From contig JAQOWU010000004.1 in the NCBI GenBank assembly GCA_030867685.1, forward strand, positions 1 through 64,000: 64,000 nucleotides of DNA, in the 5' to 3' direction. This stretch comes from Wickerhamiella versatilis (taxonomy: Eukaryota). The first letter of the stretch is position 1, and each line of letters begins with the position of its first letter. Made by a program: the position numbers and the translations under genes. This document shows, piece by piece, positions 1 through 64,000 of the stretch. The notes below the pieces were generated by a model. That model was not told where the DNA came from. It made no database searches and saw nothing but the letters and a program-made list of their open reading frames with translations.

Positions 1-332
1 TACAATTCCCTTATTATGGATTTTTTCAAGTAAGACTTATATGACAAGCCGCCTATAATCATACGCCGTACATAGAAATCATATCAAGAAGGGAAAAAAA
101 CTCTAAGGCCAGCTCAAACTGCAGGCAGTTTTCTTTCCAGAATCTATATTGTAATATAAAATCGCTTCACTAGATAGGCACCAGGGTAAGGTTCATTATC
201 TGAATGTCTCTATGAAAAACATGCCGGTATGTTAAGAGTAGAAGGACGGATTAAGACCAAAATAGCATACCTATGTCATCTGAGGGCGTATTTGAAAGAT
301 CATAACGACGTAATCAAGGGGATTTGCTTTAG

Positions 333-791
333 TTATAGGGGCACGGCAGCAAGCTTGACTTTAGGTCCACTAAAAACTGATCCCACATGTATGCCAAGAC
401 TACCGCTGACGTTCTTGAATGACATTACGGATACTTCGGACTCTAATTCCACTACCAATGTCCCATTTCGTAACTCCCACTTAGAACCCTTCGAATCTAG
501 AGGGCCATAAACGAGCGCACCAAATATAGGGTACTCTTGGCTGGCCATAACATAATTGTTAGGTGGTCTCTGAGTGAGATCAATCAAATTTCCATTTGAA
601 ATCTTAAAAGCGCCACGACGACCGAACACACCCAGAAAGCCTTCACGGTAGCCAACTGTTGCATTTGTGATCGGCCTCTCTTCATAGACATCAACGTCAA
701 TCGGTTGGGCGATAATACCGAATGTAGAACTTGATGTCCAAGCCACAACATAAGCTGCGGCGAACAACAGATACCACAGCTTCGCTAGCAT
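333..791 (-). CDS. Small secreted protein of unknown function
   Basis: 152-aa ATG ORF with hydrophobic signal peptide (MLAKLWYLLFAAAYVVA); no family recognised. Confidence 0.6.
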   Translation of the reverse strand: MLAKLWYLLFAAAYVVAWTSSSTFGIIAQPIDVDVYEERPITNATVGYREGFLGVFGRRGAFKISNGNLIDLTQRPPNNYVMASQEYPIFGALVYGPLDSKGSKWELRNGTLVVELESEVSVMSFKNVSGSLGIHVGSVFSGPKVKLAAVPL

Positions 792-1311
792 CAGTGAATA
801 AAATAATCTGAAAGCTGGTTTTTCAGCTTACTTATAACTTTTTTTTACGATGGATCGAGCAGAACGATGACATATCTGATTTACAGCGAGTCAGTACGCC
901 ACTACAAAACAACGTTTGTACTCTCTGGGCTAGAGGATAGCTGTCTATCGATCCGGATTGACCACTTCTAGGAATCTATTGAATGGGATAGGAGCGTTCA
1001 GACCCCAAAATTCGAAGTAATAGGTCATCCGAGGTAAGGGCAGTGACCGGGGGTACGACAAGTACTGTGGGAAATTCAAGAATTAACCCGTAAATGATGG
1101 ACTAAACTTATGCTAATGGCCCATTTTACATGTTTTATTGGAATAGAGTATGATACTGCCATGCAGATATCAGAGAACTGCGCCGAAGCACGTGTCCTGT
1201 ACAGGTTCTCACATACATATCCTTGCCCAATCACTCACCGGGAATCCACCGAATTATCTAACACAATCTACAGGCGGTTTGTGCAAGTCATACGTCATTC
1301 TGGAATGCCTT

Positions 1312-1332
1312 GGGCTATCTTGCATTGTCCAA
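1312..1332 (+). repeat. 41-bp dispersed repeat fragment
   Basis: GGGCTATCTTGCATTGTCCAA, exact match to the consensus unit. Confidence 0.9.
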
Positions 1333-1356
1333 ACCGCTGTATAGCGAGTAGTCGCT

Positions 1357-1396
1357 GATATCTTGCTTTATCTGGCCAGTCTTAGGTAGTGAAGTG
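1357..1396 (+). repeat. 41-bp dispersed repeat, degenerate near-full unit
   Basis: GATATCTTGCTTTATCTGGCCAGTCTTAGGTAGTGAAGTG. Confidence 0.75.
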
Positions 1397-1967
1397 CGCT
1401 AATTCGCGACGCTAACCTTTCTGACAAATCCTTTTCGACTTGTAATAGAAATTGGGATAAGTTCAGGACCCATGCTCTTTAATTGGCATAAGGGGGGACT
1501 CTAAAAATTCCATATTGTCCTAGACACACTTTACTTTACATTAAGTTCGAACGACTTTTCGTTTCTCTAGAAACCAGCTCTTATCAATGTGTGTGGCCAC
1601 ATTTGACTCATATTATTCACCTTGCTCTTCTGATAATATAACGCTATAACACTAAGGTCCCACAGAAGTACTTTAATTTCAATTAAACGCAGATTTATGT
1701 TCGAAACAAGCTTTTCGCAAGCTTATCACCTCCATCTACCTAAGATAAATTGAATATGCTTAGTCATAATAAGTCAGGGTTATTACTCCCTTTGCAGCTT
1801 GTTAAAATGAGTCTCTTACTTACGACGGTCATCTGACTTTTTTCGATAAATCCGTAATCCTCCAAGATGCTCTCGAAATCTCCGATGATATTTTGAAACT
1901 CGCTCACTAATTTTTCCCCGAAGTACTCAGGCTCGCTTCTTGCCGTGGCGTGCAAAATACTGGGATT

Positions 1968-3083
1968 CTACAGCTTTCCAACTTCAGCCAACCCCCACTT
2001 GTAAACTGGAAAACGAGATCTTACATCGTCCACACTCCACACGTTCCGAGTTTCATGGACGTCTGCCCATACGGTCTCGTCATAACTGGATTCACCCTCC
2101 CCATTATATATGTCAGAGTCTCTAACGCTTCCTCCTAGTCCACGTTTATATATCCATTGAACCATTATGGGTGGCCACACAGTAAATGATTCGATATTGC
2201 CCTTTCCTATTTCTGATTGAATCATAATATCGATAGGCATGTCAGAATCAATTGCTTGTCTGACGAGCATGCGCCTAGCCCCCCTACGACTAATTGCATA
2301 ACCAGTCGTACAACCTGGGGTCCCACTCTTTCTTATTGTCCGCTTGCCAACTCCTATATCGAAAGATTCTACCAAGGAGAAGTCATAGCGGAAAGATACT
2401 GAGCCAGGGTCTTCATATACGTTGAAGATGTCTGAAAAATCGTTCCCTTCGCCGCAGGCTCCAAAGTATATCATATCCCAGGAACTACCCCAAGGATGTG
2501 ATTTTGTGGCATTCAACCCTAAAGCTCTGTCACCGCTCAGCTTATTTAGTGCCTTAGCCATCCGCTCTGATTGCTTGCGAATATCTATACCGAATGCTGC
2601 ATCCCCTTCCAGAATGAGTGCGTTTTCCCACCCTTCCTTGAGTATTAGCTTCCAAACATTAGCATGTGAGCGAGCGCATGCCCACTGTGCTCGGTGCCCA
2701 CGATCAGTAGGTAAGGTTCCATACTGATTGGACGACGGGGGGTAGCCTGTTTTTCCGTCGTCAATAGAGTCGGCAAGCACTGAGTCTTCGACATCCCACT
2801 GTAGCCCTGACAGGTCTGCCTGCAAAGCCATAGCATCAGAGAGGTCATGTCGAGAAGGCAGGTTGAGGAAAATGATTTTTTGAAATCCAAGTGTTTCGTT
2901 CCCGGCAGCTTCGAAATCGAGGGTTTCAGAAGCTAAAGAAAGCGGCAGGCCAGATGATTTGAAGGATAACCCACTGAGGTGTCTAGCTACAGCAACCCCT
3001 ATGACAACCAGGATTAGGAAAGTTGTCGTAAACTTCCACTGGCGAAAAGGAAAAGAGGCCATTGTGACGCGAAAAAGTGACAT
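1968..3083 (-). CDS. Glycosyltransferase family 25-like, type II membrane protein (paralog 1)
   Basis: Motifs NETLGFQKIIFLNLPSRHD, ACARSHANVW, LILEGDA, CTTGYAISRRGARRML; N-terminal TM segment. Start trimmed from the 3317 ORF start to ATG 3083 (MSLFRV; 3062 is an alternative) because this matches paralog length and a TATA-like element lies at ~3130. Confidence 0.8.
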   Translation of the reverse strand: MSLFRVTMASFPFRQWKFTTTFLILVVIGVAVARHLSGLSFKSSGLPLSLASETLDFEAAGNETLGFQKIIFLNLPSRHDLSDAMALQADLSGLQWDVEDSVLADSIDDGKTGYPPSSNQYGTLPTDRGHRAQWACARSHANVWKLILKEGWENALILEGDAAFGIDIRKQSERMAKALNKLSGDRALGLNATKSHPWGSSWDMIYFGACGEGNDFSDIFNVYEDPGSVSFRYDFSLVESFDIGVGKRTIRKSGTPGCTTGYAISRRGARRMLVRQAIDSDMPIDIMIQSEIGKGNIESFTVWPPIMVQWIYKRGLGGSVRDSDIYNGEGESSYDETVWADVHETRNVWSVDDVRSRFPVYKWGLAEVGKL

Positions 3084-3678
3084 AGTTATTCCTGTACCGA
3101 AACCTTCCCTGTTACGCGAAAGTGTGATTATATAAATTGAAATGAGACTGGGTCGACACAGCAAGACAGCATAGGTACGATGAGACCCGCAGGGAGCCAG
3201 GTGTGAAATTAGAGGTCTGAATAAGAAGAAATAAAACTTATTGGTTCTAGCTGACTTTACAGTATTATATCGTAATTCAAGTGCGCTTTGAAAAGATCCA
3301 ATGATGGAAAATGTCATTTATTCTCTCAACGCTACAATTACTAATACGTTCTACATATGCAGGGTCGCAGGGTAGCCCACCACTTGAGTCTCATCGGAGC
3401 GCCATCCTCCTGTAAAGACTACTTAATGTCAATTTTTTGCATGGTACATTTGATGTTTAGAAAAGATCTAGTGGTACCCTGCTCATATTTATTCTAAGGG
3501 GATGCTCATATCATATGACGAAGCCATTCTCTATCGGATCATAAGTACACGGGGTTTAGCTGGTAGCAAATACCTTTAGTATTGACCACAAATCTCGAGT
3601 ATTTGCTAGAACACCATTACATATCTCTAGCGAAAATGACATTATTTAAGTCACTCTCCAACCGAAAATGGAGGATAA

Positions 3679-3718
3679 CAGGTGCCAAGAAATTATTTTT
3701 TCAGGTGCCAAGAAATTA
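3679..3718 (+). promoter_or_regulatory. Two 17-bp direct repeats CAGGTGCCAAGAAATTA, each containing a PacC/Rim101-type site (TGCCAAGAA)
   Basis: Copies at 3679-3695 and 3702-3718, between two divergent GT25 genes. Confidence 0.5.
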
Positions 3719-3865
3719 CGTCAGCGGTGCAGTTTTCATGTGTATGAATAATCTGGCCTAGCTAATCGTACTGCTTATTTCGACAATAACCAAGCTGTCC
3801 ATGTGCCATTTCGGTCAATCTGTGCTGTGGTTCTATACTAGTAATTATCAAACCTGTAAACAGCA

Positions 3866-3897
3866 CACTTCGCTACCTGACTGTTTGGACAATACAA
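3866..3897 (-). repeat. 41-bp dispersed repeat fragment (degenerate)
   Basis: CACTTCGCTACCTGACTGTTTGGACAATACAA versus consensus CACTTCACTACCTGAGACTGGTTGGACAATGCAA. Confidence 0.7.
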
Positions 3898-4201
3898 AAC
3901 AGTGGGCCATCTTGGTGGAACATGTTACGTAATATCATACGATATGGAAATAGCAATAACCCCTGCCTCCATATCATAGTGATGACAGTAGAGATCTGGA
4001 GAAGGAGATAAAATGTTAGAATGAACCCATGCCTATCATCCCATTTCCTACGAGATGAGGTTTTTTACTTATAGTGAGAGAACTGGTCTTCAATACAATA
4101 ATATTCACTAGACTTGAGTACCTTTTCAATGCATAAAAGAGTCCATTGATTACCAAGGCAGCTGTGGGACTTGGTTTACGCGTGATAGTTCTCCTTGGAA
4201 T

Positions 4202-5275
4202 ATGAAGAAAGCATCTTTTGGTAAAAGGATGGCCACTCGAGCGGTGATTCTAGTATCCTACATTTTATTGGTTATATTAGCCATTTGGCCCGATAGCAGG
4301 TATCCTAAAGTGTTGTTCAATGCTGCAGGTAATAGTTCGCGGGGCTTCGAAAAAATAATTTTTGTAAATCATCCTTATCGCAAGGATAATGCCAATATAA
4401 TGTCACTCGAAAGTCACTACTCCGGCATAGAGTACTTGACATCCAAAGAAGCAGACTACTATGAGTCTAAGTCCGACAAAAACGATCTTCCATCTGTAGA
4501 TGTAGCTTGCGCGTTATCACATATGAATGTCTGGAAACTAGTTCTGGAAAAAGGCTGGGCGTCAGTCCTCATCCTGGAGTCTGATGTAACTTGGGATGAG
4601 AACATCAAGAACATATCCAAACGAGCTGCAAAGGGTCTAGATACGCTGATAAATGAGAAGCGACTTAGACAAGGTGGAAGTCAGCCATCTCCGCAAGATC
4701 CATATAATGTAGAGCAGTGGGACTATTTCTCATGGGGGACCTGTTTCGACGAAGAGCGATTTGAGGCCAGTGCATCCGGCATTTACGTGAAATACCCTGA
4801 TGTCGACTCCCCAAATTGTGAATACGGCTGGCCAGAGGATGATGTGAACGATACGCTTGTAGACGAACGCATAATGAGGAAGGCTGGCTTTCCAATCTGT
4901 ACTAATGCCTATGCTTTGACTGCCAAAGGAGCCGAGAAGCTACTCCTTCGGAAGTCGCTGTTTTCAAATGGCTCTGTAGATTTAAAAATGGCTCAGGAAA
5001 TCGATAAAGGAAATTTAGTGGGTTATGAGATGTTTCCACCACCAATGTATCAGTGGCGCTATGTTGGTGATACCGGGGCAGATGGACTAAACCCTGACAT
5101 AGCTTCGGAAGAGAGGCAAGAAGAAAATATCAGTAATATTGAAGAGAAATGGAGCCAATCCCAAGACCCTAGCTTTTTCTGGGAAATTAACCATCGTAAC
5201 TACCCATGGCCGTATAAGCATTGGGTATTGAACAGGATAGCTGAAAATATGGTGTCAAAGAACACCTCTTCTTAA
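4202..5275 (+). CDS. Glycosyltransferase family 25-like (paralog 2)
   Basis: N-terminal TM; GFEKIIFVNHPYRKD, ACALSHMNVW, LILESDV, CTNAYALTAKGAEKLL; collinear with the other two GT25 ORFs. Confidence 0.8.
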   Translation: MKKASFGKRMATRAVILVSYILLVILAIWPDSRYPKVLFNAAGNSSRGFEKIIFVNHPYRKDNANIMSLESHYSGIEYLTSKEADYYESKSDKNDLPSVDVACALSHMNVWKLVLEKGWASVLILESDVTWDENIKNISKRAAKGLDTLINEKRLRQGGSQPSPQDPYNVEQWDYFSWGTCFDEERFEASASGIYVKYPDVDSPNCEYGWPEDDVNDTLVDERIMRKAGFPICTNAYALTAKGAEKLLLRKSLFSNGSVDLKMAQEIDKGNLVGYEMFPPPMYQWRYVGDTGADGLNPDIASEERQEENISNIEEKWSQSQDPSFFWEINHRNYPWPYKHWVLNRIAENMVSKNTSS

Positions 5276-6133
5276 ATTGGTTTAGGTTTTTTTGCAGCCA
5301 TAAGTTTACCACGTCTTTATAGAATGCAAAAAAGCCCACTTCGCTGATTCCAATCATGGCGTTTCTTATAACCGCATATATGTCAAGACTATTGAGAAAC
5401 GGTGAGCTTCTTTATTGTTACCGACGTCTTTCTTTCACGATTGACATAATTAGTGGATATGAACCATATGTTACTGGAGCCTTAAAAAGCTTTTGGCGTT
5501 CTCCTATTCCATCAGCATCAAACCAAAAAGTAGCTTCCTCCATTATTTCCAAAGTATGACCGGTAGAAAATAATACTTGGTCACCGCTTAATTCATGAGT
5601 CGCATTGTTAACTGCAATATTATAGACATTACCACTTATGTTCATATAGAAGTTCTCGCGAAAAGTCGATGAGAGTGCCCTCAAAGTTTGTGCGATTATT
5701 CGTAGGTCAGTTGTCTAGTCAATTGGGGTTCCTATTAGGTGAGATAACAGTTATTGACCCATTATGGGTAGCTGAGCAATGCAACACCGATCTATTACAG
5801 TCGCATCATCGCTATTGTTGTTCATATATGATCATACACATAATGTAAAGGAACAATCGATGTGCGTCGTCTAATACTTGAGGCAGGATAAGGGGAGATA
5901 TTTCATTGAGTCTAAACTCATCGTAGCAGCTACGAGCCATCCCTGACTAACAAAAAAATATCACAAGAGCTTTAGTAGGCAAATCTGAACACAGTGGTAA
6001 GGCGATCTTACATAGAAAATAGCGCATAGAAGTACAACATCTGCACTCATTTACTAGTAAAGCTAAAATGTTGGATACCACTAAAATTATACTTATATAG
6101 TTAGATATATTAAATACCTACTGGGAGAAAGGG

Positions 6134-7270
6134 TCAGTCAAGCTTGTATTTGAATTCATATTCATCATTCAGAATTTGTTCACTCGCAGTAAATCCGTAC
6201 CCATGAGTCCCAGGACTATCAGCTGATCCACCATTATTGTGATAGTTGCCACTTCCATCAACCCATATCTCTGGCTTGCCAGTACTCGTATCAATATATT
6301 GGTCGCACCAGGCCAAAATAGTCCCATCATGAGAAAGGAACTCGTCCTTGTTATAGCGCAGATACGTCTGAGGATCCAGAATGCCACTGTATCTGTAAGG
6401 CTGATCTGACCCTGCGTTGTAATTCCCGTATTCGCCAATCTGAGGGAGTGCTCCAACACTAGTGATTGCATCCAAAGCCTTCTTTACCTTGCCCTGGGAG
6501 CTCTTATCATAAACATGTATACTGCCAATAATCCGGTCTGAGCCATATTTTCCATTGCTTTGCGTGATCTTGCTGAAGTACTCGTCCTTAAACAAGGTTT
6601 GGTCCCCAGTCGTAAGGCCACCACCCCAAGCGTAATCCTCAATGGCAATAAAGCCTTCAAAGTCTTGGTCTCGCACAATTTTAACGAGATCGGCTTGCTG
6701 CTGTACCCAGTCGTCATCAAGAGGGTCAGCACCGCTACTAGCTTCGTTGACAGTATCGATGATAAAGTTCGTACCCCCAAAAATATTTGACATCTCTTTG
6801 AGAACTTGCTTAAGTTGTTCCAGCTCGTCTGGGTTTAGTCTTCTTCCTGTTGCAGATCGCGGGTTTAATTGAATAGCTACCCCGTGCTTTAAGCCTTCCT
6901 CACTGGCAGCAGTGAATATAGTCGTCACCAGCGATCGGTAATTCTGCCAGAACTCGACGGGGAACCCGATTCGCACAATACCGCCACCAGCTTCATTAGT
7001 TTCACGTACTAATTTCTTTATCTGCTCCGAAAGCTTGTTGGAGTTCGTATTTGGCGCATTAATCTCGATATGCGCACCAAAGCTACCACCGCCCTCCGCT
7101 GCTAGCAGCACGTTAGTGCCACCATGATTGCGATTCCATCCGGGATATGCATCTTCCAGGGATGTGGGACTACTGGCTTCACGCCTCTGCTCTTGGGGTA
7201 TAGGAGATGCGAGAACACACGCAGCAAAAAACGCGCTGATCAATGTTGCAATTGTTCTTATAGCAACCAT
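6134..7270 (-). CDS. Secreted glycoside hydrolase, GH5-like (clan GH-A)
   Basis: Signal peptide plus dibasic QRR; VRIG, acid/base IIDTVNEA, SIHVY, nucleophile PQIGEYG, LAW. Confidence 0.7.
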   Translation of the reverse strand: MVAIRTIATLISAFFAACVLASPIPQEQRREASSPTSLEDAYPGWNRNHGGTNVLLAAEGGGSFGAHIEINAPNTNSNKLSEQIKKLVRETNEAGGGIVRIGFPVEFWQNYRSLVTTIFTAASEEGLKHGVAIQLNPRSATGRRLNPDELEQLKQVLKEMSNIFGGTNFIIDTVNEASSGADPLDDDWVQQQADLVKIVRDQDFEGFIAIEDYAWGGGLTTGDQTLFKDEYFSKITQSNGKYGSDRIIGSIHVYDKSSQGKVKKALDAITSVGALPQIGEYGNYNAGSDQPYRYSGILDPQTYLRYNKDEFLSHDGTILAWCDQYIDTSTGKPEIWVDGSGNYHNNGGSADSPGTHGYGFTASEQILNDEYEFKYKLD

Positions 7271-8976
7271 CTATTGTTAGTTTTTTGTTAATCCATGAGA
7301 TCAGAGGTCGTATTTATACTTGCTGGCTTATTCAATCAATGATAGTTCTCTGCATTCGTATTATTCCTTACATGAGATCCGAGATAGAAGGTATAGCATT
7401 TCGATACAGCACTTCGATCTATAGCCGCACACCATAGAGTGGATTTTACCTACGCTACACAAGGTCTTGGTGTCATGTTTCCATATCAAAATGCCCTGAA
7501 ATAGTCTGTTGTGTTGATCTACTGCTGATATCCCTATGCTCTGAAACTGGAAGATCACACCTAACCCGGAAGGTACTTTTGTCGAAAGCACATCAGATTA
7601 GCTATGAAATATCGTTACAAATATGCAAAAATAAAAAGTAGGGATTTTATGCCACGGTATAGTACGCAGCGAGTGCTGTTACACTTGAATCGGGCTTGCA
7701 TTGCGGTTAACACTTCGTGCGCTTGACCCGTACCCTACGACTTACGGTTTGGATCACGTAATCACCGCAGGTATTTGGAAATAAGCTATTGTCTCTAGAT
7801 AGAGAAATTGCAGCGACGAGAGAGAAACAAAAAAGCCTAGAGGAAGCACAGCAGCCTCCTCATGCAATTGTGACTGGTTGGAAAGATTTAGCTGACTGCC
7901 CAGCATTCGGCATGATGTTTGTTGCCGGCGGATTTTACCTACCCTAACATCCAGGTACCTACAGCATCAGTTGGGCTTCACGTGGAATTATGAAGAGAAA
8001 ATCATAGTATCCTTTTCCCTCAGGTTGCATATCTTTGATTATTTCTATAATAGACTGCTTAGTGCGTAAGATAAAAAATGCCACGAAGAATATAAAAAAA
8101 CCCCAAGATGCTGCTCAATTACTGACGATACCTCCAAATAAGGATACCCGCGCCGATGACAGGCATGAGAAAGAACACGAAATTCGAAGAACTTTTGGTT
8201 CTACATAATTTGGGGTCGTCTAAAAAGGGATTCTCTAAGAGTTTGCAGCATCATTATAATCAGTCGCTACTCCTTCAATGCTGCTGTTATAGGGAAAGTC
8301 GTAAAAAATTCATAGTCTCTAATCATAATATTGAAATTGTGTTGGGGTATGTACATTCATCAATCAATTATATATCGGCCTGCCAGAGGATTCCTGCGGA
8401 GGATGGCTATGATGCAGGCATGCCACCCCACATCTCATCTACCCTACCTGCGACTCAAAGGGTACCGTGGTGCTCCACTAAAGTTTTTCAAACGCCAGGC
8501 TCTTCCGACGTCAGGTTATACTATTTAGCCAACTAAGTGGCCACGAACCCCAACAATTCTGTCTAAAGATAACTTGCGCGACGTGATCCGACAGATTAAT
8601 ATCAGCTAGATACTTGTGTGAGATAATAACTTAGTAATAATAACCAATTATAAAAGATATACACGGCCACCCTTTTTGTAAAGTTGGTTAGACAGTACAA
8701 AAAGGACCGAAATTGGACGAAACGCGTTCAACATTCTAGATGGTCCCAAACAAGCCACACAGCAGGTGCAACAACAGATGCTTATTATATACCATCACAA
8801 TTGGAACCCACCTTGCTACCAGTGGCACTAAATATGACCATGAAAATTGCAATAATTGGCAGTTCCTGGTAGAGATATCTTATAATATGCTTGCAGAGAC
8901 TTAGAGATGTTTAGCCAAGCCAGGGCTGGTGCCAGACACTACAAATACTTTGTTAGACTTTGGTTGAAGTCCGGTT

Positions 8977-9007
8977 GGCTATCTTGCATCGTCCAACCAG
9001 TCTCAGG
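8977..9007 (+). repeat. 41-bp dispersed repeat fragment
   Basis: GGCTATCTTGCATCGTCCAACCAGTCTCAGG, 1 mismatch to consensus. Confidence 0.95.
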
Positions 9008-9937
9008 CTGCAGATTGGATTGACTGGATTGAACAAGCAATTATAGCGAAGGTAATTGGAAGTGAATCGGGTGGATGTCTTGTTCGTAGTATTGGAATAT
9101 CTAGCTTCTTAGGCCACTTCAGATGTGCTGAACCAGCGAAGCTCATGACTTCTTTCACTGAAAAGTATTCTATTCAAGCAATTGCGATCTCTTAATCACT
9201 GTTGCTGAGAACCCTCTGGGTGGTGCAAGGAATATTTTTTACGCAGTTTAGTGTCACATCCATAGAATGGATCCCTTATCGAAACACCATATTTAGGTGC
9301 TGTCATTATGTCACCAGAATAGCTTTGGGCCCGATTTCCTTTGAGACTTATCCTACTACCAGCCTTTTGATCAGCTTTGGTCAATATTTCACGACTTGGA
9401 CTGTTTTCTTGCCGACAAACTAGCCCTTCGGACTTATCCTACCCCAGCCCTGCTCCCTACATGCGGTGTACGAGATGACTTCGTTCGCTGCTAGCCGCAC
9501 TATAAAGTGAGATGCAATGCAAAATATAAAGAAAAACGTGGCTCTCAGAAGGATACTGCATACCTTAAGGATTCTATTCTTCGACCCTGAGATAAGGTAG
9601 ATCTTATTTGGGCAAGGTGACATCCTTCAAACCTAACCTGATTACGGCGTGCAATGCTTATATGAAACTGTAAAAGAAGCAAAAGCACAAGGAGGAGACT
9701 CTTTTAGAGCTTAGTTGTGTTGCATATGCTACCACATAACAGTTTGGCTTGTCGAGACAGTGGTATGTCCACATCTTAGCCGTCGATTTCCTGCGGAATT
9801 TCCCTAAGTGTCTTATGCTTTGCATAATGCAGACAAGCACTATGACGGGCAAGGGTATTACTTTTGCCGGACGTAGCATCACTGATATAAATGTGGGAGA
9901 TTATCTGCATCTGGCCACCACGTGCAACTACTAACCA

Positions 9938-11104
9938 ATGGTCAGCCTTTCCACCTGCTTTGCTACCTTGGTCCTTGCCAGCGGGGCTCCTGTCCTTGAG
10001 GCCCGTGACGGCCATGGCCCCATCGCGGACCAAATGCTGTCTTTGTACCTTCCTGAGGACGTACTTGATGCGTTGTACGAGTATTCACCTCTCAATACCC
10101 TACTTAGTGCTATAGCCAAGCCTTCTGCACAGACTTCGGCTCCCGCTTTTTACAACCTTCTCACTGACAAGAATGCCCACGTTGACAACGTTGATGCTAA
10201 TAGTCAGAACAGTGATCCAAATGCGCCCACAGTGAGAGATTTCATTCGTATAGCAGAAGTTATGGAAAGCACAAGTATCTGGAATGTCCCTGCTCCTCCT
10301 AGCGGTATATCAGCGTACAACGTACCTAACAGCCAGGTACAACTCAGCGCGTATGATACAGGCAGTGGCATGAATGCCCGCGTATTCAAGACTGATGGCA
10401 AAAACAAACTAATAATTGCTTACTCTGGTTGGAATCCAAACAATCTTCCAACAGATATCGGTGCTTTTCTTTCCGACGAGGGAAGTATAGCAGGCAAGAT
10501 CTCGGAAGGACAGAAGAATGCAGCGGCATTTGGCCGACTTGTATATCAAATCGCTAAAAACAATGGTTATAGTGCTGAAGATATATATATAACCGGGCAT
10601 TCACTTGGTGCCTGCCAAGCCGAGTATGCGGCTCAGCAGCTGGGATTTGGCGGGATTGCCTTCGAAGGTACTGGCATTCCTGCTGGTTCGAATCCGGGCA
10701 GCAATTTTATAAGCACGGTTAACTATGGTGACGTCTGGGGTAGTTATGCCTCTGATGTTCCGAACAATCCACTTGAAGAGCTCGGAACGCCGCAAAATCT
10801 AAACCATTACGGCAAGGTTGTAATGGCTGGGGAAGAGCAACATGCTGAGGAAGTCAAAAATTGGATTAATACAGTATTCGGCAATCCTGTCGCGAAACAA
10901 GTTGCTGTATACAAGCCCCTTAGTTTCCTGCTTGCGTTTATCTGGGACCAAATTTCTCAAACTACAATTTCAATTTTTGGTCTCAATATTCCCCTTACGC
11001 TTCCTGGTGGCCACGCATCGTATCATCCGATAAACGAGCACTGGATCTCCGAACATGGATACTGCCAATTGACTGCTGGTGCCTGGTACAACAAGCTTGG
11101 ATGA
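9938..11104 (+). CDS. Secreted alpha/beta-hydrolase (class-3-lipase-like)
   Basis: Signal peptide and propeptide (..VLEAR); LIIAYSG and nucleophile elbow YITGHSLG; VNYGDVW. Confidence 0.75.
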   Translation: MVSLSTCFATLVLASGAPVLEARDGHGPIADQMLSLYLPEDVLDALYEYSPLNTLLSAIAKPSAQTSAPAFYNLLTDKNAHVDNVDANSQNSDPNAPTVRDFIRIAEVMESTSIWNVPAPPSGISAYNVPNSQVQLSAYDTGSGMNARVFKTDGKNKLIIAYSGWNPNNLPTDIGAFLSDEGSIAGKISEGQKNAAAFGRLVYQIAKNNGYSAEDIYITGHSLGACQAEYAAQQLGFGGIAFEGTGIPAGSNPGSNFISTVNYGDVWGSYASDVPNNPLEELGTPQNLNHYGKVVMAGEEQHAEEVKNWINTVFGNPVAKQVAVYKPLSFLLAFIWDQISQTTISIFGLNIPLTLPGGHASYHPINEHWISEHGYCQLTAGAWYNKLG

Positions 11105-11513
11105 CTAAATTGATAATTACGTCCAATATACTTGGTTTTCCTATGCTTTGCGGCATAATTTGATCTAGAGTACCCTTTTTTTATACAGAAATATACCATT
11201 TTAGACAGTTCAGAGTTGCACGTCCCCATTATCTCACAGATAGAAAAACGTTGAACTCATGCCATCTAGAGAAGTTCCGATTAGGCCATTCCAGGAATTT
11301 AAGAGCACTTCTGGCATCCTCATGGTAGACTATGTACAATTTTGAATGGCTACACGGAATTTTATTGGGGGTGCAATACTTATGGAGTAATATTTGATCA
11401 TCTGGAGCTGAATGAAATTTCAATGAGCTCTTTTTCGGTTGGTACCTCGAATTGTAGAATTCGAAAGTTATTTGTAGTGTTGCGGTTAATAAGAAAAACG
11501 TGTTGCTGATCTT

Positions 11514-13160
11514 TCATCTTACGAATCTAAAATCAAGACGTTTGTTTCCCTTATCCCTGGTTTTTTGCAGGTAATTGGCCTTTTCCTCAGGACCCATAGA
11601 GTTCCAAACTTTATCTTTCTGGTGATTCTTCCACTGATACCAGTAATTGCTGAGAAGAATTAAAGTCATGGAAAGTAAAGAAATTTCAAGCAGCCTAGTA
11701 ACACCATGTTGGAGTACTGAAGATAGATGCTCGATATCCCCCCTGAAGACGTTGGCCGCTATTATGCCCCCAGCTTGTGAAAACATATTTACTAGAGCTG
11801 TGGAAACAGTTCTCAGACCAACATCTCCAGAGTTGTGTGAACACCATGACACGCTCATAGGTGTAACACTAGGGCCACTTAGTGCAACGAAGAGTATGGT
11901 GAAACATCTCCACTTGTACAGTAGGATATCAGGTTTTAATTTTAACAAAACGAGACACGGAATAATCCAAAGCGGAGTAATCAACATGAAGACCGAGTAT
12001 CTGTTACAACGACTGGTCAACCACGCGATTAGAAGTAACGAGAATATGGCAAGAAGCTGGTTCGGAATCATGAGTAAATTTGTTTCGAAAGTTGAAAATC
12101 CTGCAGTTCTGAGGATTATTGGCTGGTAGAGGCCAATCGCTGATGAACTTACGTCGCCCAATACTCTCACAAGATAAATGGGCCACATGTCTACATTCAT
12201 CACAGAGGACCAGAGGTCTCCTAGAGAGAGTTGCTGGCGATTGTTCATCGATCCCTTGGCAGGATCATCGCGTAAAATGCGATTGACAACGATTTTTTCC
12301 TGCCTCCTACTGTACCAACCCTGCGGGCAGAGCCAAGATTTGGTCTGCGAAGGCGATGCTGTCATGAAAAAAAAAGACGCAAGACCAACGAATAGGGTAA
12401 GAGAGCCTTCTAATATGAAAATCCACTGCCATCCTGCTAAATTGCCGATATCTTCCATATGGAAAATTGCAAAGGCCATTAAGGAAGTCAGAGCTTGAAC
12501 CAAGGGATTGGCGATATAGAAGATGCCAAGTCTAAAAGCAAGCTCGGGACCAGTGTAGAAGTAGGACAACCACAAGCTTATGACTGGTATGAACCCACCT
12601 TCTAATATGCCTACGATTGCCCTCATACATAGAAAGGATGTGCGGGATCTAATCATACTCTGCAGAATTACTGCCACCGACCATAGCGTCATTTGGAGAG
12701 GAATAAAGCGGTCAGGCCCAACCCTCTTGGAAATGATGCTTGATGGCAACTCTGCTGCTAGGAAACAAAACAGATTGATAGTTGTACCGAGATTGTAGTC
12801 ATCGTTATTGATTCCTATATCGCCAAAAAAGGTTCCTGTGATAGCAGTTTTCATGTTGGTTCGATCAATGTTGAGGCAAACGAATGCGATTAATGCGAAT
12901 GTAATTGCATGGATATCTGTTTTCCGTACAACTTTTTGTTCCTCCGACAAATCCCATTCCATCTCAGGATCTAATAAATGTAGACCCTCGTATGCTACTG
13001 AACCATAAATTGCTTGCCAATACTTTGACAAGGTATCATCAATAAATACATCGGATCGATTCGACCCAGAAGAGTATCTCTGTCTCTGAAGCCGTGGATC
13101 ACCATTAGACTCATTTCTTATCAAAGAAGTTCGTTCAGATTGTCCGACATTGCGATCCAT
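11514..13160 (-). CDS. MFS anion:cation symporter, Soa1/YIL166C-like (sulfonate/sulfate transporter family)
   Basis: FLAAELPSSIISKRVGPDRFIPLQMTLWS, VNRILRDDPAKGSMNNRQ, C-terminal DKGNKRLDFRF. Start trimmed to ATG 13160 (ORF extends to 13325). Confidence 0.8.
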   Translation of the reverse strand: MDRNVGQSERTSLIRNESNGDPRLQRQRYSSGSNRSDVFIDDTLSKYWQAIYGSVAYEGLHLLDPEMEWDLSEEQKVVRKTDIHAITFALIAFVCLNIDRTNMKTAITGTFFGDIGINNDDYNLGTTINLFCFLAAELPSSIISKRVGPDRFIPLQMTLWSVAVILQSMIRSRTSFLCMRAIVGILEGGFIPVISLWLSYFYTGPELAFRLGIFYIANPLVQALTSLMAFAIFHMEDIGNLAGWQWIFILEGSLTLFVGLASFFFMTASPSQTKSWLCPQGWYSRRQEKIVVNRILRDDPAKGSMNNRQQLSLGDLWSSVMNVDMWPIYLVRVLGDVSSSAIGLYQPIILRTAGFSTFETNLLMIPNQLLAIFSLLLIAWLTSRCNRYSVFMLITPLWIIPCLVLLKLKPDILLYKWRCFTILFVALSGPSVTPMSVSWCSHNSGDVGLRTVSTALVNMFSQAGGIIAANVFRGDIEHLSSVLQHGVTRLLEISLLSMTLILLSNYWYQWKNHQKDKVWNSMGPEEKANYLQKTRDKGNKRLDFRFVR

Positions 13161-13232
13161 TCGCTCGCTGGTCAGTCTTTTCGTATTTTTCAAGTTGAGA
13201 CGTTGAGGTATTGGAGAGATAGAACGTGATAA

Positions 13233-13240
13233 CACGTGAC
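13233..13240 (-). promoter_or_regulatory. Cbf1/CDEI-type site GTCACGTG
   Basis: Perfect RTCACRTG ~75 nt upstream of ATG 13160, flanked by two ATCACG half-like sites. Confidence 0.45.
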
Positions 13241-13940
13241 TGATGCGTGATGACAGGTTATCTAGAAATAGCTGATGTAATTCGATGTCCTTTAGCTTCA
13301 CCTGTGACTTCGCAGCTTCGGTCATTGCGATAGAGTTGAAGAAATATATGTATATACCAAATAGCTGTTTTTTGTGACTGGTTGGAAGTCATCCGGCAGC
13401 TAGGAACATAAGAGGATTCTAGAATCGTAGCTACATACGCCATGGTGAAAGATGAAGCTAGGCTCATATGTGTAGTAAAATTAAAGGGGGTAGCAGCATT
13501 GATAAGGGTTTCCGTGATCTTCTTTGTTTTTACCTTAATTTCGCTGGTAGATGGTTAATGCGATGATAAAGAGCGCCTTTCTATAGTAACGCATTGCGAT
13601 GCATGAAGAACCGTGAAATATATAGCCGACGGAAGGATCGAAAGTCGATTGGGCAGCACGAACGACGGATGGGAGCATCGAAAGAGTAGATAATTGCATT
13701 TCGAGACGAATGATGACATTTCTAGCCCATATTCATACTGTATTTATGTGATTTCTGGAAAATCAAATCGACCATGGAACAGCGCTGCTATAATTTAAGC
13801 CTTTAGGTTTATATAGAGTAATATAGCTTCGAGAAGACAATTATACCATCGCCCATGTTTCATTCCATTAAGTTCTGAGATTCCGATTAGCAACGATATT
13901 ATTTTTAGATAAAGCGATTATCTTACCAACCAAGGGGCTT

Positions 13941-14000
13941 CTTTCCGGGTTCCTTTCCGGGTTCCTTTCCGGGTTCCTTTCCGGATTCCTTTCCGGATTC
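13941..14000. repeat. Tandem 12-mer CTTTCCGG(G/A)TTC x5
   Basis: Three copies with G followed by two with A, in the divergent promoter region. Confidence 0.95.
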
Positions 14001-14855
14001 TGGGCTATAGAGATCCAACAATTACACTTCCAATCGACATTCCACCTACAAATTCTAGTTCCGGTGCCTTGATACCGTGATTTTGTACACAGAATCTCAC
14101 CGGGGTCTCTCGCCCCACCCCTCCTCGGCTGTACCTGTAATTTTAAGACAGCTTAGATAATTTTGAGACATTAGTTTCTATTGCAGCAGCTGATATGGCA
14201 AAATTGCATCTGCTTTGCATCCAATGATAGCAGGATCTAGGATGGCAATCAAGTTGTAAGGTGTCTCAATTTGATTGTGGATTGGTTTGACATTGCAAGG
14301 TTTCCAGGGGTACGGTGGGCGGGCTAGCCCAACCCTCGGTACCAGCTGAATAATAGTATGAGACTTTTTGGGGGTGTTGGAAACATACAAGATAGCTTAT
14401 ACAGGAATGAACCAATTTTACAGGCTATAAAATTCTAATATCAGTGCAGAGAAACCTACAGAAGCCCTATAAGAGGCGAACCATCATAGATTAGTATATG
14501 AAAATTGCTAATTTTGATTATATAACAATATATAGGCCGCTGCTAAACATGACAAATGGTGAAAGTGCAATCCGCGCGAATCCAACCATAGAGATGGGAA
14601 GTTGTTGATGAAATGTCATACAAACATTGCGAATTATCCCTCTGGAAGGATGTGAAATGTCTCTGTGGTATTTGGGATCATTCTACATAGTATGGTGCCA
14701 TATGGTCATGCGAAGATCAGTGCGACATGCATGAGATCGGAATATCATATTCCGAGTTATTGCTCGTTTACAGTCGTGAATAATCATATAAATTAGTGCT
14801 TATTCTTTTCTTGTAAGTTATATATTTAACGAAACCTCAACACGAAATCCAAACA

Positions 14856-17800
14856 ATGAAAGTATACGAGTCAATTCAAGCTCTTCCACCTATCCCTAGC
14901 TGCTTGAATTCCATAGTTGGACTATTATCAACTACACCATTTGTGCTCAAATATAACAAGTTGGCCTTCATAGATGGAGTAAGCGGTCAAGGAATCACAT
15001 TCGGCCAGCATAAAAGCCTTATTCCCAGGATAGCTGCCGTATTACATGAAAAATTCGAGATCAGCCAAGGGGATGTGGTGATGCTTGTTGCCAGAAACAA
15101 CATCTTAACACCAGCCATACATCATGCGACGATGTGGCTGGGTGCTGTTATGGCCCCTGTGCATGCTCAGTACAAGTCGGCAGAGCTTGTCCACCATATA
15201 AAGTTGTCAAAGCCTAAGATTCTATTGACTGATGATGTTTCTACTTCCATTGAAGCATGCAAGCTTGCGGAACATAACATAGAGGTTGTCGAATACTCCG
15301 ACTTGGTGCCACGGCTCCTTAACCTGATTGATAACGATGATGCTAAACAAATTGATCCCGTTCCTGTAGGTCTTGATGCCACTGGTGTTCTGTGTTTCTC
15401 ATCAGGCACATCAGGGCTGCCGAAGGCCGTTGAGCTGACTCACTATAACCTGCTTCAACATGCATTTCAAATTAGCCAAATTGGGGCTCCTTACACGGGA
15501 AATGATGATCTCGTCGTAGGTGCGTTTTTACCACTAAGCCATGCTTATGGACTGTATATTTACCAATGGGGTTCAGTTGTACAGGGCAGGACTGTTGTCC
15601 TGTTTAACCGATTTGATTTAGAGGAGATATTGCAAGGATGCTTACATTATGGGGTCGCTATTATTTATACAGTCCCATCTATTCTACTCGTACTTGGTAA
15701 GGATCCCTTAGTCGACCTATATCCGAAGTTCAAGGAACAACTCAAATATGTCATATCATCGGCTGGCAGTTTGTCTAGGTCTAGCGGAGAGGTATTGACT
15801 AAACGAATACCTGGTGTAAATATTATTCAGGCATATGGACTTTCTGAGACGCTTCTTACGTTTACAGGAGTTGATCGTGATGAGTATGACATAGACACTG
15901 TCGGGTGGCTAATCCCGGGCACGCAAGCGCGCCTAGTTAGCCCTGAAACTGGCGATGACGTGCCCTTGGGTGCGTCTGGCGAAATTTGGTTACGCGGACC
16001 ACAAATCATGAAAGGATATCTAGACAACCCAAAAGCCACCGCTGAAACGAAAACCTCGGAAGGGTGGCTGAAAACTGGGGATGTAGCCGTGACTGATGAG
16101 ACTGGCCAATTAAAAATTGTTGGTCGCATAAAAGAGCTTATCAAGTCAAAAGGCTATCAGATTGCCCCGGCAGAACTAGAAGGTATCCTTGTCACCCATC
16201 CTAACGTAATTGATGCGGCTGTTATCGGGGTTCCAGATTCCACAAAGACTACCGAACTTCCTCGAGCATTCTTGGTTCTCCGGGATAAAGCTGATATCTT
16301 TCCCATTATCCAGTGGTTCAACAAAAAAGTGTCACCTCAGAAACGCCTTTCAGGAGGTGGCGTCATCGTGGAAAAGATACCTGTGGGTGCAACAGGTAAG
16401 ATCTTGCGCAATGTCCTTCGAGAGCTCCAGGTCAAACCAGAAGATGTTCAAGGTAGCAACATAGTCGACTTACAGAATATTAACGTTGGCTACTTGAAGA
16501 ATCAGGCACGAGGTTCATCTGTGTTGCAATCAGTCATCGACACCGCTATAACTCTCCTAGGTAACCCAGAGAACGCCAGACCAGACTCGAGTTTTAGTGC
16601 CCTAGGTGGGGATTCACTGATAGCCTTGCAATATGTGAATATATTGCGTGAAATATTCAATATTTCAGTACCTGTGGCATTGGTCACCAGTCCGACCACG
16701 GACCTTCAATCAATTGCAGAACACATCGAACTACATATTGGGGGGTCCAGTACACGGCCGACGTACGAAGATATTCATGTTAATGGCGATAAAGAGGTGC
16801 TGGCTTCAGAATTAACACTAGACAGGTTTATGAGTAGTGCCACACTGGCAAACGCTTCCTCCTTACCACCGGCCAATCCGGAACAACCCCGGGTCATTCT
16901 GTTAACGGGGGCAACTGGCTTCCTTGGAGGCCAACTTGCCTTGGAATTATTAGAGGAGATGGTGAAAGTAGATGGGAAAGTGATCTGCTTGGTCCGCGCA
17001 AAAAGCGAGGCTGAAGCGCGAACTCGATTATACCGCTCTTTTGATAAGGGTAACCATGATTTACTGCAATACTTTAACAGGCTAGCCGATGACCATCTTG
17101 AGGTGCTAGCCGGCGATAAATCTGAGGAGAATCTAGGTCTGGACGAATCCACGTGGCAGAGACTCTCGCATGATGTCGACCAGATTGTTGATTCGGCAGC
17201 ACTCGTCAACCACGTTCTTCCATACTATGAACTTTTCGGTCCCAATGTAGTTGGTACCGCAGAATTGATCCGATTAGCTATTACATCGAAACTCAAGCCA
17301 TTTACCTACGTTTCCACCATTGCTGTCGGCCAAGGAGTGTCACCTAGCGATTTTATCGAGGACAGCGATGTGCGACAAATGAGTTCGTTGCGGAAGATTG
17401 ATAGCAGTTATGCAAATGGCTATGGAACCAGTAAGTGGGCAGGTGAAGTATTGCTTAGAGAAGCTCATGACCTATGTGGGCTTCCTGTTTCGGTCTTTCG
17501 ATCTGGAATGATATTAGCAGGTACAAAGTACTTAGGCCAGATCAATGAAAATGACATGTTCACCAGGATGCTTATGAGCCTGGTCGTGACCGGGATAGCC
17601 CCATACTCCTTTTATGAGCTAGATGCTGGCGGTAGGCGCCAACGGGCTCACTATGCTGGACTACCGGTTGATTTTGTCGCAAAATCAATCACTAAATTGG
17701 GCTCCTCAAGGGAAGGTTTTGCTACATACCATGTGATGAACTGTCACGATGATGGTATCGGGATGGATGAATATGTTGACTGGTTGACTTCTTCAGGTTA

Positions 17801-18077
17801 CCATATCAAGCGGATTCCAGAGTACTCAGAGTGGTTGCAGCAATTCGAAACCAGCTTAAGAAGCCTTCCAGCCAAGCTGCAAGCTGCATCATTACTGCCC
17901 TTGTTACACAATTATCAAAAGCCAGAAGCACCACAATGTGGGTCCACTTATAACAGTGAAGTATTCCGTGAAGCAGTTAAGAAGGCTGAGATTGGGCCAA
18001 CCAAAGACATCCCCACCATTGATCAGTCATTAATCGCCAAATATATAGTGGAGTTGCAACATCTTAACTTGATATAG
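14856..18077 (+). CDS. NRPS-like A-T-R carboxylic acid reductase; 4CL/luciferase-like A domain fused to actinobacterial CAR-like T and R domains
   Basis: A: FSSGTSGLPKAV, QAYGLSE, WLKTGD, GRIKELIKSKGYQIAPAELE, GKILR. T: LGGDSL (Ser codon 16614). R: LLTGATGFLG, AALVNHVLPY, YANGYGTSKWAGEVLLREAHDLCGLPVSVFR. Confidence 0.9.
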   Translation: MKVYESIQALPPIPSCLNSIVGLLSTTPFVLKYNKLAFIDGVSGQGITFGQHKSLIPRIAAVLHEKFEISQGDVVMLVARNNILTPAIHHATMWLGAVMAPVHAQYKSAELVHHIKLSKPKILLTDDVSTSIEACKLAEHNIEVVEYSDLVPRLLNLIDNDDAKQIDPVPVGLDATGVLCFSSGTSGLPKAVELTHYNLLQHAFQISQIGAPYTGNDDLVVGAFLPLSHAYGLYIYQWGSVVQGRTVVLFNRFDLEEILQGCLHYGVAIIYTVPSILLVLGKDPLVDLYPKFKEQLKYVISSAGSLSRSSGEVLTKRIPGVNIIQAYGLSETLLTFTGVDRDEYDIDTVGWLIPGTQARLVSPETGDDVPLGASGEIWLRGPQIMKGYLDNPKATAETKTSEGWLKTGDVAVTDETGQLKIVGRIKELIKSKGYQIAPAELEGILVTHPNVIDAAVIGVPDSTKTTELPRAFLVLRDKADIFPIIQWFNKKVSPQKRLSGGGVIVEKIPVGATGKILRNVLRELQVKPEDVQGSNIVDLQNINVGYLKNQARGSSVLQSVIDTAITLLGNPENARPDSSFSALGGDSLIALQYVNILREIFNISVPVALVTSPTTDLQSIAEHIELHIGGSSTRPTYEDIHVNGDKEVLASELTLDRFMSSATLANASSLPPANPEQPRVILLTGATGFLGGQLALELLEEMVKVDGKVICLVRAKSEAEARTRLYRSFDKGNHDLLQYFNRLADDHLEVLAGDKSEENLGLDESTWQRLSHDVDQIVDSAALVNHVLPYYELFGPNVVGTAELIRLAITSKLKPFTYVSTIAVGQGVSPSDFIEDSDVRQMSSLRKIDSSYANGYGTSKWAGEVLLREAHDLCGLPVSVFRSGMILAGTKYLGQINENDMFTRMLMSLVVTGIAPYSFYELDAGGRRQRAHYAGLPVDFVAKSITKLGSSREGFATYHVMNCHDDGIGMDEYVDWLTSSGYHIKRIPEYSEWLQQFETSLRSLPAKLQAASLLPLLHNYQKPEAPQCGSTYNSEVFREAVKKAEIGPTKDIPTIDQSLIAKYIVELQHLNLI

Positions 18078-18116
18078 GAGACGCATTTTAAGAATAGTCG
18101 TATATATTAGCCGAAG

Positions 18117-18146
18117 CTGATTGGACAATGCAAAAGAGCCGCTTCA
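18117..18146 (-). repeat. 41-bp dispersed repeat fragment
   Basis: CTGATTGGACAATGCAAAAGAGCCGCTTCA; a second piece TGCAAGATCGCTCAC lies at 18191-18205. Confidence 0.75.
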
Positions 18147-18396
18147 AAGCTACTTTTGGTTCCAAGAGCTTATACTAGAGATATAGCTACTGCAAGATCG
18201 CTCACAATCCAATTGCCCACCTACATTTCAAATCACTGGAATTTGGCAAGGTTCTCAGGGAAAGACACCTTTTCATCATAAGGTGATAAATGTGGCTGAA
18301 AGTACTGCAATTAGAATTGGAAGTTAATATATTCTAAATCCCGCATGAGGCTTTGGTCAATTTATGGTTTTTGCTCTATTAATGACCGAAACGAGG

Positions 18397-18894
18397 CTAT
18401 TTTTTCTTTTCATCACGAGAATTGCGTGGGGCTGGCCATATCACACCAACACTTCTCATGCCTTTGATCATGTCCATGTTTGGGTGCTCGGCCACTACAT
18501 CCCTGTACGAAGGGCTGCCTATCACTGACGACTTAAATTTGTCCATTGTGGCATTTACTTGCTCTTGTAACTCCTTTGGTAGACCGAATTCCTCATATGT
18601 TGCATATAAACAATCCATCATGCCATCCCAGTGCTCCTGGGTCAGCCCCATTCCACGGTGTGCTGTCAACATGCTACGTCCTTTATAAATGATCGGTCCA
18701 CCCCATTCACGGGCAAGAAAATCACTGAAATTCTTATGCTCCTCAAGGAACCGATCCTCACCCATGTGGGCCCATATGTGTTTAATCGATGGATGTACAA
18801 ATGCTTTCTTGAACGCGGCTGATGAGAAAGCGGATATATTGTCGTAGCCACCTAGCTTTTGGTATAACGAGGCCTCACCTGTTTCCACAGACAT
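18397..18894 (-). CDS. Group I truncated (2/2) haemoglobin-like protein with C-terminal extension
   Basis: SLYQKLGGYDNI, WGGPIIYKGRSMLTAHRGMGLT (proximal His). First ATG is 18894; the ORF-track start is a GTG. Confidence 0.8.
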   Translation of the reverse strand: MSVETGEASLYQKLGGYDNISAFSSAAFKKAFVHPSIKHIWAHMGEDRFLEEHKNFSDFLAREWGGPIIYKGRSMLTAHRGMGLTQEHWDGMMDCLYATYEEFGLPKELQEQVNATMDKFKSSVIGSPSYRDVVAEHPNMDMIKGMRSVGVIWPAPRNSRDEKKK

Positions 18895-19229
18895 TTCCGG
18901 CAAGCAAGACACAACAATTCAGAAACCTAAAGTAAAGGTTGCTATCAGCTTATTATTAAGTATAATGATTTATATAACGTGAATCATTGGACTATTAGGA
19001 TTTGTCAGAAAGCTAGTTCTATATACCAACGTCTTTGCAAGTTAGAGTTGCCGTAGGTAAGATGGTAAATTAAACAACCGGTATTTTCTTTCCGATTTTC
19101 AGAGAACTGTGTAATCGAAAAAACTCTTGGACAGTCGCTGATCGAAAGGGTTAAACTAACTTGAAACAAAGATAAGGATGCAGCTGACATAATACAATAT
19201 CTATACCCTCCTGCAAAGACAACCGTAGA

Positions 19230-20204
19230 ATGGTACATTTCAACTACAAAGCAGCAGTTGTACAGGCGGCACCGGAATTCTTGGACCTTGATGCCTCTGT
19301 AAGTAAAGTCATCAGGCTCATTAATGAAGCTGCGTCGGCTGGAGCAAAGCTAATTGTGTTTCCTGAATGCTATATTCCGGGTTATCCATGGTGGATCTGG
19401 GTGATGACTCCCGCTGCTGCTATTGAAAAGGGGTTCGTGAGTCGTTACTACGATAATTCCCTTACTTCTGATAGTCTTCACTCCAAGAAGCTACAGGCAG
19501 CCATTGCGGAAGCGGGGATTACCGTAGTGCTTGGGCTGACAGAACGTATTGGTAACTCATTGTATATCGCGCAATGGACGATTAGTTCAGAAGGAACAAT
19601 CGTCAAGCGTCGACGTAAACTGAAAGCGACACATTGTGAACGCTTTGTATTTGGTGAGGGCGACGGCAGTGATATTTCTGTAAAGGAACTACCTGGCATC
19701 GGGAAATTGGGGGCTTTGAGTTGCTGGGAACATATACAGCCCCTAGTGAAATATGCAATGTATTCTCAAGAAGAACAAGTACATGCCGCGGCCTGGCCGA
19801 GCTTTTCGGTTTATACCAATCTTACATCGTCGCTCAGTACAGATGTCAATACTGCAGTGGCTAGAACGTATGCAATTGAAGGCGGGTGCTTCGTGCTTTC
19901 CTCCTGTGCCACAGTTTCTGACAAAATGATCGACGAGCTTTGTGGGGATGATCCTGAAAAGCTGAGGCTTCTTCAAGCAGGAGGAGGGGCTGCGAGAATC
20001 TATGGCCCAGATGGTACCGAACTCGCCGAGCCGTTAGCACCCAACGATGAAGGGATTTTGTACGCAGAGGTTAATAGCCGGTTCATTGATATCGCTAAGA
20101 GTACTGCTGACCCTATAGGCCACTATTCGCGCCCCGATGTCCTCCGATTAATGTTCAATCCTGAGAAACAGGAAAGAGTTGAGGATTTCACAGAAGAGCC
20201 TTAA
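19230..20204 (+). CDS. Nitrilase (carbon-nitrogen hydrolase, branch 1)
   Basis: Catalytic triad motifs VFPECYIPGYP, RRKLKATHCER, LSCWEH; C-terminal DPIGHYSRPDVL. Confidence 0.92.
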   Translation: MVHFNYKAAVVQAAPEFLDLDASVSKVIRLINEAASAGAKLIVFPECYIPGYPWWIWVMTPAAAIEKGFVSRYYDNSLTSDSLHSKKLQAAIAEAGITVVLGLTERIGNSLYIAQWTISSEGTIVKRRRKLKATHCERFVFGEGDGSDISVKELPGIGKLGALSCWEHIQPLVKYAMYSQEEQVHAAAWPSFSVYTNLTSSLSTDVNTAVARTYAIEGGCFVLSSCATVSDKMIDELCGDDPEKLRLLQAGGGAARIYGPDGTELAEPLAPNDEGILYAEVNSRFIDIAKSTADPIGHYSRPDVLRLMFNPEKQERVEDFTEEP

Positions 20205-20291
20205 GTACATTAGTGTACTACGAAACTGAAGAATGACAGTCTAAGTAACCAGTGTAAACCTCATAGGACTTATAAAAATTTTTAAGTGAAT

Positions 20292-20353
20292 CTGAAGGCT
20301 AGTTGGACAATTCAAGATAAACCACTTACTACCTGGGACTGGTTAAAAAATGC
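20292..20353 (-). repeat. 41-bp repeat, ~1.5 head-to-tail units
   Basis: CTGAAGGCTAGTTGGACAATTCAAGATAAACCACTTACTACCTGGGACTGGTTAAAAAATGC. Confidence 0.85.
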
Positions 20354-20881
20354 GACACGACTCGTTGCACTACTCTTTGCCAATTCACATTTATTCTACC
20401 TGGAAATAATCAGGACCGTCTTTACTTTGAGGATTGTTCATATATGAGGTGGGTTATCGTGCTCTCTCTTGTTAATTGCTAATCACTTAGTGAAGGATTG
20501 CCCAGTGTGGGTTAGTTAATCATGACGAGGTAGCGTATCTTGGCCACTACTCGCGATTGGCGTTGAGGTATCATCCTTAAGTGTACTTGTCTTATTATTG
20601 AAATTTATACAGCACTATCAGACTATCTTCAATGCTCATAGAGACTTTCGTCATATCTGGTGTCGTGCGGCACAGATCCGTAACCAGCCGGCTAAATGGC
20701 CACTAGACTGTTCATGACCCAATCTGATACTTATTCTGATATCCAAACAAGCTAGCTTGCAATATGACGGGGTCTCATATTGTAAACTTACTATGATCTC
20801 AGCCAACATAGATACTAACTGTAAATTCAGGCTTTTTTTTATTGGATTTTTCTCTGACAATCTGGGTTGACGTGTAGGGGT

Positions 20882-20922
20882 GTGGGCTACCTTGCATTGT
20901 CGAACCAGTGTCCGGTAGTAAA
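20882..20922 (+). repeat. 41-bp repeat, about one full unit
   Basis: GTGGGCTACCTTGCATTGTCGAACCAGTGTCCGGTAGTAAA. Confidence 0.9.
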
Positions 20923-21603
20923 TAGAAACGTAATTTCATCGCCAGTGTGTATTATACCTTACCAAATCCAAAGAGCGGCATCTAGAAGTAATCTACCGGG
21001 TGAATGCGAAATGCATGTGAGATAAATATTTGCCCTTGCCTTTTAATCTTCGTTATGCTTTATTGCTTAGCCTCATATCAAACAGGCATTTTATTACAGC
21101 AAACATTTTTTTTGAAGTATTAGACTGACTATACTGCCATACAACGAATTACCGACAATACTCGAGACAGTATGCCAGGTCTCCTGGCATAATATCATAT
21201 AATAGTAAATTCAAAAGCCGAATGCTCGCTGTCCTGCTGGTGCTACGTTTTTTTAGCTCAACCGGTGTAATGACTAAAGATGATAGATACAATAACACTA
21301 AAAATAATTGCCATACTAGCGCTAAACATAGATATTCATTATCTTATCTTCTAAGTTTTGCCGACAACTCAAGTAAGGCATTCCCATCATAAGGTCACTT
21401 GCGCTTCCTTGTCTGCCGTCCCGTAATGATCGCAATTTATTTTCTTCGCTTTTGGAATCACCCTGCTAAATATTAAGTTCCGGAATATTGTCACCAAATC
21501 AGTTATCATATGCCATACATATCTCGATCATATATCTCAGTTAACTTTTAATTGATGGAAATTTTCGGTATTTATTTATTATAACCCACTATTTTTTACT
21601 TGA

Positions 21604-22044
21604 TTAGGCCGGAAACACCTTGATTTTAAGCTCTGAAGAACCTGTAACGTTACTAGGCAGGAGAATCCACGAGCCGCTACCGAAGTCCAATCCATAGAAC
21701 GTCTCAGATCCATCCACCGTGAGATAGCCGTCTTTATCTATGACAGGAATACCTGGTCTATCCTGGCTCAGGAGAACATCACCACCATGTTCTCCCATGT
21801 AGGCGGTCATATTGTACCTCTCCCCACCAGTGGAGATACTGTAGATAGAGGAATCGGCATCAGAGCGGGTGAACGTATTATGGTCATTAACAACGAATAC
21901 CATATTTGTGCCCGCACCCACATGAGTCCCAGCAAGTCCCATTGCACTGAGGCCTTGGGCGCTTGATTCTGTGATGAGAGACACAGTTTCGTCTGCGAGG
22001 GAGAGGCCCAAGAGAGCCAAGGAAGAAATAAGACTGAACTTCAT
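21604..22044 (-). CDS. Small secreted/cell-wall protein (loosely Cwp1/Pga30-like)
   Basis: Signal peptide MKFSLISSLALLGLSLA; DGYLTVDGSETFY resembles yeast wall-protein beta domains. Confidence 0.6.
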   Translation of the reverse strand: MKFSLISSLALLGLSLADETVSLITESSAQGLSAMGLAGTHVGAGTNMVFVVNDHNTFTRSDADSSIYSISTGGERYNMTAYMGEHGGDVLLSQDRPGIPVIDKDGYLTVDGSETFYGLDFGSGSWILLPSNVTGSSELKIKVFPA

Positions 22045-22600
22045 GAATAGAATTGTGTTGAGAAATTCTCGAAAACTAGCTGTTTTATACTTGTCGTAGT
22101 GCGGACAAATTTCTTATCTTGGGTTGGGGTATTATTCCCGGGGGAAGAGAAGGCAGACACTACTATTCCTGTAAGACACTAAAACGAACCAAAATCCTGG
22201 CATTAATGACCTTAAAACCTTTTTCTGGTGGATTCTATTGAAAATTAGGTTTTCGCAGCTCTTACAGTCCCTCTGTTCTTGGAGTCGCTTCTCAGCAGTC
22301 TGTGACATCATCTCGCGTATAATGTAATGCGGTGTAGGTCGGGCTATTTTTAGTTCTATTTTTAAACCAGTCCACTCGGAATTCCAGGGACCTGGCATAG
22401 AAAGAATCAAGACATGGAATCTACTAATTGAGGAGGATGGATGTCACTTATACATTCTTCGACTGTCAATAAATGCCTAGTCTCGTCTGCATTCGTTAAA
22501 GAGGTCTTTCCATGGCTAGGTCTGATATTTTGGATTTACCTATACCGAAATACCGTTATTTTTTACAATCCAATTACTGTTGGTACCTATTAGCACTTAC

Positions 22601-24180
22601 TTACGTTGCATAAAGAAACCTGGGATTAAGGTCGCCTGCCATTACCTTATCCTCGAAACTCAGTCTCTCCCAATTAGAGTCTTCTTTTCCATCCCGTCTG
22701 CGTTTGTTAACGCAGATTATCCCTAAAAAATAAACTGTGCACGTTACGAGAGAAAATACCATAAGAGCCAAACAAGTCCATATACCTCGTGAATAGTTGG
22801 GCGCATCCTGAGGTCGAAAAATGAATGATGATACGATGCCTCCTATATTTGCGAACCCCACAATCCAAGCAGAGCTTACTAACTTTCGATAATGTCCAGC
22901 GAAGTTCATACTCGTCCAGCAAACTATGATTGACATAAGACTGATTGCTCCAAGTATAATAAGGAAGCAAGCAACATACCTTGGGTGACTATTGGCAGGA
23001 TTTCCATTTGAGTCAACGGCATCGAATCCCAGAAGCAAGGAGAAACCTGCAATAGAAATCAGCCCAGTAAAGATGGTAAAGAGGTAGCGATGTTGTAGGA
23101 AATCTGAAAGAGCACCAATAATAATGGCACCGCCAAAGCTTGTCAACCATGGGTATATGGAGTAAGCCTGTACACTTACAGGATCGTCTTGCAACGTTTT
23201 GATGATGCTTGTTGCAAAATATGCGTAACTGTACGACCCAACAATCACTCCGAAGTACATTGCACCCCCAACGAATACTTTCCAGTCTTTGAAAACAGAA
23301 AGAATATCTCTAAGGGTTACTTTCGCATTAGCCAAAGATTTGCCTTGATCTAGCTGGTGCTTACGAATTTGGTATTTCCGCTCGTTCTCTGTCAGAAATT
23401 TCGCATCCTCAGGAAAGTCAGCTATGAGGAAGAATAAGATCATGCCACAAGCACAGGTGATCGCACCTTCAATGATGAAGATCCAAAGCCAGCCTGCTAT
23501 TCTCTGCTTTCCATCCAGCGTGTTCATGCCATATGCAATTAGTCCGGCGAAAGCTCCAGCTAGAGATGTCGAGCCATAGAAAAAACAAAATCGCTTGAGT
23601 GCCTCTCTTCGGAGAAGCCATCCTCCTAGAAGATAGAAACAACCAGAGAGCATCCCAGCCTCGAATAAACCGAGAAGGGTTCGTGTCGTATAAAGGGCAC
23701 ATTTCGAAGTCACAAACCCCTGGCCAATCGTGATTCCACCAAAGCATATGATACACAAAGAGAGCCATACGTGAGGCTTCAAGAGCTTAAGCAGGTAATT
23801 TGCTGGGACCTCAAAAACAACATATGGACAGTAAAATAAGGCCAGCGCAACATTGAGTCGATTTCCTTCAAGGTTAGCCCCTCTCATATATTTTCCACCT
23901 GGCTGAGGTCCCGAAGAGATACATACGTTTTGGCATTACTGATATTAACGCGATCAATGAAGCTCAAAAAGTACAGAAGACAAATAGGCAGCACGATCCA
24001 ACAGTCGATCTTTAGTTGAAGCTTCCAGGGAGTTATTTCATATTCTTTTGCTAATTCTTGAACAGTCTTATCAGTTTCCACCGTATTTTGAAACCTAAAG
24101 TTTTCCTCTTCTGTAGATTTAGTGGTAATATGCAAGTTGGATTCTGTGCTGGGGGGCGAGATCTTTCTTCTACTATCCAT
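22601..24180 (-). pseudogene. Frameshifted Tna1-like MFS (ACS family) transporter, paralog of 29693-31276
   Basis: ORFs 23884-24180 and 22601-23887 are the N- and C-parts. Against the paralog there are 8 instead of 9 nt after KTY (~23920), i.e. a 1-nt deletion. Confidence 0.8.
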
Positions 24181-25222
24181 ATGTCAATAGAAGGGATGTA
24201 AGACCAATCGTAGCCTGAATATATTAATAACCCGATATTACCACCAGTTATTTACAGTAATGGAAAAATCAAGGTCCCATTGGGTCATGTCTTACGTTAA
24301 GATCGTCTTCATCGATGGCGCTCGGAATTTTATTTAGGAGAATCCATAAATATCCCCGTTTTGCAAGTAACTGACACCAGATATAAACTGTTCTTTTATA
24401 CGAGTCCGGAAATATAGATAGTCTTGATCTAAGGCTCGCAATTGGGGCCATGGCTACCTTGAAGTGACTAGGGGTGAAGTTGAGCGCATGTTATGTAATA
24501 TCATGATTCACACATCATTGGAGTTAGCAAGCCGCTATAGCAGGTATTAGAAGCAATTTATATAATTCTTGTTCGGGGATATCACTGATCTTAGACTGTT
24601 AAAAGAAACGAAGTCGTCACTTTAGTGACCTGTCAAAACATATGTCAAAAGATCAGATAGAAGCTCCAGCTAAGACTGAGCCACTAGCTTATTGATATCG
24701 ACAATGATTCACACTAAGCGAGATTTTCGTGGGCAAGATGCATTGGTCAGTGGACGCCATGTCGCCTACCAGGAAGACTAACCACATTGCAAGACAATCC
24801 ATATTTGCAGATATACCATCGTGTTTATACTAAGAAATCTTCGGACTAGTACCTTTCTGAATTTATACCAGTAGACCGTGCCAAATCAATGATTTCACGT
24901 GGGAGTTCACTGGTTTAAACCTTATCCAAAAATATTCCGAAATTTTCATAAGAGGGTCTCCGGGTATCTCGAAATCAAAGTGAAATGAAACACACAGCTA
25001 CATAGCGGTAAATAAAACATTCTGCTACCCACACGTGGTTCCACAAGGCAAGATACTGATACCTGACTTTATGGCACCCCCGGTCATACTACCCTTTCCC
25101 TGGAAACTGTGCGAGGCACTGCTATCAAATTTCGCAGATAGCAGTGTAACTGTAACATAGTAAGCATACTAACAGAAATTCGTTATTTCCGTCAACAATA
25201 TAGCAGACGGTAAGCTTCCCAG

Positions 25223-26848
25223 ATGTCCGACACGTGCGAAAGAGATTATACATGTGCGGAGCCGGAGTTAGGAAGAGGAGCGGAGGAAAAAGTCACCACG
25301 AATGTGACGAATTCTAAAATAGATACACTCCACTTAGTTCAACATGCGGAAAATGCTGATCAAGCAATGAAATATGCACATAACAGTCATGAGTTCGACC
25401 AGGTTGGCAGGGACATAGAACGGAAATTAAAGCGAAAAACTGACTTGTTTGTGATGCCTCTGCTTATTATTATATATGCATTACAGTTTGCAGATAAGGT
25501 ATCAAACGGAGGAGCTTCAGTAATGGGCCTGCGCTCGGATCTAAACATGAAGGGAAACATGTATTCATGGGTTGGGGTAAGTTTTTATCTCGGCGAGATT
25601 GTGGGACTCATCTTTGTTTGGTCTCTTATCCAGAAATTCCCAGCTGCAAAGTTAACAGCAACCATGATTACTGCGTGGGGAGTAATCATGGCCTGCTCTG
25701 CTGCCAGCCAAAATTACGCCGGATATATCGCATGCCGCGTTTTACTTGGAATGGTAGAGGGAGTTGTGACGCCAGCCTTCTCTTTAATCACAACACAGTG
25801 GTATCGTCGAGATGCTGGTGAACAGTTTTCACGCACAAACTTTTGGTTTGGAGCCAATGGTATCGGCTTAATTATTGGCACATCCCTGGCTTATGGTTTC
25901 TACATACGCGATTCGTCTACCATAGCCGGATGGCGTGGTCTTTTCATCTGTCTTGGCTGCATGACAATTGTTTTTGGGATCGTGTTTTTTGTTCATATCC
26001 CCGATGACCCTTTAAAAGCGTGGTTTCTAACTGACGATGAAAAAATGTGGCAAGTTGAACGTATCCGTCGCAACAATAAGGGATTTGGTAGCCATCATAT
26101 TAAATCATATCAAATCAGAGAATGTCTCAAAGATTTACGTTGGTATCTGTATATGGCAATAATGTTTTTGGGCTGTATACCTATCGGAGGACTGACCAAC
26201 TTTGGCACTATCATCCTTGGGGGTATCATTAAGGGAAATGCTGTACCAGTAATAGAAGGGGACCCCAGAATGAACGATATTTCAGCTCGTTCCCTACTCA
26301 TGCAGTTGCCACAGGGCGGTACATCGTTTGTTGGGTGTGTACTGGTTGGTGTGGCCTCTTCATATATTCTTAAAAATTACAGAACACTTTACGGAGTATT
26401 TATCGGCATGATCAATATATTAGCGTTCTGTTTTCTTGCATGGGGATTCAATTCGGGTAGCAGGCTTTTTGGTCTCTACACTTGTGTATGGAGTAGTACT
26501 GCTTTGCTTATCGTAAATCTCTCGTGTATTCAATCAAATATGGGAGGGACAACAAAGACTCTAGTGGCAACAGCTAGCTGCATGCAGTTTTACTGCTGTG
26601 GTAACGCTCTAGGTTCAAGCGACGCTCTTTTTAAGCCGTCCGAAGAACCAGATTATCATACAGCCAAGGTAACCATGGCAGCATGTGCTTGCATTCAGAC
26701 ATTCCTCATAGCAAGTCTTTATGTAGTGTACCTGGTTGAAAACAAATTGCGTGACCGAAAAAATGAAAAACTTCCACCAGGCATTGATCATCCTGAATTT
26801 GCTGATCTCACAGACATGGAAAACCCCGAATTCAGATACGTTTATTAG
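25223..26848 (+). CDS. Allantoate/ureidosuccinate permease-like MFS (Dal5 family)
   Basis: LQFADK, LGMVEGVVTPAFSLITTQWYRR, PDDPLKAWFLT, C-terminal EFADLTDMENPEFRYVY. Confidence 0.85.
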   Translation: MSDTCERDYTCAEPELGRGAEEKVTTNVTNSKIDTLHLVQHAENADQAMKYAHNSHEFDQVGRDIERKLKRKTDLFVMPLLIIIYALQFADKVSNGGASVMGLRSDLNMKGNMYSWVGVSFYLGEIVGLIFVWSLIQKFPAAKLTATMITAWGVIMACSAASQNYAGYIACRVLLGMVEGVVTPAFSLITTQWYRRDAGEQFSRTNFWFGANGIGLIIGTSLAYGFYIRDSSTIAGWRGLFICLGCMTIVFGIVFFVHIPDDPLKAWFLTDDEKMWQVERIRRNNKGFGSHHIKSYQIRECLKDLRWYLYMAIMFLGCIPIGGLTNFGTIILGGIIKGNAVPVIEGDPRMNDISARSLLMQLPQGGTSFVGCVLVGVASSYILKNYRTLYGVFIGMINILAFCFLAWGFNSGSRLFGLYTCVWSSTALLIVNLSCIQSNMGGTTKTLVATASCMQFYCCGNALGSSDALFKPSEEPDYHTAKVTMAACACIQTFLIASLYVVYLVENKLRDRKNEKLPPGIDHPEFADLTDMENPEFRYVY

Positions 26849-27152
26849 ATTAGATTTCGTTGGCTCTAGCATATAACCATTGACATATTACTCAACATGT
26901 TAGATAGAGGTAAATTTTGCAAAGATAGCCCACTTTTAGCTTTATATATTCCGCTTATATCAAAAAGCTTGGAAATTTTGTGGGGTCATTTCATCGTGTG
27001 TGCGGATTAGTAATGTTAAGTTCATGTTAAGTCTGGTCGGCAGTTATCTATGTATATCCCTTAGCCCATAGCAATCGTTAGCCCATGTCCTGTATAGCAT
27101 TACACTGCTCGAGAAATAAAGTTATAAGGTCATAAGTTAGAGATTGATGAAT

Positions 27153-27590
27153 TTAAGATATTTTTGTTTCATTTTTTATAAGAATACTCAGACACGAAGT
27201 AATCAAAGCTATAATAACAATGAAGGCGACAATTATTGAGATCCTTGCTGCAGGATATAGTCCACATAGAAGTGCCTTTTGGGTTGAAAAGTATCTCAAG
27301 GTCCCAATAATAGAGAATATTAGCCCAATGACAATAAATAAGATTCCGATGATCTGCCCAGCCCTCTGGAATTCCCCCATACGTCCCACATGGCCATTTA
27401 GTTGAAAAAGTTGGGTAACGACGACACCTGCACTGACTGCAGTAAGACCTGTTCTCATCCAAGCAAGAAATGTCCTCTCATTGGCAAGATGGTCTCGAGC
27501 AACACTATTATGGTTTTCCAGGTAAAGCTCTAGCTCGAGCCCCTTCATGAAGGTTAGTAACACATCGACATCCATGTCAAAATTGTCCAT
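27153..27590 (-). CDS. DUF202 (YidH/Vtc1-like) 3-TM membrane protein
   Basis: ARDHLANERTFLAWMRT plus three hydrophobic segments. Confidence 0.85.
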   Translation of the reverse strand: MDNFDMDVDVLLTFMKGLELELYLENHNSVARDHLANERTFLAWMRTGLTAVSAGVVVTQLFQLNGHVGRMGEFQRAGQIIGILFIVIGLIFSIIGTLRYFSTQKALLCGLYPAARISIIVAFIVIIALITSCLSILIKNETKIS

Positions 27591-27604
27591 AGACGTTACT
27601 ATTA

Positions 27605-27949
27605 TTAGACCCTGGCTATTATAATTATAAGGGCAATGTATGACCCAATCGTAAATGCCGAATTAATGGCGACTAAACGGCCACCGGTGATAAATTTCTT
27701 GAAGCTTGAAGCCTCAAATTCGCGTTCAACACGAAAGGAGTGATATAAAGCAAAGCAAATATTTAATATAGCATGTATTGTGAGTACAAGGGCAACCGGT
27801 ACATACTCCTTTGCGAAGAGTCTCAGAATGAGGAGCGCCAACGAGATTTCCGAGAAAAAAGCGCGAGCATACGTTCCCTCAAATGTTCTATAAGACGCTC
27901 GAATATCTTGGCGAACGCTTTTTGGCAACACGCCGATTTCTGAAGGCAT
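27605..27949 (-). CDS. Divergent DUF202-like 3-TM membrane protein
   Basis: IRASYRTFEGTYAR (variant of the RTF..Y/W.R motif) plus three TM segments. Confidence 0.65.
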   Translation of the reverse strand: MPSEIGVLPKSVRQDIRASYRTFEGTYARAFFSEISLALLILRLFAKEYVPVALVLTIHAILNICFALYHSFRVEREFEASSFKKFITGGRLVAINSAFTIGSYIALIIIIARV

Positions 27950-28333
27950 TAAGAGGGAAAGCTTACATACCTTAGATGTAACATTTCTCTATAGCTAAGA
28001 GGATTATTACTAATATTCTCCCTTGGATTTCTTTTGTGTGTTTAGTTTTGTCGTGCTCATAGAATTTGGATACTTCCAGTATTCAAATTATTGTAATTGA
28101 GAATAATATAGCTGTTTCATCGATGTTATCGCAGTTAGTGCGGAGATTGGAGCCGCAATCAGTCCGGAGAGGCCCATGTAGATACACACTCACTCACTGA
28201 GGCGCGTATGATTGTTGCCACAGCTCAACTCAAATAGTTACTGTGGCAGTCGATATACAGCCAACAGAATAATGTAGGAAGGAATAACATAAATCAACTT
28301 CTTGCTCATTTTTGCCCCGCCTCTCATCAGGCT

Positions 28334-28379
28334 TTGGACAAATTTGCGTAGCCCATATATGGCTATCTTGCACTGTCCA
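28334..28379. repeat. Inverted pair of 41-bp repeat fragments
   Basis: TTGGACAAATTTGCGTAGCCCA (-, degenerate), spacer TATAT, GGCTATCTTGCACTGTCCA (+). Confidence 0.7.
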
Positions 28380-28446
28380 CATGTATATATAATTTATCAA
28401 GACTAATATACAGTATCAAAGGTACGCTCCCCAAGTACGTGGTGCC

Positions 28447-28472
28447 GTGGGCTATCTTGCATTGTCCACCAG
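28447..28472 (+). repeat. 41-bp repeat fragment capping the left end of a duplicated segment
   Basis: GTGGGCTATCTTGCATTGTCCACCAG. Confidence 0.95.
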
Positions 28473-28794
28473 ATATTGATCATCCTGAATTTCCACAGAC
28501 ATGGAAAACCCCGAATTCAGATACGGCTATTAGATAAGATTTCGTTGGCTCTAGCACATAATCATTGAGATGTTACTCAACATGTTAGACAGAGGTGAAA
28601 TTTGCAAATGTTTAGCTTTCTATATCTCGCTTACATCACAATGCTTGGAAATTTTGTAGGGTCATTTCATCGTGTGAGCGGATAAGTAATGTTGAGTTCG
28701 TTAAGTCTGGTCGGCAGTTATCTATGCATATCCCTTAACCCATATCAATCGTTAGCCCATGTCCTGTATAACATTACATTGCTTGAGCAACAAA
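28465..28794 (+). repeat. Diverged direct copy of 26773-27120 (3' end and 3' flank of the Dal5-like gene)
   Basis: Shared blocks ATTGATCATCCTGAATTT, CACAGACATGGAAAACCCCGAATTCAGATACG, GTTAAGTCTGGTCGGCAGTTATCTATG, AATCGTTAGCCCATGTCCTGTATA. Confidence 0.95.
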
Positions 28795-28851
28795 TGCAAC
28801 ATAGCCCACTTCACTAACTGAGACTGCTTGGACATTGCAAGATAGTCCACT
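28793..28851 (-). repeat. 41-bp repeat, ~1.4 tandem units capping the right end of the duplicated segment
   Basis: AATGCAACATAGCCCACTTCACTAACTGAGACTGCTTGGACATTGCAAGATAGTCCACT. Confidence 0.95.
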
Positions 28852-29692
28852 GGCCAGCAAAATTCACACGTTAAATGTTCAAACTGTCAGTATTAAAAAA
28901 AACAATGCTGGTTGGATATATCCACGAATGCAACGCTGGCACAAACAGTAGCAATGTGTCAACGGAGAGCCGCCGCATTTTTGGAATTCGTATAAGTACA
29001 AGTTAACCCAAGAAGTTGATTACAAGCATAGCGTGCGCCGAGGTGGAGATGTATTTACCCCACACAAGATAGTTTGTTATCGCGTGAATAACATCGCATG
29101 TATTGATTAATTTATCTCGAAGTTACCAGTCTCTATCGCTACTCGTTGAACAAGGATATATTTATAATCCCGGAGAAGAATTCTAACATTACGTTGCCAA
29201 AATTCGAAGTATAAGAGCATCAATGTAATTGCTAAGAATAAAAACGATCTAGAGATAATATTGAAAAAAAGCAATTCGAAGAATACTAGTTAGCGGTTGC
29301 AATTGCCAAAAATTAGGAGGTATAAGCTCCGGTTTACTTCATACTACCCCATGATTGTGGTTGAGATAACACTAAAGATAAATCATAATTATAGATCCAA
29401 CTTTACATATTATCACAGACAAAGCAGTTACATAGCACATAACTTGAACCTCGCCGATTCTCTGGGGCAGAAAATCAATACTGAACCGCATAGAACACGC
29501 TGCGTCTCCGCCACGTTTTCGAACGCTTTCAACCATCCGGGACTATCAAGAAATCGTGCCTTAGATGCGAGGGAAAGGATAAAATAGCGTAGAATTAATT
29601 ATGGTGAGGCATGGAAAGTCTTGTCGAGGTGCTGCTGGCAGAACTTACTTTAGCGATAAATGCGGTTAGGTTCAAGTGGGGCTACACAAGGC

Positions 29693-31276
29693 TTAAAGCG
29701 CGTAGACAAATTGAGGGTTTATGTCTCCAGCGAGTGCCTTCTGATCATCGCTCAATTTGTCCCAGTCGTCATTTTCCGCACCCGTACTCCGGCGTTTGTT
29801 AACAAGATATACTCCAAAGAAATAAACAGTAGTCGCTGCGAGAGAAAATAACATCAGTGCAAGACAAGTCCAAGCTCCCCGTGAATATTTCGGAGCATCT
29901 TGAGTCGTAAAAATGAAAGCTGAGACAATTCCACCGATATTTCCAAACCCAACAATCCAAGCAGAGCCCACCATCTTACGATGGTGACCAGCTAGGTTCA
30001 TAATCGTCCAGCAAATCATAATTGGCATGAAACTGTATGTTCCAAGGGTCACCAAGAAGCATCCGGCATATCGAGCGTTTACATTCGTGGGGTTCCCGTC
30101 AGAATCGACAGGGTTAATGCCGATAAGCATGGCAAACCCAGCAATGCATATGATGCATGTAAGGATGGTAAACAGAAAGCGGTGCCTTAAATAGTCAGAT
30201 ATAACCCCAAAGATAATACTACCTCCGAAGCTCACGAGCCAGGGATAAATAGAATATACTTGAACGGAAACTGGGTCCTGGTGCATAGTCTGAATAATAG
30301 ATGTTGCAAAATACGCATAGCTGTATGCTGCCACGACAGATCCAAAGTACATAACAGCCGCAGCATGTACCTTCCAGTCCTTCAAAACTGACAACATATC
30401 TGAAAGAGTGACATCTCGACGAGCCAACGAACGACCCTGATCTAGTTGCAGCTTGTGGACCTGGTAAGCGCGTTCATTTTCAGATAAGAACTTTGCATCT
30501 TCCGGAAAATCTGCTATCAAGAAGAACAGTATAATTCCGCAAGCACACGTAATAGCACCCTCGACGATGAAAATCCATCTCCATCCAGCTATCGATTGTT
30601 TTCCTTCCAATGTATTCATTCCATATGCAATTAGCCCCGCAAAAGCGCCCGCCAAGGAAGTTGATGCAAAGAAGAAGCAATAACGTTTAAGAGCCTCATC
30701 TCGCCGAAGCCAGCCTCCCAGAAGATAAAAGCATCCGGGGAACATTCCAGACTCGAGAAGTCCTAGCAATACTCGGGTGGTATAAAGACCGCCCTTGGAA
30801 GTAACGAAACCTTGGGCAATTGTGACTGCTCCGAAACATATGATGCACAGGGAAAGCCAGACATGTGGTTTCAGTTTCTTGAGCAACCAATTTGCTGGGA
30901 TTTCAAAAACAACATATGGACAGAAAAACAGCGCTAGAGCAACATTAAATTGATTTCCTTCAAGGTTCGCACCTCCCATATATCGCCCTCTTGGATCAGG
31001 CCCACTATTCAAGCCATAGGTCTTTGCATTACTGATATTAACACGGTCGATGAAGCTAAGTAAATATAAGAGACAGATGGGGAGAAAAATCCAGCAATCT
31101 ACCTTCAGCTGAAGCTTCCATGGTGTCACCTCATAATCCTTTTGCAGTTTTCGAAGAGTATCGTCTACTTCAGTTTTACTGGGTAGTCTGAAACTATCTC
31201 CATCGTTCATTTCGCTAGCATCACTTGGTTGCGTCTCCATAGGTTCCACTTTTCCCTTCTGAGGGCTAGACGACAT
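29693..31276 (-). CDS. Tna1-like MFS (ACS family; nicotinate/organic-anion permease-like)
   Basis: LSFIDRVNISNAK, YVVFEIPAN, GLLESGMFPG, GWRWIFIVEG, DFPEDAKFL, C-terminal LAGDINPQFVYAL. Confidence 0.85.
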   Translation of the reverse strand: MSSSPQKGKVEPMETQPSDASEMNDGDSFRLPSKTEVDDTLRKLQKDYEVTPWKLQLKVDCWIFLPICLLYLLSFIDRVNISNAKTYGLNSGPDPRGRYMGGANLEGNQFNVALALFFCPYVVFEIPANWLLKKLKPHVWLSLCIICFGAVTIAQGFVTSKGGLYTTRVLLGLLESGMFPGCFYLLGGWLRRDEALKRYCFFFASTSLAGAFAGLIAYGMNTLEGKQSIAGWRWIFIVEGAITCACGIILFFLIADFPEDAKFLSENERAYQVHKLQLDQGRSLARRDVTLSDMLSVLKDWKVHAAAVMYFGSVVAAYSYAYFATSIIQTMHQDPVSVQVYSIYPWLVSFGGSIIFGVISDYLRHRFLFTILTCIICIAGFAMLIGINPVDSDGNPTNVNARYAGCFLVTLGTYSFMPIMICWTIMNLAGHHRKMVGSAWIVGFGNIGGIVSAFIFTTQDAPKYSRGAWTCLALMLFSLAATTVYFFGVYLVNKRRSTGAENDDWDKLSDDQKALAGDINPQFVYAL

Positions 31277-32479
31277 TGCGAGAGACTAAAATTACCCCAA
31301 CCCTATGGTTACGGGAATAGATAAACCATGCAGTAATCTCTGATTTCGGGAATATTTAGCACAGTTATCATCCCTGGAGTAAAGACATCGTACCTAGCCG
31401 TACCAATCATTATCCTCATTAATAAATTTTACTATAAAGAAGTATCAATTAGGCGCTAGTGCAACAAATCCTATAAGTTGCAGATCCCCCCCCCGGCGCG
31501 ATCAACAGGGAAAATCATCAGAGAATCATGAATCTTTCGTATCGTTGCATGATTTTAGTAAAAGTATATCTGCAAAAGCACGCATTTTCTTGAAAGATTG
31601 AGTGCCTAGAAGATAATGGTCAATACAAGCTGGCAGCCCCTCAATGTTAAAATCATCAAACCTCGGCAGACATATTTCAATCTTCAAGAATAGAAACCAT
31701 ATAATCCATCTTTATACAGCTTTGGTTCCAGTAAGAAGTACTTCGAATATATTCATAGTATTGAGCATGAAAACAAACCGTGGTAAGTGATTGGACCTCC
31801 ACATTATGGGCTGCACACAGATAGCCAAATTCGTATGCAGGTTACTTAACTAAACATATCCCTTCAATGCCATCGGCCACTACATTTGGTAAAATTACGC
31901 CTCAAGGCCTAAGAGCACCTAGTTCTGCGATGAAATACTTCTCTCCGTTGACCATATAACTGCTGAGAATAGCGACAAGTTAAAAATAGTCAAACAGGTA
32001 AGCCGTTCCAATCGTGATTGAACTAAATCCCTTGAGAATTCTCCATCGATAGTACTTTTTTTTCCGTTTCGGGTGATATGGAAGTGTATCAAGTAGATTA
32101 ATAGCCTTATGCATCGAGTATGTCCCTATATGAAAATACAATAAACTTTTCCTGCAAACGCGATCCACAAACCCCTGCCTGCGAATTCACATATTCAGAG
32201 TTCACTATATAGTGAAATTTCCATGATTAGACGACTACAGGTCTTAGCTTGCTGCTTCGGCTCTTATCTATGATGATATGGATGTTAGCTTGTCCACCGA
32301 GTCTAATTGTGGGTAGCAGTCTGAGCACTCCCCTAATAACTCCTATTTTCCATGCCAAAAGCTCAAAAACCTTGTAGTTTTTGTATTCGACAAGATTTAC
32401 TCACCACAGGTACTTATATCGACTTTCTTGATAGCCACTGAACTAGCTTGCCCTGCTTATAATATTAAAAGTCGTTAGG

Positions 32480-32502
32480 AGTGGGATATCTTGCAAGATA
32501 GC
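32480..32502. repeat. Two opposed 41-bp repeat fragments fused through the TGCA palindrome
   Basis: AGTGGGATATCTTGCA overlapping TGCAAGATAGC. Confidence 0.6.
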
Positions 32503-32830
32503 TTAGATGAGATGGGTAAAAAGCCGTTTCGGTCAGGCGGTGGGCAATAAGCGGGGTTGCATACCCTAACCTCGCGGTATGGATTTCGTCAAGCCGCAAA
32601 ACTAAAAAGCTATTGGATTTAGTTAAAAAAAAAGCATAGATAACCACTGGAAAGTTTGAAATCCTATCTGGATTCCGCAATGTTTGTCTCTACGGCGACT
32701 ACCGATCCAACGGCTCACCCCTCAAATTAGTACGAGATGTCGATCGATGGATCTCCGCACGCCATCATACCCTATAAAAAAGGCTAGAACGTACGCAATA
32801 TGTTTTATATATATACTACTGTCATTGGAA

Positions 32831-33976
32831 ATGCACCTATCTAGCCTCCTTCTCCTATCGCTTGGCACGACGTTCGCTGCACCCACTGACCCTGAACTGG
32901 AGCTGGTAGCACGGGGCGATTCAACAAGATTTCCTTTCCCCTATATTGGTGAATCATTGAAAGATTATGCCGAGCAATTAATCTCTTTTCTCTCGAATAC
33001 ATTCATCGGAAGCGTTGACGCTTTGAGGGCTGTTTCATATATCGCACCAACCCCATCCATTGATTGGAATTGCAACTTCCACAAAGCTTCAATGAAAACA
33101 GACGACCTTCCAAACTTCGACAGTGAGTTTTACTCGGTTAGCGGGGTCGACCATGGATCTGTGAAGTGGCTTATTGAGGCTGAGGGTCGGACAGCGGACG
33201 ATCCCGTCGTCTTCTATGTCCATGGAGGTGGCTATGTCTTTGGATTGTTCCCAATGATGACGGGGGAATGGATCAATATTTGGAAGGATTTCAACGTCGA
33301 AAGTGACAGGCTCTCCGTGCTGGCACTTGACTACTGGGTGGCCCCGAAGGAAGGTACGTGGCCTGCGCCCCTGAAGCAAGCGGCTGCCGTATACAATGAG
33401 CTGACCAAAACATCCAATAATATTATACTTGCTGGAGATAGTGCAGGCGGGCACTTGGCACTCAGCCTGTTTCGTCATATCAAGCACCCCGTGGATTCGG
33501 TGGATGAAATCAGCAAGAAGCCCCAGGGGCTCGTGGCGTGGAGTCCATGGGTAAACATCTTCCCAAACCAGGGAAATGGCACAAGGAATGGAACCTATGT
33601 AACCAATGATGGATTGGATCTCTTGAGTGCTAACAGCCTATCGGCTATGGGCGAGCTTTCTGTACCCGATGAGGAGACACGTACCTCATCAACAATGAAC
33701 ATGTGGAAAGACTACATTGACTGGTACGATATTCTACCAGACGACAAAAGTAAGATTTTTGTTTCATATGGCGATCAAGAGGTGTTGAAGGGAGATATTC
33801 TCACATGGTTAGACATAGCAAAGCTACCAAACTCAGGTGCTACAATTCACCGCGATCTTGCTGGATGCGAGAAATGCTTGTTCCAATCAGGTACACATGA
33901 TAATGTGTTATTCAATTTGAAAGAGTCGGGGATTCATAACGGAACTGTCACGTTCCTCACTGACAATTTTGCGTGA
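32831..33976 (+). CDS. Secreted HSL-family lipase/esterase (Say1-like)
   Basis: YVHGGGY, LAGDSAGGHL, SPWVN; signal peptide from ATG 32831 (MHLSSLLLLSLG); TATAAAA at 32773. Confidence 0.85.
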   Translation: MHLSSLLLLSLGTTFAAPTDPELELVARGDSTRFPFPYIGESLKDYAEQLISFLSNTFIGSVDALRAVSYIAPTPSIDWNCNFHKASMKTDDLPNFDSEFYSVSGVDHGSVKWLIEAEGRTADDPVVFYVHGGGYVFGLFPMMTGEWINIWKDFNVESDRLSVLALDYWVAPKEGTWPAPLKQAAAVYNELTKTSNNIILAGDSAGGHLALSLFRHIKHPVDSVDEISKKPQGLVAWSPWVNIFPNQGNGTRNGTYVTNDGLDLLSANSLSAMGELSVPDEETRTSSTMNMWKDYIDWYDILPDDKSKIFVSYGDQEVLKGDILTWLDIAKLPNSGATIHRDLAGCEKCLFQSGTHDNVLFNLKESGIHNGTVTFLTDNFA

Positions 33977-34172
33977 GATCGCATATATCTTAACTATAGC
34001 ACTAATCTTGTTGACAGTTAAGGAATCCATGAATCTCTTCATACTTCTGATTTATAATGGCATATGTCATAGAGCATAGGGTGTGGCTTAATGATAAGGA
34101 ATTAACCGGTAAACTCGAGACGAGGGCCTTAAAGTGCCTGGAAAATACCGTTTAGGGTTCGTGCATGCAGCG

Positions 34173-34215
34173 CTTCACTACCTGAGACTGGTTGGACAGT
34201 GCAAGTCACTTCACT
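34173..34215 (-). repeat. 41-bp repeat unit with an internal deletion
   Basis: CTTCACTACCTGAGACTGGTTGGACAGTGCAAG-TCACTTCACT. Confidence 0.92.
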
Positions 34216-34417
34216 GGCTAATATAAAGTGATTCAGAAACAGTTTAATTAAATATTTGATACCTAAATGGCCCACAGTCTGCTCAGGTCCTAGAGCTTAA
34301 ATATGTCACCGTTATGAGTGTGCTTGTTAAAACAAGGTCCATCCGATAATGACTAATTGAACTGGATTTAATATGGGAGTAATGAGTCCATCCAAAGCCA
34401 ATGGGTAGGAGCACTGA

Positions 34418-34459
34418 AGCCCACTTCACTACCTGAGGCTGGTTGGAAAATGTAAGATA
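34418..34459 (-). repeat. 41-bp repeat, full unit in a different permutation
   Basis: AGCCCACTTCACTACCTGAGGCTGGTTGGAAAATGTAAGATA. Confidence 0.92.
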
Positions 34460-34850
34460 ATAGCGCACTATGGTAACTCTAGCATTCAAAATATTTCATC
34501 CAGGTGGAAGGTATTTAAGAATTGATATAGGCGGGAAACTAAGTGTTAAGTTGCGCTTGATTACTTTGCATTCAATGATGCTGATGTATTCGAGGCTAGG
34601 TTTCAAATCCTCGAGGATCAGCATTCTTTGAGAACCAATGTTATATGACTAACAGGAGGTGTGTATAAATTTTTGACTTCGACTTCATGATTGTACAACT
34701 GGGTTCGGATGTCATTAGTGTATAGTTTCTAGTTCAATGATCTGAAAATTATCCGCGCCAAGATTGAATTGGCTCCAATGGTTTAACTTTGAGTAGTCTA
34801 AAAACTTGCTCATGGGGAGAAAATTGTTCATCTGATTATTAATATAGGCT

Positions 34851-35951
34851 ATGCCAAGATATGTCCTTCGCACATTGGTCTTAACCTGGGCTATAGCTCT
34901 CACATTGCTAGCATTACTCGCTGGAAATTCATTTTATCAAAATAAAGATTATGAGGGCTACAAGGGCCTTGGAATGCCCACCAGGCCGAGAAGTGCATCT
35001 AGCCAATTTGCATCAACCACAAATGACACAATGGGATTTTCTGAGATAGCCTTTATCCGGTTACCTCATAGATATGATCAAGAAGATGTAATGACTTTTC
35101 AGGGCATATTAGCAAAGCTTAAGTATAAGTCCTATGATGCTGTTGACAGTCAAGATGTCGAAAAAGACTATCGCGGTCTACCCCCGGCCAGGTCTCAAGA
35201 TCTAAGTTCATCGGAGCTGGCATGTATTAGATCACATGCTAATGTATGGCAAAAAATGCTACAAAATAATTATTTATCAGTTCTCGTCCTAGAAGGTGAT
35301 GCGACTTTCGATGTCGATATACGCGATCAAACGTTCCGACTGGCAAGGGCCTTTCAAGATCTTCTGTCCTCCCTGAATTTGATAGTAAATAATACGGATG
35401 AGGATCCTTGGAATTGCGAAAGCTGGGATATCTTGAATTTTGGGGCTTGTTTCGAAGGCGGGGAATTTTCGAATCTCTATAGGACATATGATGATCCTGG
35501 CACTCCATCTATATTATATGACTATCCAGAGACCAATACCGCCTTTGAGACTAAAGAAGGAGAAAGGATAGTTCGGCGGAGTGGGCGACCAATATGCACG
35601 ACAGGCTATGGGATTAGCCGTCGCGGCGCACTCAAGATGCTCCTAAGGATGTCACTGGAAAGTTCACGGGCTTTAGATCTCGTAATGGCCCAGGAAAACC
35701 TCAAAGGCACTGTTGAGTCTTACACAGTATGGCCCCCATTAATACATCAATGGGAATATAAGGATGGAGTCAATACTCAGAGCTCTGACATTCATAATGT
35801 TGACAAGAATGAAGATTATGATCCAAATATATGGAAAGATGTATTTCTGCAAGCGAATGTCTGGCAAGTGAGAAAAGAATATCAACAGTGGCACATGAAC
35901 AACTGGACACTAGCTCAAATAGGACGAGAATCGGGATTAGCATTCGTCTGA
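34851..35951 (+). CDS. Glycosyltransferase family 25-like (paralog 3)
   Basis: N-terminal TM; NDTMGFSEIAFIRLPHRYD, ACIRSHANVW, LVLEGDA, CTTGYGISRRGALKML. Confidence 0.82.
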   Translation: MPRYVLRTLVLTWAIALTLLALLAGNSFYQNKDYEGYKGLGMPTRPRSASSQFASTTNDTMGFSEIAFIRLPHRYDQEDVMTFQGILAKLKYKSYDAVDSQDVEKDYRGLPPARSQDLSSSELACIRSHANVWQKMLQNNYLSVLVLEGDATFDVDIRDQTFRLARAFQDLLSSLNLIVNNTDEDPWNCESWDILNFGACFEGGEFSNLYRTYDDPGTPSILYDYPETNTAFETKEGERIVRRSGRPICTTGYGISRRGALKMLLRMSLESSRALDLVMAQENLKGTVESYTVWPPLIHQWEYKDGVNTQSSDIHNVDKNEDYDPNIWKDVFLQANVWQVRKEYQQWHMNNWTLAQIGRESGLAFV

Positions 35952-36279
35952 TTACATTGTACCTAAAGATATCAATATTTATTCTTGTGTACACATCGCA
36001 CGCCTGCCTCCTTGTCAATGTTCATCGAATTGAGTCTGTGCACAACCTGGCAAGTACGGAAAGGGCTTAGGTTTATAAGTTCGCTTAAATAATTTGACGC
36101 CACGTCTAAATAATCATCAAGATAGAAACGGCTGTGCGATCCAAACAGTCACATGGTAAAAAAATATATTGCCCTAATTCGACATGCCTAAACCCGGAGC
36201 AGACTAAAACAAAACCAGTTACTATTCATATTCTGGTCTTATATTAGTCAGTTTATTTAGAGTGGATGTATCAACCGAT

Positions 36280-36300
36280 GGCTATCTTGCGTTGTCTAAC
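36280..36300 (+). repeat. 41-bp repeat fragment next to the adhesin stop codon
   Basis: GGCTATCTTGCGTTGTCTAAC. Confidence 0.8.
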
Positions 36301-36303
36301 ATA

Positions 36304-39300
36304 CTAGTGGAGCAGAACTATCGCAAGAGCTATAGCCGTGAACATACCCTTAACCGGTTCCAGTGAATGTCCAGAATTTGCTACCTCAGGAACTGAATTC
36401 GAGGGCTGGGCAACACTAGGAGCATTATTCGATTCAATGGCTTGTGAAGCCGATGCGGGTCCACTAGATGATGAGGCCGCTGAGCCTGAAGGCTGAGCAA
36501 CACTAGGAACATTATTTGATTCAATGGCTTGTGAAGCCGATGCGGGTCCACTAGATGATGAGGCCGCTGAGCCTGAAGGCTGAGCAACACTAGGAACATT
36601 ATTCGATTCAATGGCTTGTGAAGCCAAAGCTGGTCCAATGGTTAATGTTGGGACCGCTGAGCCAGAAGGCTGATTGCTTAGAGCTTCGGCTACACTACCA
36701 GTCTGAGTACAGTCGCAATCCTCTAGGGTGAGGGTGGTAGCTTGCGTAACCGTGTACGTTGTACCGCCATATGCAAACGTAGTAGGACTGGGACAAGGGA
36801 TAGTGGTATACTTGGTACTCTCAGCTGTTACAGTAGTGCCTTCAAATACATTAGGGGTCTCTACAGTGACCTCGGGAACGGTGTAAGTCCTACCACCACT
36901 GGTGATCACCTCATTGGTGCTGATAGTAGTAGGAGCCGTACCAGTGTAGCCAATGGTAGTGGTCACACCCGGAATACCATTGGTGGGGGTCTCGACGGTG
37001 ACATCTGGAACAGGGTAGATCTTGCTACCGCTAGTCATCACCTCATTTGTGCTGATGGTGGTGGGCGCTGTGCCAGTGTAGCCAATGTTGGTGGTCTCGC
37101 CTGGGAAGTTCCCAAGAGGGGTATATGTCATGGATAACGATACATTTTCACTGCGTGAGATGCTGCTACTTCTGATAACTGGTGGGACATTCTGACTAGA
37201 CTTCATAGTCGGAGTCTCGACGGTGACATCTGGAACGGTGTAGATCTTGCTACCGCTAGTGATCACCTCATTTGTGCTGATAGTGGTGGGCACAGACCCA
37301 GTGTAGCCAATGGTGGTAGTCTTACCCGGAATACCATTGGTGGGGGTCTCGACGGTGACATCTGGAACAGTGTAGATTTTACTACCACTATTGATCCCCT
37401 CATTTGTACTGATAGTGGTGGGCACAGAACCAGTGTAGCCAATGGTGGTAGTCTTACCCGGAATACCATTGGTGGGGGTCTCGACGGTGACATCTGGAAC
37501 AGTGTAGATCTTGCTACCGCTAGTGATCACCTCATTTGTGCTGATAGTAGTGGGAGTGGTGCCAGTGTAGCCAATGGAGGTAGTCTCACCTGGAATACCA
37601 TTGGTAGGGGTTTCGACAGTGACATCTGGAACAGTGTAGATCTTGCTACCGCTAGTAACCACCTCATTTGTGCTGATAGTAGTAGGAGTGGTGCCAGTGT
37701 AGCCAATGGAGGTAGTCTCACCTGGAATGCTATTGGTGGGGGTCTCGACGGTGACATCTGGAACAGTGTAGATCTTGCTACCGCTAGTGTTCACCTCATT
37801 TGTGCTGAGAGTAGTAGGATAACTACCTGTCCATGCAACCGTAGTGGTCTCACCTGGAATACCATTGGTAGGGGTCTCGACGGTGACATCTGGAACAGTG
37901 TAGATCTTGCTACCGCTAGTGATCACCTCATTTGTGCTGATAGTGGTGGGCACAGAACCAGTGTAGCCAATGGTGGTAGTCTTACCCGGAATACCATTGG
38001 TGGGGGTCTCGACGGTGACATCTGGAACAGTGTAGATCTTGCTACCGCTAGTGATCACCTCATTTGTGCTGAGAGTAGTAGGATAACTACCTGTCCATGC
38101 AACCGTAGTGGTCTCACCTGGAATACCATTGGTAGGGGTCTCGACGGTGACATCTGGAACAGTGTAGATCTTGCTACCGCTAGTGATCACCTCATTTGTG
38201 CTGATAGTAGTGGGAGTGGTGCCAGTGTAGCCAATGGAGGTAGTCTCACCGGGAATACCATTGGTAGGGGTTTCGACAGTGACATCTGGAACAGTGTAGA
38301 TCTTGCTACCGCTAGTGATCACTTCATTTGTGCTGATAGTGGTGGGCACAGACCCAGTGTAGCCAATGGTGGTAGTCTTACCCGGAATACCATTGGTGGG
38401 GGTCTCGACGGTGACATCTGGAACAGTGAAGATCTTGCTACCGCTAGTGATCACGTCATTTGTGCTGAGAGTAGTAGGATAACTACCTGTCCATACAACC
38501 GTAGTGGTCTCACCTGGAATACCATTGGTGGGGGTCTCGACGGTGACATCTGGAACAGTGTAGATCTTGCTACCGCTAGTGATCACCTCATTTGTGCTGA
38601 TAGTGGTGGGCACAGAACCAGTGTAGCCAATGGTGGTAGTCTTACCCGGAATACCATTGGTGGGGGTCTCGACGGTGACATCTGGAACAGTGAAGATCTT
38701 GCTACCGCTAGTGATCACGTCATTTGTGCTGAGAGTAGTAGGATAACTACCTGTCCATACAACCGTAGTGGTCTCACCTGGAATACCATTGGTAGGGGTC
38801 TCGACGGTGACATCTGGAACAGTGTAGATCTTGCTACCGCTAGTGATCACCTCATTTGTGCTGATAGTGGTGGGCACAGAACCAGTGTAGCCAACGGTGG
38901 TAGTCTTACCCGGAACACCATTGGTGGGGGTCTCGACGGTGACATCTGGAACAGTGTAGATCTTGCTACCGCTAGTGATCACTTCATTTGTGCTGATAGT
39001 AGTAGGATAACTACCTGTCCATGCAACCGTAGTGGTCTCACCCGGAACACTATTGGTGGGGGTCTCGACGGTGACATCTGGAACAGTGTAGATCTTGCTA
39101 CCGCTAGTGATCACGTCATTTGTGCTGAGAGTAGTAGGATAACTACCTGTCCATGCAACCGTAGTGGTCTCACCTGGAATACCATTGGTAGGGGTTTCGA
39201 TGGTGACATCTGGAACAGTGTAGATCTTGCTACCGCTAGTAACCACCTCATTTGTGCTGATAGTAGTGGGAGTGGTGCCAGTGTAGCCAATGGAGGTAGT

Positions 39301-40515
39301 CTCACCGGGAATACCATTGGTGGGGGTTTCGACAGTGACATCTGGAACAGTGTAGATCTTGCTACCGCTAGTGTTCACCTCATTTGTGCTGATAGTGGTG
39401 GGCACAGAACCAGTGTAGCCAATGGTGGTAGTCTTACCCGGAATAACATTGGTGGGGGTCTCGACGGTGACATCTGGAACAGTGTAGATCTTGCTACCGC
39501 TAGTGATCACCTCATTTGTGCTGATAGTAGTAGGAGTGGTGCCAGTGTAGCCAATGGAGGTAGTCTCACCTGGAATACCACTGGTGGGGGTCTCGACAGT
39601 CACATCTGGGACAGTAAAGGTCCGATCATATGTGGTTTTCAACTCATTCTTACTGAGGGTGGTAGGAAATGTTCCCGTCCACGCAACCGTAGTCGTTTCA
39701 CCTCCTGCCGTTGGAGTTTCAATAATTTCAACTGGTGTCGTTGAACTACCCTGTGGGACTTCTGTAACAAACGTAGTAGTAAATGTTCCCTGCCATGGCA
39801 ACGTACTCGTTTTAACTGGACATTCTTGCTTACTCCAATCGATCTGATATAAATTCTCGAGTGGGCTATATGAGTCACTTCCAGGCTTCATCACCGAGAT
39901 ATTGAGACGCGATTGCGTTAAGCGGTTCACATAAACTAACTCCATCGGATACACAAGATTACTATCCAGTTCAACAGAAAGTCTCGCACCATCTAAGGTG
40001 GCAAACAAATCAAACTTGTTGCCTACATTCTGGCTCACATTTTCACAGCATGCACGAGCACCTCCTAGTCGCAAGCCCGCGTCATCGTCAGCTTCCAGGT
40101 AAAACGTGTAAATACCTGAGGTTGGAGGTATATAGTAAGCCGTCATATTCATAGTAAAGTTGGTTATGGTGATATCGTTTCCAAACACATTACTATAGGC
40201 GGTATACCACCATTGTTGCAAGCTATTGTTATAGTAGTTCCAATACAACGAATTCCCTTCGATACCAGTCGCTGAAATCTGGTTGCCTTGATCATCATTA
40301 TAAGGGCCAAAATGTCCGAAGTCTGCAGTAATCTTACGAAGGTCGTTGTCGTAAAGTTCAACACCAACCTCCCATTTCCAATAGTCAACATTGAATCCGC
40401 GTGACCCTAACTCAAGGGGTCTGGTGCATCCATTCACGGACACGCTGCTGGAACTCTCAGCCAACACAGACGGGATGGTCTGAAGTAGCAATACAATACG
40501 ACTTAAGGGGCCCAT
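36304..40515 (-). CDS. Flocculin/adhesin: signal peptide, PA14/GLEYA-type lectin domain, Thr-rich repeat stalk, GPI signal
   Basis: TAYYIPPTSGIYTFYLEADDDA (DD Ca2+ motif), VYPMELVYVN; 44-aa repeats ending TVPDVTVETPT; hydrophobic C-terminus. Confidence 0.92.
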   Translation of the reverse strand: MGPLSRIVLLLQTIPSVLAESSSSVSVNGCTRPLELGSRGFNVDYWKWEVGVELYDNDLRKITADFGHFGPYNDDQGNQISATGIEGNSLYWNYYNNSLQQWWYTAYSNVFGNDITITNFTMNMTAYYIPPTSGIYTFYLEADDDAGLRLGGARACCENVSQNVGNKFDLFATLDGARLSVELDSNLVYPMELVYVNRLTQSRLNISVMKPGSDSYSPLENLYQIDWSKQECPVKTSTLPWQGTFTTTFVTEVPQGSSTTPVEIIETPTAGGETTTVAWTGTFPTTLSKNELKTTYDRTFTVPDVTVETPTSGIPGETTSIGYTGTTPTTISTNEVITSGSKIYTVPDVTVETPTNVIPGKTTTIGYTGSVPTTISTNEVNTSGSKIYTVPDVTVETPTNGIPGETTSIGYTGTTPTTISTNEVVTSGSKIYTVPDVTIETPTNGIPGETTTVAWTGSYPTTLSTNDVITSGSKIYTVPDVTVETPTNSVPGETTTVAWTGSYPTTISTNEVITSGSKIYTVPDVTVETPTNGVPGKTTTVGYTGSVPTTISTNEVITSGSKIYTVPDVTVETPTNGIPGETTTVVWTGSYPTTLSTNDVITSGSKIFTVPDVTVETPTNGIPGKTTTIGYTGSVPTTISTNEVITSGSKIYTVPDVTVETPTNGIPGETTTVVWTGSYPTTLSTNDVITSGSKIFTVPDVTVETPTNGIPGKTTTIGYTGSVPTTISTNEVITSGSKIYTVPDVTVETPTNGIPGETTSIGYTGTTPTTISTNEVITSGSKIYTVPDVTVETPTNGIPGETTTVAWTGSYPTTLSTNEVITSGSKIYTVPDVTVETPTNGIPGKTTTIGYTGSVPTTISTNEVITSGSKIYTVPDVTVETPTNGIPGETTTVAWTGSYPTTLSTNEVNTSGSKIYTVPDVTVETPTNSIPGETTSIGYTGTTPTTISTNEVVTSGSKIYTVPDVTVETPTNGIPGETTSIGYTGTTPTTISTNEVITSGSKIYTVPDVTVETPTNGIPGKTTTIGYTGSVPTTISTNEGINSGSKIYTVPDVTVETPTNGIPGKTTTIGYTGSVPTTISTNEVITSGSKIYTVPDVTVETPTMKSSQNVPPVIRSSSISRSENVSLSMTYTPLGNFPGETTNIGYTGTAPTTISTNEVMTSGSKIYPVPDVTVETPTNGIPGVTTTIGYTGTAPTTISTNEVITSGGRTYTVPEVTVETPNVFEGTTVTAESTKYTTIPCPSPTTFAYGGTTYTVTQATTLTLEDCDCTQTGSVAEALSNQPSGSAVPTLTIGPALASQAIESNNVPSVAQPSGSAASSSSGPASASQAIESNNVPSVAQPSGSAASSSSGPASASQAIESNNAPSVAQPSNSVPEVANSGHSLEPVKGMFTAIALAIVLLH
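36404..36625 (-). repeat. 87-bp (29-aa) coding repeat, ~2.5 copies
   Basis: SQAIESNNVPSVAQPSGSAASSSSGPASA. Confidence 0.85.
37207..39700 (-). repeat. 132-bp coding minisatellite, ~19 tandem units (2 more at ~36850-37110)
   Basis: The GTCTCGACGGTGACATCTGGAAC-type marker recurs every 132 nt from ~37213 to ~39589. Confidence 0.95.
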
Positions 40516-41912
40516 ACTGTAAATTCTCTAACTCTGCCCAAGTCATATATATACCTTTTCCTAAGAAGTTTCCACTGCATATGCATATTCTGCATGCGGC
40601 GAGCAAATTCCATTCATGCATCACCCTGGATCTGTGCACTCAGACACATATTTTTTGCACAGAAAAATTGGGTGAAAGCCCGTAAAAAATGATGGAGAAC
40701 AGCAGCACACTTTTAGTTGTTCCCGGGGTTGCCTAATACGAGGTTTCTCAGTAACAGTTGTACTGGTAGGGTACCAACTACATTGTCGGAAGCGCAAAAA
40801 CTCTCATGCGAAATTTCCTATGCTACCCTAAGTTCTCAATGTTTTATCTCAGCTTAGCGGCATGATGATACGCTAGGGTTAATCGAAGTATTCATTAGAG
40901 TGTGTATGTATGTCAGACCTTATTGGTAGTTGCTGCAGGATGCGACCTGGAGATAAAGCAAGTATATTGTTTTCGAACTTATATAGGCTATGTACAAGCA
41001 AGCATCGAAGGAAAAGTTTCAGCAAAATTGGAATCTTGATGGTGGGCATTTCTCGAGTACCTAAACAGGTATTTTGCTGTCTGCAGTGGTAATATTGTGG
41101 CCATGATTGCTCATGCAAGATTTTCCTCGAAAGATTTCGGCTTCATCCAGTTTCATCATACAGGTAGTAACGATGTAATGTGGCGAGCGATGGTGGTCTG
41201 ATGACAGTTGCTACTTGCTCAACTCAAAGAGTGAGTACATGCGGCAACACGGGCAGTGAACCCCTATGCGTATCCGCTTCGACATAAAATGGTTACATTT
41301 GCTATACTGATCTACAAGAAGCAGATATATCTACCAAATGCTACCTGCTCAAAGGGCTGAAATGTACGCTGCCGAGACCAGCTAGATTGCAAAAGAACGG
41401 ACATGTACTCTGCATAGAAGTTGGCGCAGTAGGCGCTGATATATGACGTAACTGCCACTGGAAGGCTTTTCATAACGGCTGAAAATTTCATCAAGGGTGG
41501 GAAAAGTATTTTTCCTATTGATTCTAATAGACTAAATCCTTTCCTATTTGAGTATTATTATATTACTCTTTCAACTGTTTCTCAGCTTCTGGAATATGCG
41601 AGTGCTCCAATGGCCCACACATACCTTCCTGCATACATATGTACGCTTAAGCTCTGTGTCATCGATATGCACTGCATACAGATTTTGCTCTCCCTGCGTT
41701 GAAGCACGGGCACTTCGTCATGGGCAACCCAGTTTTACTTTTCTATCAAGGACACGAGCTTCTACTCAAATTGATGATTGCCACTCCTGTGAGATATGGT
41801 TACAATACAGTTAGTTTAAGATGATGAAGAACCCCAGATAAGTTAAAGTAGGCCCATAATCACTTAACAGCCGCTATCAGGTCAAGGGTTTCTGTTTACT
41901 ACTTCGAGTGCT

Positions 41913-41966
41913 TATGCATACCATGTTTTATCTACACTTGCTGCATATGCATACCATGTTTTATCT
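41913..41966. repeat. Local 33-bp-period tandem duplication
   Basis: TATGCATACCATGTTTTATCT at 41913 and 41946. Confidence 0.85.
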
Positions 41967-42083
41967 GCCCTTATTGCAGCCAAGTTCTGTGCTTACGTGC
42001 TTTTCTACTGGGTAATACTCTGTAGCCTTAACCTGATATCAGAATGTACTCCATGCAAAATACTCTTCATTACCTTAAGATCG

Positions 42084-42136
42084 CAGTCTCAGGTAGTAAA
42101 AAGTGGGCTATCCTGCCTTATCTAACCAGTATCAGG
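42084..42136 (+). repeat. 41-bp repeat, ~1.2 tandem units
   Basis: CAGTCTCAGGTAGTAAAAAGTGGGCTATCCTGCCTTATCTAACCAGTATCAGG. Confidence 0.85.
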
Positions 42137-42764
42137 CTCTCTCTTCGGAATCTCGACTCGTATTGAATCCAGAGTATGCTATTTTCCAAAACTAATTTCT
42201 CCTAACGAAGTCCAAATAAATTTTTTTCACAGGTTGTAATCCTCCGCCCTATTCTTTCCTCAGCTCACGGGATATGAAACAATTCCGATGACTCATTTTT
42301 CAAGTATGCATGTAGCCAAATGACTCAGTTAGTCGAGAATGCGAGCAACCCGATGATTCCTCGTCCTCCTGATATAGTGGGCTATGGCCGTAGAGAAGGC
42401 ATATCGCGGACTCTAGTGATGTGATTACATTGATTTATGGGCATTGAAAACTTTGGCATTCGTATCTTTGGCAGTACCAGCGCAGTCCATCATCCTTTGC
42501 GTTAGAAAAATCTATTGAAAAAGCTGCGCGAAATGGGTAAAAATCTATTAGATTTAGACGTGTAACATTTCGAACGTGGCTATGCCAAGTATAATCCACA
42601 GCCAATGGAAACATCTGCGCCTTCGTCAAATGTTCCTATCTTTTAGGGCTCTTAAAATGATTTATAGAAGAAATCACTGTCATGTCACAAAAAAGATTAA
42701 TAGATCCTAATAAAATGTCTTACGTATATACCACTATAGCTTTCCTGAAGATCAGTGAGAGCAG

Positions 42765-43428
42765 TCACCGTTTAATGTCCGCATATGAGTCTGTATGCAT
42801 GTATTTAAGGCACTGTTTTGTATTCTTGAGCAAAAGGTGTAGGCCTATGGACGATTTTCGAGATGAATGCATAGATGTCTTGACAGGTCTGATCTATTGC
42901 TAAACGTCCGTTGGAATATTTCACAATGACCAAGAGCGTCGAGAGCAATTCTTGATATTAAAAGGTATTCTTCTAAACCTAATCTCTCGTTATAGGGAAG
43001 TAAAGAATGGTTTGGTATATTCCTCACAATGCTTGCTTTCTGGGTCTTTTTGCCTTTTTATGAGCTACTTTTGAGGAAGCCGCGGAAGTGACGTAGAATC
43101 TCCCTTCCTTCTGAAAAACACCTTGCATAGCTGAAAAATTAGGATGGCTTGGATGTCCGACAGTTGCTGATTGTCTTTCGTCATAAAGTTCACTTCTACT
43201 TTCACTGCATTTTCCATTTAGATTAAGAGGAATTTTGAAAATGCAGTTGCAAACCTCGTTCAACGCATCCCTTGAAGATCTCTGTGAGACATCTTGACGA
43301 TTAAATCCATTTACAGTACTGAAAGATCCATATGTGAGTTCTTGGATCTTAGAAGTCTCAGAACCTATAAATGGTCTGGAAGTGGGTGCGTGACCTGTCA
43401 GGATCCAGAGCTTCAAAAAATAAGTCAT
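42765..43428 (-). pseudogene. Decayed C2H2 zinc-finger gene, inverted paralog of 47732-48319
   Basis: YNERLGLEEYLLISR..HCEIFQRTFSNRSDLSRHLCIHLENRP* matches YNEKLSLKEQLLISR..HCEICQKKFRYKTDLSRHLCIHLDIRPY; upstream VNGFNR matches VHGFSR; stops and frameshifts present. Confidence 0.8.
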
Positions 43429-44785
43429 AAATCAAGTTATTGAAAACTCCAACTTTACCAGATACCCACAATCGGCTGTGTTCTTGTACTATTCAATGTC
43501 GTGCTGCTAAAGATATGTTTACTCAGGTTGTTTATAACTAGCATGTATAAAAGCTTCCTGAAAAATAGTTTATACAGCTTTATTGAACTTTAAAGCGATT
43601 GAGTATGTGCTTCGATCTGTTGATACGTGGCTATCGAGCCCAGTTTACCGCGGCGAAAGACGGCGATCTCCGTCGGTAGTGTTGATTAGCTAATTACGAG
43701 TCAGGCCTACTACAGTGCGGCTATGTAATGCATTCCCTCTGACTTACAGCAACGAATAATCAACGCATTTCAGGCTTACCATAAATGTATTAATTTCATT
43801 GCGTACTGCAACGCCTGAGGAACTCATAAATTAACACGTTATTTGCAGAAATCTGAGACCCCAATGATCTATTAGGCAGATCGCTGAAAGGCAAGCCTAA
43901 AGCATTAGCAGGATGTTGTTCATCCCATTTTCATTTTCCAACTTCTCTAATAGCATTTGGATGCTGTGTAGATAAAGTAACTAATGTGACCATTTAGTCG
44001 CTGTCTATTATGGAGCATAGAACATCTTTCTAATCAGGATGTATGGTCGCTAAAAGCGTATGACACTGGAATTTTTCGTTATGAGCTGCAACAAATGTGT
44101 ATTTGATCCTACTTTTCATAGGAAATATCACAACTAATTAGCCGATTAGCCTGAATCCATCGGCTCGGCCGAGATCTAGCGTCCAGAATATAAAGTAGTC
44201 AAATGATACTCAATGTAAATCTTGATCTTAACTTTCTGTATAGGAAAAATCCCCTATTCCTTTCTTTTTCTATATTTGCTCTCCCTTTTATTCATACGTA
44301 GAACATGCCTCTCGTTTGCTAGCATTCCAGATTTCTTACCAAATATTGCATGACATGGCAGGCGCAGAGGCTGAGCAGACATTGCGCGATGCCAGAGAGC
44401 GAGAAATGAAGGAAAAATTATGAACCAACGCCGTAAAATGTTGTTAACGAGTGGAATCCGCTATTGTGGCTCTCTTGTTGTATTGAAAACGTTGACTTTG
44501 GATGGGGGTGGCTTTTTTCGACTCAAAGCATGAGCAGGATCCTCTGTGGCATTTCGAGTAATTACTTCATTATACGAATAGTACATATTAGGCAATTGAG
44601 CAAAATCACGTTGAATACTGCTAGAACAGTTACTAGGCATGCAGGAATTCATGGTCTTTAAACCAGAACCTTACCCAAATACACTTCCCAAACCGCCGAT
44701 GTCTAGTGGGCCATCGAAATGATTTCCAACACCTTGTAACTAGAACCACTGTAAAATATCACAAAGCTTTCAAACGACGACGAAG

Positions 44786-45658
44786 ATGGAACCTCCCACA
44801 AGAACGCATGTCCAGAATGAAGAGCAAGCCGAACGTCCCGTTAGATCTCAGTTTGGGCAGTATCCAAAGGATTATCCAGTCTCTGTAGAGACATATCGTA
44901 TTGATCAAAGCTTTCTCATGAATGGACGGCTGGGATTATCCTTTAATCCGTATGCAACAGGCGATTGCACTACTGACACCAGACCCAAGCAAGGAGACAT
45001 AAGTTATTTCTCTCAAATTCCTTCCCCACCATCAAGATCGAGGTTCTTGGGACATCTTCAAAATGGATATCAGCAGCCAGTATCTAAATTAGATGGGCAT
45101 CGGAATCCTGAGGTCTGTTCGTTTTTCGGACTAAACCCTAATTTGGCGATTGCGCGTAGAATTTCGGTCTATCCAGGTGTTATAATATATGGAGATCTGA
45201 ATAACATTCTATTCAATTGGAATGAGGAAGAAATAAAGGCTCGCCGTCGTATTGTCGTCTTTGAACGATACGAAAGTAATGGTGAGGTTCATTTGTCTTT
45301 TAGGCCAATATTGCGCAGACAATGGCATGATGAAATGGCTGTTATATCCTGCATCTACTATGAGGAGAGGTCAAGTTTCTATTTCACAAGTGTCGATATT
45401 TTGAGATTTCTAGAGAAGCTGCTTTACATTCAACTCGGACCTGAAGAGAAGGGTAGGCTCCGGCGAAAACTTGAAACTTTTCATCCGTTTACTGTGTCCA
45501 AATCAAACTCAGAAAAATGTTTATTCCACCTTGTGATGAGTTATAAAACGCCCCAGCCGAGAAGTATTCACCGAGGTATAAAAGTATTTCATTGGGTTTA
45601 CTTAGAAGCTGCTATTCGAGGACTCATAGATTATATTTATAAATGCCCCGAAAATTAA
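44786..45658 (+). CDS. Fungal YBL029W-like (DUF7082-type) protein
   Basis: WNEEEIKARRRIVVF, VISCIY, FTSVDILRFLE, EEKGRLRRKLE.F.PFTVSK, PRSIHRGIKVFHW. Confidence 0.7.
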   Translation: MEPPTRTHVQNEEQAERPVRSQFGQYPKDYPVSVETYRIDQSFLMNGRLGLSFNPYATGDCTTDTRPKQGDISYFSQIPSPPSRSRFLGHLQNGYQQPVSKLDGHRNPEVCSFFGLNPNLAIARRISVYPGVIIYGDLNNILFNWNEEEIKARRRIVVFERYESNGEVHLSFRPILRRQWHDEMAVISCIYYEERSSFYFTSVDILRFLEKLLYIQLGPEEKGRLRRKLETFHPFTVSKSNSEKCLFHLVMSYKTPQPRSIHRGIKVFHWVYLEAAIRGLIDYIYKCPEN

Positions 45659-45761
45659 CGAAATATGTTTGTTTGTTTGTTCTTGCTTCTTGCGGTGGTA
45701 TATAGGTATAAGCGAATTAATTACTAACAACTAACTTCTGATACTTATAACATTTATATGG

Positions 45762-46525
45762 TAGCAAGATCGATGCTGTCTCTGATGTCAACCTCGAAAT
45801 TCCTAGTTGTCCATGTATTATCATGCCTCTTCTGTTAATGAAACTACAACTATCGATGGACTGGAACTGGCATTACTACTCTAAGCACTAATGACGCTTT
45901 TATTAGTGGTACCGAGATGTACTGTTCGCGAATTTACAACTAAGACCCTCTCTGAATTGGAGAGTGGCATTTTAACGACTGAATTCACAAAGTTAACCAC
46001 TATTCCTTCCCCCACTCCTACCACATTTGCGTATGGCAGTGCACTTATACCGTGACTTGGGCTACTACCCTCACTATAGAGGAAGATTGCAGTTGTACGC
46101 AGACTACTTCTAATACTCAAGTCACCTCTGAGCGGTATTCTGATTCACCATTTGCTACACTTACTGGTTATCCCTCGGCCACGCAGGCCCTTGAATCGAC
46201 TGCCAGTAGTGAAACTGGGAATATGAGTTACCAGAATGCTATCTTATCATGTGCTATGCTCATTGGCGTTTCGTCATCTCAGACTATTGAATCGTCTGAT
46301 GGTCATGACGTTAGGGTAACATCTGAATAGTATGCTTGCTCACTATTTACTACAATAAGTAGGTATTTCTTAGCTTCGCAAGTAGCTGAATCGACTGTTT
46401 TTCCAGGTATGGTTGAGCATCCGTCAAGCTCAGTTCCTGAGGTAGCAAATGCGTGATCGACTCTCAAACCCATCAATGGTTTCTTTACGGACATTGCTGT
46501 TGCGAGTATTTTAAATACTTTATGG
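45762..46525 (+). pseudogene. Decayed C-terminal part of an adhesin paralog
   Basis: TTIPSPTPTTFAYG and VTWATTLTIEEDCSCTQT match TTIPCPSPTTFAYG and VTQATTLTLEDCDCTQT; SSVPEVANA*STLKPINGFF matches NSVPEVANSGHSLEPVKGMF; one eroded 44-aa repeat upstream. Confidence 0.8.
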
Positions 46526-47731
46526 CGTTTTTGTATTTGTATGCAGATTAATAGCATACATCCATTAACTTCTGCATAGATAGGTTGAAATAACGTTGTA
46601 TGTATGTTTAACATATTCTGCAGATGGATCCCAGCTAATATTTTCTGGATTAAGCCCCTCTTGGAAGAAAATCGGGAAAGAATATCTTAATTTGAAGTAC
46701 AAGCATATGCACTGATTCTTTATATTTATGTTCTAATTTCCAAGGAAAAGCGTACGCGACTCGACAGGGTCGATATATTCTCTAAGACCACGCTGGCATA
46801 CCTAATTGCTGGTCGCAGGCATACAGCTATACACTACTTTTTTACAAATACTGCTGGAAATTTAAAAAATCTCTCTCCTTGCCACAGTTTTAACAGTTTG
46901 AAGTGAATGCCTGCCGAAAAAAAAATATTAGTCACTTTGGAGTCTAGAACAGGCCTAGACATCCCTCTGGAGACAGTTCTCTCTCATCTTGACTATACCT
47001 TTTCCGATTGCTTTTATTTTTGACTAGAAATAATTCTATTCATGGATGTGGCTCTACTTGCTTTTCTACTACCACTGAAGAGGCCATTGATAACAAACGT
47101 AACCGTCATTTTGGGCTTTCTAAGATGGGTTTTATCCAGTGTGTCTATAGACATGAAATAGAATTCGTAGCTTCTTTTGGCTCTTTATTACTATCCAACA
47201 ACAAATTTACTGATCTATATGGTTGGGCAAAATATGGATGCACAGATCTTGACGCCTTCCAACCATACTCACATTGTGCGATTGGTTGGGGAATAAGAGA
47301 TTTGTTTTCTTAAAGACAAAGCGAGAAGTGGTTCCAAGTTTTCAAAAAATTACACATTATTCGCCACTTCCCGATATTTCGACCTGCATCAATCTCAGAC
47401 AAAACTGCGACGAAAAGTTGCTACGCATCTGTAAAGTAATGCATTGTAGTGCAGTTTGCAGTATGTTACCACCTCACCCTGGCATGCGGATGTCAGCATG
47501 AAAAAATGCTATTTTTAACAGCGATGTAGAAATATGTAAAAACTTAGTGGATTAAGGATGTAAAAGAATACATTAAACTGACTGACATCTCAAATGGCTT
47601 AGCAGCGAACAGTGTCCTATCCACAGGAGCTCACATGTAAGTTTAATAAATGATTACTGGTCCGTTTGAGCTGTGCCCACCTTCCAGACAATTAATGTGA
47701 TCTTATGCTTACCAGTATATGATCAGAGGAT

Positions 47732-48319
47732 ATGGACCTTTCATTGATCGTGCATGGATTTAGTCGTCGAAAGTTTTCACTGAAGTCTTTTGGCGAAGTG
47801 ACGGAGCAAGGGCGTGGGACGACCCTTAAGGCACAATCACTTAATGCGAGCGCAAGTCATAATTTAATGGTTGAACACGAAAATAAGAGCAGCAAAATGT
47901 ATCTTGAAAGACAGTCTTCCTCAGTTGAGCGGTTTCCATATTCTAACACATCATCCCTGCAAAGTTTTGTTTTAGATGGTAGCATGGCCCTGTGTCGCTT
48001 GCACAATTCCCATAAAAACTATTCTGAAAATAGAATAAGGTGCGAAGACCATGGTGTTAAAAAGGGAACATCATCCTTCGCCTCCCTGGCCTATAACGAG
48101 AAATTAAGCCTAAAAGAACAACTCCTGATATCACGAGTTGGATTTAACGGTCTCTATCATTGCGAAATATGCCAGAAAAAATTTAGATACAAGACTGATC
48201 TCTCAAGGCATCTGTGTATTCATCTTGATATTCGTCCATATGCCTGTCCAATTCGTTCAAGAAGGTTTATACAGAAGAAGTCTTTAAATGTGCACGTAAA
48301 AACACACACGCGGAGGTAG
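47732..48319 (+). CDS. C2H2 zinc-finger protein; second finger degenerate
   Basis: YHCEICQKKF..L.RHLCIH, linker LDIRPY, then CPIRSRRF..L..HVKTH, which lacks the second Cys. Confidence 0.6.
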   Translation: MDLSLIVHGFSRRKFSLKSFGEVTEQGRGTTLKAQSLNASASHNLMVEHENKSSKMYLERQSSSVERFPYSNTSSLQSFVLDGSMALCRLHNSHKNYSENRIRCEDHGVKKGTSSFASLAYNEKLSLKEQLLISRVGFNGLYHCEICQKKFRYKTDLSRHLCIHLDIRPYACPIRSRRFIQKKSLNVHVKTHTRR

Positions 48320-49220
48320 CTAGCAGCTAATTTTACTAGCACTATCGACTGTATGACTTAGTGATTAAACGTGCGGTATAATTCAGTAGAGGAATATTTT
48401 TTTATCGAGCTGCAGGTCATTTTCACTTCAAGTTGTTGTATTAATGCGCGCACTCAGATCTAGTTTTTAGGGGGGACTCGTACCGCTGTTCCGAGATAGT
48501 TCTCAAATTTGTCGGTGTGAAATATCGACAATTGAATCCGTGCATGATTAAAGAACCATATCGTTTAGGTACAAGTAGGTTCTCAGAACTTGGAATAAAT
48601 ATGGATGTTCCACAAGGTGTAGCGGCTACCCAGCTGATTAAGCCCTGCCTTTAAAGTTACACCTTACCCCGCACTACCCTAGCGAGACAGTAAATATTGT
48701 ATAGTGACTTTAACTCTAGACATTTTTGATCCTATCTGGAGCCATGAATACATAGAACTCTCTTATACTACGATATTGCATTGTTAGAAGCAGTATTGGT
48801 CATGTTACTAACATCTGTGTCTGGAGAGATCTACATATCTGCATTGCACTGCATTACAGATTGCTTTATATGCACGTACCCCCTTGTACTTTATGCAGCA
48901 AACTAACATGGGCATCTGTGAAAGGATCTTGGCGTAGAGAATACGAGCGAGCAAAGACATTTTCGATTTGTAATTAATATTATTGCACATCACTTTTGTG
49001 TGGAAGGTATTGAGGTCTTGTTCCGCTGGACTAGTAGTCAAGGGCTCCCTTTAGCCGCTCTCCTTTTTTTTAATGTATATTAGGCTTCTTGTATATGGTA
49101 GCCATAATTAATACAGACTTATATATGTAAATAGGTTAATATGAGTGTCAATAATCAAAGTGTATATATTTCATTTCTCACACCAAACAGTCTCGGTCAG
49201 ATTATCTGATAGAACTATAC

Positions 49221-49561
49221 TGGCCATGGTCGCAGGCAACAGGTGTCGTTTTGAAGTGTACTAAAAACACACCATTATTAGTTCTCTACTTTTATAATCT
49301 TGTGGTTAAGATATTCCCGCCAGATGCGATAAGTATCATCAGTGGATACGGAGCTGAGGCAGGTTAGGCTATGGCTCGCAACGTGAATATTAGCCAGATC
49401 ACATTCGCAGGTAGCACTGCCGTTGGTAAGAGAATCATGCGTGGAGCTGCCGAGTTTAATTTGAAGAACGTTATTTAAAAATGCGGTAGTAAGTCCCCAT
49501 GGTGGTCTTCGATGATGCTAATCTCGAGCAGGCTGCGTGATGAGCTTATTTCAGTATACTC
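49221..49561 (+). pseudogene. Aldehyde dehydrogenase relic (not in the ORF track)
   Basis: Manual translation: AMVAGN..VVLK..NTPL..; ISIISGYGAEAG*AMARNVNISQITFAGSTAVGKRIMRGAAEFNLKNVI*KCGSKSP/MVVFDDANLEQAA, i.e. the ALDH FTGST and ELGGKSP region with stops. Confidence 0.85.
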
Positions 49562-49617
49562 CTGACATATTATTACACTTTAGCTCCTATGTTCTTTTTT
49601 TTCGATTCTTTGTGTAT

Positions 49618-49975
49618 TATTGTAGTGCAGTTTGCAGGTATGTATCACCTCATCCTGGCATGCAGATGTCAGCATGAAAAAATGCTATTTTTAACGGCGA
49701 TGTAAAAATATGCAAGAACCCAGTGTATTAAGGAACAAAAACAAATTAAACTTATTGAAGTCTCAAATGGCTTAGCAACGATCGGTATCCACGGGAGCTC
49801 ACATGTAAGTTTAATAAATGATGACTGATCCGTTTGAGCTGTGCCCACCTTCCAGACAATTTATGTGATCTTCGTGGGCTATCTTACCAGTATATGTCAG
49901 ATGATATATACTTTCATTAATCGTGCATGGATTTAATCGTCAAGAGCTGTCACTGAAATCTTTTTTGGCGAAGTG
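49618..49975 (+). repeat. Diverged direct copy of ~47443-47800 (upstream region and 5' end of the zinc-finger gene)
   Basis: Shared ATTGTAGTGCAGTTTGCAG, GATGTCAGCATGAAAAAATGCTATTTTTAAC, GGAGCTCACATGTAAGTTTAATAAATGA, TCCGTTTGAGCTGTGCCCACCTTCCAGACAAT. Confidence 0.93.
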
Positions 49976-50110
49976 TTTTAGCTGTAAGTTCATCAATCTT
50001 GAAAATACTATGCCACAAAGTACATTTTAATTGGTATCTAATGCATCCTAGCTTAGGCAACCTGATTCTAGCATCAAATTAACCGATGATGGCGATGCCG
50101 GCAAGGCTGG

Positions 50111-50130
50111 CTGGCTGGACAATGCAAGAT
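50111..50130 (-). repeat. 41-bp repeat fragment
   Basis: CTGGCTGGACAATGCAAGAT. Confidence 0.85.
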
Positions 50131-50630
50131 CACATAATTACAGGATAGCCGGGCTTAGGTATAAAGGGTTGAACGCATTTTGTTGAGGAAGTGACATTAT
50201 GAAGATAGCCTCCTCATATAAGATTAAATTTCAGTAATCCTGAATCTGCTGGACTGTGCAACGTAGCTTGATCTATCAGTCTCGATTTGGGTATATATAT
50301 AAATGGTTCGAATTCTACTCGTGCTGGTATATGTATGGCGTGGATACTTATGTACTTATGACTTATAGATTCTTGTTGGTGACTAATCGATGTACGCGAG
50401 TTACTGGTTCCGCAGTACACGATAGTTTTTCTAGTACGAAATAGACATAAGTTTGGTTATGTGTTTAGTGGTATGAATAAAGAAAAGAGAACCTATATTT
50501 TGCTGCGGTTCTGTGAATGTTGCTAAAATTATGTACGCTATTTTAGCATTATAAATGGGGACTTGTCATCTGAGTCATATGAAGATTAGCCATGCAACTG
50601 TCAACTTCAATTGTGATATTTTTTTCCATT

Positions 50631-50663
50631 CCTGTGACTGGCTGGACAATGCAAGATAGCCCA
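50631..50663 (-). repeat. 41-bp repeat fragment
   Basis: CCTGTGACTGGCTGGACAATGCAAGATAGCCCA. Confidence 0.93.
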
Positions 50664-51023
50664 TATTTAAGACTCACGTCCTCTTTGTGGATGGAGTTAC
50701 CAATCATGCCGTAATTGGCTGGTTGGGAGGGCCGGGAATATCGATATGTAGTATTTAGTGATGAATTGTCAATAATATGGCTCTTGCTCCCCACCTTGAA
50801 CTGACGCTTGAGAAGAGGAGTAGTTGTCCGGATAGCTGGGATACCAACAAATACTGATTTATCCAGCGAGAAAGCTCAAACTTGGTAGATCGAGAGAGGC
50901 TGTCAAGAAGTATGCATATCAATGTGGTATGTGCCAATATGTTGTTCGCATATCCCGATACATCAGCCATTAGAGCCGACTCCGGCTTCATTGCCGCTGC
51001 AAAGCCTGACAGTAAAAGAGCAA

Positions 51024-51045
51024 CTATATTGCATTTTCCAACCAG
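51024..51045 (+). repeat. 41-bp repeat fragment
   Basis: CTATATTGCATTTTCCAACCAG. Confidence 0.75.
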
Positions 51046-51330
51046 ACGAATTAACGCATGGACATCTGGTTGCTTTCTTTATAGTGACACACGTTCTGAG
51101 GGTTATCTAGAATGCAAAACAGAGATTCTCATAAGGAAAGGCATTGATTCTGCTCCTACTTAAGCAATCTAGCATAGAATTTAAATTAAATATTCATCCA
51201 CAAAGATACTAGCATAATGTATAAATTCATATATCACGCTAGAGACAAAAATTTTCGTGAGCACATCATGAAGGCTCTCACCACGGAGTGTGGAGAGCTA
51301 AATAGTAAAGAAAATGCAGCAAAATATTTT

Positions 51331-53007
51331 CTAAGAGGGGTTAACTCCTTTGTCTTGATAGTCTTCATTAGACATTCGCTCAAACTTCTTATCTGCATCC
51401 AGAACTTGGGCGAACTTGGATTTTTTTCGGACATAAGGACCCTTTGAGTAAAAGATGTAAATTGGTATGACTACAAGTATCGAGATACACCCAAGAATTG
51501 TTGAAGCCCACTGATGGTTCAAGTCATGTTTTTTATCGATGTTATCATATAGGGGATTTGCATACATTGTTGAAACCCCCGCCAGCAGGTCTCGCGCAAA
51601 TCCATTTCCACCAGTTGCCGAGGCTGAATATGGGCCATACGCAGCGATCATATAGTCTATCGTTGCTTCATAGATAGAGAAATTTGCAATGCCAACACAC
51701 GCAAAGAACAGTGCAGGGGCAATCCATGGAATATCATACATGCCGCGCTTACCAAAACATGTCCAACCGAACCCAAAAAGCCCTATGGGTTCCAAAGGGG
51801 CAAGGAATAATAAAAGAAGTAACCTTCTTTCAGCCAACCGTGACTCATCACCAAACCTCTTGGACAAATTTATTTGACGCGCAACATCTATGAAATGCAA
51901 GCCGTAAGCAATTATATATCCCACAAGTACTGACACATAAAATATGCCCGTCGCTGTGTTACCAAACCCCCAGCCGTCACCAAGAACATCCCCAAGCGAA
52001 TTCATAAACATGAATATCAATGCATCTGAGAAACCTGAGAGGAGGGACAAGCTCAATACGATGAGCTCCCGCATAAACATTTCAAAAGGTCTCTTCCAAA
52101 TTAGCAAGGCCTTTTTTGGGGTGATTTTGTTATCATTTAGCTCTCCTGGTCCCCATATATTTATATCCTCATGGTTTTCACGTCGTCGCTTTGCCTCACG
52201 ATCTAGCAAAATAGAACACCTGGTTTCACAAGCCAATAAGAAATGAAAAGCTTGAGCAAACACACCAACTATGAGCTGAATCCAAAAAAACCAGCGCCAG
52301 CCAAGATTGTCTTCTGCAATTCCACCAAAAATAGGACCAATCGTGGAGCCAGAAACGCTCGATGCCACTATGAAAAGAACGCCAAATCCTTGATCATGTG
52401 AATCCCACAGATCTGCCACTACCGCTAGTGTAACCGATCCACCTGCACTACAGAGCCCCGTGAAGGCTCGGGCAACGCAGATAGAGGTAAAGTTTGGAGC
52501 AAGTCCACCTAGAATTTGCCAGACATTTACCAGGAGCAATGAAATTTGCATTATCCAAAACCGACCATATTCCTCGGACCATGGCGCCCATAGTTCACAT
52601 CCAATTGCATAGCAAACCATCATTAACATTTGAGACACGCGGACTTTTGGAAGCTTCACGCTTAAATCAGAACTGACTTGAGAAAGGGCATTGGAGTAGA
52701 AAGCCGCATTGAAGTTCATGGAAACCTGAACCATGAAGACTGCCAACATTATTGACCATTTTCTCCACCATGAAAAACTATAGCCGAGCTTTGAATAGCA
52801 ATTTCGCTCGCGTAATTCACGTCTACCATCTTTGCGCAATGTCCCATCCAACCACTTCAGCTGGTTATTACCTTTCTCGTCGGTGAAAGAAACCTCTACC
52901 TCAGCCCCAATATCTTCAACGTAATGTGCAGTTGACTTCATGTGGTCCGGTGCTGATTCGACATCAGGCACTGTCTGCAGCGCAATTTCACTTGTGTGCT
53001 CAACCAT
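51331..53007 (-). CDS. FFZ1: Ffz-type fructose facilitator (DHA1-related MFS)
   Basis: GRRELRERNCYSKLGYSFSWWRKW, VQVSMNFNA, GCELWAPWSEEYGR, AAYGPYSASATGGNGFARD; recognised from memory of the Ffz family. Confidence 0.7.
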   Translation of the reverse strand: MVEHTSEIALQTVPDVESAPDHMKSTAHYVEDIGAEVEVSFTDEKGNNQLKWLDGTLRKDGRRELRERNCYSKLGYSFSWWRKWSIMLAVFMVQVSMNFNAAFYSNALSQVSSDLSVKLPKVRVSQMLMMVCYAIGCELWAPWSEEYGRFWIMQISLLLVNVWQILGGLAPNFTSICVARAFTGLCSAGGSVTLAVVADLWDSHDQGFGVLFIVASSVSGSTIGPIFGGIAEDNLGWRWFFWIQLIVGVFAQAFHFLLACETRCSILLDREAKRRRENHEDINIWGPGELNDNKITPKKALLIWKRPFEMFMRELIVLSLSLLSGFSDALIFMFMNSLGDVLGDGWGFGNTATGIFYVSVLVGYIIAYGLHFIDVARQINLSKRFGDESRLAERRLLLLLFLAPLEPIGLFGFGWTCFGKRGMYDIPWIAPALFFACVGIANFSIYEATIDYMIAAYGPYSASATGGNGFARDLLAGVSTMYANPLYDNIDKKHDLNHQWASTILGCISILVVIPIYIFYSKGPYVRKKSKFAQVLDADKKFERMSNEDYQDKGVNPS

Positions 53008-53278
53008 ATGATTGTCGCATAACTAATCTTGTCCGACGATGCTCCGATTCTTGCTTAGTTAAATGTTCATCTCTATGTAGTAGCCAAAATCATTGGAAAT
53101 GGCAAGTTGGCGTAGCTAGAGATTGTTCAAATTTATTTTGCAACCTCAATTTGCTTATCACTATCGCAGAATTGCACCATCCTGTCTTATCAGCCCCAAC
53201 GGCTCTGAACATTATATAATGATATAATGGCAGTAGACGGATAGTAGCAATCCTCTAGCAATCACGTGCATATTGCCT

Positions 53279-53347
53279 GACTGATTAGACAATGCAATAT
53301 GCAGAAAAACATTGATAGAGACTGGTTGGACAATGCAAGGTGGCTCA
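53279..53347 (-). repeat. Two 41-bp repeat fragments about one unit apart
   Basis: GACTGATTAGACAATGCAATAT and GAGACTGGTTGGACAATGCAAGGTGGCTCA. Confidence 0.88.
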
Positions 53348-54096
53348 TTAATAGCAGAAACGCAATAATCTTTAAAACTGTAATTCAAAGAAAACTTGAT
53401 TCTGAATCATAATTAAGTGCACCACAGGTAGTGGCTCAGTGATGGACTGACTACGAGTATGAGGTTAATGCCGCAAAGTCTCTCCTGTATTGATAATCTC
53501 ATGCTACATAAATTCTGTCAAGCAGAATAGAATGTGTGTCTAAAAGGCCGATTTAGCAAGGATGGGTGGTTCAGGATTGGGGACGTGCCAGCAGCTGACC
53601 AGACAGGTAAGTTCAAAATTATAGGTTGCATTAAGGAGCTAATCAAGTTGAAGGGATCTCAATAAACAGCAGTATAGCTAGAGGGCCTGCTACTATATCA
53701 GCCTGGGGTAAGTCAGTTAAGATTCCGTGTACGGATCTCAACAGGTCGGAAAGCTGATATCATCATAGGTGTTCTTACGGTCATGAAATTTACAGTTATC
53801 TTAATTTTACCTGAAACTTTTAAGCCGTTTAGTAGTTCACCTGACAGTCCTATGCAATCAATGATCCGTTTGCAGAACGCAAATTTCTTTCCCTCATACT
53901 TCTCATGTATGTCATTATGTGTAATTTAACACCTGCCAATTGCCTCAGTTCGTTGTACCTTTCTTCTTGTTGGCAAATGAATTTTCAGTCCCTGTAATAT
54001 AACATTATAAAAAAAACTCAGGTATAAATTGTAGGTCAACGTTATATTTAGAATGTATATGTATATAGATAGCTACAAATATCGCATTTATGTGGT

Positions 54097-55143
54097 TCAC
54101 CCAGAAGTGGGAAGACCGACATACGCTTTAAAGGAGTCATACGTCATCCATTGCAGAGCAGTGAGGGTGCCTATCATTAGTATACGAGCTGTAATACCCG
54201 TCCATAGACCATTGAACCCAATTTCCCTATATATACGGCTAGTCGCATCCCTAACTGTTTCCTGTGGTAGGCGCTCCTCATTGATCTTTGATACGAGCGT
54301 GTCCGCAGGATGAGATACAACAGTGCAGAATATACCAGCAATATAGCCACCAAGGCAAGAAATCCCGGTTTGGGTAAGAGTAGAATACTCTTCTTTTTTT
54401 CTGGGCAGCTTAGCGTAGATTGCTTCAACTGTGTCCTCGAAAGTGGCAAACTTTACCATGGTATATGGAACTTGGCGGAACCAAAGGGGTACCAATCCAT
54501 TATAGAGACCCTTAATCCCTAACTCCCCTAGTGCAACACGCGTGCTAGCTATTAATCCAGTATTAACAGGTGGTATGGTGGATTGGGCACGCACTTTAAT
54601 AGCCTCCCAAGGGCAAAGTACGATATCACCAAAAAACTCTGCGGAAGCGGAAGCAATGAGGTATATAGGAGTTCTCCACTTTTCAGCAGTGTTTCCGCCG
54701 GTCAATTGAGCATACTTATACTTGAAATACTCATAGAGACCAAATATAACGCTGCCTTGGAATCCGTATCCTACGAGAGTGGCACCAAAACCAGTGAGTA
54801 GCCCACCAGGACCCTCATTCTTGAGGATGGACCGAAGTCCTTCTGCTTGAGACTTGTAAAGGCCATTCTGAGCACGTACCTTGACAACATCAAGAGGGCA
54901 TACAGCCGCATGTGGGGGCCCACATGCGAATATACCACCGATTGAGCAGCATTTGAAGTATTCTAGACTGCACACCTCAATATAATGCTCTGGTTTCAGC
55001 AGATGTGCGGCCTCCTCCTTGACAGATTCGACTGGTTTCTCTTTTGTTTTCTTCCCATTCTCTTGTGAGGATGAAATCCAAAAACTGCTCGGAGCAGTTC
55101 CAAAACGAGACTTTAGCTGGGTCGTGCTAGGAAAATACACCAT
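54097..55143 (-). CDS. PIC2: Mitochondrial phosphate/copper carrier (Pic2/Mir1 family)
   Basis: Carrier repeats PLDVVKVR, PWEAIKVR, PADTLVSK; PLWFRQVPYTMVKF; RILMIGTLTALQW. Confidence 0.8.
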   Translation of the reverse strand: MVYFPSTTQLKSRFGTAPSSFWISSSQENGKKTKEKPVESVKEEAAHLLKPEHYIEVCSLEYFKCCSIGGIFACGPPHAAVCPLDVVKVRAQNGLYKSQAEGLRSILKNEGPGGLLTGFGATLVGYGFQGSVIFGLYEYFKYKYAQLTGGNTAEKWRTPIYLIASASAEFFGDIVLCPWEAIKVRAQSTIPPVNTGLIASTRVALGELGIKGLYNGLVPLWFRQVPYTMVKFATFEDTVEAIYAKLPRKKEEYSTLTQTGISCLGGYIAGIFCTVVSHPADTLVSKINEERLPQETVRDATSRIYREIGFNGLWTGITARILMIGTLTALQWMTYDSFKAYVGLPTSG

Positions 55144-55767
55144 TTCTCAAGCTGCGAAAAAATTGTCAGAAATGTAGATAACGAGTGCAATGTACTGACT
55201 AATCATGACTACATTTATTGTGAAACAAATTTACGAAGGAATATCCGAAAAGTAAATAAACAGTCAACAAAGGAGCCTTACTCTTTTAATATAATTATTT
55301 CATACATTCGTTGGGGTTTTAGTTCAGCTTCAATTTCACGTGCTAGATCTGAAGTAGGCGCTTACCAGGGGAAAGCAGAATCATTACTCTCAACGTTATT
55401 GGGTATTGGCATTGCAGCTCAGTTAGTCAGTTTTGCAGGATCGATATAACTGCTGAGCCACAACTATTAATAATGTGAAATGAGTGTGGTAAGATTGAAA
55501 TTTAAAGCCAAGTTAGCTGGAATATCGGTAGATGCTGCCTTTTGAAACAATAAAAGCTAATTGAAGAGTACGGAATACCGGTAGCTTATTTGTTCCCCTG
55601 TTACATGTCCCTGGAGCCTGTTAGGTACCAGCGCAGTAGTATATCATATTAAGTAGACTATTTGAAACTATGAAAGGAGTGATGAAGGTGAATATTATAA
55701 CTAGCATCTAAGTTGGCTGTCAGTGGAGAAACTAAGAAATTGCTCCTGTAAGATTAATTTATGAATC

Positions 55768-57462
55768 CTACATCTGGGCACCAAGCATCCAGGGGACCAT
55801 TTCTTCTTTGCCCACATCGAGAGCTTCACTCTTGCTAGGCTCGCCAGAAGCCAGAGTGATAAACCGACGGAAAATCTCCTCGCCCTTCCTAGCAACAGTA
55901 GTTTCACCGTCAATGATGTGACCACAGTTGATGTCCATATCATCCACCATGCGATTATACATAGGCGTGTTAGTGGCAAGCTTGATGGTAGGAGCAACTC
56001 TTGAACCGAAACAAGACCCACGTCCAGTTGTGAAGGCAAGAAGTGTGGCACCACAGGCAATTTGTCCTGTAGCACCCATGGGATCATACCCAGGTCCATC
56101 CATGTACAGCAAACCCTTTGTGTCAAGGGGCTCTGCGTACCTATAGACTCCCTGTAGTGGGGTAGATCCACTTTTCGCAACGGCTCCCAGTGACTTTTCT
56201 AAAATCGTGGTGATACCGCCCTTCTTGTTTCCAGGTGTCGGGTTGTTGTCGATACTGCCGTTTTCGCGTGCAGCATAACCTTCCCAGTCATGGATGATAT
56301 CGACAATCTTCTCTCCAATTTCCTTGGTTACCGCACGGCTCGTGAGCATCATCTCGGCACCGTAAATTTCTGGTGTCTCGGTAAGAATAGCTGACCCGCC
56401 CTGGGCAACCAGAAGGTCGACTGCTTTACCCAATGCCGGATTAGCAGTGAGAAGAGAATATCCATCTGATCCACCACATTGCAAAGCCACTGTTAGGTGC
56501 GAAAGTGGTAATGGCTGTCTTTCGGTCTTATTGACCTCGGGCAAAAGACCCTCAATAACCTTGATAGCTGCATCAGCAGTCTTCATCGTTCCGCCCTTTT
56601 CCTGCATAACCAATGGAACCAAGCGGGAACCTGGCTTTACATGCTCAGTCATAAAAATGGCATCCATCTGATTTGCCTCGCAACCGAGACCAATGACAAT
56701 AACCGCCGCGAAGTTCGGATGGACGATGTAGCCACCGATGGTACGGCGCAACTGTTTGATACCCTCACCGTTCCAGTCAATACAGCAGCCAAATCCATGA
56801 GTGATGGGTAAAACACCATCGATATTGGGAAACTGTTTCAGGATGTCCGACTTGGCAAAATGGTCAGCCACCTTACGAACAGTGGTTGCCGAGCAATTGA
56901 CAGTACTGATCACGCCAATTAAGTTGCGTGTCGCTCCGCGTCCATCTGGACGCAAATGACCATTGAAAGTCAGCTCCTCTTTTGGCTTCTCAACTGGTCT
57001 CACTTTGCTACAGAAAGCATAGTCACGCTTGAAAGTGTGTCCCATGGCGAGGTTATGAACATGCACGTAGTCACCCGGAGCAATGTCTTTGGTCGCAAAA
57101 CCAATGATCTCGCCACATTTGTGAACAGGTTCACCCTTCCTGATACTATGAATAGCAATTTTGTGACCATTGGGAACATCAGTATCAACTGTTATTTTCT
57201 CAGGTAAATCAAGTACAGTACCGTTGGGCAAATCCTCGCGAGCCACTACTATATTATCATGGTCGTTGAGTAAAACAAACTCATCGCTTGTGCCCTTATT
57301 CCAGGTTCTCTTAGAGTTAGAATCACTAGGCCTCAGCGGAGTCGTGTGGAATTGCTTCGCTACACCAGGGTAAATAGAAGAGCGTTTGAAGGCCAACTGC
57401 TGGGGACGAGCAGAACGAAGAGCAGCTAAAATAAGTTTGATATTGATTCTGAAAAGGGGCAT
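55768..57462 (-). CDS. UxaA/GarD-family (altronate/galactarate) dehydratase with predicted mitochondrial presequence
   Basis: SAF domain (DNIVVA..GHKIA..GDYVHVHNL), TRNLIGVISTVNCSAT, HGFGC, LQCGGSDG, NPTPGNKKGGITTILEKSLGA, FTTGRG. Confidence 0.88.
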   Translation of the reverse strand: MPLFRINIKLILAALRSARPQQLAFKRSSIYPGVAKQFHTTPLRPSDSNSKRTWNKGTSDEFVLLNDHDNIVVAREDLPNGTVLDLPEKITVDTDVPNGHKIAIHSIRKGEPVHKCGEIIGFATKDIAPGDYVHVHNLAMGHTFKRDYAFCSKVRPVEKPKEELTFNGHLRPDGRGATRNLIGVISTVNCSATTVRKVADHFAKSDILKQFPNIDGVLPITHGFGCCIDWNGEGIKQLRRTIGGYIVHPNFAAVIVIGLGCEANQMDAIFMTEHVKPGSRLVPLVMQEKGGTMKTADAAIKVIEGLLPEVNKTERQPLPLSHLTVALQCGGSDGYSLLTANPALGKAVDLLVAQGGSAILTETPEIYGAEMMLTSRAVTKEIGEKIVDIIHDWEGYAARENGSIDNNPTPGNKKGGITTILEKSLGAVAKSGSTPLQGVYRYAEPLDTKGLLYMDGPGYDPMGATGQIACGATLLAFTTGRGSCFGSRVAPTIKLATNTPMYNRMVDDMDINCGHIIDGETTVARKGEEIFRRFITLASGEPSKSEALDVGKEEMVPWMLGAQM

Positions 57463-57829
57463 GATTGTAACACCAGCTAGGTCTCGTGTCTCACCAATGT
57501 GTGATATCCCGTATCGGGGCTAGGGTAAGAGATCCAGCTTAACTGATTTCTGCAGTTGTTGCCCCGCCGTTTATGTAAGGGGGCTGCATTTGACCCAATA
57601 AATTATTTCGTGGAACATACACAGAGTGGTTAAATGGGTAAGTATTCAAACTATTTATTTGACCTTTTCTCATCATGTTCGATTGAGTGCGTCACATCGA
57701 ACGAAGTTGACTCGCCGGATGATCTGCAATGCAATGACTCAGCTTATTCCCGTGTTTGTCGTTTTCTGTTGGTCAATTTGCTGAAAACCTCGTTTCGTAA
57801 GACTTTTTATCCTACTGATAGTAATTGAA

Positions 57830-59287
57830 ATGTATTTCAGCCTAGGCGCCGCAATATGGATGGGGATTAAGCCACTGGTTAAGATATATGGGACAATTGG
57901 TGCAGGATATCTTGCTGCGCATAAGGGGGTTCTTACACCACAGTCAGAGAAAACCATCTCTTGGATGGTTTTATATTTCTTTATACCGGCACTTATTTTC
58001 TACAATATTGTGTCCTACATCACGGACACCGATATCGAAATGCTAGGTGTCATTTTCCTTTCTGGAGCAATATATTATGCGCTCGGCCTTCTCTACGGAA
58101 TAGTGCTGTACTTGATTTCTCCTATCCCACGTGGATGGATTGGGGGATTATTACTCTGTGCCATGGTGAATAACTCATCTGACTTACCGGTTGCTTATGT
58201 TCAAACCATTGGAAGCTCGACTTTGATGCCTGAGGGATCTAGCAACTTAGGTAGCGCCTATGCAGTCCTATTTAGCACCATTTTCTACATCACCACATTC
58301 AATCTTGGTGGGAGTAGGCTTGTTGAATGGGATTTCACGCGATCTGATCCATACAGAAATGAGGGTACAAAGCCATTGCTAACGTGGAAAGGGTGTAAGC
58401 AACTCTGGAAGGAGCGTGTATCAAAGAAATCCAGCACGGAAGATAATCCAAATCACGACGACCAGGATGAGCATCAGCCAGATGACAGCGAAATAGGGAT
58501 CTTGCCGTTACACCACAGAGAATCTGCGGTGAACACACCTGGAGGGGCCAATATTGCTAAAACTTCACCAGGTGGTACAGGTAAGAACACCAATAGTGCT
58601 GAGAGCGAAGAACCGAAGCCAGAACCCCAGGTGCCTAAAACAGCTTGGCAGAAGTTTAGACAGATATGGAATAATTTTGAGAAAAAAAACCATGTAACGA
58701 TGTTCATTTGCCACTTCATTGAAGATATTAAAAGACCGCAGATGCTCGCGTTGATTTCCGCTATTGCTTGTGCCATGATTCCCTGGGTAAAGAGATGTTT
58801 TTCAAATGAACAGATTATTGGTGGTTTCAGGGACCCACCCGATGGATTGCCACCACTGGATTTCATCATGGTATTTCTCAGCTTTCTAGCAGGAGCTCAA
58901 ATTCCCCTCGGTTTAATTATGGTCGGATCCAACATTAAGCGTCTCAAACTTGGGAGGCTTGTTCCTGGGTTCAAGCGCACAGCATTTCTATTAGCGGCCT
59001 TCAAACTAGCAATCCTACCTATCATTGCCTGTGGCTGGATCGTGGCACTGCGCCAAATGGGATGGATTGACAAAAATGACCCACTAGCTGCCGTGGTTTT
59101 GGCAGTGGATGCCTCAACACCTTCTGCTACAGTGCAAATTTACTTGACAGAGTTGCTTGATGATCCCAATGGTGAGCGACCAGAACTAAATGCTTTTGGC
59201 TATTGCCTGATCATTCAGTATCTTTTTTTGCCAATATCAATAGTAATAGTGGTTGCGTTTGTGCTGAAACATTTTTCTGCTGCTTAA
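57830..59287 (+). CDS. Auxin-efflux-carrier (AEC) family membrane protein, Ecm3/YNL095C-like
   Basis: IKPLVKIY, NSSDLPVAYVQT, acidic central loop, FKLAILPII, PSATVQIYLT. Confidence 0.8.
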   Translation: MYFSLGAAIWMGIKPLVKIYGTIGAGYLAAHKGVLTPQSEKTISWMVLYFFIPALIFYNIVSYITDTDIEMLGVIFLSGAIYYALGLLYGIVLYLISPIPRGWIGGLLLCAMVNNSSDLPVAYVQTIGSSTLMPEGSSNLGSAYAVLFSTIFYITTFNLGGSRLVEWDFTRSDPYRNEGTKPLLTWKGCKQLWKERVSKKSSTEDNPNHDDQDEHQPDDSEIGILPLHHRESAVNTPGGANIAKTSPGGTGKNTNSAESEEPKPEPQVPKTAWQKFRQIWNNFEKKNHVTMFICHFIEDIKRPQMLALISAIACAMIPWVKRCFSNEQIIGGFRDPPDGLPPLDFIMVFLSFLAGAQIPLGLIMVGSNIKRLKLGRLVPGFKRTAFLLAAFKLAILPIIACGWIVALRQMGWIDKNDPLAAVVLAVDASTPSATVQIYLTELLDDPNGERPELNAFGYCLIIQYLFLPISIVIVVAFVLKHFSAA

Positions 59288-60086
59288 AAGTAGGGCAGAC
59301 CAATTCACTTTGTTTTTGAAAGGATATTTTTGATGATTAGGCATTTCTTATGAGCTAATAAATAGCAGAATAAATCTTATACTTCGTTTTGTATTAATAC
59401 ACCCCCGTCCACTTAAGACATCAGCTTGTCCTTTTTAGAGCTGAAATAGAAACACGAGATAGAAATTGCGCGCGTAGTTCTCATATGGCTAGGCAGCTAT
59501 TTCTACTATGTCCCCACTAACCGTTCATGAAAACTTACCATGGGCATACATAGCACACTCCACTACCTGAAACTAGTTCGATAATGTATGCAGATCTCGG
59601 TGCAAGTTAAGGGCAAGGATGTTTCTAGAGTGCACCCGCGGCATGCTGAACCGTCAGGCATTAAACAGTCGGACAAACTGGAAAAAAGTACCGAGGCTGG
59701 AAAAGTGGCATTTTATTCTATTATAAGAGAAGATGGAACGGTTTTCGTTATAAGGGGATGTACTTTTGCCATTCGATTTCAACACGGTAAGGGTCACCCT
59801 GGTCGCTTACAAATAGCCACAGCAACGGGTGCCTTATCCCTGAAAAATTCCCAGATCGTATTTATGATATAGCCCTTCAATCACCACACTAGAACCTATA
59901 ATCGATCACATCTAGCATGCCAATACAAATATCAGTAGGTGTTCAAGGGCATTAAACATAGAGGTAGGCTATCTTACGTTATCCTCAGCAGATAGATACT
60001 TATCAGGGCAGGGTCAGAATCTGTGGGCCTCCTACCGAAGTGCTATGTAGATAGGGAGATGCCTCGCCTATTTTGATCTGTCCGAC

Positions 60087-61481
60087 ATGAGCTGGAAGGA
60101 GACGACTAACGGAGTATACTCTCGGCCAACTAGTGAATATGAGCGGCTATTAATGAACATGTCACAAGTTGGTCACGAATTTCAACGTGAGGCCATTGCA
60201 ATCAATGGCATGGTGACATTCAAGCCCTTAGGGGTACTGACGAAGAGTGACATCGCGGAAAAGCTTCGCACTGCCTGGGCTAATTTACGATTCTATATTC
60301 CTAATATTGCAGCAGTGGCTGATTACCGTGCTGTTACTTACCACGTTCCTATTTCGATGGCTGCACTGGAGCAATGGATCGACGAGACGTTCGAAATTGA
60401 CTATATTTCACATTCAGCTAAAGATAAAGCTTTAAATGTCCGGCCTAACAGATATGCTTGTCTGTATTACATTTATCAATCCTGCGAGATTCTTTATCAC
60501 ACTTCACATTGGCGTCAAGATGGGATTGGAGTAGCCATGCTGCTTGGGATGATTCCTGAAATGATGTTTCGTTCCGATTTGAGGAATCTGTCAGAGATAC
60601 CCTGGGGTAGTGAAACTGTACATCTAGCTACATCACTAGAAGAAGCTGCTAATTGCCCGCTTGAGCTGACTGCTAGTCAGAAGGAATACGCAACTGAGTT
60701 TGCCCATAAATGGAGTAAGTCGCCTGATTCTGTAGGGATTCCAGTTCTATGTGATACTTGGGTTGCCCCATCCGGAACTTCAAATGTCAAAATTACATTC
60801 TCTTCAGATGAAACACAGGAAATTATCCTTGCATCCAAAAGACTAGGTTTCAGTGTTAGTAGCACATCTCATGCCAGCCTTATTTGCGCCAATTATGGGC
60901 TCGCATACCCAGAAGATAAGGGCAAGCCTTACGACAGTAATATTCAGTTCAGCCTAAGGCCTTATTTGAATCAAAAATATAGCGCCTCTACGTCAGCTGC
61001 TATGTGCCTTGTAATGCGATACGATGTTTCATTCCCGGCGGATGGTGATTGGAACTCCTACTGCAATACATTTCAAACTGTTTACCGTCGAGATATACCA
61101 TCATACGATATTAACACTGTCGGTGAAACTGCTGGTATTTTAAATGTCATGATGAAGAATATGATGGATGGCGATAACAAGGTCCCTTCCAAGGCGAGTG
61201 TCTCCCACGGTACTCTGGGGATGTTAGATAAATTTATCAAATCTAGATATGGTACGGAAAACAATGGTTGTTGCGAACAAGACGTCAATATCTGCTTAGA
61301 ATGGCCGATGCCCGGAATGATGGGATATGTTTTCACTTTTTCAGGAAAGTTGAATTTCAACATGTGCTATAATGAATCCTATCATTCAGCCAAGCAGGCA
61401 GAAGATTTTCTAATGGCGTGGAAGACTAACCTTGAGGACAAACTTGGTATTGAAAGAAGAGATGTTCATTGGAAAGGATAG
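60087..61481 (+). CDS. CoA-dependent O-acyltransferase, Tri3-like
   Basis: N-terminal W..T..GVYSRP, LRTAWANLRF..P.IAA, catalytic SHWRQDGIG (HxxxDG), C-terminal FTFSGKLNFNMCYNESYH. Confidence 0.75.
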   Translation: MSWKETTNGVYSRPTSEYERLLMNMSQVGHEFQREAIAINGMVTFKPLGVLTKSDIAEKLRTAWANLRFYIPNIAAVADYRAVTYHVPISMAALEQWIDETFEIDYISHSAKDKALNVRPNRYACLYYIYQSCEILYHTSHWRQDGIGVAMLLGMIPEMMFRSDLRNLSEIPWGSETVHLATSLEEAANCPLELTASQKEYATEFAHKWSKSPDSVGIPVLCDTWVAPSGTSNVKITFSSDETQEIILASKRLGFSVSSTSHASLICANYGLAYPEDKGKPYDSNIQFSLRPYLNQKYSASTSAAMCLVMRYDVSFPADGDWNSYCNTFQTVYRRDIPSYDINTVGETAGILNVMMKNMMDGDNKVPSKASVSHGTLGMLDKFIKSRYGTENNGCCEQDVNICLEWPMPGMMGYVFTFSGKLNFNMCYNESYHSAKQAEDFLMAWKTNLEDKLGIERRDVHWKG

Positions 61482-61762
61482 GGATTATGGATATCTTAAC
61501 ATCATAGGTGTATTGGAGTTTCCAACTTATTTTTCATTTACTAATTTGTCAATATATCTTAGTAAATTCGCAACCTAGAATGGAGAGCAAATTTTGTTCT
61601 TTCTAGTGCAAAATTTAGCAGTAAGCTCATACGAAATCGCAGTTGTGACAGAGACTGAGTGCTTTATGAAAGTTCTCTTAAGCCATCCTCTCATAGTCGC
61701 ATGCTTCCTGCAAGACAGAGTTTAGGCAGCTGTCTTCTTGTATATCAAAATATCTGAGAGAA

Positions 61763-63149
61763 CTAGCATCGAAATTCCTCGTCTTCACACAGTAGCTGTT
61801 GTTCGTGGTCCAATAAATTGACATAAAGATCATAAATGCCAGATCGAGTACAGTCAGGATACAGCACAGCACTATTTATTCTAGGGGAATCAGGACCTCG
61901 CACGGCGATTGGAATCCCGATACCAAAATCCCAGTTGGTCGTCTCAGCTGAGTGCCAGCTCGTGAGCCAGAAACAAGTCTGAGGGAGACCAAAGGGCACA
62001 AGGACAGCTCTTTCATTCGACGACAGTTTAGAGGGAAGTGCCGTTAGGTTGTAAAGGGAGGCACGATGGTCACCAAGTGCGATCGAGCATCGGTTGCTTG
62101 ACGCAGTATAGGAGAGACCATTTATTGGATCCAGTATATCTTCCGCGGATAAGGGCCCGGTGACTCCCGCTGCCATCGCATTGCCAAAATAGCTCGTTGG
62201 AACGATTGATCGCTTGCGGAGATCCACCGGCTGCACAAGCCGCCATTTTTTGCTGCTTTTGTCGAGGGACATATTTGACGACATTCGAATGCGCACGAGC
62301 GCCCTGAATAGGATAGCAACAATGCAGTCGAGCGTTGAAACGTACGTGACTACATCACCAGCTGTAGGCTTGCAAAGATGCTTAAGCCTCATGGAATCAG
62401 ACGCTATCATTCTGTACAATTTGCCAATGCAGGGTGGACCAGCTGGCTTCCTGGGAGAGAGAGGCATCAAGCTTAAGGATTTTGCAGATCCCATGCCTGT
62501 CATTCTCAATAATCAGCTGCTCCCTAGTCTTCGAAGCAATCTCTGTAGTGGGAAAAATTGGAAGACGGTCGTAGCTGTAATCGAAATTGTTAGGCGAAGG
62601 TGCGCTTCCCTCCATATAAGCTTTAGCGCATTTACAGATCTCCGTGATCGCTAAGCTCACAGATGATCCATCAGCAACCATGTGGTTCAGGACGATTGCT
62701 AAGATTACACCCTCACCAGGAACGAAGTTCACCTGCACCAGACATACGGGTCGCTCGTTCATCTTAGCAGGATGATACGTCTCGGCTGGGAGAAGACACG
62801 AGAGGTCAAGGTCATCTGGCGCAAATGACCGTTGAGCGAGATCATTATATGATTTGTACTCGCCTAATCTGAACTTGCGCATATTAACCTTTGGTGTACT
62901 AGCAGGCGACATCCGTGGCAGCGGTCTCCCCATTTCGTCAAGAATAATTTTTGCCGCAAGGGGCGGAAGCCGCTCACATGCCTTTTCCAATCCGAGTTGC
63001 AGTGAATCAATCATATGTTGGTCGTCAGTGTCTGACGGCAACTTGTATATCACAAAGAAAGGCACTGGAACATCAAACATCATCATGTCTTGCACCGCCA
63101 ACGAGTATGGATCCGCTAACTGTCCGTCTGCTTCAGCTGATGGCTGCAT
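61763..63149 (-). pseudogene. Frameshifted Tri101/Ayt1-like (BAHD-type) acyltransferase
   Basis: N-part has QVNFVPG..LNHMVADG (HxxxD); C-part has PVDLRKR..YFGNA and WDFGIG (DFGWG-like). The two frames overlap at 62397-62509; first ATG 63149. Confidence 0.78.
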
Positions 63150-63279
63150 GTCACTACTATTATAAAAAGTTTGGCGATGTAGCTGCCGCTGCTTTGTTAT
63201 GGGCACTGATGTCCTGTTGGGCTAGGGGGATTTTCACTTAGCTAGAGCTTGTTTGATTTAATGCTTTAGGTACGGTCCA

Positions 63280-63379
63280 TCCAACCAGTCTCGTGCAGCG
63301 TTGAAAAGAGCCCCGCACTTTCGAAATGGGTCACAAGAGGTTATGAATGTTCTTTATATTGTTCCTGGCTATCTTGCAT
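63280..63379 (+). repeat. Two short 41-bp repeat fragments
   Basis: TCCAACCAGTCTC (63280-63292) and GGCTATCTTGCAT (63367-63379). Confidence 0.7.
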
Positions 63380-63563
63380 GCTCCTGATTAAGTTAGTACG
63401 CAGCTGGGGTAACCCTTACCATGTCGAAAGAGAGCGACTAACGTCGATGCCTCTAGAAACGAAAATTGCTCCTGCTATGCTAATAGGCAAAAAGCTCACC
63501 TTGTCGTTTTCGGTATTCTTCCAGGATTTTTCCACAATCTTGGCTAGGAATGAACCACAAATC

Positions 63564-63607
63564 ATCTTGCATTGTCCAACCAGTCTCGGGTAGTGAAGTG
63601 GACCATC
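63564..63607 (+). repeat. 41-bp repeat, full unit
   Basis: ATCTTGCATTGTCCAACCAGTCTCGGGTAGTGAAGTGGACCATC. Confidence 0.95.
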
Positions 63608-63714
63608 CCCCATCTCTATAGAAATAGTATTTTAGGATCCCTGAAACACAGAATTCCTTATCAAGAGAGTTGCTTACCAGGGTGACCCTAAACTACATAA
63701 GTACTATGCACAGG

Positions 63715-63738
63715 TGGACAATGCAAGATAGCCCACTT
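63715..63738 (-). repeat. 41-bp repeat fragment
   Basis: TGGACAATGCAAGATAGCCCACTT, exact match to consensus. Confidence 0.93.
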
Positions 63739-64000
63739 AAGATTAATGTAAAATTATACCGCAAATGGGTTTCAATTATACTGAATAACAAATGGCAGTA
63801 ATGATAAAGCCAGTATAAGCCAATTCGGGGCCCACGATAGGCTGGCAGCCTCAGTTACAATTACAGAATTATTGCATACAATAATCAATCCTGTCACTAC
63901 ATGAGCTTTTGGCTATCAAGGATTACAAATAGATCATCTGCACTCTCAGCAGCTGCATTCATTGACCAGAGAATATGTTCGTCTAGAGTCTCTGCTTGGT

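Follow-up and report, generated by a model that had tools for sequence, protein, structure and literature searches.

A nine-nucleotide telomeric patch in a duplicated promoter of Wickerhamiella versatilis, probably written by telomerase as an interstitial insertion shorter than one unit

The short interstitial telomeric sequences (s-ITS) of primates, rodents, and equids are, in the available portions of three papers, one-step gains at empty sites, and the action of telomerase during end joining has been proposed as their origin (PMC2246262, PMC8537989, PMC6410037). The accessible part of PMC8537989 also reports no telomerase-type insertion among more than 35,000 induced junctions, and insertion by telomerase at repaired breaks has so far been argued from vertebrate genome comparisons. 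In Pyricularia, internalized telomeres and relics are enriched near chromosome ends and mark duplication boundaries captured during end repair (PMC8381367), and in S. cerevisiae telomerase heals horizontally acquired regions, the terminal telomere being seeded by donor repeats (PMC10412453). Telomeric units in the Saccharomycotina include those of Pichia norvegensis (43 nt), W. domercqiae (30 nt), and St. bombicola (20 nt) (PMC7857110), and for long homogeneous yeast units the template has been inferred to comprise the unit plus an annealing repeat of 1 to 10 nt (PMC7857110, PMC8211666). The locus described here shares with the long-repeat Saccharomycotina a long homogeneous unit, at 41 nt just under that of P. 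norvegensis, and would share with the S. cerevisiae healing events an action of telomerase on newly joined subtelomeric DNA; the product there is terminal, whereas here it would be an internal, rejoined linker. Judging from its sequence, the 9-nt patch that we refer to as site 2 is probably an interstitial telomeric insertion of less than one unit, written by telomerase.

Site 2 lies in the window, which is the first 64 kb of the 85,695-bp contig C4 of a 9.9-Mb assembly (G000; eight contigs, C1 to C8). It falls within a direct duplication in which positions 47443-47800 (copy A, plus strand) align with 49619-49975 (copy B, plus strand) with 308 of 368 columns identical, 35 mismatches, and 10 gap openings. 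Copy A holds the empty site, with an ATG at 47705-47707, and downstream of it is a C2H2 zinc-finger ORF of 195 amino acids (47732-48319, plus strand) that is a member of a small paralog family. Copy B, the filled copy, is a partial duplicate comprising the promoter and the first ~23 codons of the zinc-finger gene; its start ATG has been changed to ATA, there is in addition a 1-nt gap, and it has no ORF. The empty form at 47695-47721 reads ATGTGATCTT-ATG-CTTACC and the filled form at 49863-49896 reads ATGTGATCTT-CGTGGGCTAT-CTTACC. This difference had been noticed in a first-pass annotation, and both strings are indeed present in the window, inside the duplication, with the empty form starting at 47695 and not, as had been given, at 47694.

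Two nucleotides of copy A (47706-47707) are replaced in copy B by the 9 nt at 49874-49882, which on the minus strand are positions 33 to 41 of the 41-nt telomeric repeat unit. The adjoining host AAG (49883-49885, minus strand) is common to the empty copy and in register with the repeat, which agrees with the earlier suggestion that the patch was primed from it, and it is therefore regarded as the putative priming microhomology. Read on the minus strand, host ...GGTAAG runs on as ATAGCCCAC, which matches the unit exactly over 12 nt; at the empty site of copy A the match is at most 6 nt. A 12-nt match was reached by 16 of 200,000 random 10-nt fillers (analytic value, 1.0e-4), in line with the annotation's claim that the patch is templated; the chance becomes ~1e-3 once the 10 indels of the duplication are allowed for. 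At the opposite junction, base 49873 (plus strand) is C, where the empty copy and the repeat both have A, and this C is probably a later A-to-C substitution of a 1-nt joining microhomology. On the simplest reading of these sequences, TG would have been replaced by 9 repeat bases up to the stop point CCCACT, and the A-to-C change would have followed. The product strand of site 2, that is, the telomerase-product strand, is directed away from the C4 telomere; hence the telomere-side piece would have been the one extended, and such a piece could have persisted only by rejoining. The 9-nt site itself is neutral DNA in a dead duplicate. A separate 12-nt inverted match, AAGATCACATAA, is found in the flank of site 2 at 49861-49872 (minus strand) and at 50125-50136 (plus strand), the latter being where the next repeat fragment, 250 bp from site 2, ends; it may be due to chance or possibly to a second templated event.

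The 41-nt unit, which at C4:85254-85294 reads TTCACTACCTGAGACTGGTTGGACAATGCAAGATAGCCCAC, is the telomeric repeat of this yeast. A 22-mer of the motif occurs exactly 64 times in G000, compared with 0 occurrences of a reversed control. Tandem arrays of the unit terminate contigs C1 and C4, and the unit is also present in a noisy stretch formed by the first 1.9 kb of C7, and as a 12-unit array 3.1 kb into C8; no tandem array of the unit was found at the remaining contig ends. All four arrays have the same strand directed toward the end, and it is this combination of terminal tandem arrays and constant polarity that identifies the unit as telomeric and places the site 2 insert on the telomerase-made strand. 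Several structures near the contig ends were noted in passing. A 3.1-kb element is 99.9% identical at C8:91-3189 and C7:2636508-2639608, two contig ends, and lies beyond the 12-unit array on C8 and beyond a single 50-nt copy on C7; it represents either a Y'-like arrangement or an assembly join. The start of C4 (window positions 1-1500) overlaps the start of C3 in reverse at ~100% identity, and C4 probably represents the last 85 kb of the chromosome arm to which C3 belongs. Degenerate T-rich tandem repeats occupy the facing ends of C1 (1-2200) and C3 (1363000-1367225) and contain a 13-nt match to the telomeric unit.

An intact open TERT of 768 amino acids, with the PF12009 (RBD) and PF00078 (RT) domains, is encoded at C7 ~1,745,000. 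Two genes of the Ku70/80 family are present, as are two intact genes of the PIF1 family. PIF1 is a brake on telomerase; since its family is present, loss of this brake does not explain the density of the repeat fragments described below, and loss of Ku or PIF1 was rejected as the cause of that density, each family having two genes. Some repair genes have been reported missing from W/S-clade species, including XRS2 and NEJ1 in some strains, according to the available part of PMC12629084. Telomere tracts of W. versatilis of 410, 410, 329, and 206 bp (41n or 41n+1) and a fifth of 121 bp are listed, without a motif, in supplement 16 of PMC13376923. The motif is absent from those supplements of that paper that were searched, and its remaining files, including the main supplementary PDF, may print it. 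Nothing on the motif was found in PMC12449055 or PMC12983215, and in the parts available it is absent from the yeast telomere table of PMC7857110 and from the full-text literature matches. Among the literature matches listed, there was no account of the motif, nor of any yeast in which sub-unit telomerase inserts are dense.

Site 2 belongs to a large family of partial units. The window contains 34 exact unit matches of at least 10 nt, where 100 shuffled units averaged 3.9, and 249 non-array fragments were found in 790 kb of G000 (a sample taken mostly near contig ends and in part around known matches, with 2 of the 249 counted twice via the C3/C4 overlap), compared with 0 to 2 for 8 shuffled units. 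The nearest further fragments to site 2 are at 50116-50130 and 50643-50663 (both plus strand), and an outward-pointing pair is found at 63564-63601 (minus) and 63715-63738 (plus). Fragment density is ~2 to 5 per 10 kb in the end domains. Of 211 fragments, 146 are oriented toward the nearest end, and ORFs, which cover 56% of the sequence, contain 6 of 229.

The two ends of the fragments behave differently: 5' ends are spread around the unit circle, and 3' ends (n = 249) include 57 at unit position 1 and 23 at position 2, with 12 at positions 3 to 10. There is also a shoulder of 97 of the 249 whose 3' ends fall at positions 34 to 41, short of the boundary, which calls for an assumption of trimming, decay, or early release. 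The stop point of the family is ...GATAGCCCACT, that is, CCCACT, one base past the GCCCAC that had been proposed in the first-pass annotation as the common end point. For an unbiased test across the genome, every exact 15-mer whose end falls at position 1 was taken (90 in all), and the 31 in arrays or duplicated contig ends were set aside; of the other 59, 41 end exactly there, 14 have one further T (about the chance rate), and 4 run on, such that 55 of the 59 stop at CCCACT or one base later. Among the 12-mers that end at position 1 in 696 kb of unselected sequence, 4 of 48 run on for 3 more bases, compared with 62 to 95% at positions 8 to 39. Most fragments (242 of 249) are 50 nt or shorter, with 7 exceeding 50 nt, and the same 50-nt limits, from position 34 to position 1, are shared by two perfect copies that are unlinked. 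Together, the hard stop and the limits of these perfect copies imply a template of ~50 nt, which would consist of 41 nt plus ~9 nt of terminal redundancy. No shared flank follows the boundary across 84 fragments.

A gene for the telomerase RNA (TER) carrying such a template was not found among the 90 exact boundary 15-mers and 8 other matches that were inspected. Three non-array perfect matches are longer than 41 nt, one of which is polymorphic and two of which are subtelomeric with duplicated flanks, and none of the three stood up as TER: C8:309256-309305 was rejected, being absent from diverged strains, with low and uneven RNA depth over its spacer and an unremarkable fold (z score, 0.68), and C7:2634272 and C7:2636508 are unsupported, having short spacers and flanks that are duplicated elsewhere. 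When two flanks at RNA loose ends from run X24 were compared with G000, no match was convincing: one comparison gave 2 hits with 3 mismatches each, where the reversed control gave 1, and the other gave 0. In the same run, 158 RNA reads carry one unique flank, absent from G000, that is joined at unit position 39; this could reflect either a TER missing from the assembly or a strain-specific insert in a transcript.

Filled and empty forms can be compared at a few other sites. A screen of 374 sites for paralogs at both flanks yielded as clear pairs sites 1 and 2, C7:3329/C7:2501561, and a tandem pair on C8 that is more diverged than the rest. At site 1 (26924-26934, plus strand), 11 repeat bases ending in CCCACT stand in place of the TG of the paralog at 28609-28610. 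Site 2 had been presented as a second example of the same kind as site 1, and the shared polarity holds, with both ending at CCCACT; the shared end point had been placed at GCCCAC, which is one base short. Both sites have lost 2 nt, and in-register host bases occur on the variable 5' side in each case (AAG at site 2, AA at site 1, and TACCT at C7:3329 versus C7:2501561). Strain alleles are available for the perfect 50-nt copy at C8:309256-309305: a 15-kb contig of run X18 lacks it and skips 49 nt, a contig of run X20 skips 53 nt with 7 nt fitting either side, which corresponds to a target-site duplication in G000, one X24 read also skips the copy, and X11 contigs break at the repeat, as expected of the filled allele. 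The X18 and X20 alleles are unrooted and may instead reflect precise loss. At this locus, runs X18, X20, and X24 show several percent divergence from G000 and thus represent diverged lineages suited to polymorphism studies.

For site 2 itself, the direction of change was approached through paralogs. The first-pass annotation had pointed to the third paralog as a place to look for the motif; it is missing from that copy (paralog C, 43330-43400, minus strand) and from paralog D (C8 ~148,100; 52% protein identity to A). Paralog C has the spacing of copy A and is too diverged to orient the change firmly. The anchor-to-anchor spacing is 63 nt in A and C, 68 nt in B, and 72 nt in D, and MAFFT sets the extra 9 nt of D opposite the insert of B; pair-HMM posteriors were diffuse, and gap placement among the four copies is not fixed. 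An attempt to orient the indel by paralogs C to H failed, these being too diverged, and a metagenome scan for orthologs using the site flanks returned 2 hits, both unrelated. Judged by their sequences, the sites other than site 2 favor gain over loss. The zinc-finger family comprises about 8 related copies, mainly near chromosome ends, and the gene copy of paralog C is broken (42779-43428), with two stops in the matched stretch.

Repeat fragments are also concentrated at the joints of duplications. Within 696 kb, a fragment adjoins 23 of 308 duplication ends at a distance of up to 8 nt, compared with a null mean of 1.8 and a maximum of 7 in 500 trials, where fragments were masked and all null ends were set in non-coding DNA. 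Homology ends at the fragment in 23 of 23 joints, and the enrichment is therefore not an artifact of masking. The partner shares the repeat at 9 of these joints; at 8 the fragment points outward and the partner was scored as repeat-free, and at 6 it points inward. By eye, one of the 8 repeat-free partners looks degenerate, and 5 of the remaining 7 outward joints have 2 to 4 host bases in register. Two examples lie within the window. In the capped duplicate at 28447-28851, a 330-bp segment (28465-28794) copies 26773-27120 and carries an outward-pointing cap at each end (28447-28468, minus strand, and 28793-28851, plus strand, the latter with two rounds ending at the stop point), and the source has no repeat at either end. 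A 213-bp segment that is duplicated on C5 is bounded by repeat fragments (34173-34459, plus strand), of which 34173-34205 is shared with the partner and 34418-34459 is absent from it. Elsewhere, at ~C8:4485012-4485042, a head-to-head pair of fragments meets through GGT, which fits the extension of both ends of a break.

The repeat identity, the polarity, the hard stop, the in-register bases, the presence and absence of the insert at paired sites, and the TERT and Ku genes can be joined into a single scheme by supposing a break, an RNA template, and a joining pathway. A double-strand break would have occurred in the nonfunctional copy B. The minus-strand 3' end ...GGTAAG would then have paired, via the AAG that is seen in register, with the TER template near its last stretch, and copying would have proceeded to the 5' boundary of the putative RNA template, ...ATAGCCCACT, and halted there, at the hard stop that is observed genome-wide. 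Finally, the end would have been rejoined through a 1-nt T microhomology with the loss of 2 nt and filled in, possibly with the participation of the Ku70/80 proteins whose genes are present, and no new telomere would have formed. The same process could have given rise to the hundreds of fragments, which mostly correspond to one template pass or less and many of which are at rearrangement joints.

Several other origins of the patch were weighed. It could have been templated by DNA, through template switching onto a telomeric or interstitial repeat or through capture of a telomere-end oligonucleotide, and telomerase would then not have acted at the break. This route needs no TER, it too would be expected to show microhomology priming, captured terminal pieces would share a 3' end if chromosome ends finish at CCCACT, and 146 of 211 fragments do point toward the nearest end. 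However, a copy of an array of 5 to 12 units should end anywhere and would often exceed one unit, whereas a hard, one-base stop was observed and 7 of 249 fragments are longer than 50 nt, and the 41+9 limits shared by two unlinked copies are those expected of an RNA template; we therefore consider templating by DNA unlikely. A patch that is telomere derived but older than the duplication, and that was precisely deleted from copy A with nothing having been inserted into B, is quite improbable. Paralog D, being 9 nt longer than A here and alignable opposite the insert, could be cited for it, and a perfect 9-mer can outlast the 10% divergence between A and B; against this, C has the spacing of A, the D block beside the CTT anchor resembles C and is without the repeat motif, and the three bases that A has in place of the insert look host-like, with AGA preceding CTT in both C and D.

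Target-primed retro-insertions typically have one fixed and one variable end. The fragments share this property, and they could accordingly be 5'-truncated relics of a telomere-targeted or short retroelement of the MoTeR type; alternatively, they could be a selected protein-binding motif between genes, for which the 6 of 229 fragments inside ORFs, with ORFs covering 56% of the sequence, might be adduced. Both are highly improbable, given that the fragments consist of telomeric unit sequence alone with no common flank or tail, that the priming homology is at the variable end and not at the fixed end, that every permutation and length occurs, and that purifying selection by itself accounts for the avoidance of ORFs. 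There is, lastly, a negligible probability that an ordinary small indel resembles the unit by chance: the new bases number just 9, but P is ~1e-4 per indel, the patch is in register with AAG and ends at the boundary of the family, and site 1 is alike. An insertion written by telomerase into copy B thus remains the reading that we prefer.

A broader proposal, which we hold tentatively and regard as doubtful, is that telomerase in this yeast of the W/S clade serves routinely as an end-joining polymerase, adding up to about one template pass to the free 3' ends of broken chromosomes and loose fragments, whose tails are then joined. The end domains, which are long and rich in gene transfers, would have accreted from such tailed pieces, among them foreign genes, and an integration joint would be marked by every fragment. 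The 23 of 308 joints, the 8 outward fragments whose partner was scored as repeat-free, and the doubly capped 330-bp copy are cited in support. The route by which foreign genes are integrated in W/S-clade yeasts is described as unresolved in the available part of PMC13376923, and fragments at duplication joints offer a concrete, testable one. The idea of telomerase insertion at repaired breaks can also be tested directly here, since the yeast can be cultured, its unit is 41 nt long, and its inserts, hundreds in number, have a one-base stop from which the template boundary can be read without the RNA.

The window has other features of interest. A PA14/GLEYA adhesin-like ORF of 1403 amino acids (36304-40515) contains 132- and 87-nt repeats, and a relic copy of it may be represented by an inverted partial match at 45760-45805 and 46412-46505. 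Genes at 55768-59287, 1968-5275, and 34851-35951 encode a galactarate/altronate dehydratase, a membrane transport protein, and three GT25 glycosyltransferases; the dehydratase, transport, and GT25 families are common in bacteria, and these genes are candidates for horizontal acquisition.

When site 2 and its relatives are set against the known systems, as far as the available portions of those papers describe them, the internal telomeric motifs of Pyricularia are similar in being enriched near chromosome ends and in being associated with duplication boundaries. They differ in that the motifs there are former telomeres or MoTeR remnants at terminal captures, whereas site 2 is flanked on each side by colinear host DNA and is oriented away from the telomere, and some pieces here are doubly capped; no element-specific sequence of the MoTeR type lies beside the telomeric motif in the fragments examined. 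The difference from TERC-ITS lies in the flank copied from RNA outside the template, which is not seen after the boundary in the 84 fragments here. With s-ITS there is closer agreement, for both show empty homologous sites, in-register host bases at the break's 3' end, and small deletions or target-site duplications. The s-ITS, however, are arrays of several 6-nt units, and the inserts here are mostly less than one 41-nt unit (9 of 41 nt at site 2); one exact stop point that would read out the template boundary, a high density, and occurrence in a budding yeast are features of the present system. The sequence comparisons are thus consistent with a site 2 insert that would work like an s-ITS, minus the multi-unit feature, and for which dependence on telomerase is predicted.
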